Shown here: positions 1 through 64,000 of the stretch, one piece after another
Numbering within the stretch: the first letter of the stretch is position 1
How the letters are laid out: every line of letters begins with the position of its first letter
Origin: Bacilli bacterium
GTDB taxonomy: Bacteria; Bacillota_I; Bacilli_A; RFN20; CAG-826
Assembly: GCA_050952725.1 (NCBI GenBank)
Contig: JBMNLN010000001.1
Location: 880,108 to 944,107 of the forward strand
DNA: 64,000 nt
Reading direction: 5' to 3'
The notes under the pieces: generated by a model
What the model was told of the DNA's origin: nothing
Database searches by the model: none
The model's input: only the letters and a program-made list of their open reading frames with translations
Position numbers and translations under genes: made by a program

Positions 1-438
1 AGTAGCGATGATGGCGAACCTTCGGGAACTTGTGGTCGTCCGTTGCTGCAACTTTTACTCAATCATCAACTCAATCGGGTGCTGGTGATTGTCGTCCGGT
101 ATTTCGGCGGGGTTAAACTCGGTGCGAGTCGCTTATTACGCACCTATGTCGATGCCGCTAATCAAGCGGTAAAAAAAGCCTCTTTACTCGAAGAGGTATC
201 CGGTTTTTATTACGAATATGAATTTGATTACCGCGATGGACAAATAATTCAAAATAAAATCGCGCTTTATCCCGAAATTGATGCCGAAATAGATTATACT
301 AATAGCGTAAACATGAAGATGACGAGCCCGAATCCGTTAGAGACAGCGATTAATTCGTGGCTCCAAAAAGAAGTCGTTCCGAAGCTGGTACAGGAACAAA
401 TGATTTTACTTCCAGTTCATGAACCGCTTGAGCGATAA
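1..438 (+). CDS. yigZ: IMPACT/YigZ (UPF0029) family protein, 5' end outside the window
   Basis: Frame 1 is open from base 1 (SSDDGEPSGTCGRPLLQ...). The motif VIVVRYFGGVKLGASRLLRTY matches the characteristic RYFGG(I/V)KLG core of the IMPACT family. The ORF-track M at 43 is internal. Confidence 0.6.
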   Translation, partial: SSDDGEPSGTCGRPLLQLLLNHQLNRVLVIVVRYFGGVKLGASRLLRTYVDAANQAVKKASLLEEVSGFYYEYEFDYRDGQIIQNKIALYPEIDAEIDYTNSVNMKMTSPNPLETAINSWLQKEVVPKLVQEQMILLPVHEPLER

Positions 439-449
439 GGAGATAACCT

Positions 450-1712
450 ATGGATATGCGTGAATTCATTTCCCGAAGAGAAAAGCTCTTTGAGACATTA
501 CCTGATCGAACCGCACTAATTCTCTTTAGTGGGAATCTTTGGCGTTGTTCGGCGGATGAAGAGTATCCGTTCGTAGTTAATAAAAACTTTTTCTATTTAA
601 CAGGAATTGATCAACCAAATAGCGCCTTAATTATCTTAAAAGTCGAGAAAGCCGTGACGCCTTATCTTTTCATCGAGCAACCGTCAGAACTCAAGGAAAA
701 ATGGATTGGCAAAAAATTAAAGCCCGAGCAAGCGCGGCGCATTTCGGGCATTGAAAATATTCTCTTCAGTGAGCAAATCGAAAGCAAAATTGCGACGGTT
801 TTAAGCACTGAAGATAATACTTATGGGCAATTTGATTTGCTCTATCTCGACTTAGAACCAGGGCTTTATCTCGATAGGAAGACATCAATGGACGCTTTCA
901 AAGAGGAGTTATTAGAAAAATATCCCCATCTCACTATCGAAAATATCTATCATCAAATCATCGCTTTGCGCATGGTCAAATCACCTTTAGAAATCGCGGC
1001 GATTCGCCGGGCAATCTCCTTTACTAATACAGGACTTAAAGCGATGTTAACCCAGTTAAAACCAGAGATGTATGAATATCAAGCCACGGCGTTATTCGAA
1101 TATGTGATTTTCGATCGCCATTATTCTAAACCAGCCTTTGCTACCATTGCTGCTAGTGGAAAAAATGCAACGATTCTTCATTATCCGACTCCAAATGATA
1201 AGATGAAAGACGGACAACTCTTACTTCTTGACTTAGGTGCGACCCATGATTTCTATCGTGCGGATATTTCGCGGACCTACCCAGTTAATGGAACATTCAA
1301 TCCACTGCAAAGAGCGATTTATCAAATCGTCCTTGATTGCAATAAGGCGGTCATTGATTTAATTAAACCAGGGTTAACCTTGTTTGATTTGCAAAAATTT
1401 ACGATTGACTTTTTAACTGAACGACTCCTTGATGAAGGCCTTTTACAAAACAAAGATGAAATCAGTAAATACTATTACCATTCGGTGAGCCATCATCTGG
1501 GGTTAGATACCCATGATCCAGCCGATCGTCAAAAGCCGCTGGCTCCAGGTAATGTCATCACAGTTGAACCAGGGCTTTATTTTCACGAATATGGAATCGG
1601 AGTCCGAATTGAAGACGATGTGCTCGTCACTGAAAAGGGAAGTGAAAATCTCTCGAAAGCGATTATTAAAGAAGTTAAAGACATCGAAAAAGCTTTAGGT
1701 CAACAACGATGA
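450..1712 (+). CDS. pepP: Xaa-Pro aminopeptidase, M24B family
   Basis: 420 aa with an M24 pita-bread fold signature (HHLGLDTHD, metal-ligand E/D pattern and a creatinase-type N-domain). An RBS (aaggagat) precedes the ATG. Confidence 0.7.
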   Translation: MDMREFISRREKLFETLPDRTALILFSGNLWRCSADEEYPFVVNKNFFYLTGIDQPNSALIILKVEKAVTPYLFIEQPSELKEKWIGKKLKPEQARRISGIENILFSEQIESKIATVLSTEDNTYGQFDLLYLDLEPGLYLDRKTSMDAFKEELLEKYPHLTIENIYHQIIALRMVKSPLEIAAIRRAISFTNTGLKAMLTQLKPEMYEYQATALFEYVIFDRHYSKPAFATIAASGKNATILHYPTPNDKMKDGQLLLLDLGATHDFYRADISRTYPVNGTFNPLQRAIYQIVLDCNKAVIDLIKPGLTLFDLQKFTIDFLTERLLDEGLLQNKDEISKYYYHSVSHHLGLDTHDPADRQKPLAPGNVITVEPGLYFHEYGIGVRIEDDVLVTEKGSENLSKAIIKEVKDIEKALGQQR

Positions 1713-1713
1713 A

Positions 1714-1738
1714 AGACGGGCGGCTGCCCGTTTTTCTT
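1714..1738 (+). terminator. Rho-independent terminator after pepP
   Basis: Hairpin acgggc-ggct-gcccgt followed by a TTTTTCTTT run directly after the TGA stop. Confidence 0.5.
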
Positions 1739-1791
1739 TGGACGACCATTTCTCGATGAATTCATTCCAATCAAGAAGAAGGTAGAAAATT

Positions 1792-3267
1792 ATGAAAAAA
1801 TACATTCTTGCCATCGATCAAGGCACCACCTCCACCCGCGCAATTCTCTTTTCAAAGAAGGGCTCAATTGCTTTTCAAGCCCAACGCGAGGTTGTATGTC
1901 GTTATCCGAAACTGGGCTATGTGGAACAAGATGCGCTTGAATTATGGATTAGTGTGATCGATGTGATTAACGATGTTTTGGTCCAAGCCAATATCGATTT
2001 TTCTGCGATTGACTCCATCGGCATAACCAATCAACGTGAGACAACCATTATTTGGGATAAAGCCACGGGACGTCCAATCGCACCCGCGATTGTTTGGCAA
2101 AGTCGACAAAGTGCAGATATATGCGATCGATACGAGGAGCATCGGGAAAAAATCCACAACAAAACTGGGCTTCTTTTGAATCCTTATTTCTCTGCGAGTA
2201 AAATTCGCTATATTTTAGAAAACACGCCTGGAGCCGAACTTCGCGCGAAAAAAGGCGAACTCCTTTTTGGCACCGTCGATACTTGGATTATCTACAAACT
2301 CACCCAAGGACGCGTTCATGCAACTGATAAATCCAATGCTTCACGGACGATGCTTTACAATATCTTCACGAAGGAATGGGATAGAGAATTATTAGAACTC
2401 TTTGATATTGACCCTTCAATGCTTCCCCAAGTTCATCCGAATTCATATCATTTTGGCGATGCAACTTTCTTTGGAATTCGCGTGCCGATTATGGGGGTAG
2501 CTGGCGATCAACAAGCTGCCTTATTTGGCCAGATGTGCTTCAATCCTGGCGAGATTAAAAACACTTACGGGACAGGTTGTTTTATGTTGATGAACACAGG
2601 CGAAAAACCAGTTTTGTCTCAACAGGGATTGCTCACGACTATCGCTTGGGATCTCCAAGGAAAAACCATCTATGCTTTAGAAGGTTCGGTCTTCGTCGGC
2701 GGTGCGGCAGTTCAGTGGTTACGGGATGAGATGAAGCTGATCAAAGATGCCCCAGATAGTGAGCGTTCGGCGATGATGATTAAAGATTCAGAAGGAGTTT
2801 ATTTTGTCCCGGCCTTTGTTGGATTAGGTACACCTTATTGGGATGATGATGTTCGAGGGGCAATTTTTGGCTTAACGCGGGCGACAACAAAATATCACAT
2901 TGTCCGAGCCACTTTGGAAGCTATCGCCTATCAAAGTAAAGATGTTATCGAAGTGATGCGCAAGGAAGCCCAATGCGATTTTCAAACTTTAAAAGTCGAT
3001 GGGGGTGCGACTGCGAACAACTATTTAATGCAATTCCAAAGCGATATTCTCTCCGTCCAAATTCAAAAACCTGTGATTTTGGAGACAACGGCGCTCGGTG
3101 TTGCTTATCTTGCGGGTTTAGCAACGGGTTTTTTCCAAAATGTGGAACATATTGAGAAAATCCATCATTACGAAAAAGTCTTCTCCCCTAAAATGAAGGA
3201 AGAAGAAGTAAAACGTCGCTATGCCGGATGGAAAAAAGCGATTGCAGCTGATCGAGTTTTTAAATAA
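1792..3267 (+). CDS. glpK: glycerol kinase
   Basis: N-terminus MKKYILAIDQGTTSTRAILF is the canonical FGGY/GlpK start. Length is 491 aa and the RBS is aaggtag. Confidence 0.9.
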   Translation: MKKYILAIDQGTTSTRAILFSKKGSIAFQAQREVVCRYPKLGYVEQDALELWISVIDVINDVLVQANIDFSAIDSIGITNQRETTIIWDKATGRPIAPAIVWQSRQSADICDRYEEHREKIHNKTGLLLNPYFSASKIRYILENTPGAELRAKKGELLFGTVDTWIIYKLTQGRVHATDKSNASRTMLYNIFTKEWDRELLELFDIDPSMLPQVHPNSYHFGDATFFGIRVPIMGVAGDQQAALFGQMCFNPGEIKNTYGTGCFMLMNTGEKPVLSQQGLLTTIAWDLQGKTIYALEGSVFVGGAAVQWLRDEMKLIKDAPDSERSAMMIKDSEGVYFVPAFVGLGTPYWDDDVRGAIFGLTRATTKYHIVRATLEAIAYQSKDVIEVMRKEAQCDFQTLKVDGGATANNYLMQFQSDILSVQIQKPVILETTALGVAYLAGLATGFFQNVEHIEKIHHYEKVFSPKMKEEEVKRRYAGWKKAIAADRVFK

Positions 3268-3323
3268 TATTCCGCTTTCTTAAATTGTTCTTCTTTGCGC
3301 GCACATGATAAACTTGATTAAAA

Positions 3324-5696
3324 ATGAAAAACTATCGCTTCTTATTCACTTTTGATTACCTGATTATTCCGCCTTCAATGCGGCAAGTTTTACTAAGGCT
3401 AAAAAATGAATATCCGCGTTCCAAGACCAAGTTCTTAACGAAGTCGGAACTTTTTGCGGCGCTTGATTTTGCATGGACGCCTGACTGTGAGATTTTTCTA
3501 TATGAAGAAAAAAAATATCACTGGAATTTCATTTTGACATTAAAGGACAGTTTACATTTTTTACTCGAGCCCGAAATCAAAACTACTAAAGTAAAAGATT
3601 TGATTTTTCTCAAAAAAGAGATGCAAAAACGCGGTCTTTTAGTTGATAACCCTTACATTCAACGACAATTAGCCGGTAAGCAAATCGGCGTGATTGGCTA
3701 TTTGAACGATGATTGTGAATTGGCTCTATTTGCGCATAAATTAAATACTGAATTTACTTTTATCCCTCTTCCAGAAGTTGTAAAGGAGCGCAAAGTCGCT
3801 CGCTTTGCTTTTGTTGAAGATGAAGTTGCGGCCTTTTTTAACCAACTCGGCGAGTTTGGTTGGACTAGTAATGCTGACTTAAAGCGCATTAAACTTCTCA
3901 CGCCAACATCAGAATATGATTTTTGGCTCCAGGCCTTCGCGCGCCTTTATCAAGTGCCAATTAACTTGAAAAGTGATACGAAATTAATCGCTCATCCTCT
4001 GATTAAAAAGATGCTTGAGGACTTATCAGTTGGAGAAAAACCTGAAGATCAAATTGAAAAATTTATTGATTATCCCGAAATTCAAAGAGCAATAATTAAC
4101 ACTTTGAATGATTATCCTGCGCATCGTTTTTGTAACTATCCAAATTTTTTAAAAGATATCTTTTCCACGATATCTCTACAAAATGAAGTCTATGAAGAAG
4201 CGATTGAGCTTGTTGATGATTTTCTTTTGAGCGAAACGGAAACGCTGTTTGTGCTTGGGTTTAATGAAGATAATTTTCCACGAGTACAAAAGGATGACTC
4301 TTACTTAAATGATGGGGAAAAAAGAAGTCTTGGACGTCTTACAAGCAAGGAGATTAATCTCGCAGAACGCGCATTTTTAGAAGAAAAAATCAAAGCGAGT
4401 CCTCATGTAATCTATTCATTTGCCGATAAAAGTAGTGATGGTCCCAAATTCGCTTCCAATCTAATCAAAAAACTTAATTTTACAACGATTGCATATCCGC
4501 GATTTAAAAAACATTATTCGCCAATTTGGGCGCAACTCTACGGTTCAACGCTCGCTGATTTACATGATAAATACGGCGAAAATGCCCCGGAACTTCCCTC
4601 TTATCAAAAGTTATTGCAGGAAGGGAATTACCGCAGTTATCAAAATCAATATCAAGTTCAACAAATGCTTACTTATGAGGGAACGCTTTGGCTATCCTAT
4701 TCAAAAGTTAATACTTTTTTTCAATGCCCTTTTCATTATTATCTCGACTATATCCTCAAAATTGGCACGTCTGAAGATTCGTTTAATCTTAAAATCGGAT
4801 ACTTAATCCATCGTTTTTTGCAAAGACATGTGGAAAACCCTGGGCTTGACTATGACGAAGTATTTGATGAATTAGTTCAACAATATGATTTCACCCTGGA
4901 AGAGAAAATGTTTCTCCCCCAGATTAAGCATAAGTTTTCTTTTGCATATGATTTTATTAAAAAACATGAAGCGGTAATCGTCACTAAAAAAAGCCTTGCA
5001 GAAAAAAGATTTGAGATTAAACTCAAGCCCAATCTAATCATCAATGGGGCGATCGATCGCACTTTTGTTTTGCCTTTCGACGAAAAAGAACTCTATGTGG
5101 TAATTGATTATAAAACGGGAAAAGCAACTTATAACGAAAAACATCTGCCTTATGGTCAATCTTTACAACTTCCGACTTATGCATTATTGCTATCGGAATC
5201 TACCGAATTCGCCACTGGCGAAGTCATCGGTCTTTATATTCAAAACGTGCTTGATCTGAAAGTTGGTTTTGATGCGAATAAAACCGAGGAAGAATATTAT
5301 CAAAATGTTTATCACTACGTGGGAATTTCAGTTGCTGACCTCGATAAACTCCAACTTTTCGATCCGACCTATGAAAAATCACAATACATCAAATCACTTC
5401 AAATGAAAAAAGGTGGCGGATTCTATAAAAATTCAATTGTTAAATCAAGTGAAGAGTTGCAAAGTTTAGCGGAAATTGCGCGGGATAAATTCCTCATAGC
5501 TGAAAGGGAAATTCGCCAATTTAATTTTCCGATTTCACCTTTGAAAATCGGCAGTAACGTCGATGCTTGTAAACTTTGTCCCTATCGCAATATTTGCTAT
5601 CGCAAGTCAAGTGATTATCGCCTGATTACTTTGGGTGAAGAACAAAAGGATGAGATTGATACACTAGAAAGCAGGGGAGAAAACGATGGGGATTAA
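3324..5696 (+). CDS. addB: AddB/RexB-type helicase-nuclease subunit B, short nuclease-only form
   Basis: It lies immediately upstream of addA and overlaps it by 11 nt. The C-terminal PD-(D/E)xK core (GAIDRTFVLP...VIDYKTGK) is flanked by the AddB Fe-S cysteines (FQCPFHYY ... DACKLCPYRNICY). No Walker A is present. Confidence 0.65.
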   Translation: MKNYRFLFTFDYLIIPPSMRQVLLRLKNEYPRSKTKFLTKSELFAALDFAWTPDCEIFLYEEKKYHWNFILTLKDSLHFLLEPEIKTTKVKDLIFLKKEMQKRGLLVDNPYIQRQLAGKQIGVIGYLNDDCELALFAHKLNTEFTFIPLPEVVKERKVARFAFVEDEVAAFFNQLGEFGWTSNADLKRIKLLTPTSEYDFWLQAFARLYQVPINLKSDTKLIAHPLIKKMLEDLSVGEKPEDQIEKFIDYPEIQRAIINTLNDYPAHRFCNYPNFLKDIFSTISLQNEVYEEAIELVDDFLLSETETLFVLGFNEDNFPRVQKDDSYLNDGEKRSLGRLTSKEINLAERAFLEEKIKASPHVIYSFADKSSDGPKFASNLIKKLNFTTIAYPRFKKHYSPIWAQLYGSTLADLHDKYGENAPELPSYQKLLQEGNYRSYQNQYQVQQMLTYEGTLWLSYSKVNTFFQCPFHYYLDYILKIGTSEDSFNLKIGYLIHRFLQRHVENPGLDYDEVFDELVQQYDFTLEEKMFLPQIKHKFSFAYDFIKKHEAVIVTKKSLAEKRFEIKLKPNLIINGAIDRTFVLPFDEKELYVVIDYKTGKATYNEKHLPYGQSLQLPTYALLLSESTEFATGEVIGLYIQNVLDLKVGFDANKTEEEYYQNVYHYVGISVADLDKLQLFDPTYEKSQYIKSLQMKKGGGFYKNSIVKSSEELQSLAEIARDKFLIAEREIRQFNFPISPLKIGSNVDACKLCPYRNICYRKSSDYRLITLGEEQKDEIDTLESRGENDGD

Positions 5697-8600
5697 GTTT
5701 ACGCCCGCGCAAGAAAAAGCCATTATTTCCGAAGGACAAAACATCCTGGTGAGCGCTGGTGCTGGCAGTGGTAAAACCGCGGTTTTAACTGAACGTGTTT
5801 TTCGTCTTTTGACCGAAAAGCACATCCCGATTGAACATCTGTTAGTGCTCACCTTTACTAGAGCTGCTGCCCATGAAATGAAGAAGCGGATTAAAGCGCG
5901 TTTACAAACCGAAGCCACAAAAGAACTTGCCCAGGAAATCGATAATGCCTTAATTACGACTTTCGATGCTTTTGCCTCCTATCTTGTGCGAAAATATCAC
6001 TACCATCTTGGTCTTCATCCCCAAATTGATAATCTTGATGAAACCTTTGTCAAAATTCTTCGCGAGCAGTTTTTCGCTGAGATTCGCAATGAGTATTATG
6101 AAAAAAATGACCCGCGTTTTGCTGCGCTAATTAATCAATACACGGTTAGAGATGCAAGTCAATTATGGGATTTGGTCTATCGTTTTGATGCGGAAATTGA
6201 TAAGCGCATCGATGGAGATGCATATCTCAATCATTACATGGACGATCATTTTTCTAATCAGTTTTTTGAACAAGCCTATCAAAAATATTTAGATATCGCT
6301 AGTGAATGCATAGAGGAGATTAATGATTATCTGACTTTAATTTCAGAAGAAGTTCACCAGAGAGTTTTACGCGCCTTCTTTGCCGGTTTTATTAACGATG
6401 CTGATCTTGAGGATACATTAAAAAAACTTCACCATTATGAAGAGCGCTTCCCAACCAAAAAACCAAGTTACAATGAGGAAGATAAACTTCTCCATGATCA
6501 GATTAAAAGCGTCTATTTAGAGTTGAAGGAACTCGCCGATTTTGGCAGTAAAGCAGAGATTAAACAACATTACTTTCAAACTCAAGAACATGTCGCGATG
6601 ATTGTCGAACTGACGAGCAAGCTGCGCGAGAAAATGACCGCTTATAAGAAAAAACATCAAGTCTTTACATTTAGTGATATTGCCAAGATGGCAATGCAGT
6701 TACTTGATTATGAGCAAGTCATTGGGGAATTACGGAGTCAATTGCGATATATCATCATTGATGAATATCAAGACACTTCCGATTTACAAGAAGCTCTCTT
6801 ACAAAAATTAGCCGATAACAACCTCTATATGGTCGGCGATATTAAACAGAGCATTTATCGCTTCCGGAATGCGAATAGTGATATTTTCCAACAGAAGTAT
6901 TTGAGTTACCAAGATGGGCGAAAAGGACTAGTTGTTGATATGAACGAAAACTTCCGTTCCCGTCGCGAAGTATTAGCGGATATCAATTCGCTTTTTGGCG
7001 AATTGATGAGTCTTCGGTATGGCGGAGCGGATTATCGTCGACAACATCAGATTGTATTTGGCAATCAAGCTTATGAAGACCCAGAAAAGGGAAAACTCAA
7101 TCAGAGTCGCCGCACACAGGTGCTCTTATATGATGCAAGCAACAAGGCTGCTAATGACAAAAAACTAACTACTGCCCAAAAAGAAGCATTGATCATCGCC
7201 CGTGAAATCAAACGATTAATTGATAGTCAATTTCTCATCTACGATCATAAGGCCCAAAAGAAGCGGCCAGTAACTTATCAAGATATTGCAATTCTGGTTG
7301 ATCGGCGGGTATCGTTCACCACTTATCAACAAATTTTGGAAAGTTTTTATATTCCGCTAAAAGTTCATCAAGACCGTGAGATTATGACTGCGGAAGCTAA
7401 CCAAGTACTCCAATCTCTGGTGCGTCTAATCGTCCAACTAGAAGAGAGTGAAGATGATAGTCCCATCTTACGTCATCACTTCTTGAGCGTCGCCCGAAGT
7501 TACCTATTGCAACTGCCAGATGACATTACTTATCATCTTCTTACAGAAGAGGATGGAAAGAAATATTTAACTCATCCCTTGATGTTAAAAATAAAAAGAT
7601 TCACCGAAAAGACTAGGGATTGGCCATTGAAATCGCGTATAACTCAGTTAATTTTTGAATTTGATTTAATCGAAAAACTTCCCTTAATCGGGGATGTCCA
7701 AGTTAACTTATATCTTTTTGAAGAATTAGTTGCTACTGCTGGCACCTTAGAAAAACTCGGCTTTACTTTGAAAGATTTTAGTGAATTTTTCATCGCGATT
7801 ATCGAGACAGAACAAAAATTTGAAATTAGTGATCATCTCGCCCCGCAAAACGCAGTGCAATTGATGACTATTCATAAGTCAAAAGGGTTAGAATTTCCAG
7901 TCGTCTTTTACTGTGGACTTAGTTCAAGGTTTAACTTTAGAGATTTTCAAGGCAGTTTTCTAGTCGATAGCGACTATGGCGTGATTTTACCGTCTCCAGA
8001 AAATCCTTCTCAGCCTAACTTATTTAAACTCTTAATCGCCAATAAGGAAAAAGTGGCCTTCATCTCCGAGCAAATTCGCTTACTTTATGTGGCCTTAACA
8101 AGAGCGAGGGAACAGATATATTTAGTCTTACCGACTCCAAAGGAAGGCTTTGCTAAACCGATTATCAAATGTAGTTCCTTTGCCCATCTCCTCTATGGGT
8201 GGACGGAGTTGGATAAACGGGTTGTACAGGTGGGAAATCTCGTTCTTCCCGATACGATTGCACCTTCTGATTTACCAAAGGTGACCGTAACTCCGATTGC
8301 CGTGAAGAACTACCAGTTTGAATTCACAAAGAAAGAAACAACATCATTTGCGAAGATGATTGCTCTTGAGGTTGAGCAAACTATCTTGGCAGTGGGAGAA
8401 AGACTACATTACTTCCTTAGTTTGATTAATTGGGACATTCGCGATGCTTCTTTTATTGAAAATGACAAGGAACGACGAATAATTAATCGTCTCCTTAACC
8501 TTTCTATCTTTGATGGACTTAAAGATAAAGAAGTTTACACGGAGTACGAATTCTATGATTTAGATACGCAAAAGGTCGGAATTATCGACTTCTTTGCCTT

Positions 8601-8787
8601 GCTTAAAGATAAAATTATCCTCGTTGATTTTAAATTGGCCAATATTGCTGATTCTGCCTACGATCAACAGGTCACGAAATACGCTCAATATTTAAAGAAG
8701 ATGTTTAATTTACCTATTGAAGCCTATCTCGTAAGTATTAATCAGGCGGAATTCCGGCAAGTAGCACTTCCTCCAGATATTGTTTAA
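5686..8787 (+). CDS. addA: ATP-dependent helicase/nuclease subunit A, UvrD/PcrA-like
   Basis: N-terminus MGIKFTPAQEKAIISEGQNILVSAGAGSGKTAVLTERV carries a UvrD-type Walker A. Length is 1033 aa. Helicase motifs (DEYQDTS, VGDIKQSIYRFR) and a RecB-like C-terminal nuclease region are present. Confidence 0.85.
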   Translation: MGIKFTPAQEKAIISEGQNILVSAGAGSGKTAVLTERVFRLLTEKHIPIEHLLVLTFTRAAAHEMKKRIKARLQTEATKELAQEIDNALITTFDAFASYLVRKYHYHLGLHPQIDNLDETFVKILREQFFAEIRNEYYEKNDPRFAALINQYTVRDASQLWDLVYRFDAEIDKRIDGDAYLNHYMDDHFSNQFFEQAYQKYLDIASECIEEINDYLTLISEEVHQRVLRAFFAGFINDADLEDTLKKLHHYEERFPTKKPSYNEEDKLLHDQIKSVYLELKELADFGSKAEIKQHYFQTQEHVAMIVELTSKLREKMTAYKKKHQVFTFSDIAKMAMQLLDYEQVIGELRSQLRYIIIDEYQDTSDLQEALLQKLADNNLYMVGDIKQSIYRFRNANSDIFQQKYLSYQDGRKGLVVDMNENFRSRREVLADINSLFGELMSLRYGGADYRRQHQIVFGNQAYEDPEKGKLNQSRRTQVLLYDASNKAANDKKLTTAQKEALIIAREIKRLIDSQFLIYDHKAQKKRPVTYQDIAILVDRRVSFTTYQQILESFYIPLKVHQDREIMTAEANQVLQSLVRLIVQLEESEDDSPILRHHFLSVARSYLLQLPDDITYHLLTEEDGKKYLTHPLMLKIKRFTEKTRDWPLKSRITQLIFEFDLIEKLPLIGDVQVNLYLFEELVATAGTLEKLGFTLKDFSEFFIAIIETEQKFEISDHLAPQNAVQLMTIHKSKGLEFPVVFYCGLSSRFNFRDFQGSFLVDSDYGVILPSPENPSQPNLFKLLIANKEKVAFISEQIRLLYVALTRAREQIYLVLPTPKEGFAKPIIKCSSFAHLLYGWTELDKRVVQVGNLVLPDTIAPSDLPKVTVTPIAVKNYQFEFTKKETTSFAKMIALEVEQTILAVGERLHYFLSLINWDIRDASFIENDKERRIINRLLNLSIFDGLKDKEVYTEYEFYDLDTQKVGIIDFFALLKDKIILVDFKLANIADSAYDQQVTKYAQYLKKMFNLPIEAYLVSINQAEFRQVALPPDIV

Positions 8788-8788
8788 A

Positions 8789-9931
8789 ATGAGAAAGATG
8801 AAAGAGAACAAGCATCGCCTTACTCCCATGGAGAAAGAAAAATTTCTTCAACTGATTGAAGGATTACAACTTCCTGAATCCTTTGATATTAACTTCATCT
8901 ATGAAATGTATGAGACGGTGCTCGAGGGATTAGGCGAAGTCGAGCAAAAAAGTGACCTTCTTCGAATGGAAATCGTCGATCATCCTAAGATTGTCTATTA
9001 TTTGCTGGGCGAACATTATTACTATACATTTGGGGTTCAACCGCCGAAAGTCGCTGAACTATTAACGAATACCCAATATCAATCTTTCCTTTTAAGTAGT
9101 GCCTTGGATAAATACTTAACCAACGGACACCTCGAATATAAATTGGCTCAGCAATATTCGCCTTTTTCTCCCCCGATATCGACCTTGGAACTCTACTTAA
9201 ATTTCACCCTTGGCATCCTCACTCGCTTCAAGAAGAGGGAACCAACTAAAACATTAATTGTCGATACCATGACCAAAGCTTTAACTTTAGGTAAGGGAAT
9301 AATCAACCTCTTGAAAGACGGTTTTGAAACTGAGGCCTTCGCCATCTGGCGCACCTTACATGAAACGGAGTGCGTTTTAATTCTGCTTGATCGCTATCAA
9401 ACTCCCGCAATCCAAGCTTATCTAACCCACTTAAATTATGGTCTTGCATTTCGCGGGGGAATCACGGATAAAGAAAAAAACGATCAAGTCTTTGCGCAAA
9501 TCAAAGAGAAAATGCGCGAGCACGGCTTAAAGAGCAAGGACATGAAACGCTTTATCGAATATGGTTGGCTTTACGACATTCCAGGAATTGATTTTTCGAC
9601 TGATTACAAACTCAACTTCCGCGATGGTTTAGAAAAAGTTGCGGGATTAAGCGCCTATAGTCGCAACTACGAAATGGCTAGTGAAGTCGCTCACTCTTCC
9701 CCATTATTAATTTATGCTAAAGATACGTTTTTTGGTTCGATTGCTCTAATTAATCTCTACGAATCCTTCTTCCGAATTGAAGAAATCTTCCGCAAAGTCT
9801 ACCTTTCAGCGGCTTCTGATTTGGAAAAACGACAATATGATTTAATGCGTCGGATTTATTCAGGCAGTATGAAGGTGATTCATGAGCGCGAAGTCAAAAA
9901 ATACTTGCGAAAATTCGGTAAAAGAAAATAG
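8789..9931 (+). CDS. hypothetical protein, translationally coupled to addA
   Basis: The first ATG (8789) lies 1 nt after the addA TAA. The ORF track uses TTG at 8780, which would overlap addA. The product is 380 aa with no motif I recognise, and a terminator follows. Confidence 0.4.
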   Translation: MRKMKENKHRLTPMEKEKFLQLIEGLQLPESFDINFIYEMYETVLEGLGEVEQKSDLLRMEIVDHPKIVYYLLGEHYYYTFGVQPPKVAELLTNTQYQSFLLSSALDKYLTNGHLEYKLAQQYSPFSPPISTLELYLNFTLGILTRFKKREPTKTLIVDTMTKALTLGKGIINLLKDGFETEAFAIWRTLHETECVLILLDRYQTPAIQAYLTHLNYGLAFRGGITDKEKNDQVFAQIKEKMREHGLKSKDMKRFIEYGWLYDIPGIDFSTDYKLNFRDGLEKVAGLSAYSRNYEMASEVAHSSPLLIYAKDTFFGSIALINLYESFFRIEEIFRKVYLSAASDLEKRQYDLMRRIYSGSMKVIHEREVKKYLRKFGKRK

Positions 9932-9945
9932 AAACATGGCAAGGA

Positions 9946-9985
9946 AAAAGACCCGCGATTTGACTTAAATACGGGTCTTTTTAAG
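9946..9985. terminator. bidirectional Rho-independent terminator
   Basis: Stem aagacccg/cgggtctt with U-runs on both strands. It lies between convergent genes (8789-9931 + and 10001-11644 -). Confidence 0.45.
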
Positions 9986-10000
9986 TGTTTTTTTAATCAA

Positions 10001-11644
10001 TTAAACGTCTTGGAAACAACTGCCACCTAGAAATTCTTTCATTAAGGAATTTGAAGGAACCCAATTGTCATCCATATCGACAAAATATTTTAGCAGCCGC
10101 AAGAGACGTTCGGCCGTGATAAAGAAGGGGGATTCATAACCGATATTTCTCAATGTCGGCATGGCGACTTTCCGCATGATGGGAAGTTCATAAGGAAGGA
10201 TCGAGTTGTAGACAAAATCCGCACCTTCTTGATAGGGATAAATCCATTTAAACTCCCCCTTACGCACACTTGACCACATCGACATCGTCAATTCTGCGGG
10301 AGCATTCCTAAACTTCAGATCGCGGACTAAACGCCGTAAAAGCCGTAAGTCGGTCAATGAAACCGGATTGTGGTTGTCAATGTTGATCTGGGCTTGGGGT
10401 GAAATATAGATTTTGAATTTTTGGTGTTTGGGAATTAGCGAAGTCAGTTGTTCATTTAAGGCGTGGATTCCTTCGACGATAATCGGCTCACCTTCGGGAA
10501 TTTTTAAGGTTCGACCAGGAATTCGCGTTCCCAGTTTGAAATCAAAAGATGGCAGATGAACCTCATCACCGTTGATCAAATCGAGCATATTTTGATTGAA
10601 GAGATCAATGTCGAGCGCATAGATTGTTTCCAAGTCGGGTTCGCCATTTTCATCAAGAGGTGCATCACGACGCGGAAGATAATAGTCATCTAAGGAAATG
10701 CGAATCGGACTTAATCCCCGTGACATCAGTTCAATTCGCAACCGATTAGCAAAGGTAGTTTTGCCAGAACTCGAAGGACCAGCGATACAGATAAGACGGA
10801 CTCCATGACCATTATTGATGATCATATCACCCAGTTCGACTAGCATCCGATTATGGGTCGCTTCGGCGATATTGATTAAATCGACTGTCCGACCTTGCAA
10901 GATATAATCGTTAATGGATGAGATATTATCGGTCCCGAGGACTTTGGCAGTTTTATAAGCTTCTTTTAAGGTGTGACCATAAGTGGGAGCATCTTCAAAG
11001 AGCGGGATTTGCCCTCCGGCCTCCGCGCGGGGATATTGGATGATGATTCCAGGAGAGTAGAGAATCAAGTTGTAGCGTTTTAAAAAGCCAGTGGAAGGCA
11101 CCATATAACCGTACATATAGTTGAGATAACCATCGCAATCGTAGAAGTGGACAGTCTTTTCAGGGCGGTATTTTAAAATCGCTAATTTGTCTTGAAAGCC
11201 TCGCTCGATATAGATTTGACGGGCCTCATCATTGGGGACAACTTTGCGGATGAAGGGAATGTTCTTTTCGATAAGGCGATCCATTTCCTCTTTTAGTTCG
11301 TTGAACAAAGTACGGTCGACGACGATGTTTGGCTCAAGGATATGCATAAAAATCGAGCGCGATACATTGTAGGAAAAGCGTATCTCATAATCAGGGCGAA
11401 TATTATTCATCGCCATCGCGATTAAGTATCGCAACGATGTTTCATAAACGCGAATCGCCTCGCTATCGTTAGCATCTAAAAATTCGATTTCCGCATCAAA
11501 GTAAACTTCATAAGTCAATTCGCGAATACGATTATTGACCTTGGCACAGATAATCGATTGATGGTTGGACGGCAGCAGATCGAGCAAGCGAACTTTATGT
11601 TCAAATTCCTTTTCTTGCCCAAGAAATTTCAATACAAAACTCAT
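10001..11644 (-). CDS. long-form uridine/nucleoside kinase with an N-terminal TGS-like extension
   Basis: The C-terminal half has the P-loop LICIAGPSSSGKTTFANRL and the uridine kinase/PRK fold pattern. The ~250-aa N-terminal extension matches the ~550-aa clostridial-type udk-family proteins. Confidence 0.6.
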   Translation of the reverse strand: MSFVLKFLGQEKEFEHKVRLLDLLPSNHQSIICAKVNNRIRELTYEVYFDAEIEFLDANDSEAIRVYETSLRYLIAMAMNNIRPDYEIRFSYNVSRSIFMHILEPNIVVDRTLFNELKEEMDRLIEKNIPFIRKVVPNDEARQIYIERGFQDKLAILKYRPEKTVHFYDCDGYLNYMYGYMVPSTGFLKRYNLILYSPGIIIQYPRAEAGGQIPLFEDAPTYGHTLKEAYKTAKVLGTDNISSINDYILQGRTVDLINIAEATHNRMLVELGDMIINNGHGVRLICIAGPSSSGKTTFANRLRIELMSRGLSPIRISLDDYYLPRRDAPLDENGEPDLETIYALDIDLFNQNMLDLINGDEVHLPSFDFKLGTRIPGRTLKIPEGEPIIVEGIHALNEQLTSLIPKHQKFKIYISPQAQINIDNHNPVSLTDLRLLRRLVRDLKFRNAPAELTMSMWSSVRKGEFKWIYPYQEGADFVYNSILPYELPIMRKVAMPTLRNIGYESPFFITAERLLRLLKYFVDMDDNWVPSNSLMKEFLGGSCFQDV

Positions 11645-11777
11645 ATGATATGTTTCCTCTAAATTCTATGTGTTGTGGTGTAATTCTACCAAGTGCCCGC
11701 CTTTCTTGCAACTAAATCTCTCGGCGATCAAATGCAATTTATTATTTAAGTAGTCTGAATCGAGGATTTCTTGCAAC

Positions 11778-11802
11778 TTGACCAAATAAAAAATGTTATA
11801 AT
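11778..11802 (+). promoter_or_regulatory. putative sigma-A promoter with extended -10 upstream of mscS
   Basis: TTGACC ... TGtTATAAT. The spacer is short, so the extended -10 is probably dominant. Confidence 0.3.
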
Positions 11803-11834
11803 AACGACGATTTAAGATAAGTTGAGGCAAAGTT

Positions 11835-12689
11835 ATGAAAGTTTTATCCGCTGTATCTGATTATTTCGCCAATTTATGGGAGCAGATTAAGACCTTTTTT
11901 ACCAATAATGGCTCTGAGATTATCACGCGAACCTTTTTTGCAATTTTAGCAATTGTCGTCGGTCATTATCTAATTAAACTCCTGATCTATATTCTCCGAA
12001 AAGCCCTAAAGATCAATGATAAACGCGTCGATCGTTCGGCCCGGGCCTTCTTGATTAATCTGCTCAAGTTAGTTTTGCGGATTTTGCTCGTGCTTTTAGT
12101 CCTTTCGATTATTAAAGTTGATCTCACAGGTTTAGCAACGATCATTTCGGCTGCTGTCTTAGCTATTGGGCTTTCGGTTCAAGATGTCATCTCCAATTTC
12201 GCAAGTGGAGTCATCATCTTAACGACCAAGCCATTCTTAACGGGGCAGTGGGTGGAAATTGATGGGGCCAGTGGCAGTGTCGAAAGCGTCGGGATGCTCA
12301 CGACTACCTTGGTGACCATCGATCAACAATTAGTAGTGATCCCCAATAAAGCAGTCGTTAATTCAAAGATTAAAAATTATCACATGAAGCCGACGCGAAG
12401 GGCAAATATTACACTCGATTTCCCCTTTGATGTCGATGTCGAACAAGTACGTTCAATCGCCATGGAGTTAATCAACGCTGAAGAGCGAATTTTAAGTGCC
12501 CCCGCACCGATGGTCGTCGTTGCCACCTTGACGGACCTCGGGGTCGGAATTAGCATTCGTTTCTATGTCCCAACTGGTGATTACTGGAACGTCTACTTTA
12601 AATACAATGAGGACTTAATTGGCGCTCTAAAGAAGGCTAACATCATCGCTTTATATCGAACTTATCAACTTGAAGTCACCAATAAATAA
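11835..12689 (+). CDS. mscS: small-conductance mechanosensitive channel, MscS family
   Basis: N-terminal TM helices followed by the MscS beta-domain pattern (...TKPFLTGQWVEIDGASGSVESVGMLTTTLVTIDQQLVVIPN...). Confidence 0.7.
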   Translation: MKVLSAVSDYFANLWEQIKTFFTNNGSEIITRTFFAILAIVVGHYLIKLLIYILRKALKINDKRVDRSARAFLINLLKLVLRILLVLLVLSIIKVDLTGLATIISAAVLAIGLSVQDVISNFASGVIILTTKPFLTGQWVEIDGASGSVESVGMLTTTLVTIDQQLVVIPNKAVVNSKIKNYHMKPTRRANITLDFPFDVDVEQVRSIAMELINAEERILSAPAPMVVVATLTDLGVGISIRFYVPTGDYWNVYFKYNEDLIGALKKANIIALYRTYQLEVTNK

Positions 12690-12702
12690 ATGATGTATTC
12701 AC

Positions 12703-12735
12703 CAAAAAGCCGGCAAAACATTGCCGGTTTTTTTA
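12703..12735. terminator. bidirectional Rho-independent terminator
   Basis: Stem gccggcaa-aaca-ttgccggc flanked by an A-run and a T-run, between convergent genes. Confidence 0.55.
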
Positions 12736-12750
12736 TGACATTTATTATGA

Positions 12751-13557
12751 CTATCCGAATAAAGTGATAAATGAAGAGCTGTTTTCGCCATTAAAAGATA
12801 GGTTAATGCGCTTGCCATCGACCGCATAATTAAGACATGCTCCTTGCGCTAAATCGAGTGCATAAGTGGTACTTAGTTCATTTTGAAGTTCGAATGCAAG
12901 ATAGTTCCAATCGATGAAGTAAAACTTTTCTCGCCGACTTAAAACCGGTTTGAGCGAGTTGAAAAGTGCGCTGGCGTTTTCTTTTTGATAATCGAGGAAG
13001 AAGAGATAGTTTTCCTCTTCAAAAAGCGAGTTGATATTTGTCGGCGGAAAGACATAATTGATTGAGCTTTTCCTCGTATAACCATCAATTAAGTTTTTCA
13101 CTTGGAGATAACTGCGCAAACGACTACTTCCTATATGGTCATAGCGAATTTGTCCTGCTTGATAAAAAAGGATTGTCGGTGTTCCTAAAAACTCATAAAC
13201 ACCCTCATAATGCTTCGCCAACTGCGATGCAATGGCATAATCGGTCACATCGAGATAATAGATTAGCGCTTTGCTTTTAGCGATATATTCGCGGATGGCT
13301 GTCCCAGCAAATTGACAATCACTACAATAGCGTTCGTCTTGACCGACATAGAGGATGAAGTCCTCCTTACCCGCTTCAAGGATCGGAAGATGAGCAAGGG
13401 GAATTACCACGGCATAATCAGTAATTGGTTGATTCTCATAATTATTACTAAGTGCGGGGACTCCGTAATGAAAGGGGAGATAAATGCGGTCTTTTTCCGC
13501 GATTCCGCAACTAGTAAGTAAGGAGCTAAATAGGATAAGGCTTATTGTTTTTTTCAT
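12751..13557 (-). CDS. lipoprotein, thioredoxin-like with CxxC motif
   Basis: The likely start is MKKTISLILFSSLLTSCG (lipobox LLTSC), since the ORF-track upstream extension lacks a signal peptide. The motif YCSDCQ sits after a beta-strand (FILYVGQDERYCSDC), as in a thioredoxin fold. Confidence 0.5.
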   Translation of the reverse strand: MKKTISLILFSSLLTSCGIAEKDRIYLPFHYGVPALSNNYENQPITDYAVVIPLAHLPILEAGKEDFILYVGQDERYCSDCQFAGTAIREYIAKSKALIYYLDVTDYAIASQLAKHYEGVYEFLGTPTILFYQAGQIRYDHIGSSRLRSYLQVKNLIDGYTRKSSINYVFPPTNINSLFEEENYLFFLDYQKENASALFNSLKPVLSRREKFYFIDWNYLAFELQNELSTTYALDLAQGACLNYAVDGKRINLSFNGENSSSFITLFG

Positions 13558-13606
13558 GCGCTTATTATAACATAGGGGCAAGAGATTTATGCATAGGAGT
13601 ATCCAC

Positions 13607-14149
13607 ATGAATATATGGCATGATATTGATCCGCGCCGGATCACCCCGCAGGAATTTGATGCGGTTGTGGAGATTAATAAAGGTTCCAAAAATAAATATG
13701 AACTCGATAAAGAGACCGGCCTCTTAAAATTAGACCGCGTCCTTTATACTTCAACCCACTACCCGCAGAACTATGGTTTTATCCCGCATACTTGGACGGA
13801 TGATGACGACCCTTTAGATGTGATGATTATCACCTCGGAGCCAGTCACCCCCTTAACGATTGTCCGCTGTCGTCCAATTGGAATTTTCCGCATGGAAGAT
13901 GGCGGGGAAATCGATGAGAAAATCATTGCGATTTGCGTCCATGATCCCACCTATAAGGACATCACGGAAATTCGCGATTTACCCCAACACCTTTTTGAGG
14001 AAATTCGCCATTTTTTCCAGGTCTATAAATCCTTGGAATCAAAAGAGACTTATGTCCACCAAATCCAAGATCAAAAACTCGCGATGGCGACGATTGAACG
14101 GGCGATGAAAAGTTATCGAGAGCTTTTCTACCAAAAGTTCGTCAAGTAA
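13607..14149 (+). CDS. ppa: inorganic pyrophosphatase, family I
   Basis: MNIWHDIDP...YPQNYGFIPHTWTDDDDPLDVMII is the canonical soluble PPase signature. The start is taken at the internal M (MNIWHD) of the ORF-track ORF. Confidence 0.85.
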   Translation: MNIWHDIDPRRITPQEFDAVVEINKGSKNKYELDKETGLLKLDRVLYTSTHYPQNYGFIPHTWTDDDDPLDVMIITSEPVTPLTIVRCRPIGIFRMEDGGEIDEKIIAICVHDPTYKDITEIRDLPQHLFEEIRHFFQVYKSLESKETYVHQIQDQKLAMATIERAMKSYRELFYQKFVK

Positions 14150-14978
14150 GCCGCTTGCATAAACGTTGTTTTTTCGAAAGAGCGATCTCAGCAAAGATCG
14201 CTTTTTTTGTTTTTTGATAATAAGCCTCCGCCCAGTAATACCAAAGCAAATCAATCAAGGTGATATAGCGCTTCAAGAAATCCTCTGTAATCGGAAAATG
14301 ATTTTGGAGAACATCGGAGAAATATAGCTTTAAGTTTTCATCGCTGTCAATATCGTTTTCAGTTAAAAACGAAAGATGGTCGAACAGCGGATCATTTAAT
14401 CCCGCATATTCATAATCGATCAGGAGGAGTTTTTCTCCTTGAAAGAGAAGATTGCCGCGCACGACATCATTATGGCAAAGGCGTAGGGGAGTATTGTCAA
14501 AATAAAGGCGAAACTCCTCTAAAAGTTCCGCTTCAAGTTTTGGGAAAAGCGGTGGTACTTGACCGAGTCTTTGATAGGTCAAATAGCGATTTATCGGATC
14601 AAACAAACGAACATCATCAACGGGTAATTGATGGAGTTTTTGCAGAGTATTAGCCACGAGTGTGAACTCTTTTTTAGTGGGTTGATCACTTAAATATCGC
14701 GTATTTTCTAAATAAGCGGAAATTAAAATCCCAGTTTCATCATCGGATGCAAGGACTGGTGCACTCAAACCGAGGTCAGCCATGAGATTTTGAATTCGGG
14801 CATCATTTTGCAGATGGCCAAACGGATCAAGACTCGGGGTTTTAACTTTCATCGCATATTTCCCGTTAATCAAATAGTTGATATTCGAAATTCCATCCTG
14901 CAAAATTGTCACGTTACAAATTGTAGTTTGCATCAACTTGGTAAAAGTCTCAATCACAATAGGAGATAATTTATCCAT
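14142..14978 (-). CDS. phosphotransferase of the APH/choline-ethanolamine kinase family
   Basis: Brenner motif LCHNDVVRGNLLF (HxDxxxxN) and an IDYEYAGLNDPLFD motif similar to the choline kinase motif. Length is 278 aa. Confidence 0.55.
   Translation of the reverse strand: MDKLSPIVIETFTKLMQTTICNVTILQDGISNINYLINGKYAMKVKTPSLDPFGHLQNDARIQNLMADLGLSAPVLASDDETGILISAYLENTRYLSDQPTKKEFTLVANTLQKLHQLPVDDVRLFDPINRYLTYQRLGQVPPLFPKLEAELLEEFRLYFDNTPLRLCHNDVVRGNLLFQGEKLLLIDYEYAGLNDPLFDHLSFLTENDIDSDENLKLYFSDVLQNHFPITEDFLKRYITLIDLLWYYWAEAYYQKTKKAIFAEIALSKKQRLCKRLT
14181..14210 (+). terminator. Rho-independent terminator of ppa
   Basis: Stem agcgatct-cagca-agatcgct followed by TTTTTTTG. It lies inside the 3' end of the convergent kinase-like ORF. 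Confidence 0.5.
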
Positions 14979-15051
14979 ATTATCATTATAGTAAAATAGA
15001 TGAAAAATGCTGATAAAAGTCGTAAACTATAATGCGCTCAGGTAATTCGAT

Positions 15052-15558
15052 ATGCTTCACCTTATCCTTTATCACCCAGAAATTCCTCAAAACACCGGTA
15101 ATATCTTACGGACCGCCGCGGTCCTTAACGCGCATGTCCATATTATCGGACCTTTACCATTTGCTTTGGATAATAAGAGTTTGCAAAGAGCGGGAATGGA
15201 TTATATCGATCCGCGCCATTTTACTTATTATCCAGATTATGATACTTTTGCGAAAAAAGTTCCCGCGGAAAAAATCTACTATGTGACCCGCTATGGCAAT
15301 CATATCTACACTGAAGTTGACTTTAGCCAACCATTGATCAATCACTATTTGATGTTTGGCCGCGAGTCGACGGGGATTGATGATCAGATTTTAAGAAAAT
15401 ATCGCGAGCGCACTTTGCGGATTCCCATGCTTGCCACCGCGCGTTCGTTAAATCTCTCCAATGCGGTGGCCATTGTCGCTTATGAAGTGATGCGACAGCA
15501 GAAGTTTGAAAACCTCGCTACCCAAGAACAACTGAAAGGCCCTAATTTTTTAAAATGA
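15052..15558 (+). CDS. trmL: tRNA (cytidine/uridine-2'-O)-methyltransferase, SpoU/TrmL
   Basis: MLHLILYHPEIPQNTGNILRTAAVLNAHVHIIGP and the C-terminal SLNLSNAVAIVAYE knot motif. Length is ~168 aa. Confidence 0.8.
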   Translation: MLHLILYHPEIPQNTGNILRTAAVLNAHVHIIGPLPFALDNKSLQRAGMDYIDPRHFTYYPDYDTFAKKVPAEKIYYVTRYGNHIYTEVDFSQPLINHYLMFGRESTGIDDQILRKYRERTLRIPMLATARSLNLSNAVAIVAYEVMRQQKFENLATQEQLKGPNFLK

Positions 15559-16055
15559 AGCATCGAGTTCCCTTGTTCTTCCCCCTTTTCATCGCGCTGA
15601 GTTTGTTTTCTTGTACAAAACCGAATGATAAACCCACTTTTCAAATGGAAGTGAGCTATGTGGAAAATGGCGGCGTGGTCGATGCAACCGCTGACTTTAT
15701 CTATGAACAAGTCGTCACCTTACAAACCAATTTCATCTTCATGATTAGCGTTAGTGAATGTGCGGTATGTACCCAAGCGCGAGCGGATGTTGCCAATTAT
15801 GCGCAGTACAAACATCTCAATGTCTATTACATTGAACTGGATGGTCTTAGCGATGACGATTATACCACCTTGCGTCTAGTGACTTTGGAATACGGGGAAA
15901 AAGCCAAAGCCCTGCCCGCTTTAATCTCAGAAAGTACAACGATAGCCTTACCGATGCTTTATTTATTTTATCAAGGTCAAGGGCTAGCCTTTGCCCAGGA
16001 ATCATTTACCGTGACGATCGCGCGTTATGTGAAAGTCGCCCCTGATAGCGACTAG
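15555..16055 (+). CDS. lipoprotein, thioredoxin-like with CxxC motif
   Basis: Signal peptide plus lipobox (LSLFSC). FIFMISVSECAVCTQ is a beta-strand followed by CxxC. Confidence 0.45.
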   Translation: MKHRVPLFFPLFIALSLFSCTKPNDKPTFQMEVSYVENGGVVDATADFIYEQVVTLQTNFIFMISVSECAVCTQARADVANYAQYKHLNVYYIELDGLSDDDYTTLRLVTLEYGEKAKALPALISESTTIALPMLYLFYQGQGLAFAQESFTVTIARYVKVAPDSD

Positions 16056-17559
16056 CTTGTTCATAATATAATTTTGTTGCTTCGGAAATTTCGCGAATAT
16101 ACAACGTCTGATGATTTAAAAGATGAACACGACCAGGCCGGTCGCCTTTTTTGACGTATTTCTGGTCGGTCAATTGAACTTCACCGCTAGGCAGTCCCGA
16201 ACTCAAGAGGGCGATTTCCGCGGCGAGTTGTATTATATGTTTCGGCGGATTTTCATCGAAGATAATCACATGAGCAGAAGGGGTATTGGCCGTGTGAAAG
16301 AAGTAGTCTTTCGGTCGGGCCAGATGAAAGGTCAGATAGTCATTTTGTAAATTATTTTTACCAAAGCCAATCCGGTATTCATCAACGGTAATTACATAAG
16401 GATGAACGGCAGCTGGCTTTTTCACCCGATGATTCATCCGGGGGAAATAACCATTGAGTGCGAGTTCAGTTTTGATTTCTTTGAGTTCTTCCTCGCTCGC
16501 AGTCTGGGAAAAAAATGCAACTTGTTCAAAGTAAACTAGTTCATTGTTGGCCTCATCAATTTGGACTTGTAAGGCATCGAGGGCTACTTTGGCTTTTTTC
16601 GCCTTTTTAAAGTAGGCTCGGGCATTTTCAAAGACGGTTTTCAAAGGGTCGAGGGGAATTTCAATTTCATTGAGGATTACCTTCTTTTGATGAGGGGCAA
16701 TTTCATCATAATAAGTGAGTAAGAGATTGCCGACCTCGGTGAGATGAACATCTTTTTTCGCTTTTTGCAACTCGGTTTCTAAGCGGCGAATCTTATGGGG
16801 GATTTGCTTTAATTTCTTGCTAGTTAAATCGAAGACATCTTTGAATAATTCCTGTTGTCTCTTCTTGCCTAAGGCCTGAAATTGCCGGTCAAAAAAACTC
16901 TCGGGGCTCAGGCGCACACTGCGCTGATCATCGTAAAAAGGAAACGAAGAATATGGTCCATCTTCATTGGCAAAAAGGTCGATTTGCTTGATGATTTCCT
17001 TTGGATCGAGGTTCTTTTTTTCAATCATCGCCTTTTCTATTCGCGAAAAGGGAGTGACTTTGTTAACTCTTTGCGGGGGAGTATATTCCATATTTACCAG
17101 CAAGGGACGCGCGACATCCAGCGACTTGGACGGTTTATGCAGGGCGATAATTTTATTGGATTGATCGATGAGCAAGAGATTGGCCATCATCGGAATTAAC
17201 TCCAGCACCAAGCGATATTCTCTTTTTTCATATGCGGGAGTGATCACATCCAAGGTAAAGAAGATAATCCGATCGACTTCATCAATGTTTATTTTCCGAA
17301 TGAAGGCATTGTTCAGTTCTTTTTTCAAGATTTGAAAAAAGTTGGAGGTTTGCCCACTTCCAGGTAAATCACACCTGGTTAAGGTTAAGTAAGGCGCCGC
17401 GTTATCTAAAGAAATTACCAGTTTTAAATCCTTGCTCCGCGAGAGATGAAAAGCATAACTACCCGGGGCATAACGGGTAATTCGGCGAATATAAGCCCCT
17501 TCTACTTCGGGGGCAATCTGCCCGACCATCGCTGTTAAAAATGCCTGTGATAACGCCAT
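16006..17559 (-). CDS. rqcH: RqcH/FbpA-family ribosome quality-control protein (NFACT domains)
   Basis: NFACT-N-like N-terminus (MALSQAFLTAMVGQIA...), central coiled coil, and a C-terminal NFACT-R/DUF814 (PSAHVIIFDENPP). The start is taken at the ATG at 17559, which has a GAGG RBS. The ORF-track extension to 17646 has none. Confidence 0.7.
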   Translation of the reverse strand: MALSQAFLTAMVGQIAPEVEGAYIRRITRYAPGSYAFHLSRSKDLKLVISLDNAAPYLTLTRCDLPGSGQTSNFFQILKKELNNAFIRKINIDEVDRIIFFTLDVITPAYEKREYRLVLELIPMMANLLLIDQSNKIIALHKPSKSLDVARPLLVNMEYTPPQRVNKVTPFSRIEKAMIEKKNLDPKEIIKQIDLFANEDGPYSSFPFYDDQRSVRLSPESFFDRQFQALGKKRQQELFKDVFDLTSKKLKQIPHKIRRLETELQKAKKDVHLTEVGNLLLTYYDEIAPHQKKVILNEIEIPLDPLKTVFENARAYFKKAKKAKVALDALQVQIDEANNELVYFEQVAFFSQTASEEELKEIKTELALNGYFPRMNHRVKKPAAVHPYVITVDEYRIGFGKNNLQNDYLTFHLARPKDYFFHTANTPSAHVIIFDENPPKHIIQLAAEIALLSSGLPSGEVQLTDQKYVKKGDRPGRVHLLNHQTLYIREISEATKLYYEQASRYQGRLSHNARSSR

Positions 17560-17660
17560 AGATGCCTCGAAAAAATTATAGCATAGTTCTTGGCTTTGAT
17601 TGACAAATGGTGTTTTCCATATAAAAATAAATGTATTCTTCAACAAGAGGCTTATAGATT

Positions 17661-18245
17661 ATGAAAAAGGGTTTGCTTATCATCGTTAGTGGTCCTTCTG
17701 GGGTCGGCAAAGGCACAGTTTTAAAAAAAGTGATGGATGATCGAAGACTCAATTTGGTATTTTCGATCTCGATGACCACCCGCGCCATTCGAGATCATGA
17801 AGTCGATGGTAAGAACTACTTTTTTGTTTCACCGGAAAAATTCCAACAAGTGGTGGACGAAGATGGCTTTCTCGAACATGTCGAATTTGTCGGCAACCGC
17901 TACGGCACCCCGAAAGCATATGTGGAAAAGCTTCGCCAACAGGGGAAAAACGTCGTCTTAGAAATCGAAGTTGAAGGGGCTAAACAAGTTATGGACCGCG
18001 TGCGCGATCAACGCCTCCTCACCTTTTTCTTAATCCCTCCCTCCCTTACTGAACTAAAAAAGCGCATTGTCGGCAGGAAGACCGAAAGCGAAGAAGTCGT
18101 CAAACTCCGTCTTGACAAGGCGGAAAGAGAACTCGCCGAAAAATTCCTCTATCAGTATATTATTTTAAATGATGATCCCGATCGTGCGGCGGAAGAGATG
18201 CGCGGAATTATCTACAGTAAACTCACCGCCCGGATCATCGGGTAA
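17661..18245 (+). CDS. gmk: guanylate kinase
   Basis: LLIIVSGPSGVGKGTVLKKV P-loop and the Gmk fold pattern. Length is 194 aa. Confidence 0.9.
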   Translation: MKKGLLIIVSGPSGVGKGTVLKKVMDDRRLNLVFSISMTTRAIRDHEVDGKNYFFVSPEKFQQVVDEDGFLEHVEFVGNRYGTPKAYVEKLRQQGKNVVLEIEVEGAKQVMDRVRDQRLLTFFLIPPSLTELKKRIVGRKTESEEVVKLRLDKAERELAEKFLYQYIILNDDPDRAAEEMRGIIYSKLTARIIG

Positions 18246-18260
18246 ACTCAAGAGGATTTC

Positions 18261-20453
18261 ATGCTGATTATTGAAGTTTTAATTGAAAGAACCGCCCGCT
18301 CACTCGATCGGCCTTTTTCCTATTTGTACAAGGGAAAAGAACGAATTCAGCCAGGTATCCGCGTCTTAATCGAATTTAAGCAAAAAAAACAAGTTGGCTA
18401 TGTGTTACGGGTAGAAAAGACCCCCTTCAACGAAGAAGAACTCACCATGAAAACCGGGATTAATTATAAGTTTATCGATAAGATCATCGATCAAACTCCT
18501 TTGCTTTCTCCCGAATTGATGACTTTAGCCACCAAGGTAAGCGACTATTATCTCACCCCGCAGATTCAGACTCTGCAGACGATGCTTCCCCCTTCGCTTC
18601 GTCCGCGTTTAACCGCGCTCAAAGGTCCAAAAATCGCCTATGAACAACACCTGCTCGCGCTTGAGGAAAGCGAAGCAGATCTCACTCCGAAACAAGCGGA
18701 AATCCTTCGGTATATCATCGCCAATCCGATGGTGAAAAAACGCGATTTAAAATCCCAATTCGTGGTTAAAGCCTTAATCGATAAGTCGAAAATTAAGGTC
18801 GTTAAAAAGGAAAAGAGCCGTTTCCAATTACCAGAATATCCTGCGGCTAAAAAACCGACTTTAACCGCTGATCAAAACCGAGTCATCGCTTCTTTTTTAG
18901 CAATGGAGAAAAATGTCGCCCTTTTAGAAGGGGTGACTGGCAGCGGGAAAACCGAAGTCTATCTAGCTTTAGCCGAGCATTATCTAAAGCAGAAAAAAGG
19001 GGTCTTAATGCTCGTTTCTGAGATTGCGTTAACCCCGATGATGGTCGCGATGTTTATCAGTCGTTATGGTAAGAAGGTCGCCGTTCTTCATTCGGAGTTG
19101 ACGCCAGCGGAAAAATACGATGAATATCGCAAAGTCGCAAGTGGTCACTGCCCGATTGTCGTGGGAACCCGCTCGGCGATCTTTGCTCCAGTAAAGAACT
19201 TAGGCTTAATCATCCTCGACGAAGAACATAGTGATTCCTACAAACAAGAAACACCACCAACCTATCATGCCCGAACAGTCGCTGAATTTCGCAGCGAAAT
19301 CGAAGGGGCGAAAGTCTTACTCGGTTCGGCTACACCTTCGTTAGAAAGTAAAGCTCGCGCCTTAAAAGATGTTTATCAACCACTTTATCTATCGATGCGC
19401 ATCAATCGTCAAGAATTGCCGCAAACCGAGATTATCAATATGCTCGATTATCAAAATATCGCCGGTACATCCCTTGTCTTTTCCACGCCATTATTGCAAG
19501 AATTACAAAGGACCTTGGCCCGAAAAGAACAAGCAATTCTCCTGATCAATCGCCGGGGTTATGCAACGTATATCACCTGTCGAAAATGCGGTTATGTCTT
19601 CCGGTGTCCTTTCGATCAGACGACGCTGACCTATCACTTAGGGGAAAATATGCTTAAATGCCACCACTGTGACCATCGCGAACCGATGCCGGATGTCTGT
19701 CCTTCATGTGGCAGTCAATATATCCGCAAAACTGGCTTTGGCACGGAACTTGTCGACCGGGAAATCAACAAACTTTTCCCCCTTGCTAAAACCCTGCGCC
19801 TCGATAGTGATACCGCGAAAGATCGCGCCAAAATCGCCAAAACGGTGGAGGCCTTTCGCCAAGGTGAAGCCGATGTTTTAATCGGTACCCAAATGATTGC
19901 TAAGGGGCATGATTTTCCCAAAGTCACCTTGGTCGGCATCGTCAGTGCCGATTTAGGCTTGCTCGTTCCCTCTTATAAAAGCAGTGAACGCACTTTCCAA
20001 CTTCTGACCCAAGCCGTGGGGCGTTCGGGAAGAGCAGATCTATCTGGGAAAGCTTTCATTCAAACTAATCTCCCCACCCATTACGCGATTACCTTGGCAG
20101 CCCAACAAGACTACACCAAGTTCTTCAATCGCGAACTAATCATTCGCTCTTACGCGAGTGACCCCCCGTTTACCTATCTTTTAAAAGTCACTTTGAAGAG
20201 CAAAAATGAGGAAGTTTTACAAAGAGTTGCCCGACAACTTTATGAAGATGCGAAACAGAAGTTTCCGAAGATGAGCATTCTCGGACCAGCTTTGCCCTTT
20301 ATCTTTTATGAACGCGAATATCACGCGCGGTATCTTTTATTTAAACACGTGGGACAACCAGAATTTAAAAAACAACTCGCCGAACTGTTGCAACCGCTCA
20401 TTCACCGGAGCAATCTTCAGATAATAATCGATGTCGATGCCGAAGATATTTGA
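18261..20453 (+). CDS. priA: primosomal protein N' (replication restart helicase)
   Basis: Walker A GVTGSGKTEVY, DEEH box, and the zinc-binding cysteine cluster (CRKCGYVFRCPF...CHHCDH...CPSCGS). Length is 730 aa. Confidence 0.9.
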   Translation: MLIIEVLIERTARSLDRPFSYLYKGKERIQPGIRVLIEFKQKKQVGYVLRVEKTPFNEEELTMKTGINYKFIDKIIDQTPLLSPELMTLATKVSDYYLTPQIQTLQTMLPPSLRPRLTALKGPKIAYEQHLLALEESEADLTPKQAEILRYIIANPMVKKRDLKSQFVVKALIDKSKIKVVKKEKSRFQLPEYPAAKKPTLTADQNRVIASFLAMEKNVALLEGVTGSGKTEVYLALAEHYLKQKKGVLMLVSEIALTPMMVAMFISRYGKKVAVLHSELTPAEKYDEYRKVASGHCPIVVGTRSAIFAPVKNLGLIILDEEHSDSYKQETPPTYHARTVAEFRSEIEGAKVLLGSATPSLESKARALKDVYQPLYLSMRINRQELPQTEIINMLDYQNIAGTSLVFSTPLLQELQRTLARKEQAILLINRRGYATYITCRKCGYVFRCPFDQTTLTYHLGENMLKCHHCDHREPMPDVCPSCGSQYIRKTGFGTELVDREINKLFPLAKTLRLDSDTAKDRAKIAKTVEAFRQGEADVLIGTQMIAKGHDFPKVTLVGIVSADLGLLVPSYKSSERTFQLLTQAVGRSGRADLSGKAFIQTNLPTHYAITLAAQQDYTKFFNRELIIRSYASDPPFTYLLKVTLKSKNEEVLQRVARQLYEDAKQKFPKMSILGPALPFIFYEREYHARYLLFKHVGQPEFKKQLAELLQPLIHRSNLQIIIDVDAEDI

Positions 20454-20500
20454 TATACTGCTCACTAGGCGGTAGTTGATGAGAAAAGAGGAAAAAATCT

Positions 20501-21001
20501 ATGATTACGATTACTATCTTAGGCCTTGATCACTATGTGACTGGGGAAATCTCGAAGCAAGCGATTCCCGCGCTTAGTCAAATGCTTCGCATTCCCGAAA
20601 CCGACATCTTATTTTTTGGCCCAGAAGGCGGTCTTTATTTTCAGGGAGTCGATCAAACTTCTTGGCAAGGAGTGATCATCGTCACCCTGCCCGAAACTTT
20701 AAAAAATAAAGAACGAGATATCGCTGCTTATCTGTTGACCAGTACCAGCGATTCGCTTTTAAATTTATCGGTGGAATTCCATTATTTCGCCACGGGAAGT
20801 TACTACGAACGCGTCAATGAAGATTATCCCCGTTTCCTGCGCGAAGATGACCTCCAGCAATTGGAAGCCGATGAAGAAAACGATGATGCTGGAGTTGATG
20901 AAGAAGAACACCAAAGCGGTGAGGAAGTTTATCACGGCAACGCTTTTGCCGATTTCGAAGAAAGAGCAAGAGCAGCTGGCCACAATCTCGATGAAGATTA
21001 A
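20501..21001 (+). CDS. hypothetical protein with a strongly acidic C-terminal tail
   Basis: 166 aa with good RBS spacing (gaggaaaaaatctATG). The last ~60 aa are D/E-rich (EADEENDDAGVDEEEHQSGEE). Confidence 0.4.
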   Translation: MITITILGLDHYVTGEISKQAIPALSQMLRIPETDILFFGPEGGLYFQGVDQTSWQGVIIVTLPETLKNKERDIAAYLLTSTSDSLLNLSVEFHYFATGSYYERVNEDYPRFLREDDLQQLEADEENDDAGVDEEEHQSGEEVYHGNAFADFEERARAAGHNLDED

Positions 21002-21061
21002 CGGGACATCCCCGCGATTTTTCCAGTAACAAAAGCGATTGGTAATAAACCTAATTTGCAC

Positions 21062-21095
21062 GAGGAACTGCATGAAAACACAGTTCCTTTTTCTT
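21062..21095 (+). terminator. Rho-independent terminator separating the acidic-protein gene from the rsmB-like gene
   Basis: Stem gaggaactg-catgaaaaca-cagttcct followed by TTTTTCTTT. Confidence 0.5.
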
Positions 21096-21139
21096 TACCC
21101 CATATCACTATCAATGGTAATATTAAATAAAGGTACGCG

Positions 21140-22438
21140 ATGATGAACTATTTAGAAGCCGCCCTCGAAATCAGCCGTTCGGTTTATCGCTCCCACCTTT
21201 CCTTAGCCAGTGTGGGACGAAACTTTTTTGCGCAGCAGCAGTTCACCAAAGAAGAGCAAAAACAAATCAATGGTTTAATCTCGTGTGAGATGCATCATCA
21301 TCTAGCGATTATCGATACTTTAGCCCGTGAAGACATCACAGTTGATGCGGATTTAGAACCAATCTTGTGGCATCTGCTAGCGAATGCGGCTTGTTACCAT
21401 CACTTTCCTCAAGCAGAAATGCTGGCGCTGGCGGGAGAGTTGTTCACCCAAAAGGAAAGTGCATTTCCTGAAGCAGAGCTGCGCGAATTACTCAAGCGCA
21501 TCGATGAACCGAAAGATTTAATTGCACCCGAATATGAAGAAGATAGCAGCGAATATCTCGGGTTGCGGTATAATACCCCGCTTTGGCTGGTGAAGATGTG
21601 GCGAAAACATCTTGGGTCCAAGGTGGCGAGTAAACTCCTCCATGCCAATCGCCGCCGCATGCAGCAAATTGTCCGGATCAATCCGATGCAGCCCAAGCAA
21701 AAGCGCGAAATTCTCGCATTCGATCAAGATTTTATAGAAGGACCAGCCGATAATACTTTAATCTATCGCGCTCGGGCTAATGTTAAACGACATCCGCTTT
21801 TCCTAGAAAAAGCGATTTTCCAGCAACGCGGAGCGATTTCGCACATCTTGAGTGAACTGGACTATACTTTGCTGGGCAATTGCTTAATCTATGAAGAGCG
21901 ACCCCAGGCGGTTTATCTCGATGTCGCCCTTTATTCACTCGGAAAATTGAAGATGGATGTCGCGGTCAGCAATGAGCGGCGCCGTTTAGATATCAACAAG
22001 ACGAGCGAAGCCTTTGGTTTAAAAAATGTCTTTGCTTTTGTCTCGCGACCAGAATCATTAATCACCCAGATTCGCGATGAATATCATTTAGTCATCGTGA
22101 TGCCCAGCAATTCTGCGTTTGATTTAATCCGCACGGTTCCGGATTTCTTCGTTCATTTCGAGCAAAGTCAGTTAGATCATTATTTAACTTTACAAAACCG
22201 AGCTTTGGAAGAATGCCGTCATTTTCTCGCTCCGGGGGGAAAAATGCTCTATTTAATCAATACGGTTTCCCAAAAAGAAGGACATGGAATCATCGTGGAA
22301 TTCTTAAAACAGCATCGCGATTTGCACTTGATCAAAGAACGGCAATTTCTTCCATTTGATCGCTTTAACACCGCCCTTTATGTGGCGATTTTAGAAAGAG
22401 AAACTAGCGCAGAAGACCATGAAGATCAACCTCTATGA
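21140..22438 (+). CDS. RsmB/Sun-family (NusB-N plus Rossmann) protein with degenerate active site
   Basis: It occupies the conserved priA...rsmB-rlmN position. The C-terminal LAPGGKMLYLINTVSQKEGHGIIVEFLKQH aligns to RsmB motif VI (LKPGG.LVYSTCS...ENE), but TCS is replaced by NTV. The motif IV DAPCSG position reads VMPSNSAF, and no DxCAAPGGK SAM motif is present. Confidence 0.55.
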   Translation: MMNYLEAALEISRSVYRSHLSLASVGRNFFAQQQFTKEEQKQINGLISCEMHHHLAIIDTLAREDITVDADLEPILWHLLANAACYHHFPQAEMLALAGELFTQKESAFPEAELRELLKRIDEPKDLIAPEYEEDSSEYLGLRYNTPLWLVKMWRKHLGSKVASKLLHANRRRMQQIVRINPMQPKQKREILAFDQDFIEGPADNTLIYRARANVKRHPLFLEKAIFQQRGAISHILSELDYTLLGNCLIYEERPQAVYLDVALYSLGKLKMDVAVSNERRRLDINKTSEAFGLKNVFAFVSRPESLITQIRDEYHLVIVMPSNSAFDLIRTVPDFFVHFEQSQLDHYLTLQNRALEECRHFLAPGGKMLYLINTVSQKEGHGIIVEFLKQHRDLHLIKERQFLPFDRFNTALYVAILERETSAEDHEDQPL

Positions 22439-23465
22439 TTATGATCGCGCTAGTTTGACTGAGCATTTAACTAACCTTGGTCAAAAGCCGTTTCGCAGCA
22501 TTCAACTCTTCAAGTGGATCTATCAAAAACAGATGGATGATTTTAATTTAATGAGCGATATTTCGGTCGCTTTTCGCGAGAAATTACTTGCCGATTATGC
22601 GTTGATTCTTCCCGAGATTAAAACCTTGCAAAACAGTGAAGACGGGACGATGAAGCTGCTTTTAACCCTCGAGGATGGCGCGGCGATTGAGAGCGTGTTA
22701 ATGCGTTATAACTATGGCAATGTCGCCTGTGTTTCCAGCCAAGTCGGTTGCAATATGGGATGTAAATTCTGCGCTTCTGGTTTGCTCAAAAAGCAGCGAA
22801 ACTTAACCACCGCTGAGATGGTCGGACAAGTTCTCGTGCTCAATCGATTGCTCGCGAGGGAGAAAACCCCAGCACGCGTCACTCATGTCGTGGTGATGGG
22901 CACGGGCGAACCCTTTGATAATTACGAAAATGTGATGCGGTTTATTCGGCTGATCAATGATCCCCATGCTTTGAGTATCGGCGCTCGGCATATCACCGTT
23001 TCCACCTGTGGTATTCCCGAAAAGATTCGCCGCTATGGCCGAGAAGGTCTGCAGGTTAATTTGGCGATTTCCTTGCATGCTGCCAACGATGAACTACGCG
23101 ATCAAATTATGCCGATTAATCGCGCTTATCCTTTGAAAAAACTCATTGATGCCATCTTAGATTATGAGAAAAATGCTGGTCGGCGCATCACTTTTGAATA
23201 TATTCTGCTCGCGGGAGTCAATGATTCTTTACACGATGCGGATGCGCTGGCCCAATTGATTAAACCGACCTTCGCTTATGTCAATTTAATCCCCTATAAC
23301 GAAGTTGCGGAAATTCCCTTTCGGCGCTCGGCCGAAGCAGTGGTCACCGCCTTCTTTGACCGATTAAAAAAACGGGGAGTGAATGTGACGATTCGGCGTG
23401 AATTCGGGGCCGATATCGATGCTGCCTGTGGGCAACTGCGCGCGCAGGAGGAGGGCGAAAAATGA
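22419..23465 (+). CDS. rlmN: 23S rRNA/tRNA A2503 C2-methyltransferase (radical SAM)
   Basis: CNMGCKFCASG radical-SAM cluster motif plus the downstream RlmN/Cfr pattern (GEPFDNYENV, TVSTCGIP). Confidence 0.9.
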   Translation: MKINLYDYDRASLTEHLTNLGQKPFRSIQLFKWIYQKQMDDFNLMSDISVAFREKLLADYALILPEIKTLQNSEDGTMKLLLTLEDGAAIESVLMRYNYGNVACVSSQVGCNMGCKFCASGLLKKQRNLTTAEMVGQVLVLNRLLAREKTPARVTHVVVMGTGEPFDNYENVMRFIRLINDPHALSIGARHITVSTCGIPEKIRRYGREGLQVNLAISLHAANDELRDQIMPINRAYPLKKLIDAILDYEKNAGRRITFEYILLAGVNDSLHDADALAQLIKPTFAYVNLIPYNEVAEIPFRRSAEAVVTAFFDRLKKRGVNVTIRREFGADIDAACGQLRAQEEGEK

Positions 23466-24205
23466 AGTTAATTGGTAATTATTACACGCAAGTTGATCGC
23501 GGGTTGGAACGCAAAACCAACGAGGACTTTGCCGTGATTTTAACTAATTCCCGTGGCGATTTACTCTTGCTTGTCGCCGATGGGATGGGCGGACATGTCC
23601 AAGGGAATTTAGCGGCCAAAATCGCCATTGATACTCTGGCGCAAGCCTTTAAAAGGAAAAGCCGTTTTTGGGGCAAGAATGCTCCAGGGCGGTGGTTGAG
23701 CAAATTCGTGCGTATCGCCAATGCTGAAATTCATCGCGAAGCGGAGAATAATCCCGAATATCGCCAGATGGGAACGACCCTAGTGGCGGCGATTATTCGC
23801 CCGAGGGATTTAACCATTGTCAATGTTGGCGATTCCCGGGCTTACTGGCTCAACCAGGGCAAATTAGAAATGCTCACCGAAGACCAGACTCTGGTTGCCT
23901 ATTTAGCCAAAACGGGTCAAATTAAACCCGAAGAAAAGAAGACCCATCCCCGCCGCCATGTGCTGATTAACGCCCTAGGGGTGGCCCCTTCGGTCAGCCT
24001 TGATCTATTCCGTTTTCCTTATCATGATCAAGATGTGCTGTTGTGCTCGGATGGACTTTATAATCTGGTCAATGATCAAGAGATCGAAGCAGTGCTTTTA
24101 ACCTCGGATTCCGTCGAAGAAAAAGCCGCCTTACTGGTGACCAATGCGAATAAAAATGGCGGGCTTGATAATATTGCAATCGCCCTGTGGGAGCGGGAAT
24201 TATGA
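23462..24205 (+). CDS. stp: PP2C-family Ser/Thr phosphatase
   Basis: LLLVADGMGGH motif I, ~247 aa, paired with a downstream kinase as in the stp-prkC operon. Confidence 0.85.
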   Translation: MKLIGNYYTQVDRGLERKTNEDFAVILTNSRGDLLLLVADGMGGHVQGNLAAKIAIDTLAQAFKRKSRFWGKNAPGRWLSKFVRIANAEIHREAENNPEYRQMGTTLVAAIIRPRDLTIVNVGDSRAYWLNQGKLEMLTEDQTLVAYLAKTGQIKPEEKKTHPRRHVLINALGVAPSVSLDLFRFPYHDQDVLLCSDGLYNLVNDQEIEAVLLTSDSVEEKAALLVTNANKNGGLDNIAIALWEREL

Positions 24206-25089
24206 GACCGCTTGGTCAAGTCATCGATGAACGCTATCGGATTACCGCCTTTTTGGGCGCCGGGGGTATGGCGGAAGTCTATGAAGCCAAAGATATCATC
24301 ATGCGCCGTTTGGTCGCGGTCAAAATCATCAAAGATGAAGTGCTGCATCACCCGCAAAATGTGATGCGGTTTGAACGCGAAGCACGGGCGGCGGCTTCCC
24401 TCGATCATCCCAACATTGTCGCTGTGTTAAATCTTGGCAAAGATCAAGGGCACCCCTATATGGTCAATGAATTAATCAACGGCATTAATCTTGCGACCTC
24501 CTTAGAAATTCGCACCCGTTTTACTTATGTCGAAGTTCTCGACATCATCAATCAATTATGTAATGCGGTAATCGCCGCGCATGAAAATGGGGTGATTCAT
24601 CGCGATATCAAACCAGCCAATATTTATATGACCCCGGCGGGTATTTTAAAATTAGGGGATTTTGGCATCGCCCACATCGTCAGTTCCCCCCGGATGACTT
24701 CCTCGCAAGATATCATCGGTTCGGCTCACTATCTGGCTCCCGAGGTTTCCCAAGGAAAATCCTCTTCGGTGCTCAGCGATATCTATGCGATGGGGATTAC
24801 CTTATTCGAACTCGCCACTGGTCATCTCCCGTTTGAAGGGGAAACGAATATCGCTATCGCAGTCAAACATATCAAAGAGCGCTTCCCCAGTCCGAGAAAA
24901 TTCATCCCTACTTTTCCGAAAGCATTAGAGAAGATTATCCTCAAAGCTTGTAAGAAAAATCCCCGCGATCGCTATCAATCGGTGCGCGCCTTGCAAAAGG
25001 AGATCCAAACGCTGATGGAAAATCCTGACTTACTCAAGCCAAGACAATCATTTCTCGTGCGGTTTTTTGGCTTTGCCACTGAAGAATGA
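24202..25089 (+). CDS. Hanks-type Ser/Thr protein kinase, kinase domain only
   Basis: Subdomain motifs are all present: GAGGMAEVY...AVKII (ATP-binding Lys), HRDIKPANI, DFG, APE. Length is ~295 aa with no TM or PASTA repeats. The start is at the ATG with a GGAG RBS. The ORF-track GTG start at 24187 would overlap stp. Confidence 0.8.
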   Translation: MRPLGQVIDERYRITAFLGAGGMAEVYEAKDIIMRRLVAVKIIKDEVLHHPQNVMRFEREARAAASLDHPNIVAVLNLGKDQGHPYMVNELINGINLATSLEIRTRFTYVEVLDIINQLCNAVIAAHENGVIHRDIKPANIYMTPAGILKLGDFGIAHIVSSPRMTSSQDIIGSAHYLAPEVSQGKSSSVLSDIYAMGITLFELATGHLPFEGETNIAIAVKHIKERFPSPRKFIPTFPKALEKIILKACKKNPRDRYQSVRALQKEIQTLMENPDLLKPRQSFLVRFFGFATEE

Positions 25090-25132
25090 GTTATAATATA
25101 AAAAGAACATCACCAATTTGAGGAGGTGCCCT

Positions 25133-25798
25133 ATGGCTCGGAAAGTATTGATTGCTCCCTCGCTCCTGGCGGCGGATTTTACCCAGTTAGCCGTTGAGAT
25201 TCAACGCGTGCAAGATGCGGGGCTTTCCTATCTGCATTTTGATGTGATGGATGGTCATTTTGTCCCCAATATCAGCTTTGGTATTCCGGTTTTAAAAGCG
25301 GTGAAAAGCCTGCAAACGGGCCTTATTTTAGATGTCCATTTGATGATTACGCATCCCGAAAGGTATGCGGAAGCCTTTATTCAAGCCGGCGCGGATATCA
25401 TCACCTTTCATGTGGAGACGATTCCGCATCTTGAGGGTTTTTTAGCGTTAGTGGCCCTGATTAGAAAACATGGCGCGCAGGTGGGCTTGTCGCTAAGACC
25501 CGCGACTCCGATTAGCGCGCTTGAACCATATCTCGCCGATCTCGATTTAGTGTTGGTGATGAGTGTCGAACCCGGGTTTGGCGGTCAAAGTTTTCTCCCG
25601 GCAACTTTAATGAAAATTGAAGAACTGGTAAAAATTCGCACCGCACAACATCTCAATTTTCTCATTGAAGTCGATGGGGGAATTAATGAATTGACAGGGG
25701 CGAAAGCCATAGAAGCTGGGGCCGATCTCCTCGTCGCTGGCTCATATTTATTTGGACAACAAGACTTTAACAAGCGCGTGGAGAAATTAAAAAGATGA
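25133..25798 (+). CDS. rpe: ribulose-phosphate 3-epimerase
   Basis: LLAADFTQLAVE...HFDVMDGHFVPNISFG and VMSVEPGFGGQ motifs. The start is at MARKVLIAPS with a GGAGG RBS. Confidence 0.9.
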   Translation: MARKVLIAPSLLAADFTQLAVEIQRVQDAGLSYLHFDVMDGHFVPNISFGIPVLKAVKSLQTGLILDVHLMITHPERYAEAFIQAGADIITFHVETIPHLEGFLALVALIRKHGAQVGLSLRPATPISALEPYLADLDLVLVMSVEPGFGGQSFLPATLMKIEELVKIRTAQHLNFLIEVDGGINELTGAKAIEAGADLLVAGSYLFGQQDFNKRVEKLKR

Positions 25799-26457
25799 TC
25801 AATAACGCCACCTCAACTGGATTATTTATCGCTGTCTTTCTCTTTTTGATGATCGACCTCTTTGCCAGTTATGAAAGTTTCCGCAGACAGCAATCCCTGC
25901 CCTTTAACTTTTGGAATTCCCTGCCCTTTGAACTCTCGCAAGGGGCAGACAAAAACTTTCGTCCACTTCATTACGGTTTAATCTTTCTCACTTTTGGCAG
26001 TTTTATCCTCTTTCCTTTTGTCGTTTTACCAGCCAGTGCTGCTAATTTCTATTATTCAATCATCATCTACGTGATGATGACGATTTCCGGCTTAGTTATG
26101 TCCTCCTTGTTTATCATCAACATGAATAACTATCGCTTGCATATTCTGGCGGTGGCGATTCTTTTTGCCTCGACCATTGGCGAAGCGGTCGGACTTTGTC
26201 TTTATCTATTAAAATCCCCCTTTGGTCCCTATCCCCAGATTTTAGGTTTTCTCGCCTTAATTCCGGGAATTCTTACCTTGTTATTGGCCTTTAATCCGCG
26301 CCTGAGCAAGTGGCCGATTATGGATAAGCGCGAACTCCAAGATGGGACGATCCAAATCCTGCGACCCAAGCGTTTTGTCCTAGCCTATACCGAATGGGCC
26401 TTAATCATTCTCAATCTCGCCTTTTTGCTCTATTTCTTCATCGTCACCGTGATTTAA
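25795..26457 (+). CDS. integral membrane protein of unknown function (about 6 TM)
   Basis: 220 aa, hydrophobic throughout, start overlaps the rpe stop (ATGA). I recognise no motif. Confidence 0.4.
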   Translation: MINNATSTGLFIAVFLFLMIDLFASYESFRRQQSLPFNFWNSLPFELSQGADKNFRPLHYGLIFLTFGSFILFPFVVLPASAANFYYSIIIYVMMTISGLVMSSLFIINMNNYRLHILAVAILFASTIGEAVGLCLYLLKSPFGPYPQILGFLALIPGILTLLLAFNPRLSKWPIMDKRELQDGTIQILRPKRFVLAYTEWALIILNLAFLLYFFIVTVI

Positions 26458-26484
26458 TTTCGCTAACTAGGAGGGGGAACATCG

Positions 26485-27441
26485 ATGATTACAATCTATC
26501 GTCAAGTCGAGGGAAATTCAGTCGCCGAAAGCGGCGATATTTCTTTGTTGGAAAATCTTACTCCAGGAGTTTGGATCGATGTGATCGCTCCTTCCTATGA
26601 GGACTTAATCGCCCTGTCGAAGGCGACTAACATCAATCAAGAACTGCTCTTAACCACCCTCGATAGCGAGGAGAGTTCCCACATTGAATCCGAAGGGGAT
26701 GATTTACTCATCGTCCTCGATGCTCCAATTGTCGTCGATCATCCCGGGGCTAAATATGAGACGATTCCAATTTCTATCGCCTATAACGATGATTATCTAG
26801 TGACGATTACGGTAGCGGATAAGCAGATTGCGCCGATGAACCTCGCCAAAAACCGCAAGTTTAATCCTGCTAGTCACACGCGTTTTACTTTAATGGTCTT
26901 CAATCACCTCGCCGCCTTATATATTAATTATCTGAAAAAAATCGAAGCCAAAACCCGCGCGATTTCCATTCGTTTGCGTTCATCATATAAAAATAAGGAG
27001 TTGTATGAACTGCTCGATTTTTCGACGACCATGGTCTATTTTTCCACCTCGATTAACGCTGATATCGCCACCTTAATGCAGTTAAAGCGCTTGCCTAGTT
27101 ATAAAAAAGAGGTGGAAATCGATCTGATTGAAGACGTGGAGATTGAATTAAATCAAGCCCGCGACATGGCCACGGTCTATCGCGATGTCCTCTCGGGCAC
27201 AATGGATGCGTTTGCTTCGGTTATCTCTAACAATTTAAACATCGTGATGAAGACTTTTGCCATCGTTTCAATTGTCTTATCCGTTCCTTCGATCATCTCG
27301 GGAATTTATGGGATGAACGTCACTTTACCCCTGAGTGAAAATCGCGCTGCTATTTGGATTTTACTTGCTATTTCTGGCGTGCTGGCCCTCATTGCCGGCT
27401 TGGCCCTGTTCCTCTATCAGTGGATCATTCGTCGCAAATAA
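26485..27441 (+). CDS. corA: CorA-family magnesium/cobalt transporter
   Basis: 318 aa with two C-terminal TM helices and the GMN signature (SGIYGMNVTLP). Confidence 0.7.
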   Translation: MITIYRQVEGNSVAESGDISLLENLTPGVWIDVIAPSYEDLIALSKATNINQELLLTTLDSEESSHIESEGDDLLIVLDAPIVVDHPGAKYETIPISIAYNDDYLVTITVADKQIAPMNLAKNRKFNPASHTRFTLMVFNHLAALYINYLKKIEAKTRAISIRLRSSYKNKELYELLDFSTTMVYFSTSINADIATLMQLKRLPSYKKEVEIDLIEDVEIELNQARDMATVYRDVLSGTMDAFASVISNNLNIVMKTFAIVSIVLSVPSIISGIYGMNVTLPLSENRAAIWILLAISGVLALIAGLALFLYQWIIRRK

Positions 27442-27470
27442 CTTCTCCAATTGTCTCAAGATAAAAAAAA

Positions 27471-27503
27471 CTGCTTTCTTCAGAGAGAGAGCAGACTTTT
27501 TTT
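27471..27503. terminator. bidirectional Rho-independent terminator between corA and rpmB
   Basis: Stem ctgctttct/agagagcag (one G-U pair) flanked by an A-run and a T-run. Confidence 0.45.
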
Positions 27504-27533
27504 AGTGATGATCTCGTTTGGAAAAACGCCTGA

Positions 27534-27722
27534 TTATCGCTTGGTTTTATTCAAAGTGCGATAAGCACGTGCAGACATGCGGACGGTGCGCACTTGCCCG
27601 TCAACATTGATCTTAAACGGCTGTAAATTCACATTCCAACTCCGCCGGGTTGCCCGTAGAGAGTGAGAGCGATTATTGCCGCTGATACGACGTTTTCCGG
27701 TCATCGGACAAACTCTTGCCAT
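27534..27722 (-). CDS. rpmB: 50S ribosomal protein L28
   Basis: MARVCPMTGKRRISGNNRSHSLRATRRSWNVNLQ is the canonical L28 sequence, 62 aa. The ORF-track start at 27770 is an upstream in-frame extension. Confidence 0.85.
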   Translation of the reverse strand: MARVCPMTGKRRISGNNRSHSLRATRRSWNVNLQPFKINVDGQVRTVRMSARAYRTLNKTKR

Positions 27723-27791
27723 CTTGCCACCTCCTCGATGTTTAATGCTTTTTGATATTATCACAATCAAAGTTTAAGAGCAAGAGTTAGC

Positions 27792-28235
27792 TTAGAGTTT
27801 CACTTTGGGGAAGCGGATTTGATATTCTTCTTTGGAGATTAGATGCTGGCACTTGGTAGTTACTGCTTTATAGATCTCCATCTCCGCATCCATCGGTAAA
27901 TAGCGCTCATGACCTTTACTGGTGTAGAAGAGGAGGATTTTATGCTTTTGGCTATACTCATGATCAATATAGAGAATTTCGCTGTAATAATAGACGAGGA
28001 CTTTGTTGCCCTTGTGATGAGTTAAGGCTTTCTTGCCAATTTCATACCAGTTCATTTTGATGCCGAGAATCATCGTAATCAGGGCGATAACTAGCGGAAT
28101 GCTGACAATTAAAATATCGCGACCGGTGGGCGGCCACTTATAGGAGCCAAACATCAAATAAAAAATCGTCGCCATCACCAGTCCGGCAATCGTATAGCTA
28201 GTAATTGTCTTTTTGGCAGAAGCGAAAACTTTCAT
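27792..28235 (-). CDS. small membrane protein, bacterial PH-domain (bPH_2/YdbS-like) type
   Basis: 147 aa with two N-terminal TM helices followed by a soluble beta-rich domain (KVLVYYYSEILYIDHEY...), matching the bPH_2 architecture. It is divergent from the jet operon. Confidence 0.4.
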   Translation of the reverse strand: MKVFASAKKTITSYTIAGLVMATIFYLMFGSYKWPPTGRDILIVSIPLVIALITMILGIKMNWYEIGKKALTHHKGNKVLVYYYSEILYIDHEYSQKHKILLFYTSKGHERYLPMDAEMEIYKAVTTKCQHLISKEEYQIRFPKVKL

Positions 28236-28291
28236 GTTTCAAGTATAGCAATAAGGTGGGGAGAATGCACGATTTTTAGGCTTTTACCCCT

Positions 28292-28320
28292 TTAAGAACA
28301 GCCTGTTTATATGGTAAAAT
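28292..28320 (+). promoter_or_regulatory. putative sigma-A promoter of the jetABC-like operon
   Basis: TTAAGA-17 nt-TGgTAAAAT (extended -10), about 30 nt upstream of the GGAGGAGG RBS and the ATG at 28349. Confidence 0.35.
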
Positions 28321-28348
28321 AACAGTGTTTGTTGGAGGAGGAAAAAAA

Positions 28349-29782
28349 ATGAGTCTGTTTACGATTATACCCGAAAACTTTTTTTCCGTTTTAGCCTCCC
28401 CCAATCGCGCGATTTACGCCGATGCCCTCCTCGTCCTTTATCAAGCGCTGGCGACCGATGAGTTGACGATTAAGAAAAGCGATTATCTGCGCACCTTAAA
28501 AGATAAAGCCACCAATGAGATTCTCCTGTTTGATTTAGCCGCTGATGGCGAAGTCGAAGATGAAGAAGAAATGAGCCAAGTCTCCAGCCAGACCTTAACT
28601 TATAAAACTTCGGCTATTATCCGCCGCTTAGAAGAAACCGGCTGGATCGATATACAAATTGATCCCAATGACTTTGAAGAATATATCGCGCTCCCTTCCT
28701 ATGCGATCTCCTTTTTGCAATTGCTCGATGAAATCATCTCCAAACGCGAGGGGACTTATGTCTCCTTAGTCCACGCGACATATAGCGAGTTGCGCCTCGA
28801 AGATGATGATCCAGATGAATTCATGTATGCGACGCTGATGCGCGCTTACGAGAATACACGGGAACTGCGGACGGAACTGGTGACTTTGGGACATTCGATT
28901 CGCATCTTCCAAAATCGCTTAGGGCGGGTCTTCTCCACCAACTCGATTCTCCGGGATTATTTTGATAATTACAAAGAGCATGTCTCAGATCGTTATTACC
29001 ATCCATTGAAAACTTTTGACTCGGTCGCCAAATTTAAACGGCCGATTATCACGATTTTGCAACGCTGGCTCCGCGATGAAGAAATCCGCGCTTTACTCGT
29101 TAACCAAGCGATGATTTACACGCGGAAAAAAGATGCGCTTGAAGTCGAACGCGACTTAATCGAAAAGATCAACTACATCTGCGATATGTATGAGACTCTC
29201 AATGAGATGATCAATCAAATCGATGACAAACATCGCGAATATACCAAAGCCTCGGCGAGTAAAATTTTATATTTAAACGCCCAGGATAAGACGATTAAAG
29301 GACATCTGGATAATATTTTCCGCTACTACGCGGAAGGAGTTTTAACTGGTTCAGGGATTATTCCGATTTTGCGCCAGATGCAAGAGGCGGTGATCTTAAA
29401 TCAACAAGGAATGGTCGATAGTGATTCGATTACCTTGCCGATCGTGCGCCGTTACCGCCAAGAGAGCGAACCTTTGGCAATTATCGACTTCGGTGATGTC
29501 TCGGAGATGTTAATGCGCGGATTTCTCGATGAGACGCGCAATATTTTCACCGATGAGCGGGTTTATAGTTTTATGGAAACCGCCTTTGGCGATGCTTCCG
29601 AGATGAAGATTGAAGAGATTCCCTTGCCGGATTTTGACGCGTTTATCCTCTTGATTCTGGCTTCGCTTAAAACCAATGATGAACATTGTTTTTATACAAT
29701 TGATATGGAGGAGGGCAATGTGCTTTCCCAAGGCTATTCTCTCCCGCGCTTTACTTTTAAACGAAAGGAATTGGAAGTTTAA
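28349..29782 (+). CDS. JetA/MksF-like (DUF3375-type kleisin-like) subunit
   Basis: 485 aa, the typical DUF3375 length. The N-terminus (LASPNRAIYADALLVLYQAL) fits the family pattern. It is the first gene of a tightly coupled F-E-B-ordered operon with a MukB-type ATPase. Confidence 0.55.
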   Translation: MSLFTIIPENFFSVLASPNRAIYADALLVLYQALATDELTIKKSDYLRTLKDKATNEILLFDLAADGEVEDEEEMSQVSSQTLTYKTSAIIRRLEETGWIDIQIDPNDFEEYIALPSYAISFLQLLDEIISKREGTYVSLVHATYSELRLEDDDPDEFMYATLMRAYENTRELRTELVTLGHSIRIFQNRLGRVFSTNSILRDYFDNYKEHVSDRYYHPLKTFDSVAKFKRPIITILQRWLRDEEIRALLVNQAMIYTRKKDALEVERDLIEKINYICDMYETLNEMINQIDDKHREYTKASASKILYLNAQDKTIKGHLDNIFRYYAEGVLTGSGIIPILRQMQEAVILNQQGMVDSDSITLPIVRRYRQESEPLAIIDFGDVSEMLMRGFLDETRNIFTDERVYSFMETAFGDASEMKIEEIPLPDFDAFILLILASLKTNDEHCFYTIDMEEGNVLSQGYSLPRFTFKRKELEV

Positions 29783-29784
29783 TT

Positions 29785-30414
29785 ATGTTTGAAGAAGAAT
29801 TTGCTGCCTTACCCCGAAGTGAACAAGACCAATTTGCTGCGGTAGTTAATAGTTTACTCTCGAGCTCTTTTATCGTCCGCGACTTGTTTGACCGGCGCGA
29901 AAAGACGATGAAGATCAACCCCCAATTTCGCTTTTTAGAACGTTACTATGATTTGGTCAATAGTTATTTAGCCTATGCTGGCTGGGAAATGGAGCGCGAT
30001 TTAATCAATGGGGTCTTTGCCATCTACAATACCTATGAGCAAAATCGGTACCGTCTCGACCGCGAGACCTCGTTAATCGCTTTTGTCCTACGTTTGATTT
30101 ATGAGAGCGAGAAAAGCGAAAGCAGCCAAACGGGCGAGTCGATTTATGTGACTACCCCCACGGTGGTTAAAGTGATGCTTGACCGGGGAATTACCCTGCC
30201 TGGAAGAAGGCTTTCAGGGCGCTTAATCGGTCGGGCTTTACGGGAATTAAATCGCTTTAATATCATCGCCCGCGTCAGCGGTTCTTTCGATGAGGGCAAT
30301 GTGGCTTTTTATATCACCCCGGCAATTATCTACGCGATTGATAATGATAAGATCGCCGCGATGTCCAGCGCTCTTGATGAACTCGCCGCTCGCGAAGGAG
30401 GAAGTGCAGCATGA
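29785..30414 (+). CDS. JetB/MksE-like (DUF4194-type KITE) subunit
   Basis: 209 aa. It starts 2 nt after the upstream stop and overlaps the downstream ATPase gene by 4 nt (ATGA). The size and position match MksE/JetB. Confidence 0.5.
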   Translation: MFEEEFAALPRSEQDQFAAVVNSLLSSSFIVRDLFDRREKTMKINPQFRFLERYYDLVNSYLAYAGWEMERDLINGVFAIYNTYEQNRYRLDRETSLIAFVLRLIYESEKSESSQTGESIYVTTPTVVKVMLDRGITLPGRRLSGRLIGRALRELNRFNIIARVSGSFDEGNVAFYITPAIIYAIDNDKIAAMSSALDELAAREGGSAA

Positions 30415-33400
30415 AACTCTTAAAACGCGCGAAAGTGATCAATTGGCACTATTTTTGGAATGAGTTAATCAACTTTGAACAAATCGTCTTTTTAACCGGA
30501 TTAAATGCCTCAGGAAAATCGACATTAATCGATGCTTTACAGGTGATTCTCTTAGGCGATACCAGCGGTCGCTTTTTCAATAAAGCGGCGATGGATAAAT
30601 CCAATCGGACTTTAAAAGGTTATCTCCGGGGAGAACTCGGCGATAATATCGAAGGCGGCTTTCATTATCTGCGCAATGGGCGCTTTACTTCCTATTTAGC
30701 CTTAGAATTCTTCGACGATAAAACCGCGCAATCCTTTACGGTCGGAGCGGTTTTTGATGTCTATGAGGATGGCGGGGTCGATCATCGCTTTTTTAATCTC
30801 GATCAGCGGATTCCCGAAAATGAATTCATCCTCGATAATGTCCCGATGGATTACAAGACTTTAGCAGCTTACTTGGGCGAGCATTATCCCGGCCAATTCA
30901 CTTTCTTTGATTCTAATCGCCAGTATCAAGACTTTATTAAACGCCGTTTCGGCGGCTTAAAGGATAAGTATTTCTCCCTGTTGAAAAAATCGGTCTCCTT
31001 TACCCCGATTACCGATATCACCACCTTTATTACCGAATATGTCTGCGATCCGCAGACCAACGTCGATATCATTCCGATGCAGGAGAATATCCTCCAATAT
31101 AAACGTCTGGAAAACGAAGCCTTAATCATGAAAGCTCGCCTCGAGCGCCTGCAAGAAATCAGTGAGACCTTCACTTTGTTTCAACGGCAACAAGAGCAGA
31201 TGCAAGTCGCCGCTTATCAGGTGGAAAAGGCTGGCTATCACAACGATAAACAGCGACTCGATTCCTATTATGAGCAAATTCGTTTAGCCAAGAGTCGCTT
31301 GATTAACATTGATGTCGACTTAGCGGAAACCGAAAAGTTAATCGCCGATTTAAATCGGAAGAAAACTCGTTATATTCAAGATAAAGCGAATTCTGATACT
31401 TATCGCTTAACCGATGAATTGACGGAACAAAAAGCGGAGGCCGAACAAAAAATCGCCGAACTTTTACAAGCGAAAACCCTAATCAAGCAAAACTTAAACG
31501 GCTATTTGGCGAACTTCATCGCCGTCGCTCAAAGCGTGATTGATACATTAGGTGATTTTAAGACCGAACATTTAGACGCTGACCAGCGCGAGGATTTTCG
31601 CCTCCTACAAGAAAGCGCCTTCAAGGTTTTAAATCTTTCGATGAAACTCCGCGATCAATATCTCGAGACCTTAGAGAATCTGCTCGCGGATGAGCTTTTA
31701 GCCTGGCGTGATGCCCTTTCCCTTTTTCAACAACATCTCGCCGCCCTTTCCCTCTCCTTAGGCAAGGGGATTACCAAACGCGAACAACTCCTAGCCGTGC
31801 TTAAACAACAAGAAGTCGATATGCATGCGGGGGGCAAATCCTATGAATGGAAACTCTCGGCGATTCGCCGCAGCCTACAAGATGAATTAACCCGTCGGCA
31901 TGGAACCGAAGTTTCGGTGATGATCTTCGCTGACTTATGCGATATTAAAACTCCGAAATGGGTCAATGCGATTGAGGGTTATCTCTATAATCAAAAATTC
32001 CATTTCTTTGTCGATCCTGTCTATTATATGGAAACTTATGGAATTCTTCGCGACCTGCTGGATAAACATGAGTACTATGGCTTAAATTTAGTCGATCAAG
32101 ACCGCATCATCGAACGGAACTTCATCGCCGAGCCAGGTTCGCTGGCCGAGGAGATTGTCACCGATCATCTCGGGGCGCGCGCCTATGCCAACTTCTTAAT
32201 CGGGCGCTTGCGCAAATGCCAAAATCTCAATGAGGCTCGTAACTCCGGTCATGGGATTACCGCCGAGGGCGACCTCTATCGCAACTTCGGGTTTGGCAAA
32301 ATCAATCCCCGGCTTTATCGCGAACATGTGATCGGGCGCAGCGTGGGCAGCGAACAAATCGCCGCCAAACAAGCCGAAATCGCCCTTAGTCAAAGCCTGC
32401 TCGCGTCCTTGCGTGTTCTCCATAGCAAAGTTACCGATGCTAGCCAATTGGAGATTATCAATACCAACGAGATTAACAGTATTGTCAATACCCTTGGCAA
32501 ACTGCAAACCCTACCGGGCTTAGAAAAAACGGTGGCTTACTTAAAAGAAGAACTCTCCAAGCACGATTTGACCCAACTTGAATCTTTGCAAAAACGCATC
32601 GAGGCAATCGATGAGGATTTAAAGGATTTAGAAGGAGAAAGAGCTTCGTTCTTTGAAGAAAAAGGCCGGCTGAACACTTCGATTCAAACTTTAAAAGAAG
32701 AACGGATCCCCGAAGCGGAAAAAGCTTGCGATGAGAAACTCAAGAGTTTACATGAAGACTACGATGTCTTCCTCGTCAATGAGACGGCCGAACCCCTGTT
32801 TGAAAAAATGCTTCATGAAGGGAAGACGCCGCTGGAGATCATCGCCGAATACAACGTGGCTTTTACCCACGCGCAATATCTTTACAATAACTTATTCACG
32901 CAGTTGACGAAGTTGCGAAAAGATTATGTGCGCGATTATCGTCTAACTTATGAGACCGATTTACGCGATAATGCGATTTATCAAAATGAATTAAATGATA
33001 TTCGCGAAGTCCAACTGCCAGCCTATGAAGGCAAGATTCACGATGCCTATGAGAAGGCGGTCACCCAATTTAAAAATGACTTCATCGCTAAGATTCGCTC
33101 CGCGATTGAAACGGTGGAAGATCAAATTGATGAACTCAATCATGCGCTGAGTGCCTCGACTTTTGGCAATGACTCCTATCAATTTACGGTTCGTCCCTCG
33201 TCGACCTATCGGGCCTACTATGATATGATCACCGATGATTTACTCTTGGAAATCGATCAAGACGATTCCGCGTTTTTAGAAAAGTACGATCAAGTCTTAA
33301 AGGATCTATTTGCTCAAATCGCCCTGGCTGGCGATCGCGAAAACAATGCGACGATTCTAGCCAATGTCGAGAAGTTCACCGATTATCGCAATTACTTGGA

Positions 33401-33794
33401 CTTCGACTTAGTCGTCAAAGATAAAGCGGGTAACGAACAACGGCTCTCGAAGATGATTAAAAAGAAATCGGGTGGGGAAACGCAAACCCCGTTCTACATC
33501 TCGGTTCTAGCATCGTTTGCGCAACTCTATAATGTCAATGATACCGGTGAATTATCGAATACCATTCGCCTGATTATCTTCGATGAAGCGTTCTCGAAGA
33601 TGGACTCGGGGCGGATTCGCGAATCGATTCGCTTGCTGAGAAAATTCGGGTTACAAGCGATTGTCTCGGCTCCTTCCGATAAGGTGGCGGATATCTCAAA
33701 TCTCGTCGACGAAACCCTCGTCGTCTTACGGGGCAAGAACGCTTCCCACGTTCGCCTCTATGCCGAAGCGGATAAAATCACCGCTGAATTATAA
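30411..33794 (+). CDS. JetC/MksB/MukB-type SMC-like ABC ATPase
   Basis: N-terminus MKLLKRAKVINWHYFWNELINFEQIVFLTGLNASGKSTLIDALQVILLGD matches the MukB/MksB head (INWxxF ... G.NGSGKST..DA). Long E/K/L/Q-rich coiled coils flank a central non-coil hinge (~31900-32340). A C-terminal signature-like KSGGET (33465-33482) and Walker B LIIFDEAF (33570-33593) are present. Length is 1127 aa. Confidence 0.75.
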   Translation: MKLLKRAKVINWHYFWNELINFEQIVFLTGLNASGKSTLIDALQVILLGDTSGRFFNKAAMDKSNRTLKGYLRGELGDNIEGGFHYLRNGRFTSYLALEFFDDKTAQSFTVGAVFDVYEDGGVDHRFFNLDQRIPENEFILDNVPMDYKTLAAYLGEHYPGQFTFFDSNRQYQDFIKRRFGGLKDKYFSLLKKSVSFTPITDITTFITEYVCDPQTNVDIIPMQENILQYKRLENEALIMKARLERLQEISETFTLFQRQQEQMQVAAYQVEKAGYHNDKQRLDSYYEQIRLAKSRLINIDVDLAETEKLIADLNRKKTRYIQDKANSDTYRLTDELTEQKAEAEQKIAELLQAKTLIKQNLNGYLANFIAVAQSVIDTLGDFKTEHLDADQREDFRLLQESAFKVLNLSMKLRDQYLETLENLLADELLAWRDALSLFQQHLAALSLSLGKGITKREQLLAVLKQQEVDMHAGGKSYEWKLSAIRRSLQDELTRRHGTEVSVMIFADLCDIKTPKWVNAIEGYLYNQKFHFFVDPVYYMETYGILRDLLDKHEYYGLNLVDQDRIIERNFIAEPGSLAEEIVTDHLGARAYANFLIGRLRKCQNLNEARNSGHGITAEGDLYRNFGFGKINPRLYREHVIGRSVGSEQIAAKQAEIALSQSLLASLRVLHSKVTDASQLEIINTNEINSIVNTLGKLQTLPGLEKTVAYLKEELSKHDLTQLESLQKRIEAIDEDLKDLEGERASFFEEKGRLNTSIQTLKEERIPEAEKACDEKLKSLHEDYDVFLVNETAEPLFEKMLHEGKTPLEIIAEYNVAFTHAQYLYNNLFTQLTKLRKDYVRDYRLTYETDLRDNAIYQNELNDIREVQLPAYEGKIHDAYEKAVTQFKNDFIAKIRSAIETVEDQIDELNHALSASTFGNDSYQFTVRPSSTYRAYYDMITDDLLLEIDQDDSAFLEKYDQVLKDLFAQIALAGDRENNATILANVEKFTDYRNYLDFDLVVKDKAGNEQRLSKMIKKKSGGETQTPFYISVLASFAQLYNVNDTGELSNTIRLIIFDEAFSKMDSGRIRESIRLLRKFGLQAIVSAPSDKVADISNLVDETLVVLRGKNASHVRLYAEADKITAEL

Positions 33795-33796
33795 AA

Positions 33797-33825
33797 AAAT
33801 GACCACATTTGTGGTCTTTTTTTCC
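33797..33825 (+). terminator. Rho-independent terminator after the jetC-like gene
   Basis: Perfect hairpin gaccacatttgtggtc followed by TTTTTTT. Confidence 0.6.
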
Positions 33826-33875
33826 AGAGAAATCTCGGAAATTATCATGAAAAAATCAAATTCAAGGAGGTACTT

Positions 33876-35009
33876 ATGGCACCAGAAAAAGAAATTGTTG
33901 CGATGTTGCTCGCGGGTGGTAAAGGCACGCGGCTTAAAGACTTGACCAAAAGAAGCGCTAAACCCGGCGTTCCTTTTGGCGGCAAGTATCGGATTATCGA
34001 TTTCCCGATGTCCAACATCGCTAACTCCGATATCAATATCGTCGGAGTGATGACTCAATACGAATCGACCTTTCTCAACTCCTATATCGGTAACGGGGAC
34101 AAATGGGGGTTGAATGGGGTGCGCTCGCTAGCGGCAACCCTGACCCCACGCCAAACCGAAGAAGGTTCGAATTGGTATATTGGCACAGCCGATGCCATCT
34201 ATCAAAATCTCAATTTCCTCGATGGCTTAAAACCCAAATATGTCTTAATTCTCTCCGGCGACCACATCTACAAGATGGATTATCGCAAGATGTTGAATAG
34301 CCACATTCAAGCCAAGGCTGATTTAACCATTGCCGTCATCGATGTTTCCTATGAGGAAGCTAGTCGCTTTGGAATTTTGGCCACGGATGCCCAAGGAATG
34401 GTCACCGCCTTTGTCGAAAAACCAAAAGTTCCCCCTTCGACTTTAGCCTCGATGGGGATTTATATCTTCGATTACGAAGTTTTACGGGCCGAATTAGTCA
34501 AAGACGCGCAAAAAGAAGATTCGCGTCATGACTTTGGCCGCGATATTATCCCGACGATGCTCAAGCAAAAAAACCGAATTCACGCCTATACTTTTAACGG
34601 GTACTGGAAAGATGTGGGCACGGTTACCTCGCTTTGGGAAGCCAATATGGACTTACTCAACCCCAAGGAATGTGAAATCGCTTGTGACATCCCCGGTTTA
34701 ACCATTTACACCGAAGATACCAAATCAGTCCCGCAATATATTGGAAAAAATGCGAAAGTGACTGATTCGATTATCAATCAAGGGGCGATTGTCCTCGGTG
34801 AAGTCGAACGTTCGATCATCTCCAATGAAGTCTTCGTCGGTGAAGATGCGGTGGTGCGCGATTCGGTGATTATGCCCGATGTGGTCATCCCCGAAGCGGT
34901 GACGATCGAATTTGCCATCGTCGATAGCGGGGCGTTACTCCACACCGGCAACAACTATATCGGCACGAGAGAAAATATCCTCCTCGTTCCGGGAAAGGAG
35001 ATTAAGTAA
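33876..35009 (+). CDS. glgC: glucose-1-phosphate adenylyltransferase
   Basis: LLAGGKGTRLKDLTKRSAKPGVPFGGKYRIIDFPMSN is the canonical GlgC N-terminus. The RBS is AAGGAGG. Confidence 0.9.
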   Translation: MAPEKEIVAMLLAGGKGTRLKDLTKRSAKPGVPFGGKYRIIDFPMSNIANSDINIVGVMTQYESTFLNSYIGNGDKWGLNGVRSLAATLTPRQTEEGSNWYIGTADAIYQNLNFLDGLKPKYVLILSGDHIYKMDYRKMLNSHIQAKADLTIAVIDVSYEEASRFGILATDAQGMVTAFVEKPKVPPSTLASMGIYIFDYEVLRAELVKDAQKEDSRHDFGRDIIPTMLKQKNRIHAYTFNGYWKDVGTVTSLWEANMDLLNPKECEIACDIPGLTIYTEDTKSVPQYIGKNAKVTDSIINQGAIVLGEVERSIISNEVFVGEDAVVRDSVIMPDVVIPEAVTIEFAIVDSGALLHTGNNYIGTRENILLVPGKEIK

Positions 35010-35011
35010 AC

Positions 35012-36133
35012 ATGGAACATCGCAAAGTCTTAGGGTTTCTTAACCTTCATCGGTCTCCCGCACTTGGAGCTCTAACCCAACATCGACCATTAGCATCCAC
35101 ATCTTTCTTAGGGCGTTACGCTTTTATGGACTTTACTTTATCGAATTTTACTAATTCCCGCATCGATGAGGTGGGGATTTTAATCGAGAGCAAACCTCGT
35201 TCGATTTTAAAACACCTCGGATCGAATAATACGTGGAACACCAATACCAAAACCGGTTTTGAAATCATCATGTATAACGAAGCGGCGATTGGCAATAAGC
35301 GCTACAATAACGACTTAGCCAATATTCGCGAAAATGATTGGGTAATGCAACGCTCAAGCGCTGATTATGTGGTGGTGGCTCCGGCTCATTTTATTATGGC
35401 AATCGATTATCGCGAAGTCTTGGCGGCTCATATCGCTGCCAAAGCTGAGATTACTTTGGTCTATCATCCCGCGACGAATGCCAAAAATCACTTCATCGGC
35501 TCCGATGTCATCACCTTGGATGAAGAAGGATTAGTCAAGGAAATCACCCCGAACAAGGGCGCGAATAACAAGGCGAATATCTCCTTAGAATCCTATGTGA
35601 TCTCTTGGGCGAAATTCGAAGAATTAATGGAAAAGGCGGCCAAGATTTCCTCGTTCTTTGGCCTGCGCGATATCATCTCTTACACGGTCGGGAGAACAGA
35701 ACGGGTACATACCTTTGCTTTTACTGGTTATGTCCGCTGCTTTGATTCATTAGAGCACTACATTGAATATTCGATGGAATTGCTCAATTACTCGGTTAGA
35801 GCCCAACTCTTTAAACCGGATTGGCCGATTTATACCGTAACCCATGATACGCCTCCAGCTCGTTACTTAGCTTCGGCGGATGTGCGCAATAGTTTTGTGG
35901 CTAATGGAGCTGATATCCAAGGCACGGTGCGCAATTCAATTCTGGCCCGGAATGTGAAAATTGGCAAAAACACCAAGGTGAACAATTCGATTATCCTCTC
36001 GGGATCAGAAATCGGTGAAGGGATTGAAATCGATCAGATGATCATCGATAAATCATGCCTGGTTCGCCACGCCAAAAGTTTAAAAGGCGAAAAAGGCAAA
36101 CCCCTTTATATCAAGCAAGGAGATAAAATTTAA
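35012..36133 (+). CDS. glgD: glucose-1-phosphate adenylyltransferase regulatory subunit
   Basis: GlgC paralog lacking the catalytic GG.G.RL motif, positioned between glgC and glgA as in Bacillota. Length is 373 aa. Confidence 0.8.
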   Translation: MEHRKVLGFLNLHRSPALGALTQHRPLASTSFLGRYAFMDFTLSNFTNSRIDEVGILIESKPRSILKHLGSNNTWNTNTKTGFEIIMYNEAAIGNKRYNNDLANIRENDWVMQRSSADYVVVAPAHFIMAIDYREVLAAHIAAKAEITLVYHPATNAKNHFIGSDVITLDEEGLVKEITPNKGANNKANISLESYVISWAKFEELMEKAAKISSFFGLRDIISYTVGRTERVHTFAFTGYVRCFDSLEHYIEYSMELLNYSVRAQLFKPDWPIYTVTHDTPPARYLASADVRNSFVANGADIQGTVRNSILARNVKIGKNTKVNNSIILSGSEIGEGIEIDQMIIDKSCLVRHAKSLKGEKGKPLYIKQGDKI

Positions 36134-37572
36134 TGCGGATTTTGATGGTGACCAGCGAGTCAAATCCTTTTGTGAAAACGGGGGGCTTAGCTGATGTGGT
36201 CTATGCGCTTAGTAAAGAAGAGGTGCTCCTCTCCCATGAAGTGAGCATTGTCTTACCACTTTATAAGTTGATTAAAGAAAAGCATAACTATCCATTAAGG
36301 GAAATGGTTCGTCTTAATATCACCTTGAGTTGGCGTAACCAAGAAGCGGTCATCTATCAAACTTTTGTCGATGGGATTACTTTTTATTTCATCGGTAATG
36401 ATTATTATTTCAACCGCGATGGCGTCTATGGACATAGTGATGATACCGAGCGCTTTGCTTTTTTCTCGCGCGCGGTCCTGTCCTTGCTAAAATATCTCAA
36501 GAAGCCTTTTGATATCATTCATCTTCACGACTGGCAACCAGGAATGTTACCCGTGCTGATTAAAGAAAATGAAAAGGGCAATCGCTTGTTTAGTAAGACG
36601 AAGTTTGTCCTCACGATTCATAACCCCGCTTTCCAAGGGATGTTTGAACCAGGATTACTTCCTGATCTATTCGAGATCGACTATCGGCTTTTTCTCGATG
36701 GCACGGTGCGCTTTGATTATGCCGCTTCTAGTTTAAAGGCGGCGATTATCTACGCGGATAAAATCACCACCGTTTCCCCAACCCATGCCAAAGAACTCTT
36801 AACTCCCGAAGGATCAAAGGGGTTAGATGCGATTATCCAATATCGAAAAGGCGATTTCATCGGGATTTTAAATGGGGTTGATTACGGTGAATTCAATCCC
36901 GAAACCGATCCTCATATCGCCCGTAATTTCACGATTCGCAACTTTATCACTGGGAAAAAAGCCTGCAAAAAAGACTTGCTTTTGCGCTTACACTTAAAAA
37001 AAGATGTCAAACCCCCGATGTTTGGCTTAGTCAGTCGTTTGACGTGGCAAAAAGGTTTAGAGTTAGCGATTGCCGGATTTGAAAACCTGCTCAAGCGGGG
37101 AGCTTACGTGGTTGTGCTTGGAAGTGGTGAACCAATCTATGAGCAAGCTCTGCAAAGTCTCCGCGACCGCTACCCCAAGCAAATGGGAATTTATATCGGC
37201 TATAGCGATGAGTTAGCCCATAAGATTTATGCGGGTTGTGATTTCTTTGTCATGCCTTCGCTTTTTGAACCATGCGGTATTGGGCAAATGCTCGCTCAAC
37301 GTTACGGAACGCTGCCCATCGTGCGGCAAACGGGGGGACTTTGTGACTCGGTCATCATTTACAACGGGGAAAATCTCGATCAGGCCAATGGCTTTGGATT
37401 TGACGCATTTAGTTCAGAGTGGATGATTCGCACCTTAGAATTTGCCTATGAAATCTATCATGACCGCGAGCTTTTCCGACGTTTAATTCGCAATGCCTTA
37501 AAAACTAATAACACTTGGAGAAAGTCCGCAAAAAAATATTTGGAAGTTTATCAATTAGCCTTAAGGGGTTAA
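36133..37572 (+). CDS. glgA: glycogen synthase (ADP-glucose type)
   Basis: MRILMVTSESNPFVKTGGLADVVYALSKE (KTGGL motif) and the GT-B fold pattern. Length is 479 aa. Confidence 0.9.
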   Translation: MRILMVTSESNPFVKTGGLADVVYALSKEEVLLSHEVSIVLPLYKLIKEKHNYPLREMVRLNITLSWRNQEAVIYQTFVDGITFYFIGNDYYFNRDGVYGHSDDTERFAFFSRAVLSLLKYLKKPFDIIHLHDWQPGMLPVLIKENEKGNRLFSKTKFVLTIHNPAFQGMFEPGLLPDLFEIDYRLFLDGTVRFDYAASSLKAAIIYADKITTVSPTHAKELLTPEGSKGLDAIIQYRKGDFIGILNGVDYGEFNPETDPHIARNFTIRNFITGKKACKKDLLLRLHLKKDVKPPMFGLVSRLTWQKGLELAIAGFENLLKRGAYVVVLGSGEPIYEQALQSLRDRYPKQMGIYIGYSDELAHKIYAGCDFFVMPSLFEPCGIGQMLAQRYGTLPIVRQTGGLCDSVIIYNGENLDQANGFGFDAFSSEWMIRTLEFAYEIYHDRELFRRLIRNALKTNNTWRKSAKKYLEVYQLALRG

Positions 37573-37577
37573 AAAAT

Positions 37578-38261
37578 ATGCTTTTTGATGCCAAAATGCT
37601 TGTCGCCTTAATTCCTTTTGTTATCTGCATGATCGTGCACCTTGTTTTTTGTTTTCGCGAACATGAGCAAGCCCGTTCAATCACCAAGCTGACCTTGATG
37701 CCGGCGTTAGGTTTTTATGTGCTGATGGTTGATCGGTTTGCCAGCTGGCTGTTTTTGGCGTTACTTCTAGCATATTTAGGCGATATTTTTCTCCTTTATA
37801 AAAATAATAAAACCGTCTTTTTAGCGGGAATTATCTCCTTCGGCCTCTCGCATCTTACTTATATGTATCTGCTTCTTAGTCGCATCGGGTGGAATCAACT
37901 TCCTTCGTGGCCCTATTTAGTCTTTATTCCCTTAGGTTTGGTGATTGCCAATGTCTTTTTAATCGATTTGATTTTTAAAGATAAAGCGGGTTCATTGAAA
38001 CCGGTGATGATTATCTACTCGTTCCTTTTAACTTTAGAACTAGCGATTGCCATTTATGGAGCGACTGTGCGCTTTGATCGTTTTGCGCTCCTATTGATTA
38101 TCGGCTGTCTCCTCTTTATTAGCAGCGATGCTTATATTGGCATTACGACTTTCTTAAAACCGGCATCGCGTTCGCATTTCTTCATTATGTTGACTTATCT
38201 TTTAGCGCAGGTGGCGATCGTCGTCAGCCTTTTGCATTACCACGTGATTATTCACTACTAG
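37578..38261 (+). CDS. polytopic membrane protein, YhhN-like
   Basis: The first ATG is 6 nt after the glgA stop, and the ORF-track upstream extension overlaps glgA. 227 aa with about 7 TM helices and an LGD-containing segment. The family assignment is tentative. Confidence 0.35.
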   Translation: MLFDAKMLVALIPFVICMIVHLVFCFREHEQARSITKLTLMPALGFYVLMVDRFASWLFLALLLAYLGDIFLLYKNNKTVFLAGIISFGLSHLTYMYLLLSRIGWNQLPSWPYLVFIPLGLVIANVFLIDLIFKDKAGSLKPVMIIYSFLLTLELAIAIYGATVRFDRFALLLIIGCLLFISSDAYIGITTFLKPASRSHFFIMLTYLLAQVAIVVSLLHYHVIIHY

Positions 38262-38287
38262 GCCCCCAAAACCTTGAAGACAATCGC

Positions 38288-38316
38288 TTGATGATTATGC
38301 TATAATTAAATAGAAT
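38288..38316 (+). promoter_or_regulatory. putative promoter of the leuS leader
   Basis: TTGATG-17 nt-TAGAAT. Confidence 0.35.
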
Positions 38317-38324
38317 TCTCGCAT

Positions 38325-38508
38325 TAATGAAGAATATCTCTCTAAGCAGCGACTACTAGATGGTGCAAGGGTAGAAGAGCGACCTTCGGTCTCAGCGAAA
38401 ACAGAATTCTGTGACCGCGCATTAAGCGGAGAACGAGTGTCAATTTTGATTGATAAATTAAGGTGGTACCGCGGCTATGTCGCCCTTAAGTATCACTTTT
38501 TTATTTGG
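38325..38508 (+). promoter_or_regulatory. T-box riboswitch leader, presumably Leu-specific, upstream of leuS
   Basis: Conserved T-box sequence AAUUAAGGUGGUACCGCGG at 38456-38474. A candidate terminator arm gtggtac...gtatcac is followed by a TTTTTT run at 38494-38499, then the GGAGG RBS and the leuS ATG at 38519. A CUC-A in a plausible specifier position lies at 38391-38394. Confidence 0.75.
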
Positions 38509-38518
38509 AGGTCTGCTT

Positions 38519-40927
38519 ATGGGATATGATTACAAAACGATTGAGCCCAAATGGCAAAAAATCTGGTTAGAAACGAAAACCTATTACACGGATTTATATG
38601 ATTTTAGCAAACCTAAATACTACATTTTGGATATGTTTCCCTATCCTTCAGGACAAGGTTTACATGTGGGACATCCTAAAGGCTACACCGCCTCCGATGT
38701 CCTAGCGCGGATGAAGCGGATGCAAGGGTTTAATGTCCTCCATCCAATTGGCTGGGATGCTTTTGGGTTACCCGCGGAGCAATTCGCTTTAAAGACCAAC
38801 CGCCATCCCGGGGAATTTACGAAGGAAAATATCGACAATTTCCGCGGTCAATTACAACGCCTCGGGTTTAGTTATGACTGGGATAAAGAAATCGATACTA
38901 CCGATCCCTCCTATTATCATTGGACGCAGTGGATTTTTACGAAAATGTTCGAAAACGATCTAGCCTATGTCGATGAAAAACCGGTAAACTTCTGTCCTGA
39001 ACTTGGCACTGTCTTAGCAAATGAAGAAGTTATCGATGGACGCTCGGAAGTGGGGGGCTTTCCCGTGATTCGTAAACCAATGCGGCAATGGGTGTTAAAA
39101 ATTACTGCCTATGCGGAAAGGTTATTGGCGGATTTAGATAATTTAAACTGGCCCACTTCGACTTTGGAGATGCAACGAAACTGGATTGGCAAATCAGAAG
39201 GGGCGATCATCAACTTTGCAATTGTCAATCATCCCGAATTGTCCTTTGAAGTATTCACGACGCGGCTGGATACCCTTTATGGGTGCACCTATTGTTCCTT
39301 AGCGCCCGAGCATCCCCTCGTTTTAGAAATTGTCACCCCTAAGCGAAAACAAGCCGTCCTAGATTACATTGAAGAAGCCAGTAAAAAAAGCGATCTCGAC
39401 CGCACCGAATTCAATAAAGATAAAACAGGATGTTTTACCGGCGCTTACGCGCTTAATCCAATTAATGGCCAGGAAGTCCCGATCTATATTGCCGACTATG
39501 TTTTAGTAAGTTATGGTACGGGTGCGGTGATGGCGGTTCCCGCTCATGATGAACGCGATTATGAATTTGCCAAGAAATATAAATTACCGATTATTCAAGT
39601 TCTCGAAGGGGATATTTCTACGCAGGCCATGGTCGAAGATGCATCTCACATTAATTCTGGTCCAGCTAATGGCTTAGATATCGCTGGAGCCAAGGAAGTT
39701 ATTTTAAGGGAACTTTTAAAGAAAAACGCTGGCAGAAAGGCCGTCAATTATAAACTTCGCGATTGGCTATTTTCCCGGCAACGTTATTGGGGGGAGCCGA
39801 TTCCAGCGGCAACCTATCTTGATACGGGGGAAATCTTTGCCCTTCCCGAAGAGGAATTACCTTTGCTCTTGCCGGATTTAGATGAGTTCAAACCCTCGGG
39901 AACGGGCGAGTCACCTTTAGTTCATGCGCAGGATTGGTTGTATTTTGAAACTGCGGGACGAAAAGCGATTCGGGAGACGAATACGATGCCCCAGTGGGCT
40001 GGTTCTTGTTGGTATTATATTCGCTATCTCGACCCCGATAATCATGAACAAATCGCTGATCCCAAACTGATTAGGCATTGGCTTCCAGTCGATCTTTATG
40101 TTGGCGGTGCCGAACATGCGGTGCTCCATTTACTCTATGCGCGGTTTTGGCATAAGTTTCTCTATGATCAAGGCGTGGTCTTTTGCCAAGAGCCTTTTGC
40201 CCAACTATTCCACCAAGGGATGATCTTGGGCAGCAATGGTGAGAAGATGTCGAAATCGCGCGGAAATGTGGTCACTACTGACGAAGTAATTGCAGGTTAT
40301 GGAGCGGATACTTTGCGAGTTTATGAGATGTTTATGGGACCACTAGAAGCTTCACTCCCTTGGTCGAATTCGGGATTAGATGGGGCAAAGCGCTGGCTCG
40401 ATCGCGTGGCCAGACTAGTCATGGATGATGATTTAGCGAAGAAATTAAGCGATAAAAACTCGCAAGAACTTGATTATTCTTATCATTATCTGGTGAAAAA
40501 AGTTACGGAAGATTTTGAAAACCTGCGCTTTAATACCGCAATTAGTCAGATGATGATTTTCATCAACGATTGCTATAAGGCAAATAGTATTTACCAACCA
40601 TACATGGTTGGCTTTGTGCAAATGCTCAGTTGTATTGCTCCTCATTTAGCGGAAGAACTCTATCAAAAACTCGGTCATCAGGAATTGATCACCTATGCGC
40701 CCTGGCCGACTTACGAGGAGAAAATGCTCGTGCAATCAACTGAGAATATCGCCGTCCAAGTCAATGGTAAATTACGAGCGACAATCGAAGTTCCTGCTAA
40801 TATCAGCAAGGAAGAATTACAAGAACTCGCTTTGCAACAGGAGGGAGTGCAACGCCATCTCCAAGGTTTGACGATTGTCAAAGTCATCGTCGTTCCCCAT
40901 CGGATTGTCAATGTCGTTGCCCGGTAG
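38519..40927 (+). CDS. leuS: leucyl-tRNA synthetase
   Basis: [16 protein letters not shown]..., HIGH-type HVGHP, KMSKS ([10 protein letters not shown]). Length is ~802 aa. The ORF-track start at 38477 lies inside the T-box and its terminator. Confidence 0.9.
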
Positions 40928-40933
40928 GAAATT

Positions 40934-43072
40934 ATGGATATTATTCAAACCCTGAGTACGGAATTGGAAATTACGACTCAACAAGTCACAACGGTAATCA
41001 ATTTGCTGCAAGAAGGGAATACGATTCCTTTTATCGCGCGGTATCGCAAGGAAATGACTGGCTCACTTGATGATGAGGTTTTGCGGACTTTTGATATACG
41101 TTACAAATATTTACTGAACTTTAACGAGCGCTTAGCCACCATCACTAAGACGATTACGGAGTTAGAAAAAATGACTCCAGAAATCGAAATGGCGTTGCAA
41201 AATGCTACGACTCTAGCGGAACTAGAGGATATTTATCGTCCCTATAAACCCAAACGCGAGACTCGGGGGACCAAGGCAATTAAAGCTGGGCTCGCTCCTT
41301 TAGCGGAAATCATTAAAGCCCAAGCCGACGAACGCCCTCTTGAAGAAATCGCCTCTGAATTTTTAAATGAAGAGCATCAAATTACCGATGTTAATCTTGC
41401 GATTTTAGGTGCCCTGGACATCATCGCGGAAGAGATTGCTGACGAAGCCTCATATCGAAAACAAATTCGTTTAATCATCAAGCATTTTGGAAAAATCATC
41501 ACTGCTCAAGCTGGCGATGATGAAAATGAAGTCTATCAGATGTATTACGATTATCAAGAAGCAGTCGCCTCGATTCGACCGCACCGAATCTTAGCGATTA
41601 ACCGGGGTGAAAAACAAAAGGTCTTAAAGGTCAATCTCATCATCAACGATGACGATGCCCTGAGTTATATCGAACGCGGTGTGCTGCAAACCCAAGGGCG
41701 TTTCCACGAGGAATTAAAGAAGGCGATTGCCGATAGTTATAAACGCTTAATCTTCCCTTCGTTGACCACGGAAATCCGCAATGAACTCTTTGAAAGTGCG
41801 GAAGATGTTTCGATGAAGGTTTTCCAAGCCAATTTACGTCAGTTGCTATTAGAGCCCCCTTTGAGCGGGGTGAGAATTCTCGGATTTGATCCCGCATTTC
41901 GCACCGGGTGTAAATTAGCGGTGATTAATGAACACGGAGCGGTGCTCGATAAAGCAGTAATCTATCCGACTGTTCCTCATAAAAATATCGCGGGTGCAAG
42001 TAAAAAACTCCTCGAACTCATCACTGAACATCGGGTCGATTATATCGCCCTAGGCAATGGGACTGCTTCAAGAGAATCGGAACAATTTTTGCGCCATTTC
42101 CTCAATGAAAATTCCTTGCCGACCAAATATGTCATCGTTTCCGAAGCCGGTGCCTCTGTTTATTCGGCTTCGAAGTTAGGTGCGGAAGAATTTCCAGATT
42201 ATGAAACCGAAGAAAGAAGTGCGGTGAGTATCGCGCGGCGCCTCCTTGACCCATTAGCGGAACTGGTCAAGATTGATCCAAAAGCGATCGGGGTTGGTCA
42301 ATATCAACACGATATGAACCAAAAGAAACTCTCTGAACGTCTCCATGTCGTCGTCGAAGATGTGGTCAATGCGGTCGGAGTCAACCTCAATCAAGCCTCG
42401 GTCTCGTTGCTGACCTATGTTTCCGGCATTAGTAATACGGTTGCCAAAAACATTGTCGCCTATCGCCATGCGCATGGTCCTTTCCTTAGTCGCGAACAGC
42501 TTTTAAAAGTTCCACAACTCGGTCCAAAAGCCTTTGAACAATGTGCGGGCTTCCTCCGGCTTGAGGGGGAGAACATCCTCGATAACACGGCGGTTCACCC
42601 TGAATCTTATCCACTGGTGGAAAAACTTCTTACTGATTTAGGTTTATCGCTTAGTGAAATTGGCACGGAGAAGTTCAATCAGATTTTACCGATGGTTGAT
42701 ATCGGAAAATATGCCAAAAAACTCGAAATCGGGGAACCAACTCTAACGGATATTATCGAAGAACTCCAAAAGCCTGGTCGTGATCCGCGACTAGAAATTA
42801 AAACCGCGCAACTGCAGCATACAATCACGGATATTAAAGATCTAAAAGAGGGAATGATCCTTGAAGGAACCGTCCGTAATCTGATGGACTTTGGTGCTTT
42901 TGTTGACATCGGGGTTCACTGCGATGGTTTAGTTCATATTTCGGAAATTGCCAACCGCTTTATCAAACATCCCCTTGATGTGTTGAGCATCAATCAAGTG
43001 GTGAAAGTCAAAGTGATTGGAGTGGACCTTAAACGCAAACGCATTTCCCTTTCGATGAAGCAAGTAAGTTAA
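40934..43072 (+). CDS. tex: transcription accessory protein Tex (YqgF/HhH/S1 domains)
   Basis: N-terminus ...TIPFIARYRKEMTGSLDDEVLR is the Tex hallmark. A C-terminal S1 domain is present (GTVRNLMDFGAFVDIG). Length is 712 aa. Confidence 0.85.
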   Translation: MDIIQTLSTELEITTQQVTTVINLLQEGNTIPFIARYRKEMTGSLDDEVLRTFDIRYKYLLNFNERLATITKTITELEKMTPEIEMALQNATTLAELEDIYRPYKPKRETRGTKAIKAGLAPLAEIIKAQADERPLEEIASEFLNEEHQITDVNLAILGALDIIAEEIADEASYRKQIRLIIKHFGKIITAQAGDDENEVYQMYYDYQEAVASIRPHRILAINRGEKQKVLKVNLIINDDDALSYIERGVLQTQGRFHEELKKAIADSYKRLIFPSLTTEIRNELFESAEDVSMKVFQANLRQLLLEPPLSGVRILGFDPAFRTGCKLAVINEHGAVLDKAVIYPTVPHKNIAGASKKLLELITEHRVDYIALGNGTASRESEQFLRHFLNENSLPTKYVIVSEAGASVYSASKLGAEEFPDYETEERSAVSIARRLLDPLAELVKIDPKAIGVGQYQHDMNQKKLSERLHVVVEDVVNAVGVNLNQASVSLLTYVSGISNTVAKNIVAYRHAHGPFLSREQLLKVPQLGPKAFEQCAGFLRLEGENILDNTAVHPESYPLVEKLLTDLGLSLSEIGTEKFNQILPMVDIGKYAKKLEIGEPTLTDIIEELQKPGRDPRLEIKTAQLQHTITDIKDLKEGMILEGTVRNLMDFGAFVDIGVHCDGLVHISEIANRFIKHPLDVLSINQVVKVKVIGVDLKRKRISLSMKQVS

Positions 43073-43150
43073 TTGTTAATTACGCGAAATCAGTTTATAA
43101 TTCAAATGCACGATACCTTATTGGCTAAGGATGGTAGCGAGGAATAAAAG

Positions 43151-43936
43151 ATGATTTTAACAGTTGATTTGGGAAACACGACGATTCATTTAGGTATCTT
43201 CGAAGGTTCCACTTTGATTAAAACTTGGGCGACCAATACTGATTTATTCAAAGAAAAGAGTGAATACTATTCGCTCTTTAAGCGATATTTTAAAGAAGAA
43301 GGGATCGACCCGTCCGCATTTGAGGGCGGGATTTTGTCATCGGTCGTTCCCCCTCTAACTTTAATTATCAAAGCGATTTTTACTGATTATTTTTCCATTC
43401 CAATGATGGAATTATCTCCGGGGATTAAAACTGGCCTACCTATTCATATCGATAAGCCTGATGAACTAGGTGCTGATCTAGTCGCTAGCGCAGTTGGGGC
43501 CAGAGCCGAATTTGGTTTTCCCTTGACGATTATCGATTTGGGCACGGCTAACAAAGTGACGGTAATCGATGAAAAGGGCAATTTTATCGGGGCAGTTTTC
43601 ACTCCTGGTTTAAGAGTTGCAGTTGATGCTTTAGTTAAAAATACCGCACAATTGCCAGCGATTTCTTTGCAAACTCCAGTCAAAGTAATTGGGAAAAACA
43701 CGGTCGATGCGATGAATTCAGGGGCGACATATGGGACGATGAGCGAAATTCTTGGCCTTGTGCGCTTGATTGAAAAAGAACTCGGATATCCAACTAAGCG
43801 GATTTTATTAGGAGGATATGCTCCTTATATTAAAGATTTACTTCAAGATGAAGTTATTTATGCACCCCATCTGCAATTAAAAGGATTAGCTCATATTTAT
43901 AATCGGAACAAGCGAGGACATCGCGATGAAAAATAA
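43151..43936 (+). CDS. coaX: type III pantothenate kinase
   Basis: MILTVDLGNTTIHLGIF and the ASKHA fold pattern. Length is 261 aa. Confidence 0.85.
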   Translation: MILTVDLGNTTIHLGIFEGSTLIKTWATNTDLFKEKSEYYSLFKRYFKEEGIDPSAFEGGILSSVVPPLTLIIKAIFTDYFSIPMMELSPGIKTGLPIHIDKPDELGADLVASAVGARAEFGFPLTIIDLGTANKVTVIDEKGNFIGAVFTPGLRVAVDALVKNTAQLPAISLQTPVKVIGKNTVDAMNSGATYGTMSEILGLVRLIEKELGYPTKRILLGGYAPYIKDLLQDEVIYAPHLQLKGLAHIYNRNKRGHRDEK

Positions 43937-44543
43937 GCGGATTCACGCCTTGACCATCGATGCGATGTTGATCGCAATTATTGCGATTATGACTTTTATT
44001 CCGCAATTTGGTTTTATTATGATCAATGCGGGTTTATCTCTTACTTTAATTCCACTTCCGGTGTTAATTGGCGCTTATCTTGGCGGAATTAAACGCGGAG
44101 GAATTTATGGTTTTACTTTTGGGGTGATGAGTTTTCTCAAAGCCTTGACTGCTCCGGGCAACGACGCGTTATTTTTTTCCAATCCCTTAGTCGCCATTGT
44201 TCCGCGGGTGCTTTTTGGTTTACTTGCCGGATTATTTTTTCATTTGCTGTTAAAGCGCTCTCGACCGAAAAAAACCTCGATCACTCTTGTGGCGGTTATT
44301 TCTTTAACAACTACCCTGCTTCATGGCGTAATGACCCTTTCATTTGCCGGTATCTTCTTCCCGCAAGTTTGGCCGATGCTATTGATGATACTTCTCACTA
44401 ACACTTTAATTGAAGCGACGGTGATGGCTCTTTTAGTTCCGATTATTATCTCGAGTCTGCAAGTGATTTTCTTGAAGGAAAATCTCTATCATGTCTTTCA
44501 TAAAAAACCACAAACATCTAATGAAATGAGTAACGAAAAATAG
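43926..44543 (+). CDS. ECF-transporter S component (substrate-capture subunit), possibly pantothenate by context
   Basis: 205 aa with about 6 TM helices and the typical ECF-S N-terminus (...LTIDAMLIAIIAIMTFIPQFGFI...). It overlaps the coaX end. Substrate assignment is inference from adjacency to coaX. Confidence 0.5.
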   Translation: MKNKRIHALTIDAMLIAIIAIMTFIPQFGFIMINAGLSLTLIPLPVLIGAYLGGIKRGGIYGFTFGVMSFLKALTAPGNDALFFSNPLVAIVPRVLFGLLAGLFFHLLLKRSRPKKTSITLVAVISLTTTLLHGVMTLSFAGIFFPQVWPMLLMILLTNTLIEATVMALLVPIIISSLQVIFLKENLYHVFHKKPQTSNEMSNEK

Positions 44544-44568
44544 TAAAATTGAGTTTGGAAAAAAGTAT

Positions 44569-45945
44569 ATGAACATTGATTTTAAAGCCCTATGCACCTC
44601 ATATCATACGTCAGCGATTGAAAATTTACGCGCTTGGATTAAAATTCCTTCGGTGCTTGATTTAGCTTCCGTTCGTCCTGATGCTCCTTTTGGCGAGGAG
44701 GTTTATCGGGCCTTGCGCTTTATCGGAGAAATGGCAGAAGAAGATGGGTTTGAGGTCGATTACTGCGATGGGTATGTCACGGAAATTAGTTTTGGAACGG
44801 GCAAGCGAACCATTGGCATATTTGCCCATGCTGATGTGGTGCCGGCGACGGGAAATTGGAATTATCCCCCCTTTGAAGCTGTATTGGCGGATGAAAAAAT
44901 CTATGGACGCGGAACTAGCGATGATAAAGGACCAGCCATGGCAGCCTACTATGCCCTTAAAGTTTTAAAGGATAATGATTTAATCAATAATTACCGCGTG
45001 GTTCTAGTAATTGGTGGCAATGAAGAAAATGGAAGTCGTTGTTTAGATTATTACTTCAATCAACTTAAGAAACCACATGTCGATTTCGGTTTTACTCCCG
45101 ATGGAAACTTCCCTCTTATTTATGGTGAGAAAGGGATTGTGAATTTTGCTTTGATCGGGGAATTTAAGTGGGATCGGATTAAAAAAATTGAGGCAGGGCA
45201 AGCAGTCAATCTGGTAATCGATGAAGCCAAGGCAATCGTTGATGGCGATTCAAACTTAGAAAAAGCCCTAAGTCAAACGGGATATCGTTATCAATTAACC
45301 CCGATTAATCAGGAAGAATGTGAACTGATATTCTATGGGACGAGCGCACATGGTTCAGTTCCAGAACTCGGGGATAATGCGGGGACGAAACTGATCGGTT
45401 TTCTTGGAGAATTCTATCGTATTTACCCTTTGCAAAAAACGGGGCGCTTATTGAGTGATTTATCTGGAAAAGAATTAGATATTTTCACGACTAGTTCAGC
45501 ATTGGGTGCAACCACACTTAATGTGGGTTTAATTAACTATGATGGGGAAAAGTTTTTCCTGGCGGTCAATTTCCGTTTTCCTGAAACTCTCGACTGCGAA
45601 AAGGCGATGCGCAAAGTTCAAGACCGTGTCCACCCCCTTGATATAAAGTACGACCGTCATAGTCCTGTTTTGCTTTTTTCAAAAGATAGTTCGTTTGTTC
45701 AAACCTTATTAGAGGTTTATCAAAAAGAGACGGGTGATTATCAACATCAACCGCTGACAATTGGTGGGGGAACTTATGCGAAATCTGCTCAAAACACGCT
45801 TGCTTTTGGTTCGGCTTTCCCCGGGAGAAATGATTTAATTCATGCTCCCAATGAACATATTCACCTATCTGATTTTTTACTTTCGATGTCGATCTACGCG
45901 CATGCAATCGCTGCATTAGGGAGGAAAGATGCGCTTAAAATTTAA
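44569..45945 (+). CDS. pepV: M20-family dipeptidase (PepV/Sapep-like)
   Basis: HADVVPA...GNWNYPPF...GRGTSDDKGP motifs of M20A. Length is 458 aa. Confidence 0.7.
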   Translation: MNIDFKALCTSYHTSAIENLRAWIKIPSVLDLASVRPDAPFGEEVYRALRFIGEMAEEDGFEVDYCDGYVTEISFGTGKRTIGIFAHADVVPATGNWNYPPFEAVLADEKIYGRGTSDDKGPAMAAYYALKVLKDNDLINNYRVVLVIGGNEENGSRCLDYYFNQLKKPHVDFGFTPDGNFPLIYGEKGIVNFALIGEFKWDRIKKIEAGQAVNLVIDEAKAIVDGDSNLEKALSQTGYRYQLTPINQEECELIFYGTSAHGSVPELGDNAGTKLIGFLGEFYRIYPLQKTGRLLSDLSGKELDIFTTSSALGATTLNVGLINYDGEKFFLAVNFRFPETLDCEKAMRKVQDRVHPLDIKYDRHSPVLLFSKDSSFVQTLLEVYQKETGDYQHQPLTIGGGTYAKSAQNTLAFGSAFPGRNDLIHAPNEHIHLSDFLLSMSIYAHAIAALGRKDALKI

Positions 45946-46594
45946 ACCTTGGGCTCATCCATATTTACTCGCCCATCAAGAGATTGCCTTGACCAAAGAT
46001 GATTTTTCATCACCGCGTTTTCAAGAACTTTTTAAAAAAGATAACTTGATGCTTGAAATTGGAGCTGGTAAGGGAGATTTTGTTGTCGCCATCAGTGAAA
46101 AATTTCCTCAATATTTCTTTGTTGCGGTGGAAAAAAATCTCGCTGCGGCGGCGATTATGGCGAAAAAGATCGTGGAAAGTAAACGGAAAAATGCCGTCCT
46201 TATTCACGCTGACATCAATGATTTTATTCATCTGATTCCCGATGGTGTCATCAAGAATATCTTTCTAAATTTTTCTGATCCCTGGCCCAAAGTCCGACAT
46301 CAAAAACGCCGCTTGACCACGAAAAAGATGATTGGTGAATATGCGCGTTTACTTCCCCTTCAAGGAGAGGTGCGCCTGAAAACGGATAATATTGAACTTT
46401 TTAATTTTTCTTTAGAAAATTTCAGGACTCATCATTGGAAAATAAAATATTTCACTTACACTTATAATGGACATGATCCTCAAGATGCCTTGACCGAATA
46501 TGAACGTAATTTCCGGGAAGAAGGCATTCCGATTTGTCGCTTAATTGCTAAGAAAGGAAGTAAGACTTATGTCACTAACCCCTCGTCAACTTGA
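45929..46594 (+). CDS. trmB: tRNA (guanine46-N7)-methyltransferase
   Basis: EIGAGKGDF SAM motif and FSDPWPK motif. Length is 221 aa. Confidence 0.85.
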   Translation: MRLKFKPWAHPYLLAHQEIALTKDDFSSPRFQELFKKDNLMLEIGAGKGDFVVAISEKFPQYFFVAVEKNLAAAAIMAKKIVESKRKNAVLIHADINDFIHLIPDGVIKNIFLNFSDPWPKVRHQKRRLTTKKMIGEYARLLPLQGEVRLKTDNIELFNFSLENFRTHHWKIKYFTYTYNGHDPQDALTEYERNFREEGIPICRLIAKKGSKTYVTNPSST

Positions 46595-47657
46595 ACTCTT
46601 TGAGAAATATACCCAAATTGATGGGATTGCTGGTCAAGAAGAAGCAGTCCATGGTCAACTTCGAAGAGCTTATACGGAACTAGGATTAGAGATTATTGAA
46701 GATCATCTTGGTTCAATTGTCGGCCGCAAGAAAACCAAAACCAAAAACCCTCTGAAAGTCATGGTGGTAGCCCACATGGATGAAGTGGGTTTTATGGTGA
46801 CTGAAATTACCAAAAATGGCATGTTGAAATGCGACCCTGTTGGTGGCGTCAATCCGCAGACTCTTCTTTCTTCACGAGTTCGTTTAAAGATTGGCAAAGA
46901 TCAATTTCTTCATGGTTCGATTGATGCGATTCCTCCGCATTTAATGAAAGAAGAGGATCGGACGCGCCCTGTTCAAGTCAAAGAAATGCTTTTTGATTTT
47001 GGGTTTACGACCGATGAGGAAGCGAAAAAGACTGGGGTTAAAATCGGGCAGATGATTGTAGTAGAGGGCTCTCTCCGGGTCTTAAATAATGGGAAAAGAA
47101 TTTTAAGCAAAGCCTTTGATAATCGCTATGGTGTGGTTTTAGGCTTAGATATTCTCGAAGCATTACAAGATGAAGAACTTCCGATTGATTTATATGTCGG
47201 GGCGACCGTTCAAGAAGAAGTTGGAGTTAGAGGGGCGATGACATTGACGCATAAAATTCAACCAGATTTCGCCATTGTCTTAGATTGTTCACCCGCTCGT
47301 GATTCCACAGGTTCCAAAACCGAACTCGGTCAATTAGGCGAAGGGATTTTACTTCGTTACTTCGACCGGAGCATGATTGCTTTTCCAGAATTAATCGATT
47401 ATCAACTAAAAGCGGCGCAGGCGACGGGAGTCAAATATCAATACTTTGATTCGCCAGGGGGGACCGATGCGGGAGCGATTCACTTAAAACATGCAGGAGT
47501 TTTAACCTTAACGCATTGTATATGTGCGCGCAATATTCATACGTGCTCTTCGATTATCGATGTTGAAGATTATCTAGCGGCGAAGAAGACATTGCTCTAT
47601 ATGCTGCGCGATTTAAACCGCGATAAATTTGAAGCGTTTTTACAGGAGCGAAGATGA
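46569..47657 (+). CDS. M42-family glutamyl aminopeptidase (PepA/YsdC-like)
   Basis: VVAHMDEVGFMV and the M42 pattern. The start is at MSLTPRQ with an AAAGGAAG RBS. The ORF track uses TTG at 46545, which overlaps trmB. Confidence 0.7.
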   Translation: MSLTPRQLELFEKYTQIDGIAGQEEAVHGQLRRAYTELGLEIIEDHLGSIVGRKKTKTKNPLKVMVVAHMDEVGFMVTEITKNGMLKCDPVGGVNPQTLLSSRVRLKIGKDQFLHGSIDAIPPHLMKEEDRTRPVQVKEMLFDFGFTTDEEAKKTGVKIGQMIVVEGSLRVLNNGKRILSKAFDNRYGVVLGLDILEALQDEELPIDLYVGATVQEEVGVRGAMTLTHKIQPDFAIVLDCSPARDSTGSKTELGQLGEGILLRYFDRSMIAFPELIDYQLKAAQATGVKYQYFDSPGGTDAGAIHLKHAGVLTLTHCICARNIHTCSSIIDVEDYLAAKKTLLYMLRDLNRDKFEAFLQERR

Positions 47658-48265
47658 GATACGGAGTTTTCTATAACTATCAATTGCTCGGTGATGTTTT
47701 GCTGATTGATTTAGTTGACTTACCCGCGGAAAGAGAAGAAATTCGCGGTGAGATTCATGTGCTCTATCACGGTGAGCAAATCGTCGGTTATAATATTTTT
47801 CAGATTAGTAAAATTGTGAAAATTCGCGCGAATGGACTCATTCCATTAGTCGATGAAAAACTTCTCAATGTGATTAACTCCCTATTAAAAAAAGCCGAAC
47901 TTGCCCCTCTTCCCTTGTTAGCAGATAGCGGTTTTTGTATTGGTAAGATTCTCACCGTTGAACCTCACCCCGAAAGTGATCATCTGCATTTAACCACAGT
48001 GGATATCGGCAGTGAAATTCTCAAAATTGTCTGTGGGGCAAAAAACTGCAAGGCCGGAATGATGGTCCCGGTTGCTAAAGTCGGAACGATTATGTTTGAT
48101 GGGACGCGAATTAAAGAAACGGAAGTTTTGGGTGAGAAAAGTTATGGAATGCTTTGCTCAAGTCGCGAATTAAATCTTGATCAGCAATCAGGTTTACTCG
48201 AATTGGATCATTCTTATCCGCTTGGCAGTGATTTTTTTCAAATCGGAGGTAATCGCCATGTTTGA
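47654..48265 (+). CDS. tRNA-binding-domain protein (CsaA/YtpR-like)
   Basis: C-terminal IGKILTVEPHPESDHLHLTTVDIG...KIVCGAKN is the OB-fold tRNA-binding (Myf) domain signature. Confidence 0.55.
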   Translation: MRYGVFYNYQLLGDVLLIDLVDLPAEREEIRGEIHVLYHGEQIVGYNIFQISKIVKIRANGLIPLVDEKLLNVINSLLKKAELAPLPLLADSGFCIGKILTVEPHPESDHLHLTTVDIGSEILKIVCGAKNCKAGMMVPVAKVGTIMFDGTRIKETEVLGEKSYGMLCSSRELNLDQQSGLLELDHSYPLGSDFFQIGGNRHV

Positions 48266-49358
48266 TGAAATTAAATTAAAAGAAAGCGGGAAAATTAGTC
48301 GTCTGACGAATAAGACTTTTCAATTTCCCCCTTCAGTCGGAGAAGGATTCTTTACTGCGAATTATTTCCTCAAAGCGCAAAGAATTGTCCGAGAAAATTG
48401 CCCAGGCCATCGGGTCACCTGTCAATGGTTTCAACGCCGGGACGGGGCGATGGTTTGCGGTTTAGATGAAGTAATCGCTTTAGTGCACACCTTTGCGCAT
48501 AATCCCGAGGACTTAGAAATTTACGCCTTAAATGATGGAGATCTTGTCAACAATGAAGAAGCGGTGTTGACCATTACTGGTCGTTATGAAGATTTTGGTT
48601 TCTTGGAGAGTTTAATCGATGGTATTCTCTCGCGGCGATCTTCAATCGCGACTAATGTCTATGAAGTGATCAAAGTCAGCAACGGCAAAGCCATCTTTTC
48701 GATGGCCGATCGCCAAGATGATTATCTAACCCAAATCGGTGATGGCTATGCAACCTATGTCGCGGGGATTAAAGTTGTTTCCACTGACGCCCAAGGTTAT
48801 TGGTATAACGGTCGAGGCGGCGGGACGATGCCTCATGCTTTGATACAAATTTGCAATGGCGATTTAATTAAAGCGTGCGAGATGTATCTTGCCACTTATC
48901 CTGATGAAAAAGTATGCGCTTTAATCGATTACCATAATGATTGTGTCAAGGAAGCGGTGAGGGTTGCTAAGCATTTTGGCAAACGCCTTGGCGCAGTTCG
49001 CCTCGATACCTCAAAGAAGTTAATCGATAAGTATTTTGATGATAAGGACACCTCGGGATTTGATCCACATGGGGTATGTAAAGAACTGGTTTTTGCGGTC
49101 AGAGACGCTCTTGATCAAGTCGGGGCGACGCATGTGAAAATCGTGGTTAGTTCGGGTTTTAATCGAGAAAAAATCGCCGAATTCGAAAAAGCTGGTACGC
49201 CAGTTGATACCTATGGAGTCGGAACGGCTTTTTGTAAAAATGATACGTGTGGCTTCACAGGTGATTTGGTCGTTCTCGACGGAAAAAAACAAGCTAAAAT
49301 TGGCCGGGATTTATACCCGAATCCCCGTTTAAAAAAAGTCCCATTTCCGATTTATTAA
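48258..49358 (+). CDS. short-form nicotinate phosphoribosyltransferase (NAPRTase family)
   Basis: GTMPHALI (GTxAHS-like), RLDTS (RLDSGD-like) and GVGT motifs. The start is at MFDEIK with a GGAGG RBS. The 27-aa ORF-track upstream extension overlaps the preceding gene. Confidence 0.55.
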   Translation: MFDEIKLKESGKISRLTNKTFQFPPSVGEGFFTANYFLKAQRIVRENCPGHRVTCQWFQRRDGAMVCGLDEVIALVHTFAHNPEDLEIYALNDGDLVNNEEAVLTITGRYEDFGFLESLIDGILSRRSSIATNVYEVIKVSNGKAIFSMADRQDDYLTQIGDGYATYVAGIKVVSTDAQGYWYNGRGGGTMPHALIQICNGDLIKACEMYLATYPDEKVCALIDYHNDCVKEAVRVAKHFGKRLGAVRLDTSKKLIDKYFDDKDTSGFDPHGVCKELVFAVRDALDQVGATHVKIVVSSGFNREKIAEFEKAGTPVDTYGVGTAFCKNDTCGFTGDLVVLDGKKQAKIGRDLYPNPRLKKVPFPIY

Positions 49359-49457
49359 ACAAGTTACTAAAAATTTTAAATGTAAGCATTTTCATTTTTC
49401 TCTTTTTTAATGTAAATTTTTTTCATATAATAAAAACAAGATGAGGGGGGAAATGTT

Positions 49458-50456
49458 ATGAATGACTACATCAAGGACCGTGTGACGATTTATGAAGTCG
49501 CCAAAGCCTCGGGTTTTTCTTTAGCAACCGTTTCACGCGTAATCAATAACCACAGCAATGTTACAGAAAAAACGCGGAAAAAAGTTCAAGAGACAATCGC
49601 CCGTCTTGGTTATAAGCCTTCAGCAGTCGCCCAAGCTTTAGCCACTAACCGCTCGACTACAATTGGCATCGTAATCCCGCGCGCAAACTATGTTTATATT
49701 TCCAACATGCTCAATGGCCTGACAGAAGCGGCGCGCGATCGCGGCTATGTCCTTTCGCTTTTTGTCACATCTCATAGCAAAGAAGAGGCGCTCTCAGCGA
49801 TGAATAAGGTCATCACTTCTCACGTCGATGGGGCGATTATCTTTGATGATGAACTCGATGTGGGCGATGCGCAAAAAATCTCATCCTATCAAGTGCCCGT
49901 AATCGCCGTGAACAATAAAGTAACTGGTGATAAGGTCGCTTGTCTTACCTTTGGGTATGAGAATCTTTTACGTAGAATTCTGCGCGATTACTTTGAAAGT
50001 GGCGACAAAAAAATGTATTTTCTCCACGTCCATAATGCGGGGAGATTACTCGCGCGCATCGAACGGGCTTTTGTCGCGACTCATATTGAGGATGGACGCA
50101 ATTATGGCATCCTCAGTTGTGACGATTCGTATACGAAAACTTATCATGATTTCCTCGATTTCTTTAAGACGACAAAATCGGGATATTTCCTCGCTTATCG
50201 CGATTCGCTGGCCGCGGCGATTATCAATGCCGCGGGTGATTCCAATCTCCGCGTCCCCGAAGATGTCGAAGTGCTCTCAATTATTGGCACCAAATACGCG
50301 AATATCCTCCGGCCCACTATCTCAAGTATGTATATCGATATGCAACTTGTGGGCCGAAAAGCGATGGAAATGCTGGCCGATTTAATGGAAAACAAATTGG
50401 AAAAGAAGCAAATTAAAGTTGAATCCACCTTAATCAAACGCGATTCGACAATCTAA
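49458..50456 (+). CDS. LacI-family transcriptional regulator
   Basis: N-terminal HTH VTIYEVAKASGFSLATVSRVINN plus a periplasmic-binding-protein-like sugar-binding core. Confidence 0.8.
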   Translation: MNDYIKDRVTIYEVAKASGFSLATVSRVINNHSNVTEKTRKKVQETIARLGYKPSAVAQALATNRSTTIGIVIPRANYVYISNMLNGLTEAARDRGYVLSLFVTSHSKEEALSAMNKVITSHVDGAIIFDDELDVGDAQKISSYQVPVIAVNNKVTGDKVACLTFGYENLLRRILRDYFESGDKKMYFLHVHNAGRLLARIERAFVATHIEDGRNYGILSCDDSYTKTYHDFLDFFKTTKSGYFLAYRDSLAAAIINAAGDSNLRVPEDVEVLSIIGTKYANILRPTISSMYIDMQLVGRKAMEMLADLMENKLEKKQIKVESTLIKRDSTI

Positions 50457-50465
50457 GGAGATATC

Positions 50466-51719
50466 ATGAAAAACATTTACCGAGAATTGAAGTTGCGCGG
50501 ATTAATCAAGGATTTCTCCAATGAAGAAGAAGTTGAGGAACTTCTTTCCAAGAAACAAACAATCTACTGTGGATTTGACCCGAGTGCAAAAAGCATGCAT
50601 GTCGGAAATTTCGTAATGATCGCTCTTTTGATGCGATTACAACGCGCTGGTCACCGCGTGATTGCGGTGGTGGGAGGAGCCACGGGGATGGTCGGTGACC
50701 CCAGCGGTAAATCCAAGGAACGCAACTTACTCGATCAGACAACTTTACAAGAAAACACTGATGCAATTCGGAAGCAATTAGAACGCTTCATCGATTTAAC
50801 TGATCCAGAAAGAGGAGTAATCGTCAATAACTACGATTGGTTAGGCAAGATGAATTATCTCGATGTCCTTAGAGATTATGGGAAGTTTTTCTCGATCAAT
50901 GCGATGTTGCAAAAAGATGCGGTTAGCTCGCGCATGGAAAGTGGAATTTCTTATACGGAATTTTCCTATATGATTTTACAATCGCTCGATTTTCTCCATC
51001 TTTTTCAAAAATATGGATGTCGTCTCCAAGTGGGGGGGAGCGACCAATGGGGCAATTTAGTCAGTGGTCTTGATTTAATTAAACGCGTCGCAGGCTCAGA
51101 TACCCAAGTCGGGGTGATGACTTCGCACTTAATCACCAAAAGCGATGGGAGTAAATTCGGTAAATCCGAAGGGGGCGCCCTTTATTTAGATAAGGAATTA
51201 ACTTCTCCCTATCAACTCTATCAATACTTTATTAATACTGGCGATGAAGATGCGGTTCATTACCTAAAAGTCTTTACCTTCCTTTCCTTAGCCGAAATTG
51301 AAAAGATTGCGACTGAGCATCAGAAAAATCTCGGTGCCCGCATCGCCCAAAAACGCCTTGCTTATGAAATCGTCAAAATTATTCATCATGAAGATGAGGC
51401 CGAATCTGCCGTTCGGATGAGTGAAGTGCTTTTTTCTGGTGAAGTAAGTTCTCTCCGTCCAAGAGAAATCGATGAATTATTTAAAGAAGTTCGCTTTCTT
51501 GTTGCCGAACCCCTCTCTTTGATTGATGCACTAGTTTTAACCAACGGCGCCAAGAGCAAACGCGAAGCCCGGGAATTCATTCAAGGGAATTCAATTCTCG
51601 TCAATGGTCATCGCATCAACGATTTGGAATTCATCGTCAAAAAAGAAAATGCCTTACATGCTCGTTATACCGTGATTCGGCGCGGCAAAAAGAATTATTA
51701 CTTAATTGAACATCAATAG
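50466..51719 (+). CDS. tyrS: tyrosyl-tRNA synthetase
   Basis: HVGN (HIGH variant), KFGKS (KMSKS), and a C-terminal S4 domain. Length is 417 aa. Confidence 0.9.
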   Translation: MKNIYRELKLRGLIKDFSNEEEVEELLSKKQTIYCGFDPSAKSMHVGNFVMIALLMRLQRAGHRVIAVVGGATGMVGDPSGKSKERNLLDQTTLQENTDAIRKQLERFIDLTDPERGVIVNNYDWLGKMNYLDVLRDYGKFFSINAMLQKDAVSSRMESGISYTEFSYMILQSLDFLHLFQKYGCRLQVGGSDQWGNLVSGLDLIKRVAGSDTQVGVMTSHLITKSDGSKFGKSEGGALYLDKELTSPYQLYQYFINTGDEDAVHYLKVFTFLSLAEIEKIATEHQKNLGARIAQKRLAYEIVKIIHHEDEAESAVRMSEVLFSGEVSSLRPREIDELFKEVRFLVAEPLSLIDALVLTNGAKSKREAREFIQGNSILVNGHRINDLEFIVKKENALHARYTVIRRGKKNYYLIEHQ

Positions 51720-51727
51720 ATCAAATG

Positions 51728-51756
51728 AAAAGGATTGGCGAATTGCCAATCCTTTT
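51728..51756. terminator. bidirectional Rho-independent terminator between tyrS and rpsD
   Basis: Stem aggattggc-gaat-tgccaatcct flanked by an A-run and a T-run. Confidence 0.6.
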
Positions 51757-51775
51757 TAGTAAATCTCGGATGATT

Positions 51776-52381
51776 TTAGAGTAAACGGTTGTAGTATTCG
51801 ATGATTTGCGCTTCGTTGATGTCTTGGGCGACTTCGCTGCGTTCAGGCAGTCTAGTAAATTCACCGACGATTTTTTCCTTGTCGACTTTGACGAAGCCTG
51901 GGGTTAATCCTGGTTGCTCTAAAGCTTGCCGGACAACAGTAAGATTTTGACTTGATTCCCCTAAAGCAATCACATCACCGACGGAGCAAAGATAGCTAGG
52001 CAAGTCAACTTTTTTCCCGTTGACGGTCACGTGACCGTGGCAGACGAGTTGACGGGCACCGCGACGAGTTCTAGCAAAGCCCATCCGATAAACGAGGTTA
52101 TCGAGGCGGCTTTCTAAGATTTGGATAAAGGCGGTACCGGTGACTTCACTACTCTTTTGCGCTAAGTGGAATAAACGCCGGAATTGACGTTCGTTTACAC
52201 CATAGGTGAAGCGCAATTTTTGTTTTTCCGCTAACTGCTTACCGTATTCAGATTGTTTGCGTCGACGACTTTTGCCATGTTGGCCCGGACCATAATTGCG
52301 CTTGGCTAATTCTTGACCGGTTTCTAAAAGCGAATGTTGTAAACGACGCGAACGTTTCCATTTCGGACCAGTGTATCTCAT
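51776..52381 (-). CDS. rpsD: 30S ribosomal protein S4
   Basis: MRYTGPKWKRSRRL... is the canonical S4 N-terminus, and an S4 RNA-binding domain is present. The ORF-track start at 52453 is an upstream extension. Confidence 0.9.
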   Translation of the reverse strand: MRYTGPKWKRSRRLQHSLLETGQELAKRNYGPGQHGKSRRRKQSEYGKQLAEKQKLRFTYGVNERQFRRLFHLAQKSSEVTGTAFIQILESRLDNLVYRMGFARTRRGARQLVCHGHVTVNGKKVDLPSYLCSVGDVIALGESSQNLTVVRQALEQPGLTPGFVKVDKEKIVGEFTRLPERSEVAQDINEAQIIEYYNRLL

Positions 52382-52715
52382 GAAATTTCCTCCTTTGTGT
52401 ATTTTTGCATAAATAGACAAAGTGTGTTCATCCCCGTCCCTGGGTGTCCGCAATCACAATTTCACTCGGTAGCAGAGCTACTTTATTCCCCCATGGGGTT
52501 GCGACACAATAAGGACAGTAGGAACATGCTGCCGTTCATGCAGTGTTATCTTAACGATTACGAGGAAAAAAGTCAACTAAATTCCACTCGATTCACGTTT
52601 TATGATAGTTGAAAATTTTGTCGATGTTTAAAAACTCATTTTCGTCTCCACGATATGCAAATAAGTCACTACTAATTTATTATACATCGTGTTTATAATT
52701 TTCTATTTAATAAAA
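52382..52715 (-). promoter_or_regulatory. rpsD 5' leader and promoter region (possible S4 autoregulatory element)
   Basis: A ~330-nt non-coding region upstream of rpsD. Bacillus rpsD is autoregulated through a leader pseudoknot. I did not derive a structure here. Confidence 0.25.
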
Positions 52716-52746
52716 AACCCATCCGATTGGATGGGAATTTATGCGA
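52716..52746 (-). terminator. Rho-independent terminator of the lipoprotein gene
   Basis: Minus-strand stem cccatccaatcggatggg followed by TTTTTT. Confidence 0.5.
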
Positions 52747-52754
52747 GGATTTTT

Positions 52755-53333
52755 TTATGAACACGAGTAGATGATGACGATTGATTGAATGTAGAGAGTG
52801 TTGGTTAAGGTTGTCGCCCCAGTGGTATTAATCGCGGGATAACGATTGTTTTCTTGGCCGGCATTGGGGGTAAAGGGAACACCACTTTCAATTGGGCCAA
52901 CCATTGTATATTCGGGAGTATGGTCTTGTGTATGGGAGAAATAAACATTGAGTTTAGCGGTTGGGTCATCAGTCGTATAGTTAATTGTCATACTGTGAAT
53001 CGTTTGAATTGGATTGCGAAACAAAACGGTATTTGATATCTCATTATTAGTCGGAAGTTTGAGCAAATTAGTATCATCAGGGAGAAACACGGCTTGACTA
53101 GGATAGGTTTTAGAAAAGATAATTTTATTTCCAAGTGTCGTTAGAATATGCCCAGAGTTATCCGAAACTTTAACCCAAGTATCTTTATCGACGGTCAAGG
53201 TTCCATTAACAACTTCCGCATGGACTGGAGTAAAATGATAACTTCCCTTGTTATAGGTGCAGGTTAACAAGGTAGCCATAATGGTTAAGGTGGACAAAAG
53301 CGTTGCGGACACTAATCTAGTTTTGTTTTTCAT
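52755..53333 (-). CDS. lipoprotein of unknown function
   Basis: Signal peptide with lipobox (MATLLTC). 192 aa, Thr/Asn-rich mature region. Confidence 0.45.
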   Translation of the reverse strand: MKNKTRLVSATLLSTLTIMATLLTCTYNKGSYHFTPVHAEVVNGTLTVDKDTWVKVSDNSGHILTTLGNKIIFSKTYPSQAVFLPDDTNLLKLPTNNEISNTVLFRNPIQTIHSMTINYTTDDPTAKLNVYFSHTQDHTPEYTMVGPIESGVPFTPNAGQENNRYPAINTTGATTLTNTLYIQSIVIIYSCS

Positions 53334-53543
53334 TTTCTTAGTCTCTTCTTCATTTTCTGGAATAACTACATTTTATACTTATCCGTCAAATATACAACTA
53401 AAACCGATAACAGTTGGCAAAAATCAATAATCGAAAAATGTCAAAACAACGAGAGAAAAATCATGATAAATGTCATATAATATAAATGCGTTAATGTTTT
53501 ACACGCGCATACTAACCAATCACACTCATAAACCAGGTAGGAT

Positions 53544-55271
53544 ATGTTGATGACACGTTTATTTTTCCCCGCTCTTATGGAACCAGTGACCATTGCCCTT
53601 TATGTAATTGGGGCTGGTGCCTTTATCGTCTTTCTTTACTTACTTCTTGATCGCTTCGCCTTTGTTGGTCGAAAAAATCGCAAGTTAGTCGAGGAACTCC
53701 GAAGAAAATACGAATACATCCATTCACTTTTGATTGGACAAGATTCCGCTTATATAAAACGTCTAGAAATCATCTCCGATTTGAATTTATTGTTCCGTCC
53801 AATTTATGAAGACTTTAATCGTCAGTACGAAAATCTCCGTGATAACGATGATCGCCAAGCGCGGATTGCCGTGGAGAAACTAGAAAAGGCAGTCAACAAT
53901 AAGAATCATAAACTCTTTAAAGAAATCTATGCCAACCAACGCGTTATCATTGTCAATTTCGAATCAGAAGTTACCACTCTGCATCAATCCTTAGAAAAGG
54001 TGATTCAACCAGAAACTGAAGCCCGTCAAGCCGCGGTTAATGAAAAAGAACAATATCGGAAAATCCGCGCAAATCATCAACTGCATCGCAGCGAAATTGA
54101 ACCGCTTAATTCCGTCTTTCAAAGACTATTTACCTATGTCGATAACACTTTCACGGAATATGATCGTACGGTTGAAACTGCAAATTATGATGATGCAGCA
54201 ATTCTTTTAGAACGCATTGCAAAAACGTTAAATACATTAGAGAAGGTTTTAGAAGTTGCCCCAGATCTTTGTGTTCGCACCTATAATTTAGTCCCGCAAA
54301 AGATTGATGAATTGGAGGTAACCTACGACCGCTTAACGCTAGAAAAATATCCACTTCATCACTTAATGGTCCGGAGTTTTATCGACAATTCGCGTCGCAC
54401 CTTAGAAGAAATTGGCGGAAAATTATCCAAATTCGATCTTCAAGGGATTGATGATCAATTAAATGCGATTACCGATCGCATTGAAGTTTTCCTCGAGGCA
54501 TTTGAAGAAGAAAAAGATTATCGCCTTGTATTTGAACACGAATTTGAAGATACCTATCAAGATGTGCAAGATTTAGAAAGACAATATATCCGTTTAGCTA
54601 ACGTTCTTCCGCAAGTGAAAAAGGTCTATGCGATTCCCGAAACTAGCGAAAATCGCATGGGGCATCTACGCGAACAAATCGATTATCTCTCCAGTTTAAA
54701 AAGAAGTCTTGACACTTTCTTGCATTCGGCGACTAAACAACCCTTCTCCGTTCTCGTGGAAAAATTGAAACATATTCAAACGGTGGTTAAGGAAGCTCGC
54801 GTGGAGATGGATACTTTCAGTGCGGAACTCGAACAACTTAAAGTCGATGTTGAAACTTCCTTTACCTCAATTAATCAACTTTACTTTGAACTAAAGAAAG
54901 CAGAAGCCGCGCTTCGGGAACTACAAGTTCCGGCTTATGCGAATCGATATAAAATAGTTTTCGATCAATGTTATTCCAACATTGAACAAATTAACGCTCT
55001 GGTTCACGTTAAGCCGATCGACGTCTTAGAAGTGGCATCGCTTCATACGCAGTTAAAAGAACAAGCAACCGATTTATTAACTGGTCTTGATGCGGATTTA
55101 CATATGGCAAATTTAGCGGAAAATGCGATTGTTTATGCGAATAATTATCGTTATAATTTCAGCGATATTAAAGCGACCTTACAACAAGATGAAGCCCTTT
55201 TCCTTCAAGGGCAATTTGAAAAAGCCTATCTGGATGCAGGAGCAATTTTAAAGAAATATAACCATGAATAA
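53544..55271 (+). CDS. ezrA: septation ring formation regulator EzrA
   Basis: Single N-terminal TM (PVTIALYVIGAGAFIVFLYLLL) followed by ~540 aa of coiled coil. It lies immediately upstream of nifZ-thiI, as in B. subtilis. Confidence 0.7.
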   Translation: MLMTRLFFPALMEPVTIALYVIGAGAFIVFLYLLLDRFAFVGRKNRKLVEELRRKYEYIHSLLIGQDSAYIKRLEIISDLNLLFRPIYEDFNRQYENLRDNDDRQARIAVEKLEKAVNNKNHKLFKEIYANQRVIIVNFESEVTTLHQSLEKVIQPETEARQAAVNEKEQYRKIRANHQLHRSEIEPLNSVFQRLFTYVDNTFTEYDRTVETANYDDAAILLERIAKTLNTLEKVLEVAPDLCVRTYNLVPQKIDELEVTYDRLTLEKYPLHHLMVRSFIDNSRRTLEEIGGKLSKFDLQGIDDQLNAITDRIEVFLEAFEEEKDYRLVFEHEFEDTYQDVQDLERQYIRLANVLPQVKKVYAIPETSENRMGHLREQIDYLSSLKRSLDTFLHSATKQPFSVLVEKLKHIQTVVKEARVEMDTFSAELEQLKVDVETSFTSINQLYFELKKAEAALRELQVPAYANRYKIVFDQCYSNIEQINALVHVKPIDVLEVASLHTQLKEQATDLLTGLDADLHMANLAENAIVYANNYRYNFSDIKATLQQDEALFLQGQFEKAYLDAGAILKKYNHE

Positions 55272-56409
55272 ACCAATTTATTTTGATAACGCGGCGACGA
55301 CCGAAGTTTTTCCGGAAGTCATCGAGAATTTTAGTCGCATTAGTGCAGAAATCTATGGTAATCCCCATAGTAACCACCGCATCGGCTATCAAGCGCGTGA
55401 TTTGTTGACCAAGGCCCGAGAACAGATTTTAGCCTTACTCGAACTCGAGGCCTACCAAGTCGTATTTACTAGTGGCGCGACCGAAAGCAATAACCTGGCC
55501 ATTCAAGGTGTGGCTTTATCTTTTGCTGACCGGGGCCATCATCTGATCACCACCGCTGGCGAACATCCTTCGGTGATGAAGGTGTTTGAGTTTCTTCAAG
55601 AACATCATGGTTTTGAAGTGACCGTTTTACCTTTAAATGAAGAAGGTGTAATTAATCTAAGCGACTTAGAAAAAGCCCTTAATAAAAATACCATTCTCGT
55701 CTCCGTGATGGCGGTCAATAATCAAACTGGAGCGATATCCCCTTTAAAAGAAATCGCACAATTATTGACCAAATATCCTAAATGCCTGTTCCATTCCGAT
55801 GTTACCCAAGGGATTGCCAAAACGAAACTCCCTTATCAAGTCTTGGATTTACTGAGTTTTTCTGCCCATAAAATCCATGGTTTAAAAGGAAGTGGAGCGC
55901 TTATTTTAAAGAAAAATCTCGCTTTAAAACCCCTTTTTTATGGTGGTGAACAAGAAGAGGGCTTGCGCAGTGGCACGGTTGCCGTTCCTCTCGATGTCTG
56001 TTTAGCCCAAGTGCTTCGCCTTTCACTAAAACGCGAAGAAGAAACGCGGACTAAGGTGCAAACAATCCATGACTTTCTTTATCACCAGTTAGTTAAAGAA
56101 GATGATCTGGTGATGAATTCGCCACTGCATGCTTCCCCCTATATCATTAACTTTTCATTACGACATTTACCTTCTTCCGTTGTGGTTGAAGCCCTCTCCA
56201 ATGCCGGCATCATGGTCGCATCTACCGCCGCTTGTTCGGAACGGAAAAACCTTCTCTCAGCTTCAGTTTTATCGATGTTCAATGATCAAAAACGCGCCAA
56301 AAACACCATTCGAATTTCCTTCTCTTACGATAATACGATGGAAGAAGCGCAAGTTTTCTTAACCACCTTAAAAGGGATATTTAAAAAATTACATGAGGCG
56401 TATTTATGA
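55264..56409 (+). CDS. nifZ: cysteine desulfurase (class V aminotransferase, NifS/IscS-like)
   Basis: FDNAATTEV N-terminus and the PLP lysine motif SFSAHKIHGLKG. It is paired with thiI. Confidence 0.8.
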   Translation: MNKPIYFDNAATTEVFPEVIENFSRISAEIYGNPHSNHRIGYQARDLLTKAREQILALLELEAYQVVFTSGATESNNLAIQGVALSFADRGHHLITTAGEHPSVMKVFEFLQEHHGFEVTVLPLNEEGVINLSDLEKALNKNTILVSVMAVNNQTGAISPLKEIAQLLTKYPKCLFHSDVTQGIAKTKLPYQVLDLLSFSAHKIHGLKGSGALILKKNLALKPLFYGGEQEEGLRSGTVAVPLDVCLAQVLRLSLKREEETRTKVQTIHDFLYHQLVKEDDLVMNSPLHASPYIINFSLRHLPSSVVVEALSNAGIMVASTAACSERKNLLSASVLSMFNDQKRAKNTIRISFSYDNTMEEAQVFLTTLKGIFKKLHEAYL

Positions 56410-57584
56410 ATCCCCAGTTGGTGATGATTCATTTTGGCGAATTGGCAACCAAAGGAAAAAATCGTCGCAATTTTGTCGATACCTTGGTCACGAATATCCG
56501 TCATCGCTTCCTTGAGGTTGAGGTAAAAATCACCGTTACTCATGATCATATTTATCTGCGTTTTCACGATTTTAAAGATGAATTCATCGAAGTTTTGCAA
56601 GAGATTTCGGGCATTCATGCCTTTTCGCTAATTTTACAAGTTCCCACGGATACCGAAAGTTTAATTAACACGGCCAAGCTCGTATTAGAAACACAACAAG
56701 GCCAGACCTTTAAAGTAATCACCAAACGCCGCGATAAAGCCTATCCTTTAAATTCCGACCAAATCAATCGGTTAATCGCAGGTCATATCTTGCGAAACAC
56801 CAAATGGAAAGTCGACGTCCATCAACCGGATTTTCCCTTGAAAATCACGATTGACCGTGAATCTGCTGACTTTACTTTAGCGACTTATCCTGGGCTTGGC
56901 GGTTATCCTTTAGGGGCAGTTGGCAAAGCACTCCATCTTCTTAGCGGGGGCATCGATTCACCAGTTGCCGCCTATTTTATGATTCGGCGCGGGATTAGTT
57001 TAGAGATGATTCACTTTGCCGCGCCTCCGTACACTCAGGCCGCGGTCATCGATAAAATCAAAGATTTGTGTCGAATTTTAAATCGCTATCAACCGCGAAT
57101 CAAACTTCATATTGTCCCTTTTACCGAGTTACAACTTGCAATCTATCAACATGCGACGGTGGGATATCCAATCACGATTATGCGACGGATGATGTATCGC
57201 ATCGCTGAAGGGTTCGCGCGAAGAAACCGTTTAGTAATGTTAAGTACCGGGGAATCGCTAGGACAAGTCTCTTCGCAGACTCCCGAGTCACTAGCAGTGA
57301 TTAATGATGTCACCAACTTGCCGATTATTCGTCCTCTAGCTTGCATGGATAAAATCGCAATTATTGAAATGGCGAATCGGATTGGAACTTATGAGACTTC
57401 CATTTTACCTTTTGATGATTGCTGCACAATCTTCGCCCCGGTTAAGCCAAAGACTAAGCCACGTCTTCGCGAAGTGGAAATCATCGAAGCCAAATGGGAT
57501 TATCAGGCTCAAATCGAAGCGTGTCTGAATAAAGTTGAGACAATTACCATTGCTGCTTTCGAAAAAAAGAGTGAGTATTTATGA
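56406..57584 (+). CDS. thiI: tRNA 4-thiouridine synthase
   Basis: THUMP N-domain and PP-loop SGGIDSPVAAY. Length is 392 aa. Confidence 0.85.
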   Translation: MNPQLVMIHFGELATKGKNRRNFVDTLVTNIRHRFLEVEVKITVTHDHIYLRFHDFKDEFIEVLQEISGIHAFSLILQVPTDTESLINTAKLVLETQQGQTFKVITKRRDKAYPLNSDQINRLIAGHILRNTKWKVDVHQPDFPLKITIDRESADFTLATYPGLGGYPLGAVGKALHLLSGGIDSPVAAYFMIRRGISLEMIHFAAPPYTQAAVIDKIKDLCRILNRYQPRIKLHIVPFTELQLAIYQHATVGYPITIMRRMMYRIAEGFARRNRLVMLSTGESLGQVSSQTPESLAVINDVTNLPIIRPLACMDKIAIIEMANRIGTYETSILPFDDCCTIFAPVKPKTKPRLREVEIIEAKWDYQAQIEACLNKVETITIAAFEKKSEYL

Positions 57585-57589
57585 TAAAA

Positions 57590-57616
57590 ACCGCGTTAAT
57601 CCAACGCGGTTTTCAT
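57590..57616. terminator. bidirectional Rho-independent terminator
   Basis: Stem aaccgcgtt-aatcca-acgcggtt with U-runs on both strands. Confidence 0.55.
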
Positions 57617-57641
57617 AATTGATAATCTCGATAATATTTTT

Positions 57642-58631
57642 CTAGCGTTTCCCCATATCGTAGGGAACTCCGACTGCTTTCGGAGCGCGCGATTTTTTCG
57701 AGGTGAAAATCAGCACCAAGATAGTGGCGATAAAGGGCACCATTTTAAAGAACCAGCCGATATTTGCCGAAGCTAATGCGGGGAACAAGGTGTACTTATA
57801 GGCAAAGGAATTCATCAAGCCAAAGAAGAGCGCCGCCACGAGAATCCGCATTGGTTTCCATTGACCAAAGATCAGCACTGCAATCGCTAAGAACCCATAC
57901 CCGGCGACATTTCCGGTAAAGGCAACCGAAGAAGAAACAACAAAAATCAAACCACCAATCCCACCAAGCGCCCCACTGATGAGAACCCCCGACCACCGAT
58001 AGCGATAGACATTAACCCCAAGGGAATCAGCGGCTTGTGGGTGTTCCCCACAGGCACTCAAGCGTAAGCCAAAACGCGTGCGATTGATGATATACCAAGC
58101 GATAACCACAAAAGCCAACACGAGATAAGTGGTCAGAAAGATATCTTTGAAAATTAAGTCACCTAAAATAGGAATATCTCCTAATAAAGGAATTTTACGA
58201 ATTTGGAAATTGGAAACGAATTTAATGTTTTTCGAATCGGCCGCATTTTCATCGATGATATGTGAAATTGCTCGCGCAACATAGACGGTAAGGGCTGGGG
58301 CAAACATATTGAGGGCCGTCCCCCCAATGGTTTGATCGGCTTTGAGGTTAATTGCCGAAAGACCAAGTAGGGCGGAGAACAACATCCCAAAAAGAGCCGA
58401 AATGACAATCGCCAGCAGCAAAAGAAGTTGGGGATTAATCGCGGTGTTATCTTGCATGACGCGAATAAAGATGACGCCGAAGAATGAACCAAACACCATA
58501 ATGCCTTCTAAGGCAATATTGACGACCCCACTTTTTTCAGCAAACATTCCCCCGAGCGCGACAATCAATAAGGGAATCGCAAAGACCAGGGAGCCGTTGA
58601 GGATTTTTAAAATCGCATCAAAAATACCCAT
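57642..58631 (-). CDS. ABC transporter permease, BMP-family nucleoside uptake system (NupQ/YufQ-like)
   Basis: 329 aa polytopic, with the permease pattern of the CUT2/BMP branch. It sits in an operon with a BMP lipoprotein and a dual-NBD ATPase. Confidence 0.75.
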   Translation of the reverse strand: MGIFDAILKILNGSLVFAIPLLIVALGGMFAEKSGVVNIALEGIMVFGSFFGVIFIRVMQDNTAINPQLLLLLAIVISALFGMLFSALLGLSAINLKADQTIGGTALNMFAPALTVYVARAISHIIDENAADSKNIKFVSNFQIRKIPLLGDIPILGDLIFKDIFLTTYLVLAFVVIAWYIINRTRFGLRLSACGEHPQAADSLGVNVYRYRWSGVLISGALGGIGGLIFVVSSSVAFTGNVAGYGFLAIAVLIFGQWKPMRILVAALFFGLMNSFAYKYTLFPALASANIGWFFKMVPFIATILVLIFTSKKSRAPKAVGVPYDMGKR

Positions 58632-58632
58632 A

Positions 58633-59919
58633 TTATTTTTTACCTCCCATCTTTTTAATGATTGCGGTAACTTCGATTACGTGAGGATCAGGGGGAGGAG
58701 GTGCGCAAACTTCAAGTGGCGCCTTTTTCTTCTTGCGCCACCTTTGAATGATTTCATAGAATAAGAGCGCAAAGGCCGAGCAATAGACGATAACCGCGAT
58801 GATAATATCGATAATTTCGGGTTTGAAACCATAAATTTGAATCGTATTCCCGCCGCGGCGAATAAAGGTGACAAATAAGGTCGAGAAGATAATGCCAATC
58901 GGACTTGTTTGTCCGAGCAAGGCAATCGCAATACCATCGAAACCTTCGGGGCGAATTTCTTCGATAACCGCGTAGTTACTTCCAGAATTATAGGCACCAG
59001 AAGCGAGAATAAAAAAGGCACCACCTAAACCGGCTAATGCGCCCGCAATCAAAAATGATAAGGTGATTGAACGTTTTTCCGAGATGCCACCATAACGGGC
59101 CGCCTCATGGTTAAAACCACATGCTTTGAGTTCATATCCGAGTTTGGTTTTATTTAAGATGATACTGATGATGATCGCAATCAAGATGGCAATGATAAAG
59201 GCAATATCAACACTTGAGCCTTTGAAGATGGTTCGCAAACCTAAAGTCGGGGTAAATGCATTTTTACTTACAGTGACCGAAAGGTTGCGGTTGATATCAA
59301 AAAGACCAATTCCAGACTTAATAATTTGGTTCACCATAAACATCCCGATATAGTTCATCATGATGCAGGTGATGACTTCATTGACACTAAAAAAAGCTTT
59401 GGCTAGTCCAGGGACTAAGCCCCAAATCAGCCCACCGATAATTCCCGCTAGACATGCGAGCATCCACAGCCAGGGACTTGGAATAGCTTTTAAAAGGACG
59501 CCGACCATCATCGCACAGAGCATTCCGACTGTGAATTGCCCGGATGCACCGATGTTAAAAAGGCCAGTTTTAAAGGCAAATCCAACCGCAAGCCCCGTCA
59601 TCAGCAAGGGAGGCAACAAGCCGAGCCAGTTTCCGATTCCGGTTAAGCGTTGGCTAGGAAGAAAAATCCATCCTCCCAGCATCGTGTAAAACGAGGGGAA
59701 AGCCTCAGCGGGTCGCGAAACAATCATAATCACTAACCCAGCAATTAATCCCGCGACGATGGCGATTAAAGCCGGGGCGATTTTTTTCAAAAGACCTTTA
59801 ATTTTATTTTCTTTTTCTTGTGGAACCTCACCTTCGACATGGGGAGGTTGTTGATCGATTGAAGAGATATTGACTGGATTTTCTTCAATTGCCAAGTTTT
59901 TGGTTTTTTTGTTGTCCAT
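58633..59919 (-). CDS. ABC transporter permease, BMP-family nucleoside uptake system (NupP/YufP-like)
   Basis: 428 aa polytopic with a hydrophilic N-terminus. It is adjacent to the second permease. Confidence 0.75.
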   Translation of the reverse strand: MDNKKTKNLAIEENPVNISSIDQQPPHVEGEVPQEKENKIKGLLKKIAPALIAIVAGLIAGLVIMIVSRPAEAFPSFYTMLGGWIFLPSQRLTGIGNWLGLLPPLLMTGLAVGFAFKTGLFNIGASGQFTVGMLCAMMVGVLLKAIPSPWLWMLACLAGIIGGLIWGLVPGLAKAFFSVNEVITCIMMNYIGMFMVNQIIKSGIGLFDINRNLSVTVSKNAFTPTLGLRTIFKGSSVDIAFIIAILIAIIISIILNKTKLGYELKACGFNHEAARYGGISEKRSITLSFLIAGALAGLGGAFFILASGAYNSGSNYAVIEEIRPEGFDGIAIALLGQTSPIGIIFSTLFVTFIRRGGNTIQIYGFKPEIIDIIIAVIVYCSAFALLFYEIIQRWRKKKKAPLEVCAPPPPDPHVIEVTAIIKKMGGKK

Positions 59920-61531
59920 CTTGGACCTTACCTCCTGCCATATAGATTCCTAACTCTTCGACATTAGTTTGTTTGGGATTAAGTTCAGCGACAATGCGCC
60001 CTTCATACATCACCAGGATGCGATCGCTTAAATTCATCACCTCTTCAAGTTCAAGAGAAATCATTAAAACCGCTTTACCTTGATCGCGTTGACGCACGAC
60101 TTCGGCATGAATATATTCAACCGCTCCGACATCAAGGCCACGAGTTAGTTGAACGGCGACTAATAGATTCCCCCCGGTCGTGGTTTCTCGAGCGATAATC
60201 GCTTTTTGCTGATTGCCACCAGACATTGATCGAGCTAAGGTTTTAGCCCCTAAAGAAGCCCGAATGTCATAACGCGCAATTAAATCATCCGCATGCTGAT
60301 ACATGCTGACAAAATTAAGAAAACCATATTTGCTAAAAGGGGCCTTATGATATTTTTTTAAAGCGAGATTTTGGGCTAAATCATAATCGAGCACCAGACC
60401 GTGCCGATGCCGATCTTCGGGAATATGGGAAACTCCTTTTTCATTGCGGTAATGAATGGTCTTATTGGTAATATCCTCGCCATTTAGGTAAATGTGGCCT
60501 GATTCAACATTGACAAGTCCAGTGATGGCTTTGGCAACATCGCTTTGCCCATTCCCTTCAATTCCCGCTAAACAGACAATTTCTCCTTCATGGACAGAAA
60601 AACTCACATCATTGACGATGTTTTTCTTGCTAAAGAAGTTTTTCACCATGAGATTTTCCACCCTTAGGGTTTCTTTCCCCGGAACTGCTGGTTGTTTATT
60701 GACGGTTAATTCCACATCGCGACCGACCATCATGCGCGATAATTCTTCAATTGAAGTCTGGTCTTTATCAACGGTTCCGATTAATTTTCCTTTGCGAAGT
60801 ACGGTCACGCGATCGGCGACCATCATGATTTCATTTAGTTTATGAGTGATAAAGAGAATTGATTTTCCCTCTTGCGCCATGCCTTGCATGATTCCCATTA
60901 ACTCTTCAATTTCTTGAGGGGTTAAGACGGCAGTCGGTTCATCGAAAATCAAAATATCATTATCGCGATAGAGCATTTTAATAATCTCGGTGCGCTGCTG
61001 CATTCCAACCGAGATATTTTCGACTTTCGCATCTAAATCAACGTGTAATTTATAGCGATTAGCAATTTCTTTAATTCGTTCTCGCGCCTTTTTTCGATTT
61101 AAAATCCCCGCCTTTTCGGCTGGTTCAGCCCCGAGGATGATGTTGTCTAAAACGGTGAAAACTTCAACTAATTTAAAATGCTGATGGACCATGCCAATGC
61201 CCAGAGCATTCGCGTCGTTAGGATTATGAATTTCCACGCGTTTTCCTTCTTTATATATTTCGCCTTTCTCAGGTTTATAGATGCCAAAAAGCACGCTCAT
61301 TAGCGTCGATTTTCCTGCACCGTTTTCCCCGAGAAGGGCGTGAATTTCACCTTTTTTTAATGTCAAAGAAATATCGTCATTGGCGATGATTCCCGGGAAT
61401 TCCTTGGTGATATGTCGCATTTCAATCACATAAGGGGAATCAGTTTGAATCGTTGATGGAACACGTGAGTTTTCTCCCTTGACGATCAGTTCATCAACTG
61501 GTTTGATTTCATGTTTGGGTTTATTTTGCAT
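59885..61531 (-). CDS. ABC transporter ATP-binding protein with two fused NBDs (NupO/YufO-like)
   Basis: Two Walker A regions (GENGAGKST and a second in the C-terminal half), an LSGGNQQK signature and two Walker B motifs. Length is 548 aa. Confidence 0.8.
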   Translation of the reverse strand: MQNKPKHEIKPVDELIVKGENSRVPSTIQTDSPYVIEMRHITKEFPGIIANDDISLTLKKGEIHALLGENGAGKSTLMSVLFGIYKPEKGEIYKEGKRVEIHNPNDANALGIGMVHQHFKLVEVFTVLDNIILGAEPAEKAGILNRKKARERIKEIANRYKLHVDLDAKVENISVGMQQRTEIIKMLYRDNDILIFDEPTAVLTPQEIEELMGIMQGMAQEGKSILFITHKLNEIMMVADRVTVLRKGKLIGTVDKDQTSIEELSRMMVGRDVELTVNKQPAVPGKETLRVENLMVKNFFSKKNIVNDVSFSVHEGEIVCLAGIEGNGQSDVAKAITGLVNVESGHIYLNGEDITNKTIHYRNEKGVSHIPEDRHRHGLVLDYDLAQNLALKKYHKAPFSKYGFLNFVSMYQHADDLIARYDIRASLGAKTLARSMSGGNQQKAIIARETTTGGNLLVAVQLTRGLDVGAVEYIHAEVVRQRDQGKAVLMISLELEEVMNLSDRILVMYEGRIVAELNPKQTNVEELGIYMAGGKVQDGQQKNQKLGN

Positions 61532-61610
61532 AAAGTGCTCAATATAAAAAAAGAAGATTAGTTAGTGAGAAGGGGCAAGGAAAATCCCTGCCCCTATGTA
61601 TTTTTATAAA

Positions 61611-62747
61611 TTAGGCTTCGTAGGTGACGGTAATCTTGGTCAAGACTTCATCGAGAGCTTCAACCGTAGCTTTAGCGTTGGCAGCTTTTTCTTCATCGGT
61701 ATCGCCTTCGACGAGATAGTTTTCGGGTAAGCGCGCCGCGACGTCGACAGTACCATCGACTAATTTAGCAAAGACGGCTTGATACTCCGCCAAGGTGAAG
61801 GTTTCAAATTTCCAGCTTTCTTCTTTGGTTGGTAAGCCAACTCCATCTTTACTGGCATCGAGATTCCAGGTGGTGCCACCTTCCCAAGTGCCATCATAGT
61901 GAGCGGTTAAAGCTTGAATAACCGATGCGGCTAAACCTTTAACGGCCGAGGTAATCACCGTGTCTGACATATGACCTTGGTCAACGTCAACGCCGATGAC
62001 CTTGCCATTTTTACCTTCAGCTGCTTGCATGACCGATAACCCAACCGCACCACCGCAAGCAAAGATAATTTCTGAACCAGATTGATACCAGGTTTCAGCT
62101 TTCGATAATGCTTCAAGCGAGGCTTTAAAGTTACCAGTATAGTGGTATTTAACCGGGATAATTTCGGTCAATCCCAGTTCAGTGGCGGCATCATCAATTC
62201 CGATTAAGTAGCCAAGTCCGAAGCGTTTGACCGCGGGGACGGCCATTCCGCCCATAAAGGCTAACTTGCGATAACCATCTTTAACAGCGGCATAGCCGGC
62301 TAAGTAGCCCGATTGTTCCTCAGCGTATAAAATCGGTTGGACATTCGCATTGGTTTTGAATTCGGAGTAATCGCCACTATGTGGTTCACCGTCAAGCAAA
62401 ATAAAGTGGACATCGGGGTATTTATCTTGGCAGATGAAGATCGGCTCTTCAAACAAATAGCCTGGGGTGACGACAACTTTCGCGCCATTGTTGACCGCGA
62501 GATCGATCATTTCGACATATTCGGTCGTGCTTTGGCCGCCGGGTTTGTAGTATTGATGGGAAATGCCGTGCTCTTTTGCATAGGCTTTAACCCCTTCCCA
62601 TGCCCCTTGGTTAAAGGATTGATCGTCGATATCACCAAGGTCGGTGATAAGGGCGATTTCGTAGTTTTTGGGTCCACATGAAGTAAGACCGGCGACGAGT
62701 CCTAGCGCCGCAAACGCAACAAATCCGACATTTTTGATTTTTTTCAT
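61611..62747 (-). CDS. BMP-family (Med/PnrA/TmpC) substrate-binding lipoprotein, probably nucleoside-binding
   Basis: Signal peptide plus lipobox (GLTSCG), and a periplasmic-binding-protein fold typical of basic membrane proteins. Confidence 0.8.
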   Translation of the reverse strand: MKKIKNVGFVAFAALGLVAGLTSCGPKNYEIALITDLGDIDDQSFNQGAWEGVKAYAKEHGISHQYYKPGGQSTTEYVEMIDLAVNNGAKVVVTPGYLFEEPIFICQDKYPDVHFILLDGEPHSGDYSEFKTNANVQPILYAEEQSGYLAGYAAVKDGYRKLAFMGGMAVPAVKRFGLGYLIGIDDAATELGLTEIIPVKYHYTGNFKASLEALSKAETWYQSGSEIIFACGGAVGLSVMQAAEGKNGKVIGVDVDQGHMSDTVITSAVKGLAASVIQALTAHYDGTWEGGTTWNLDASKDGVGLPTKEESWKFETFTLAEYQAVFAKLVDGTVDVAARLPENYLVEGDTDEEKAANAKATVEALDEVLTKITVTYEA

Positions 62748-62982
62748 AGTTTCCTCCTTTTCTAATTTTGAAATAATGAAAAAATCGCAAAAGAAAATTT
62801 CATTGATTTAATCAATATGCCAAACGAGTTTGTTCCTTTGGGAAAAAATTATAATCCATGAAATCATCTCTGCAATTTAAATATAAACTATTTTCAAATA
62901 ATTGTGAAAGGGTTTCTTGATTAAAGCGGTTACTTTCCAAAAAGTGATATCGCGGACTTCCCATCTTTCCATTCAAAGAAAA

Positions 62983-63012
62983 AGCCCATCATTTTGAAGG
63001 GCTGATTTTGAA
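62983..63012 (-). terminator. Rho-independent terminator after rplT
   Basis: Minus-strand stem agccc-(11-nt loop)-gggct followed by TTTTT, immediately 3' of the rplT stop. Confidence 0.45.
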
Positions 63013-63030
63013 TATTTTTTAAGATTATAA

Positions 63031-63387
63031 CTACTTTAGTTGGGCTTTTGCCGTATCGACTAACTTGGTGAAAGCTGCGCCATCATGAATTGCGAGTTCA
63101 CTCAACATTTTGCGATTGATATCGATGTTGGCTAAGCGCAAGCCATTCATAAACCGACTATACGAGATATCGTTATTCCGGCAAGCGGCGTTAATTCGAC
63201 GAATCCAGAGTTTGCGCATCTCGCGTTTTAATTTCTTGCGATCGATATAGGAATAGCGATGGGAGCGCATCACTTGCTCATTGGCAGTCCTAAAAAGTAA
63301 TTTCTTTGAACCAAAATAACCTTTGGCTTGTTTTAAAATTCTCTTTCGCCGCGCCCGGGTTTGGACGCTATTTTTGACTCGTGCCAT
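63031..63387 (-). CDS. rplT: 50S ribosomal protein L20
   Basis: [29 protein letters not shown] is the canonical L20 sequence. Confidence 0.9.
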
Positions 63388-63397
63388 AATCTACCTC

Positions 63398-63592
63398 CTA
63401 CTTGGAAACCATATGCTTAATCCGCTTCACATCGGAGGGATGGACTAAGGTTGATTTACGTAAATGTCTTTTTTGTTTTTGGGTTTTGCGGGGGGCAAGG
63501 TGAGAAACATACGCATGGTGACGTATTAATTTGCCCGTTCCTGTAACTTTAATCCGCTTCATTAAGGCGCGGTTACTCTTCATTTTTGGCAT
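63398..63592 (-). CDS. rpmI: 50S ribosomal protein L35
   Basis: [27 protein letters not shown] is the canonical L35 sequence, 64 aa. Confidence 0.9.
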
Positions 63593-63605
63593 AACTAACT
63601 TCCTC

Positions 63606-64000
63606 CTACTTTTTGTGCTTCGATGCTAAAATGGCGTTTAAGAACCGACCTTCCATATAAGGCTTTTTCTCTACGGTGGCGTGTTCTTCGACTTGAGCGA
63701 TGAAATTATCCATCACGGCTTCCCCGACATCGATATGCGACATCTGACGACCGCGGAATCGAATCGCAACTTTGACGCGATTGCCTTCTTTTAAGAAGCG
63801 GATTGCCGCTTGAACTTTGACGTTCAAATCATGGGTATCGATAACTGGGGTCATCCGCACTTCTTTTAACTCCACGATTTTTTGATTGCGCTTGATCTCT
63901 TTCGCGCGTTTTTGCTCTTCAAACCGGTATTTCCCGTAGTTGAGAATTTTACAGACGGGGGGATTGGCATTAGGAGCGACGCAGAACAAGTCGAGATTAT
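63606..64000 (-). CDS. infC: translation initiation factor IF-3, N-terminus outside the window
   Basis: ...[20 protein letters not shown] and the C-domain pattern, in the conserved infC-rpmI-rplT order. The minus-strand frame stays open to the window edge, and the ORF-track M at 63989 is a TTG codon. Confidence 0.8.

What the first reader, a model, noticed from the sequence alone, without database searches (positions are those of the whole stretch)
28292..33825. Three-gene MukFEB/MksFEB (Wadjet JetABC-like) SMC-kleisin-KITE operon with no JetD/MksG nuclease partner
Three co-directional genes sit behind their own extended -10 promoter and end at a perfect terminator. Their junctions are tight (a 2-nt gap, then a 4-nt ATGA overlap). 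They encode a 485-aa DUF3375-sized protein, a 209-aa DUF4194-sized protein and a 1127-aa MukB/MksB/JetC-type ATPase. The ATPase has the INWHYF...GLNASGKST head, long coiled coils, a central hinge, KSGGET and LIIFDEAF. This kleisin-KITE-SMC order is that of mukFEB, mksFEB and jetABC. In described Wadjet systems a fourth gene, jetD/mksG, follows jetC. It encodes a toprim/Topo-VI-like nuclease and is required for plasmid restriction. Here glgC starts 82 nt downstream after a terminator, and no toprim-like ORF exists anywhere in the 64 kb. The system is therefore one of three things. (i) It is a nuclease-less MksBEF condensin. That would be unusual in a low-GC Gram-positive, which normally relies on SMC-ScpAB. 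(ii) It is a Wadjet whose effector is encoded elsewhere. (iii) It is a variant using a different, unrecognised effector. Its placement also suggests accessory status. It lies between a divergent bPH-domain membrane protein gene and the glg operon, in a gap between housekeeping loci.
Basis: partly seen in the sequence, partly recalled or inferred. Interest (0 to 1): 0.75.

Follow-up and report, generated by a model that had tools for sequence, protein, structure and literature searches.

The report
Nuclease-less Wadjet kept as core gene
This is a complete three-gene Wadjet-type DNA-motor operon (jetABC) that has lost its DNA-cutting partner JetD; a whole lineage of uncultured gut bacteria has inherited it at one fixed housekeeping position, so it looks like a plasmid-defence system turned into a chromosome-handling machine.

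Summary
jetA (28349-29782), jetB (29785-30414) and jetC (30411-33794) form one tight operon, ending at a terminator 82 nt before glgC. Profiles place all three in type I Wadjet (JetC1 1106 bits), not SbcC, RecN or MukB.

No JetD exists in the 64-kb window, or within 10 kb of jetC in 80 related species. Positive controls score E 1e-147 to 1e-210.

The "accessory" reading is wrong. In those species jetABC sits at the same place (rpe, rpmB, then jetABC, then glgCDA, leuS). It diverges in step with its neighbours and is under strong purifying selection (dN/dS 0.05-0.07). The ATPase motifs are intact. The JetC tree mirrors the neighbour-gene tree.

The nearest JetD-bearing relatives (34% JetC identity) sit in variable contexts, one a defence island. 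One nested lineage (L094) has lost jetABC cleanly, so it is conserved but dispensable.

Best reading (about 0.55): a domesticated, nuclease-free Wadjet acting as an MksBEF-like loop-extruding SMC complex. This would be an independent natural case of the proposed route from Wadjet to MksBEF/MukBEF.

I could not test whether these genomes keep SMC-ScpAB or an unlinked JetD. Interest 0.6.

The parts
28292..28320 (+). promoter-like site, TTAAGA-17 nt-TG-TAAAAT (extended -10)
   Evidence: Consensus match only; the count of such sites in the region is not above the shuffled expectation.
28349..29782 (+). jetA, kleisin (477 aa from ATG 28349; the longest ORF starts at GTG 28325)
   Evidence: Pfam PF18982 JetA 301.6 bits, covering the profile end to end. 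PADLOC JetA1 420 bits. RBS GGAGGAGG upstream. dN/dS 0.069.
29785..30414 (+). jetB, KITE subunit (209 aa)
   Evidence: Pfam PF13835 DUF4194/JetB 62.3 bits. PADLOC JetB1 213 bits. A JetB profile hits solved JetB chains 8dk1_E and 8as8_C. dN/dS 0.045.
30411..33794 (+). jetC, SMC-family ATPase (1127 aa): head, coiled-coil arm, hinge, arm, head
   Evidence: PADLOC JetC1 PDLC00519 1106.6 bits over residues 1-1122. Pfam AAA_29 plus SbcC_Walker_B. The only solved-structure sequence hits are JetC. The AF2 model shows arms 221-497 and 647-915 and a hinge at about 500-645. Foldseek top hits are JetC, MukB, Smc5/6 and condensin, plus SMC hinges. dN/dS 0.047.
33801..33823 (+). intrinsic-terminator-like hairpin GACCACA-TT-TGTGGTC followed by a T-run, ending the operon 53 nt before glgC

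Best explanation
jetABC here is a domesticated type I Wadjet that lost its Toprim nuclease JetD in the ancestor of a lineage of uncultured, reduced-genome Bacilli (RFN20/CAG-826 and relatives). It has since been inherited vertically as a near-core chromosomal operon.

Inferred mechanism, by homology with solved JetABC and MukBEF complexes: the JetA kleisin dimerises and bridges two JetC dimers, each carrying a JetB KITE dimer. ATP binding and hydrolysis at the intact JetC heads drives DNA loop extrusion. With no JetD the complex cannot cut DNA. It therefore most likely acts as an MksBEF-like chromosome-folding or segregation motor rather than as a plasmid-cleaving system.

Shown here: gene content, family membership, absence of JetD locally, the fixed locus, co-phylogeny with host genes, purifying selection, and intact motifs and architecture. 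Inferred: complex assembly, loop extrusion and a chromosomal role.
For: Family: JetA, JetB and JetC type I profiles match full length. Solved-structure hits are JetC and JetB only. The model has an SMC fold with an SMC-type hinge.

No JetD: the JetD profile finds nothing in the window (best E = 16) or within 10 kb of jetC in 80 species. It scores E 1e-147 to 1e-210 on controls and detects a wild JetD in L091, at 7e-49 with the first profile and 2.9e-195 with the second. JetA, JetB and JetC have the same lengths as canonical ones, so no nuclease domain is fused to them.

Core-like behaviour: of 78 loci with a jetC ORF, 54 have glgC directly downstream, 18 have a two-TM gene and then usually glgC, 3 have leuS, and none has JetD. 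Of the 63 loci with sequence upstream of jetA, 49 have rpmB or p147 within three genes. Identity to the window tracks the neighbours: JetC median 52%, GlgA 50%, Rpe 53%; Spearman 0.67-0.79 with GlgC, GlgD and GlgA. The JetC tree mirrors the GlgCDA tree, and the jet-bearing loci form one clade in 100 of 100 bootstraps. GC content is the same as the flanks. The clade is essentially absent from 2.9 million viral or mobile contigs.

Contrast: the nearest JetD-bearing relatives, L172 and L173 (JetC 34%), are jetABCD operons in two different contexts. One sits among GmrSD, a PLD-helicase restriction enzyme, an SNF2 helicase, Macro, integrases and recombinases.

Maintained function: dN/dS is 0.069, 0.045 and 0.047 for jetA, jetB and jetC, against 0.062-0.12 for glgC, glgD, glgA, corA and rpe. 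Walker A is intact in 75 of 75 sequences, KSGGETQ in 74 of 75, and Walker B and the D-loop in 76 of 76. jetABC persists in loci that lost glgCDA (L036, L069, L084).

Precedent: P. aeruginosa MksBEF and M. smegmatis MksBEF are MksG-less chromosomal condensins. Reviews propose that MksBEF and MukBEF arose from Wadjet by loss of JetD (PMC10586767; bioRxiv 10.1101/2025.03.10.642339; PMC11329512).
Against: No functional data exist, and the organisms are uncultured. I could not search whole genomes of the clade, so an unlinked JetD is not excluded, and the presence of SMC-ScpAB is unknown.

One lineage nested in the clade (L094) has cleanly lost jetABC. The operon is therefore not indispensable, which fits an auxiliary role better than a sole condensin.

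The extreme N-terminus of JetB (M-F-E-E) is strongly conserved (M1 0.95, F2 0.96). It could correspond to the JetD-docking motif, but the test was inconclusive.

In the deepest branch and part of the clade, a two-TM protein gene occupies the JetD position. This hints at a partner whose function is unknown.

dS is near saturation (1.1-1.9), so the dN/dS values are approximate.
Confidence: 0.55

Rival explanations
1. It is still an immune system that works without cutting. JetABC recognises small circular DNA by complete loop extrusion. It then compacts, silences or mis-segregates that DNA, as proposed for eukaryotic Smc5/6 on episomes. Alternatively it tethers the DNA through a membrane partner.
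For: All sensor components of type I Wadjet are intact and under selection. Relatives carry a two-TM protein gene in the JetD position, and it is present in the deepest branch. The operon can be lost (L094), as expected for a non-essential defence function. Smc5/6-type restriction without cleavage is discussed in PMC10586767.
Against: The window itself has no fourth gene; a terminator and then glgC follow jetC. Fixed position, co-phylogeny and housekeeping-like evolutionary rates across about 80 species are atypical for defence genes. The closest true Wadjet relatives sit in variable or island contexts. No nuclease-free Wadjet immunity has been described in the papers I searched.
Confidence: 0.2
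2. It is a conventional Wadjet whose nuclease is encoded elsewhere in the genome. That nuclease could be JetD or another DNase recruited in trans.
For: Only 64 kb of this genome and 10-kb flanks in relatives could be searched. The JetB N-terminus is strongly conserved and might still dock a partner.
Against: In every JetD-bearing locus examined here, jetD directly follows or overlaps jetC. None of the 77 clade loci with sequence downstream of jetC has it. An unlinked arrangement would have to be conserved across family-level divergence. It would also leave unexplained the shift from island-borne to a fixed housekeeping context.
Confidence: 0.13
3. It is a decaying remnant of a Wadjet system that lost JetD and no longer functions.
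For: JetD is absent, and one lineage has lost the whole operon.
Against: There are no frameshifts, and the proteins are full length in 72 of 78 loci (the rest are cut by contig ends). dN/dS is 0.05-0.07, and the catalytic motifs are invariant across 46-81% divergence.
Confidence: 0.02

Closest known systems
Type I Wadjet JetABCD / MksBEFG / EptABCD (E. coli GF4-3, P. aeruginosa PA14, C. glutamicum, M. smegmatis EptABCD)
   Same: Same three protein families, in the same order and with the same tight coupling: JetA kleisin, JetB KITE, JetC SMC ATPase. Best profile matches are JetA1, JetB1 and JetC1. The only solved-structure sequence hits are JetC and JetB. The hinge matches doughnut-type SMC hinges, as reported for type I JetC (bioRxiv 10.1101/2025.03.10.642339).
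   Different: No JetD Toprim nuclease, which is the effector required for plasmid cleavage. Not in a defence island or on a mobile element. Fixed chromosomal position and vertical inheritance across a whole clade. The Firmicute JetB proteins, with or without JetD, lack the N-terminal tail of about 30 aa that carries the IFDR motif in proteobacterial JetB.
Island-borne jetABCD of uncultured relatives (L172, L173, L091), the nearest JetD-bearing relatives found
   Same: Closest outgroup on the JetC tree (JetC 34%, JetB 33%, JetA 26-27% identity). Same subunit sizes.
   Different: These have jetD overlapping jetC by 4 nt. They sit in two unrelated contexts, one a defence or mobile island.
MksBEF condensins without MksG (P. 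aeruginosa MksBEF; M. smegmatis MksBEF)
   Same: A three-gene kleisin-KITE-SMC operon with no nuclease gene. The literature proposes derivation from Wadjet by loss of JetD, with a role in chromosome organisation alongside SMC (PMC10586767; PMC11329512; PMC7485682).
   Different: Different phylum (Bacillota), with an apparently independent origin inside type I Wadjet of Firmicutes. The kleisin is the PF18982 JetA type with no DUF3375 hit, and the KITE does not reach Pfam MksE (PF21980). Coexistence with SMC-ScpAB is unknown. No functional data.
MukBEF of gamma-proteobacteria
   Same: An SMC-kleisin-KITE complex, hypothesised to be a domesticated Wadjet that became the chromosomal condensin. The fold search recovers MukB among the top hits.
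   Different: No sequence membership. MukB_N scores 17.2 bits against a cut-off of 23, and there are no MukE or MukF hits. JetC here is much shorter than MukB.

Membership tests
Wadjet type I (JetABCD) | JetA-type kleisin | tested here: met
   PF18982 301.6 bits (cut-off 26.2), profile positions 2-434 of 434. PADLOC JetA1 420 bits.
Wadjet type I (JetABCD) | JetB KITE (DUF4194) | tested here: met
   PF13835 62.3 bits (cut-off 32.7). PADLOC JetB1 213 bits. A JetB profile hits solved JetB chains.
Wadjet type I (JetABCD) | JetC SMC-family ATPase with Walker A, Walker B, signature motif, coiled-coil arms and hinge | tested here: met
   PADLOC JetC1 1106.6 bits full length. Motifs intact in the window and across the clade. 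AF2 architecture and Foldseek hits.
Wadjet type I (JetABCD) | JetD (CAP plus Toprim nuclease, PF09983) encoded in the operon | tested here: not met
   An 82-nt spacer with a terminator, then glgC. The JetD profile's best window hit is E = 16. There is no hit in the flanks of 80 clade loci. Controls score 1e-147 to 1e-210. Precomputed Pfam on the called genes shows no JetD or Toprim.
Wadjet type I (JetABCD) | Defence-island or mobile context with patchy distribution | tested here: not met
   Same housekeeping locus in about 80 species, co-phylogeny with neighbours, and one partial hit in viral contigs.
Wadjet type I (JetABCD) | ATP-dependent restriction or cleavage of small circular DNA | not testable with these tools
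   Needs biochemistry or a surrogate-host plasmid assay.
MksBEF-type nuclease-less condensin | Kleisin-KITE-SMC operon lacking MksG/JetD | tested here: met
MksBEF-type nuclease-less condensin | Sequence membership in the MksF (DUF3375) and MksE (PF21980) families | tested here: inconclusive
   No DUF3375 or MksE hit at E <= 1 for the window proteins. The JetB of outgroup L172 does carry a precomputed MksE hit. Which Pfam families the P. aeruginosa and M. smegmatis proteins fall in is from my memory and was not checked here.
MksBEF-type nuclease-less condensin | Acts on the chromosome (organisation or segregation), usually alongside SMC-ScpAB | not testable with these tools
No SMC-like ORF appears in the roughly 1.6 Mb of flanks held, which says little either way.
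MukBEF | MukB, MukE and MukF family membership | tested here: not met
   MukB_N scores 17.2 bits, below the cut-off of 23. No MukE or MukF hits.
   PF13558 SbcC_Walker_B is a generic head motif shared by JetC. The full-length match is to JetC1. Solved-structure sequence hits are JetC only. The hinge matches SMC hinges, and Rad50 ranks far below.

The most novel reading that the evidence does not exclude
In this reduced-genome lineage of Bacilli a domesticated Wadjet has taken over from SMC-ScpAB as the main chromosome-organising SMC complex. That would repeat, independently and in Firmicutes, the replacement of SMC by MukBEF in gamma-proteobacteria. It would also preserve a living intermediate that is still recognisably type I JetABC. 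In the ancestor, a membrane protein stood where JetD used to be.
Probability: 0.12. Interest if true: 0.85.

Novelty: new variant of a known kind. Interest (0 to 1): 0.6.

Why it matters
The SMC field currently hypothesises, without a clear natural intermediate, that chromosomal condensins of the MukBEF/MksBEF type arose when Wadjet plasmid-defence systems lost their nuclease (PMC10586767; bioRxiv 10.1101/2025.03.10.642339).

This clade offers that intermediate. Its proteins still score as bona fide type I JetA, JetB and JetC. Yet they behave genomically like housekeeping genes across many species, and the JetD-bearing, island-borne sister group is identifiable.

That makes the transition testable: what changes in JetABC once JetD is gone, and does it act on the chromosome? 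It also exposes a blind spot. Defence-system annotators that require all four genes would not be expected to report these loci, while per-protein labels such as "Wadjet anti-phage protein JetA" could mislead readers into calling them immune systems.

Tried and rejected
1. JetB N-terminal IFDR motif as a marker of JetD dependence. Proteobacterial JetB has a tail about 30 aa longer than all Firmicute JetBs, including those with JetD, so the test cannot discriminate.
2. The two-TM fourth gene as a degenerate JetD. hhalign gives 0.6% probability, so this is rejected. There is no PADLOC hit. Only 5 database homologues were found. The AF2 model is unusable (pLDDT 49.5), so I ran no fold search on it.
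3. Searching for unlinked JetD in the clade with the closest JetD (from L091). The 120 listed hits were all close relatives of that query (at least 70% identity), so the search was uninformative.
4. SMC/ScpAB presence. No SMC-like ORF appears in the flanks held. The RFN20 genomics papers and one supplement do not mention smc, scpA or scpB.
5. Deep et al. 2022 (PMC9637719) and Petrushenko et al. 2011 (PMC3179180) are not held in the library.
6. A look-up of the TTG-start ORF 8780-9931 failed.
7. The Rfam scan of the window found nothing.
It gave presence/absence examples (L092, L094) but not a prevalence estimate.
Full report
OBSERVATION. The three ORFs are real and sit where stated. jetA ends at 29782, jetB is 29785-30414, and jetC is 30411-33794. 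All are on the + strand, with a 2-nt gap and then a 4-nt ATGA overlap. The longest jetA ORF starts at GTG 28325. The true start is almost certainly ATG 28349 (477 aa): a GGAGGAGG ribosome-binding site lies 6 nt upstream, gene callers on independent assemblies give 477 aa, and the PADLOC JetA profile starts at residue 9. A TG-extended -10 promoter-like site (28292-28320) and a hairpin plus T-run (33801-33823) flank the operon. The number of such matches is not above the shuffled expectation, so they are consistent with function, not proof. glgC begins at 33876. GC content (0.44-0.46) matches the flanks.

WHAT THE PROTEINS ARE. JetA matches Pfam PF18982 (301.6 bits, whole profile). JetB matches PF13835/DUF4194 (62.3 bits). 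JetC has AAA_29 plus SbcC_Walker_B heads. Against PADLOC the best models are JetA1 (420 bits), JetB1 (213 bits) and JetC1 (1106.6 bits, residues 1-1122 on profile positions 1-1090 of 1097). MukB_N falls below its cut-off, and nothing matches MukE, MukF, DUF3375 or MksE. NCBIfam has no specific model. The only solved structures found by sequence are JetC (8as8, 9qxt, 8dk1) and, with a profile, JetB (8dk1_E, 8as8_C).

An AlphaFold2 model of JetC (mean pLDDT 70.6; arms and hinge 85-93, heads poor) shows the layout head, arm (221-497), hinge (about 500-645), arm (647-915), head. Foldseek returns JetC, MukB, Smc5/6 and condensin at the top. It also returns doughnut-type SMC hinges for the hinge region, and Rad50 ranks far lower. 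One correction: the kleisin is of the JetA (ex-DUF5716) type, not DUF3375.

NO JetD. I took real JetDs from three Firmicute plasmid jetABCD loci (Cohnella, Rossellomorea, Butyrivibrio). I built a profile and searched all six-frame segments of the window and of every locus held. The controls scored E 1e-183 to 1e-210, and nothing else scored better than E about 0.9. The same profile detected a wild JetD in L091 at 7e-49. A second profile of 8 sequences, including the closest JetD lineage, gave a best window hit of E = 16 and again nothing in the clade loci. Precomputed Pfam hits on called genes across the window show only housekeeping functions and no Toprim. JetA, JetB and JetC have canonical lengths, so no nuclease domain is fused to them.

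THE LOCUS IS NOT ACCESSORY. A scan of one genome per species (185,579 species) with a JetC alignment found 436 relatives. The best 80 (46-81% identity) are all uncultured Bacilli, "Mollicutes" or Erysipelotrichales MAGs. They include Coprobacillus sp. CAG:826 and Ca. Alectryobacillus merdavium, which is assigned to GTDB order RFN20, family CAG-826 (PMC8035907). RFN20 genomes are small (1.5-1.9 Mb) and reductively evolved (PMC7301438, PMC10868615).

Gene-order analysis shows rpe, mp220, rpmB (reverse), p147 (reverse), jetA, jetB, jetC, glgC, glgD, glgA, leuS, coaX almost everywhere. Of 78 loci with a jetC ORF, the gene downstream is:
- glgC in 54;
- a two-TM protein gene in 18, usually followed by glgC;
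- leuS in 3;
- something else in 2;
- the contig end in 1;
- JetD in none.

JetABC identity to the window is similar to that of the neighbours (medians: JetC 52%, JetA 52%, JetB 58%, GlgA 50%, Rpe 53%, GlgC 59%, LeuS 66%). It also co-varies with them (Spearman 0.67-0.79 with GlgC, GlgD and GlgA). An NJ tree of JetC has the same two sub-clades and the same deepest branch (L092) as an NJ tree of GlgC+GlgD+GlgA. On the neighbour-gene tree the jet-bearing loci form one clade in 100 of 100 bootstraps. The clade is essentially absent from 2.9 million viral or mobile contigs; the single hit, L091, is the outgroup with JetD.

The closest JetD-bearing relatives, L172 and L173 (JetC 34%, JetB 33%, JetA 26-27%), are canonical jetABCD operons with jetD overlapping jetC. 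They sit in two unrelated contexts, one among GmrSD, a PLD-helicase restriction enzyme, an SNF2 helicase, Macro, integrases and recombinases. The simplest history is a single capture of a type I Wadjet next to glgC, loss of JetD, and then vertical descent.

IT IS MAINTAINED. Against a relative with 90% JetC identity (L089), dN/dS is 0.069 (jetA), 0.045 (jetB) and 0.047 (jetC). The neighbours give 0.062-0.069 for glgC, glgD and glgA, 0.074 for corA and 0.12 for rpe. dS is 1.1-1.9, near saturation, so the values are approximate. Across the clade, Walker A (G-x-N-x-x-GKST) is intact in 75 of 75 sequences, KSGGETQ in 74 of 75, and the Walker B DEAF and D-loop in 76 of 76. jetABC stays in place in three loci that lost glgCDA (L036, L069, L084). 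A decaying remnant is excluded.

BUT NOT INDISPENSABLE. I also ascertained loci through GlgC in JGI metagenomes, which is independent of jet. That search found L092 and L094.
- L092 is a deeper relative (JetC 39%) with jetABC, a fourth gene and glgCDA.
- L094 has the full synteny (gmk, priA... rlmN, pp2c, pkn, rpe, mp220, rpmB, then glgCDA, leuS) but only about 515 nt where p147 and jetABC should be. No remnants are detectable.

L094 nests inside the jet clade in 100 of 100 bootstraps and is sister to the distal sub-clade in 96 of 100, so this is a secondary loss. The sister group without jet (L095, L096) has cell-wall genes upstream of glgC.

THE FOURTH GENE IN RELATIVES (absent from the window). 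In 18 genome loci and in L092, a 282-342-aa protein with two N-terminal TM helices and a soluble domain directly follows jetC, at gaps of 4-84 nt. One BLAST-connected group reaches Pfam DUF3137 (30.8-34.6 bits), and L092's gene is homologous to that group (E down to 4e-16). A second group (L017, L022-L027, L041) and three singletons share only position and architecture. None hits PADLOC. A profile-profile comparison with JetD gives 0.6% probability. Its presence in the deepest branch suggests it was already there in the clade's ancestor and was lost repeatedly, including in the window plus L005 lineage and in the whole distal sub-clade. Its structure could not be predicted (pLDDT 49.5).

MECHANISM AND RIVALS. 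The most likely reading (0.55) is that JetA2-JetB4-JetC4 assembles as in solved JetABC and extrudes DNA loops using the intact ATPase. Lacking JetD it cannot cleave, so it acts as an MksBEF-like chromosome-organising motor. [quoted passage not shown] M. smegmatis has an MksG-less MksBEF beside SMC and EptABCD (PMC11329512).

The rivals are:
- nuclease-independent restriction of episomes (0.2);
- a trans-encoded nuclease (0.13);
- a dead remnant (0.02).

The strongly conserved JetB N-terminus (M1 0.95, F2 0.96) is unexplained. It might dock a partner. The IFDR comparison is uninformative because all Firmicute JetBs, with or without JetD, lack the long proteobacterial tail.

LIMITS. Two key facts are therefore unknown: whether an unlinked JetD exists, and whether SMC-ScpAB is present. 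From memory, and untested here: in B. subtilis the priA...prpC-prkC-rpe-rpmB block continues within about 12 kb to rnc-smc-ftsY, so the fate of that segment in these genomes is worth checking. The trees are NJ on a few linked genes, not species trees.

VERDICT. The finding is real and correctly identified. It is not an accessory defence island. It is a clade-wide, vertically inherited, selectively maintained, nuclease-less type I Wadjet. Conceptually this is a known kind (MksBEF-like). Here it is an apparently independent origin in Firmicutes, with an identifiable JetD-bearing sister group. I rate it a new variant of a known kind, interest 0.6.

Noticed in passing
L006:13430-14347, L022:13386-14240, L011:13434-14336, L092:8900-9928 and 15 other loci (absent from the window; the equivalent position is window 33795-33875): A fast-evolving two-TM membrane protein gene (282-342 aa; DUF3137 in one subgroup) sits directly after jetC, exactly where jetD lies in canonical Wadjet. 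It is present in the deepest branch of the clade and unrelated to JetD (hhalign 0.6%). Its function is unknown, and it may be a partner of nuclease-less JetABC.
   Followed up: partly
window 27792-28235 (-): p147 is a 147-aa two-TM protein transcribed divergently from jetA. It is conserved beside jetA in most clade loci and under purifying selection (dN 0.095, dS 2.1). It is missing together with jetABC at the L094 empty site, but also missing in some loci that do carry jet.
   Followed up: partly
window 8780-9931 (+); L022:6762-7832 (-), L017:113-1237 (-): A DUF5677 gene overlaps the end of addA in the window (addB, addA, DUF5677). Divergent DUF5677 genes sit between p147 and jetA in L022 and next to jetA in L017. 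Same-sized ORFs occupy that position in L023, L025, L026 and L041 but were not profiled. This uncharacterised family keeps turning up next to DNA-processing machines.
   Followed up: partly
L094:9124-9989: Clean empty site. A relative with the full flanking synteny has about 515 nt between rpmB and glgC and no trace of p147 or jetABC. This locus has a higher GC content than the window.
   Followed up: yes
window 1-64000: No Rfam family reaches its gathering score anywhere in the 64 kb. That includes the regions upstream of leuS (38477) and tyrS (50466), where Firmicutes commonly have T-box leaders.
   Followed up: no
L036, L069, L084 (jetC followed directly by leuS): Three clade members have lost the glgCDA glycogen genes but kept jetABC in place. 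Retention of jetABC is therefore independent of the glg operon.
   Followed up: partly
L085:707-1508 (about 3-4 kb upstream of the window start on the source contig): A HepT-like / MNT nucleotidyltransferase toxin-antitoxin pair lies just outside the window. It is the only obviously defence- or TA-like module seen near this region.
   Followed up: no
window 18261-27770: The order priA ... rlmN, PP2C phosphatase, Ser/Thr kinase, rpe ... rpmB matches the B. subtilis priA-prpC-prkC-rpe-rpmB block. From memory, that block continues to rnc-smc-ftsY in B. subtilis. Here jetABC-glgCDA follows rpmB instead.
   Followed up: no
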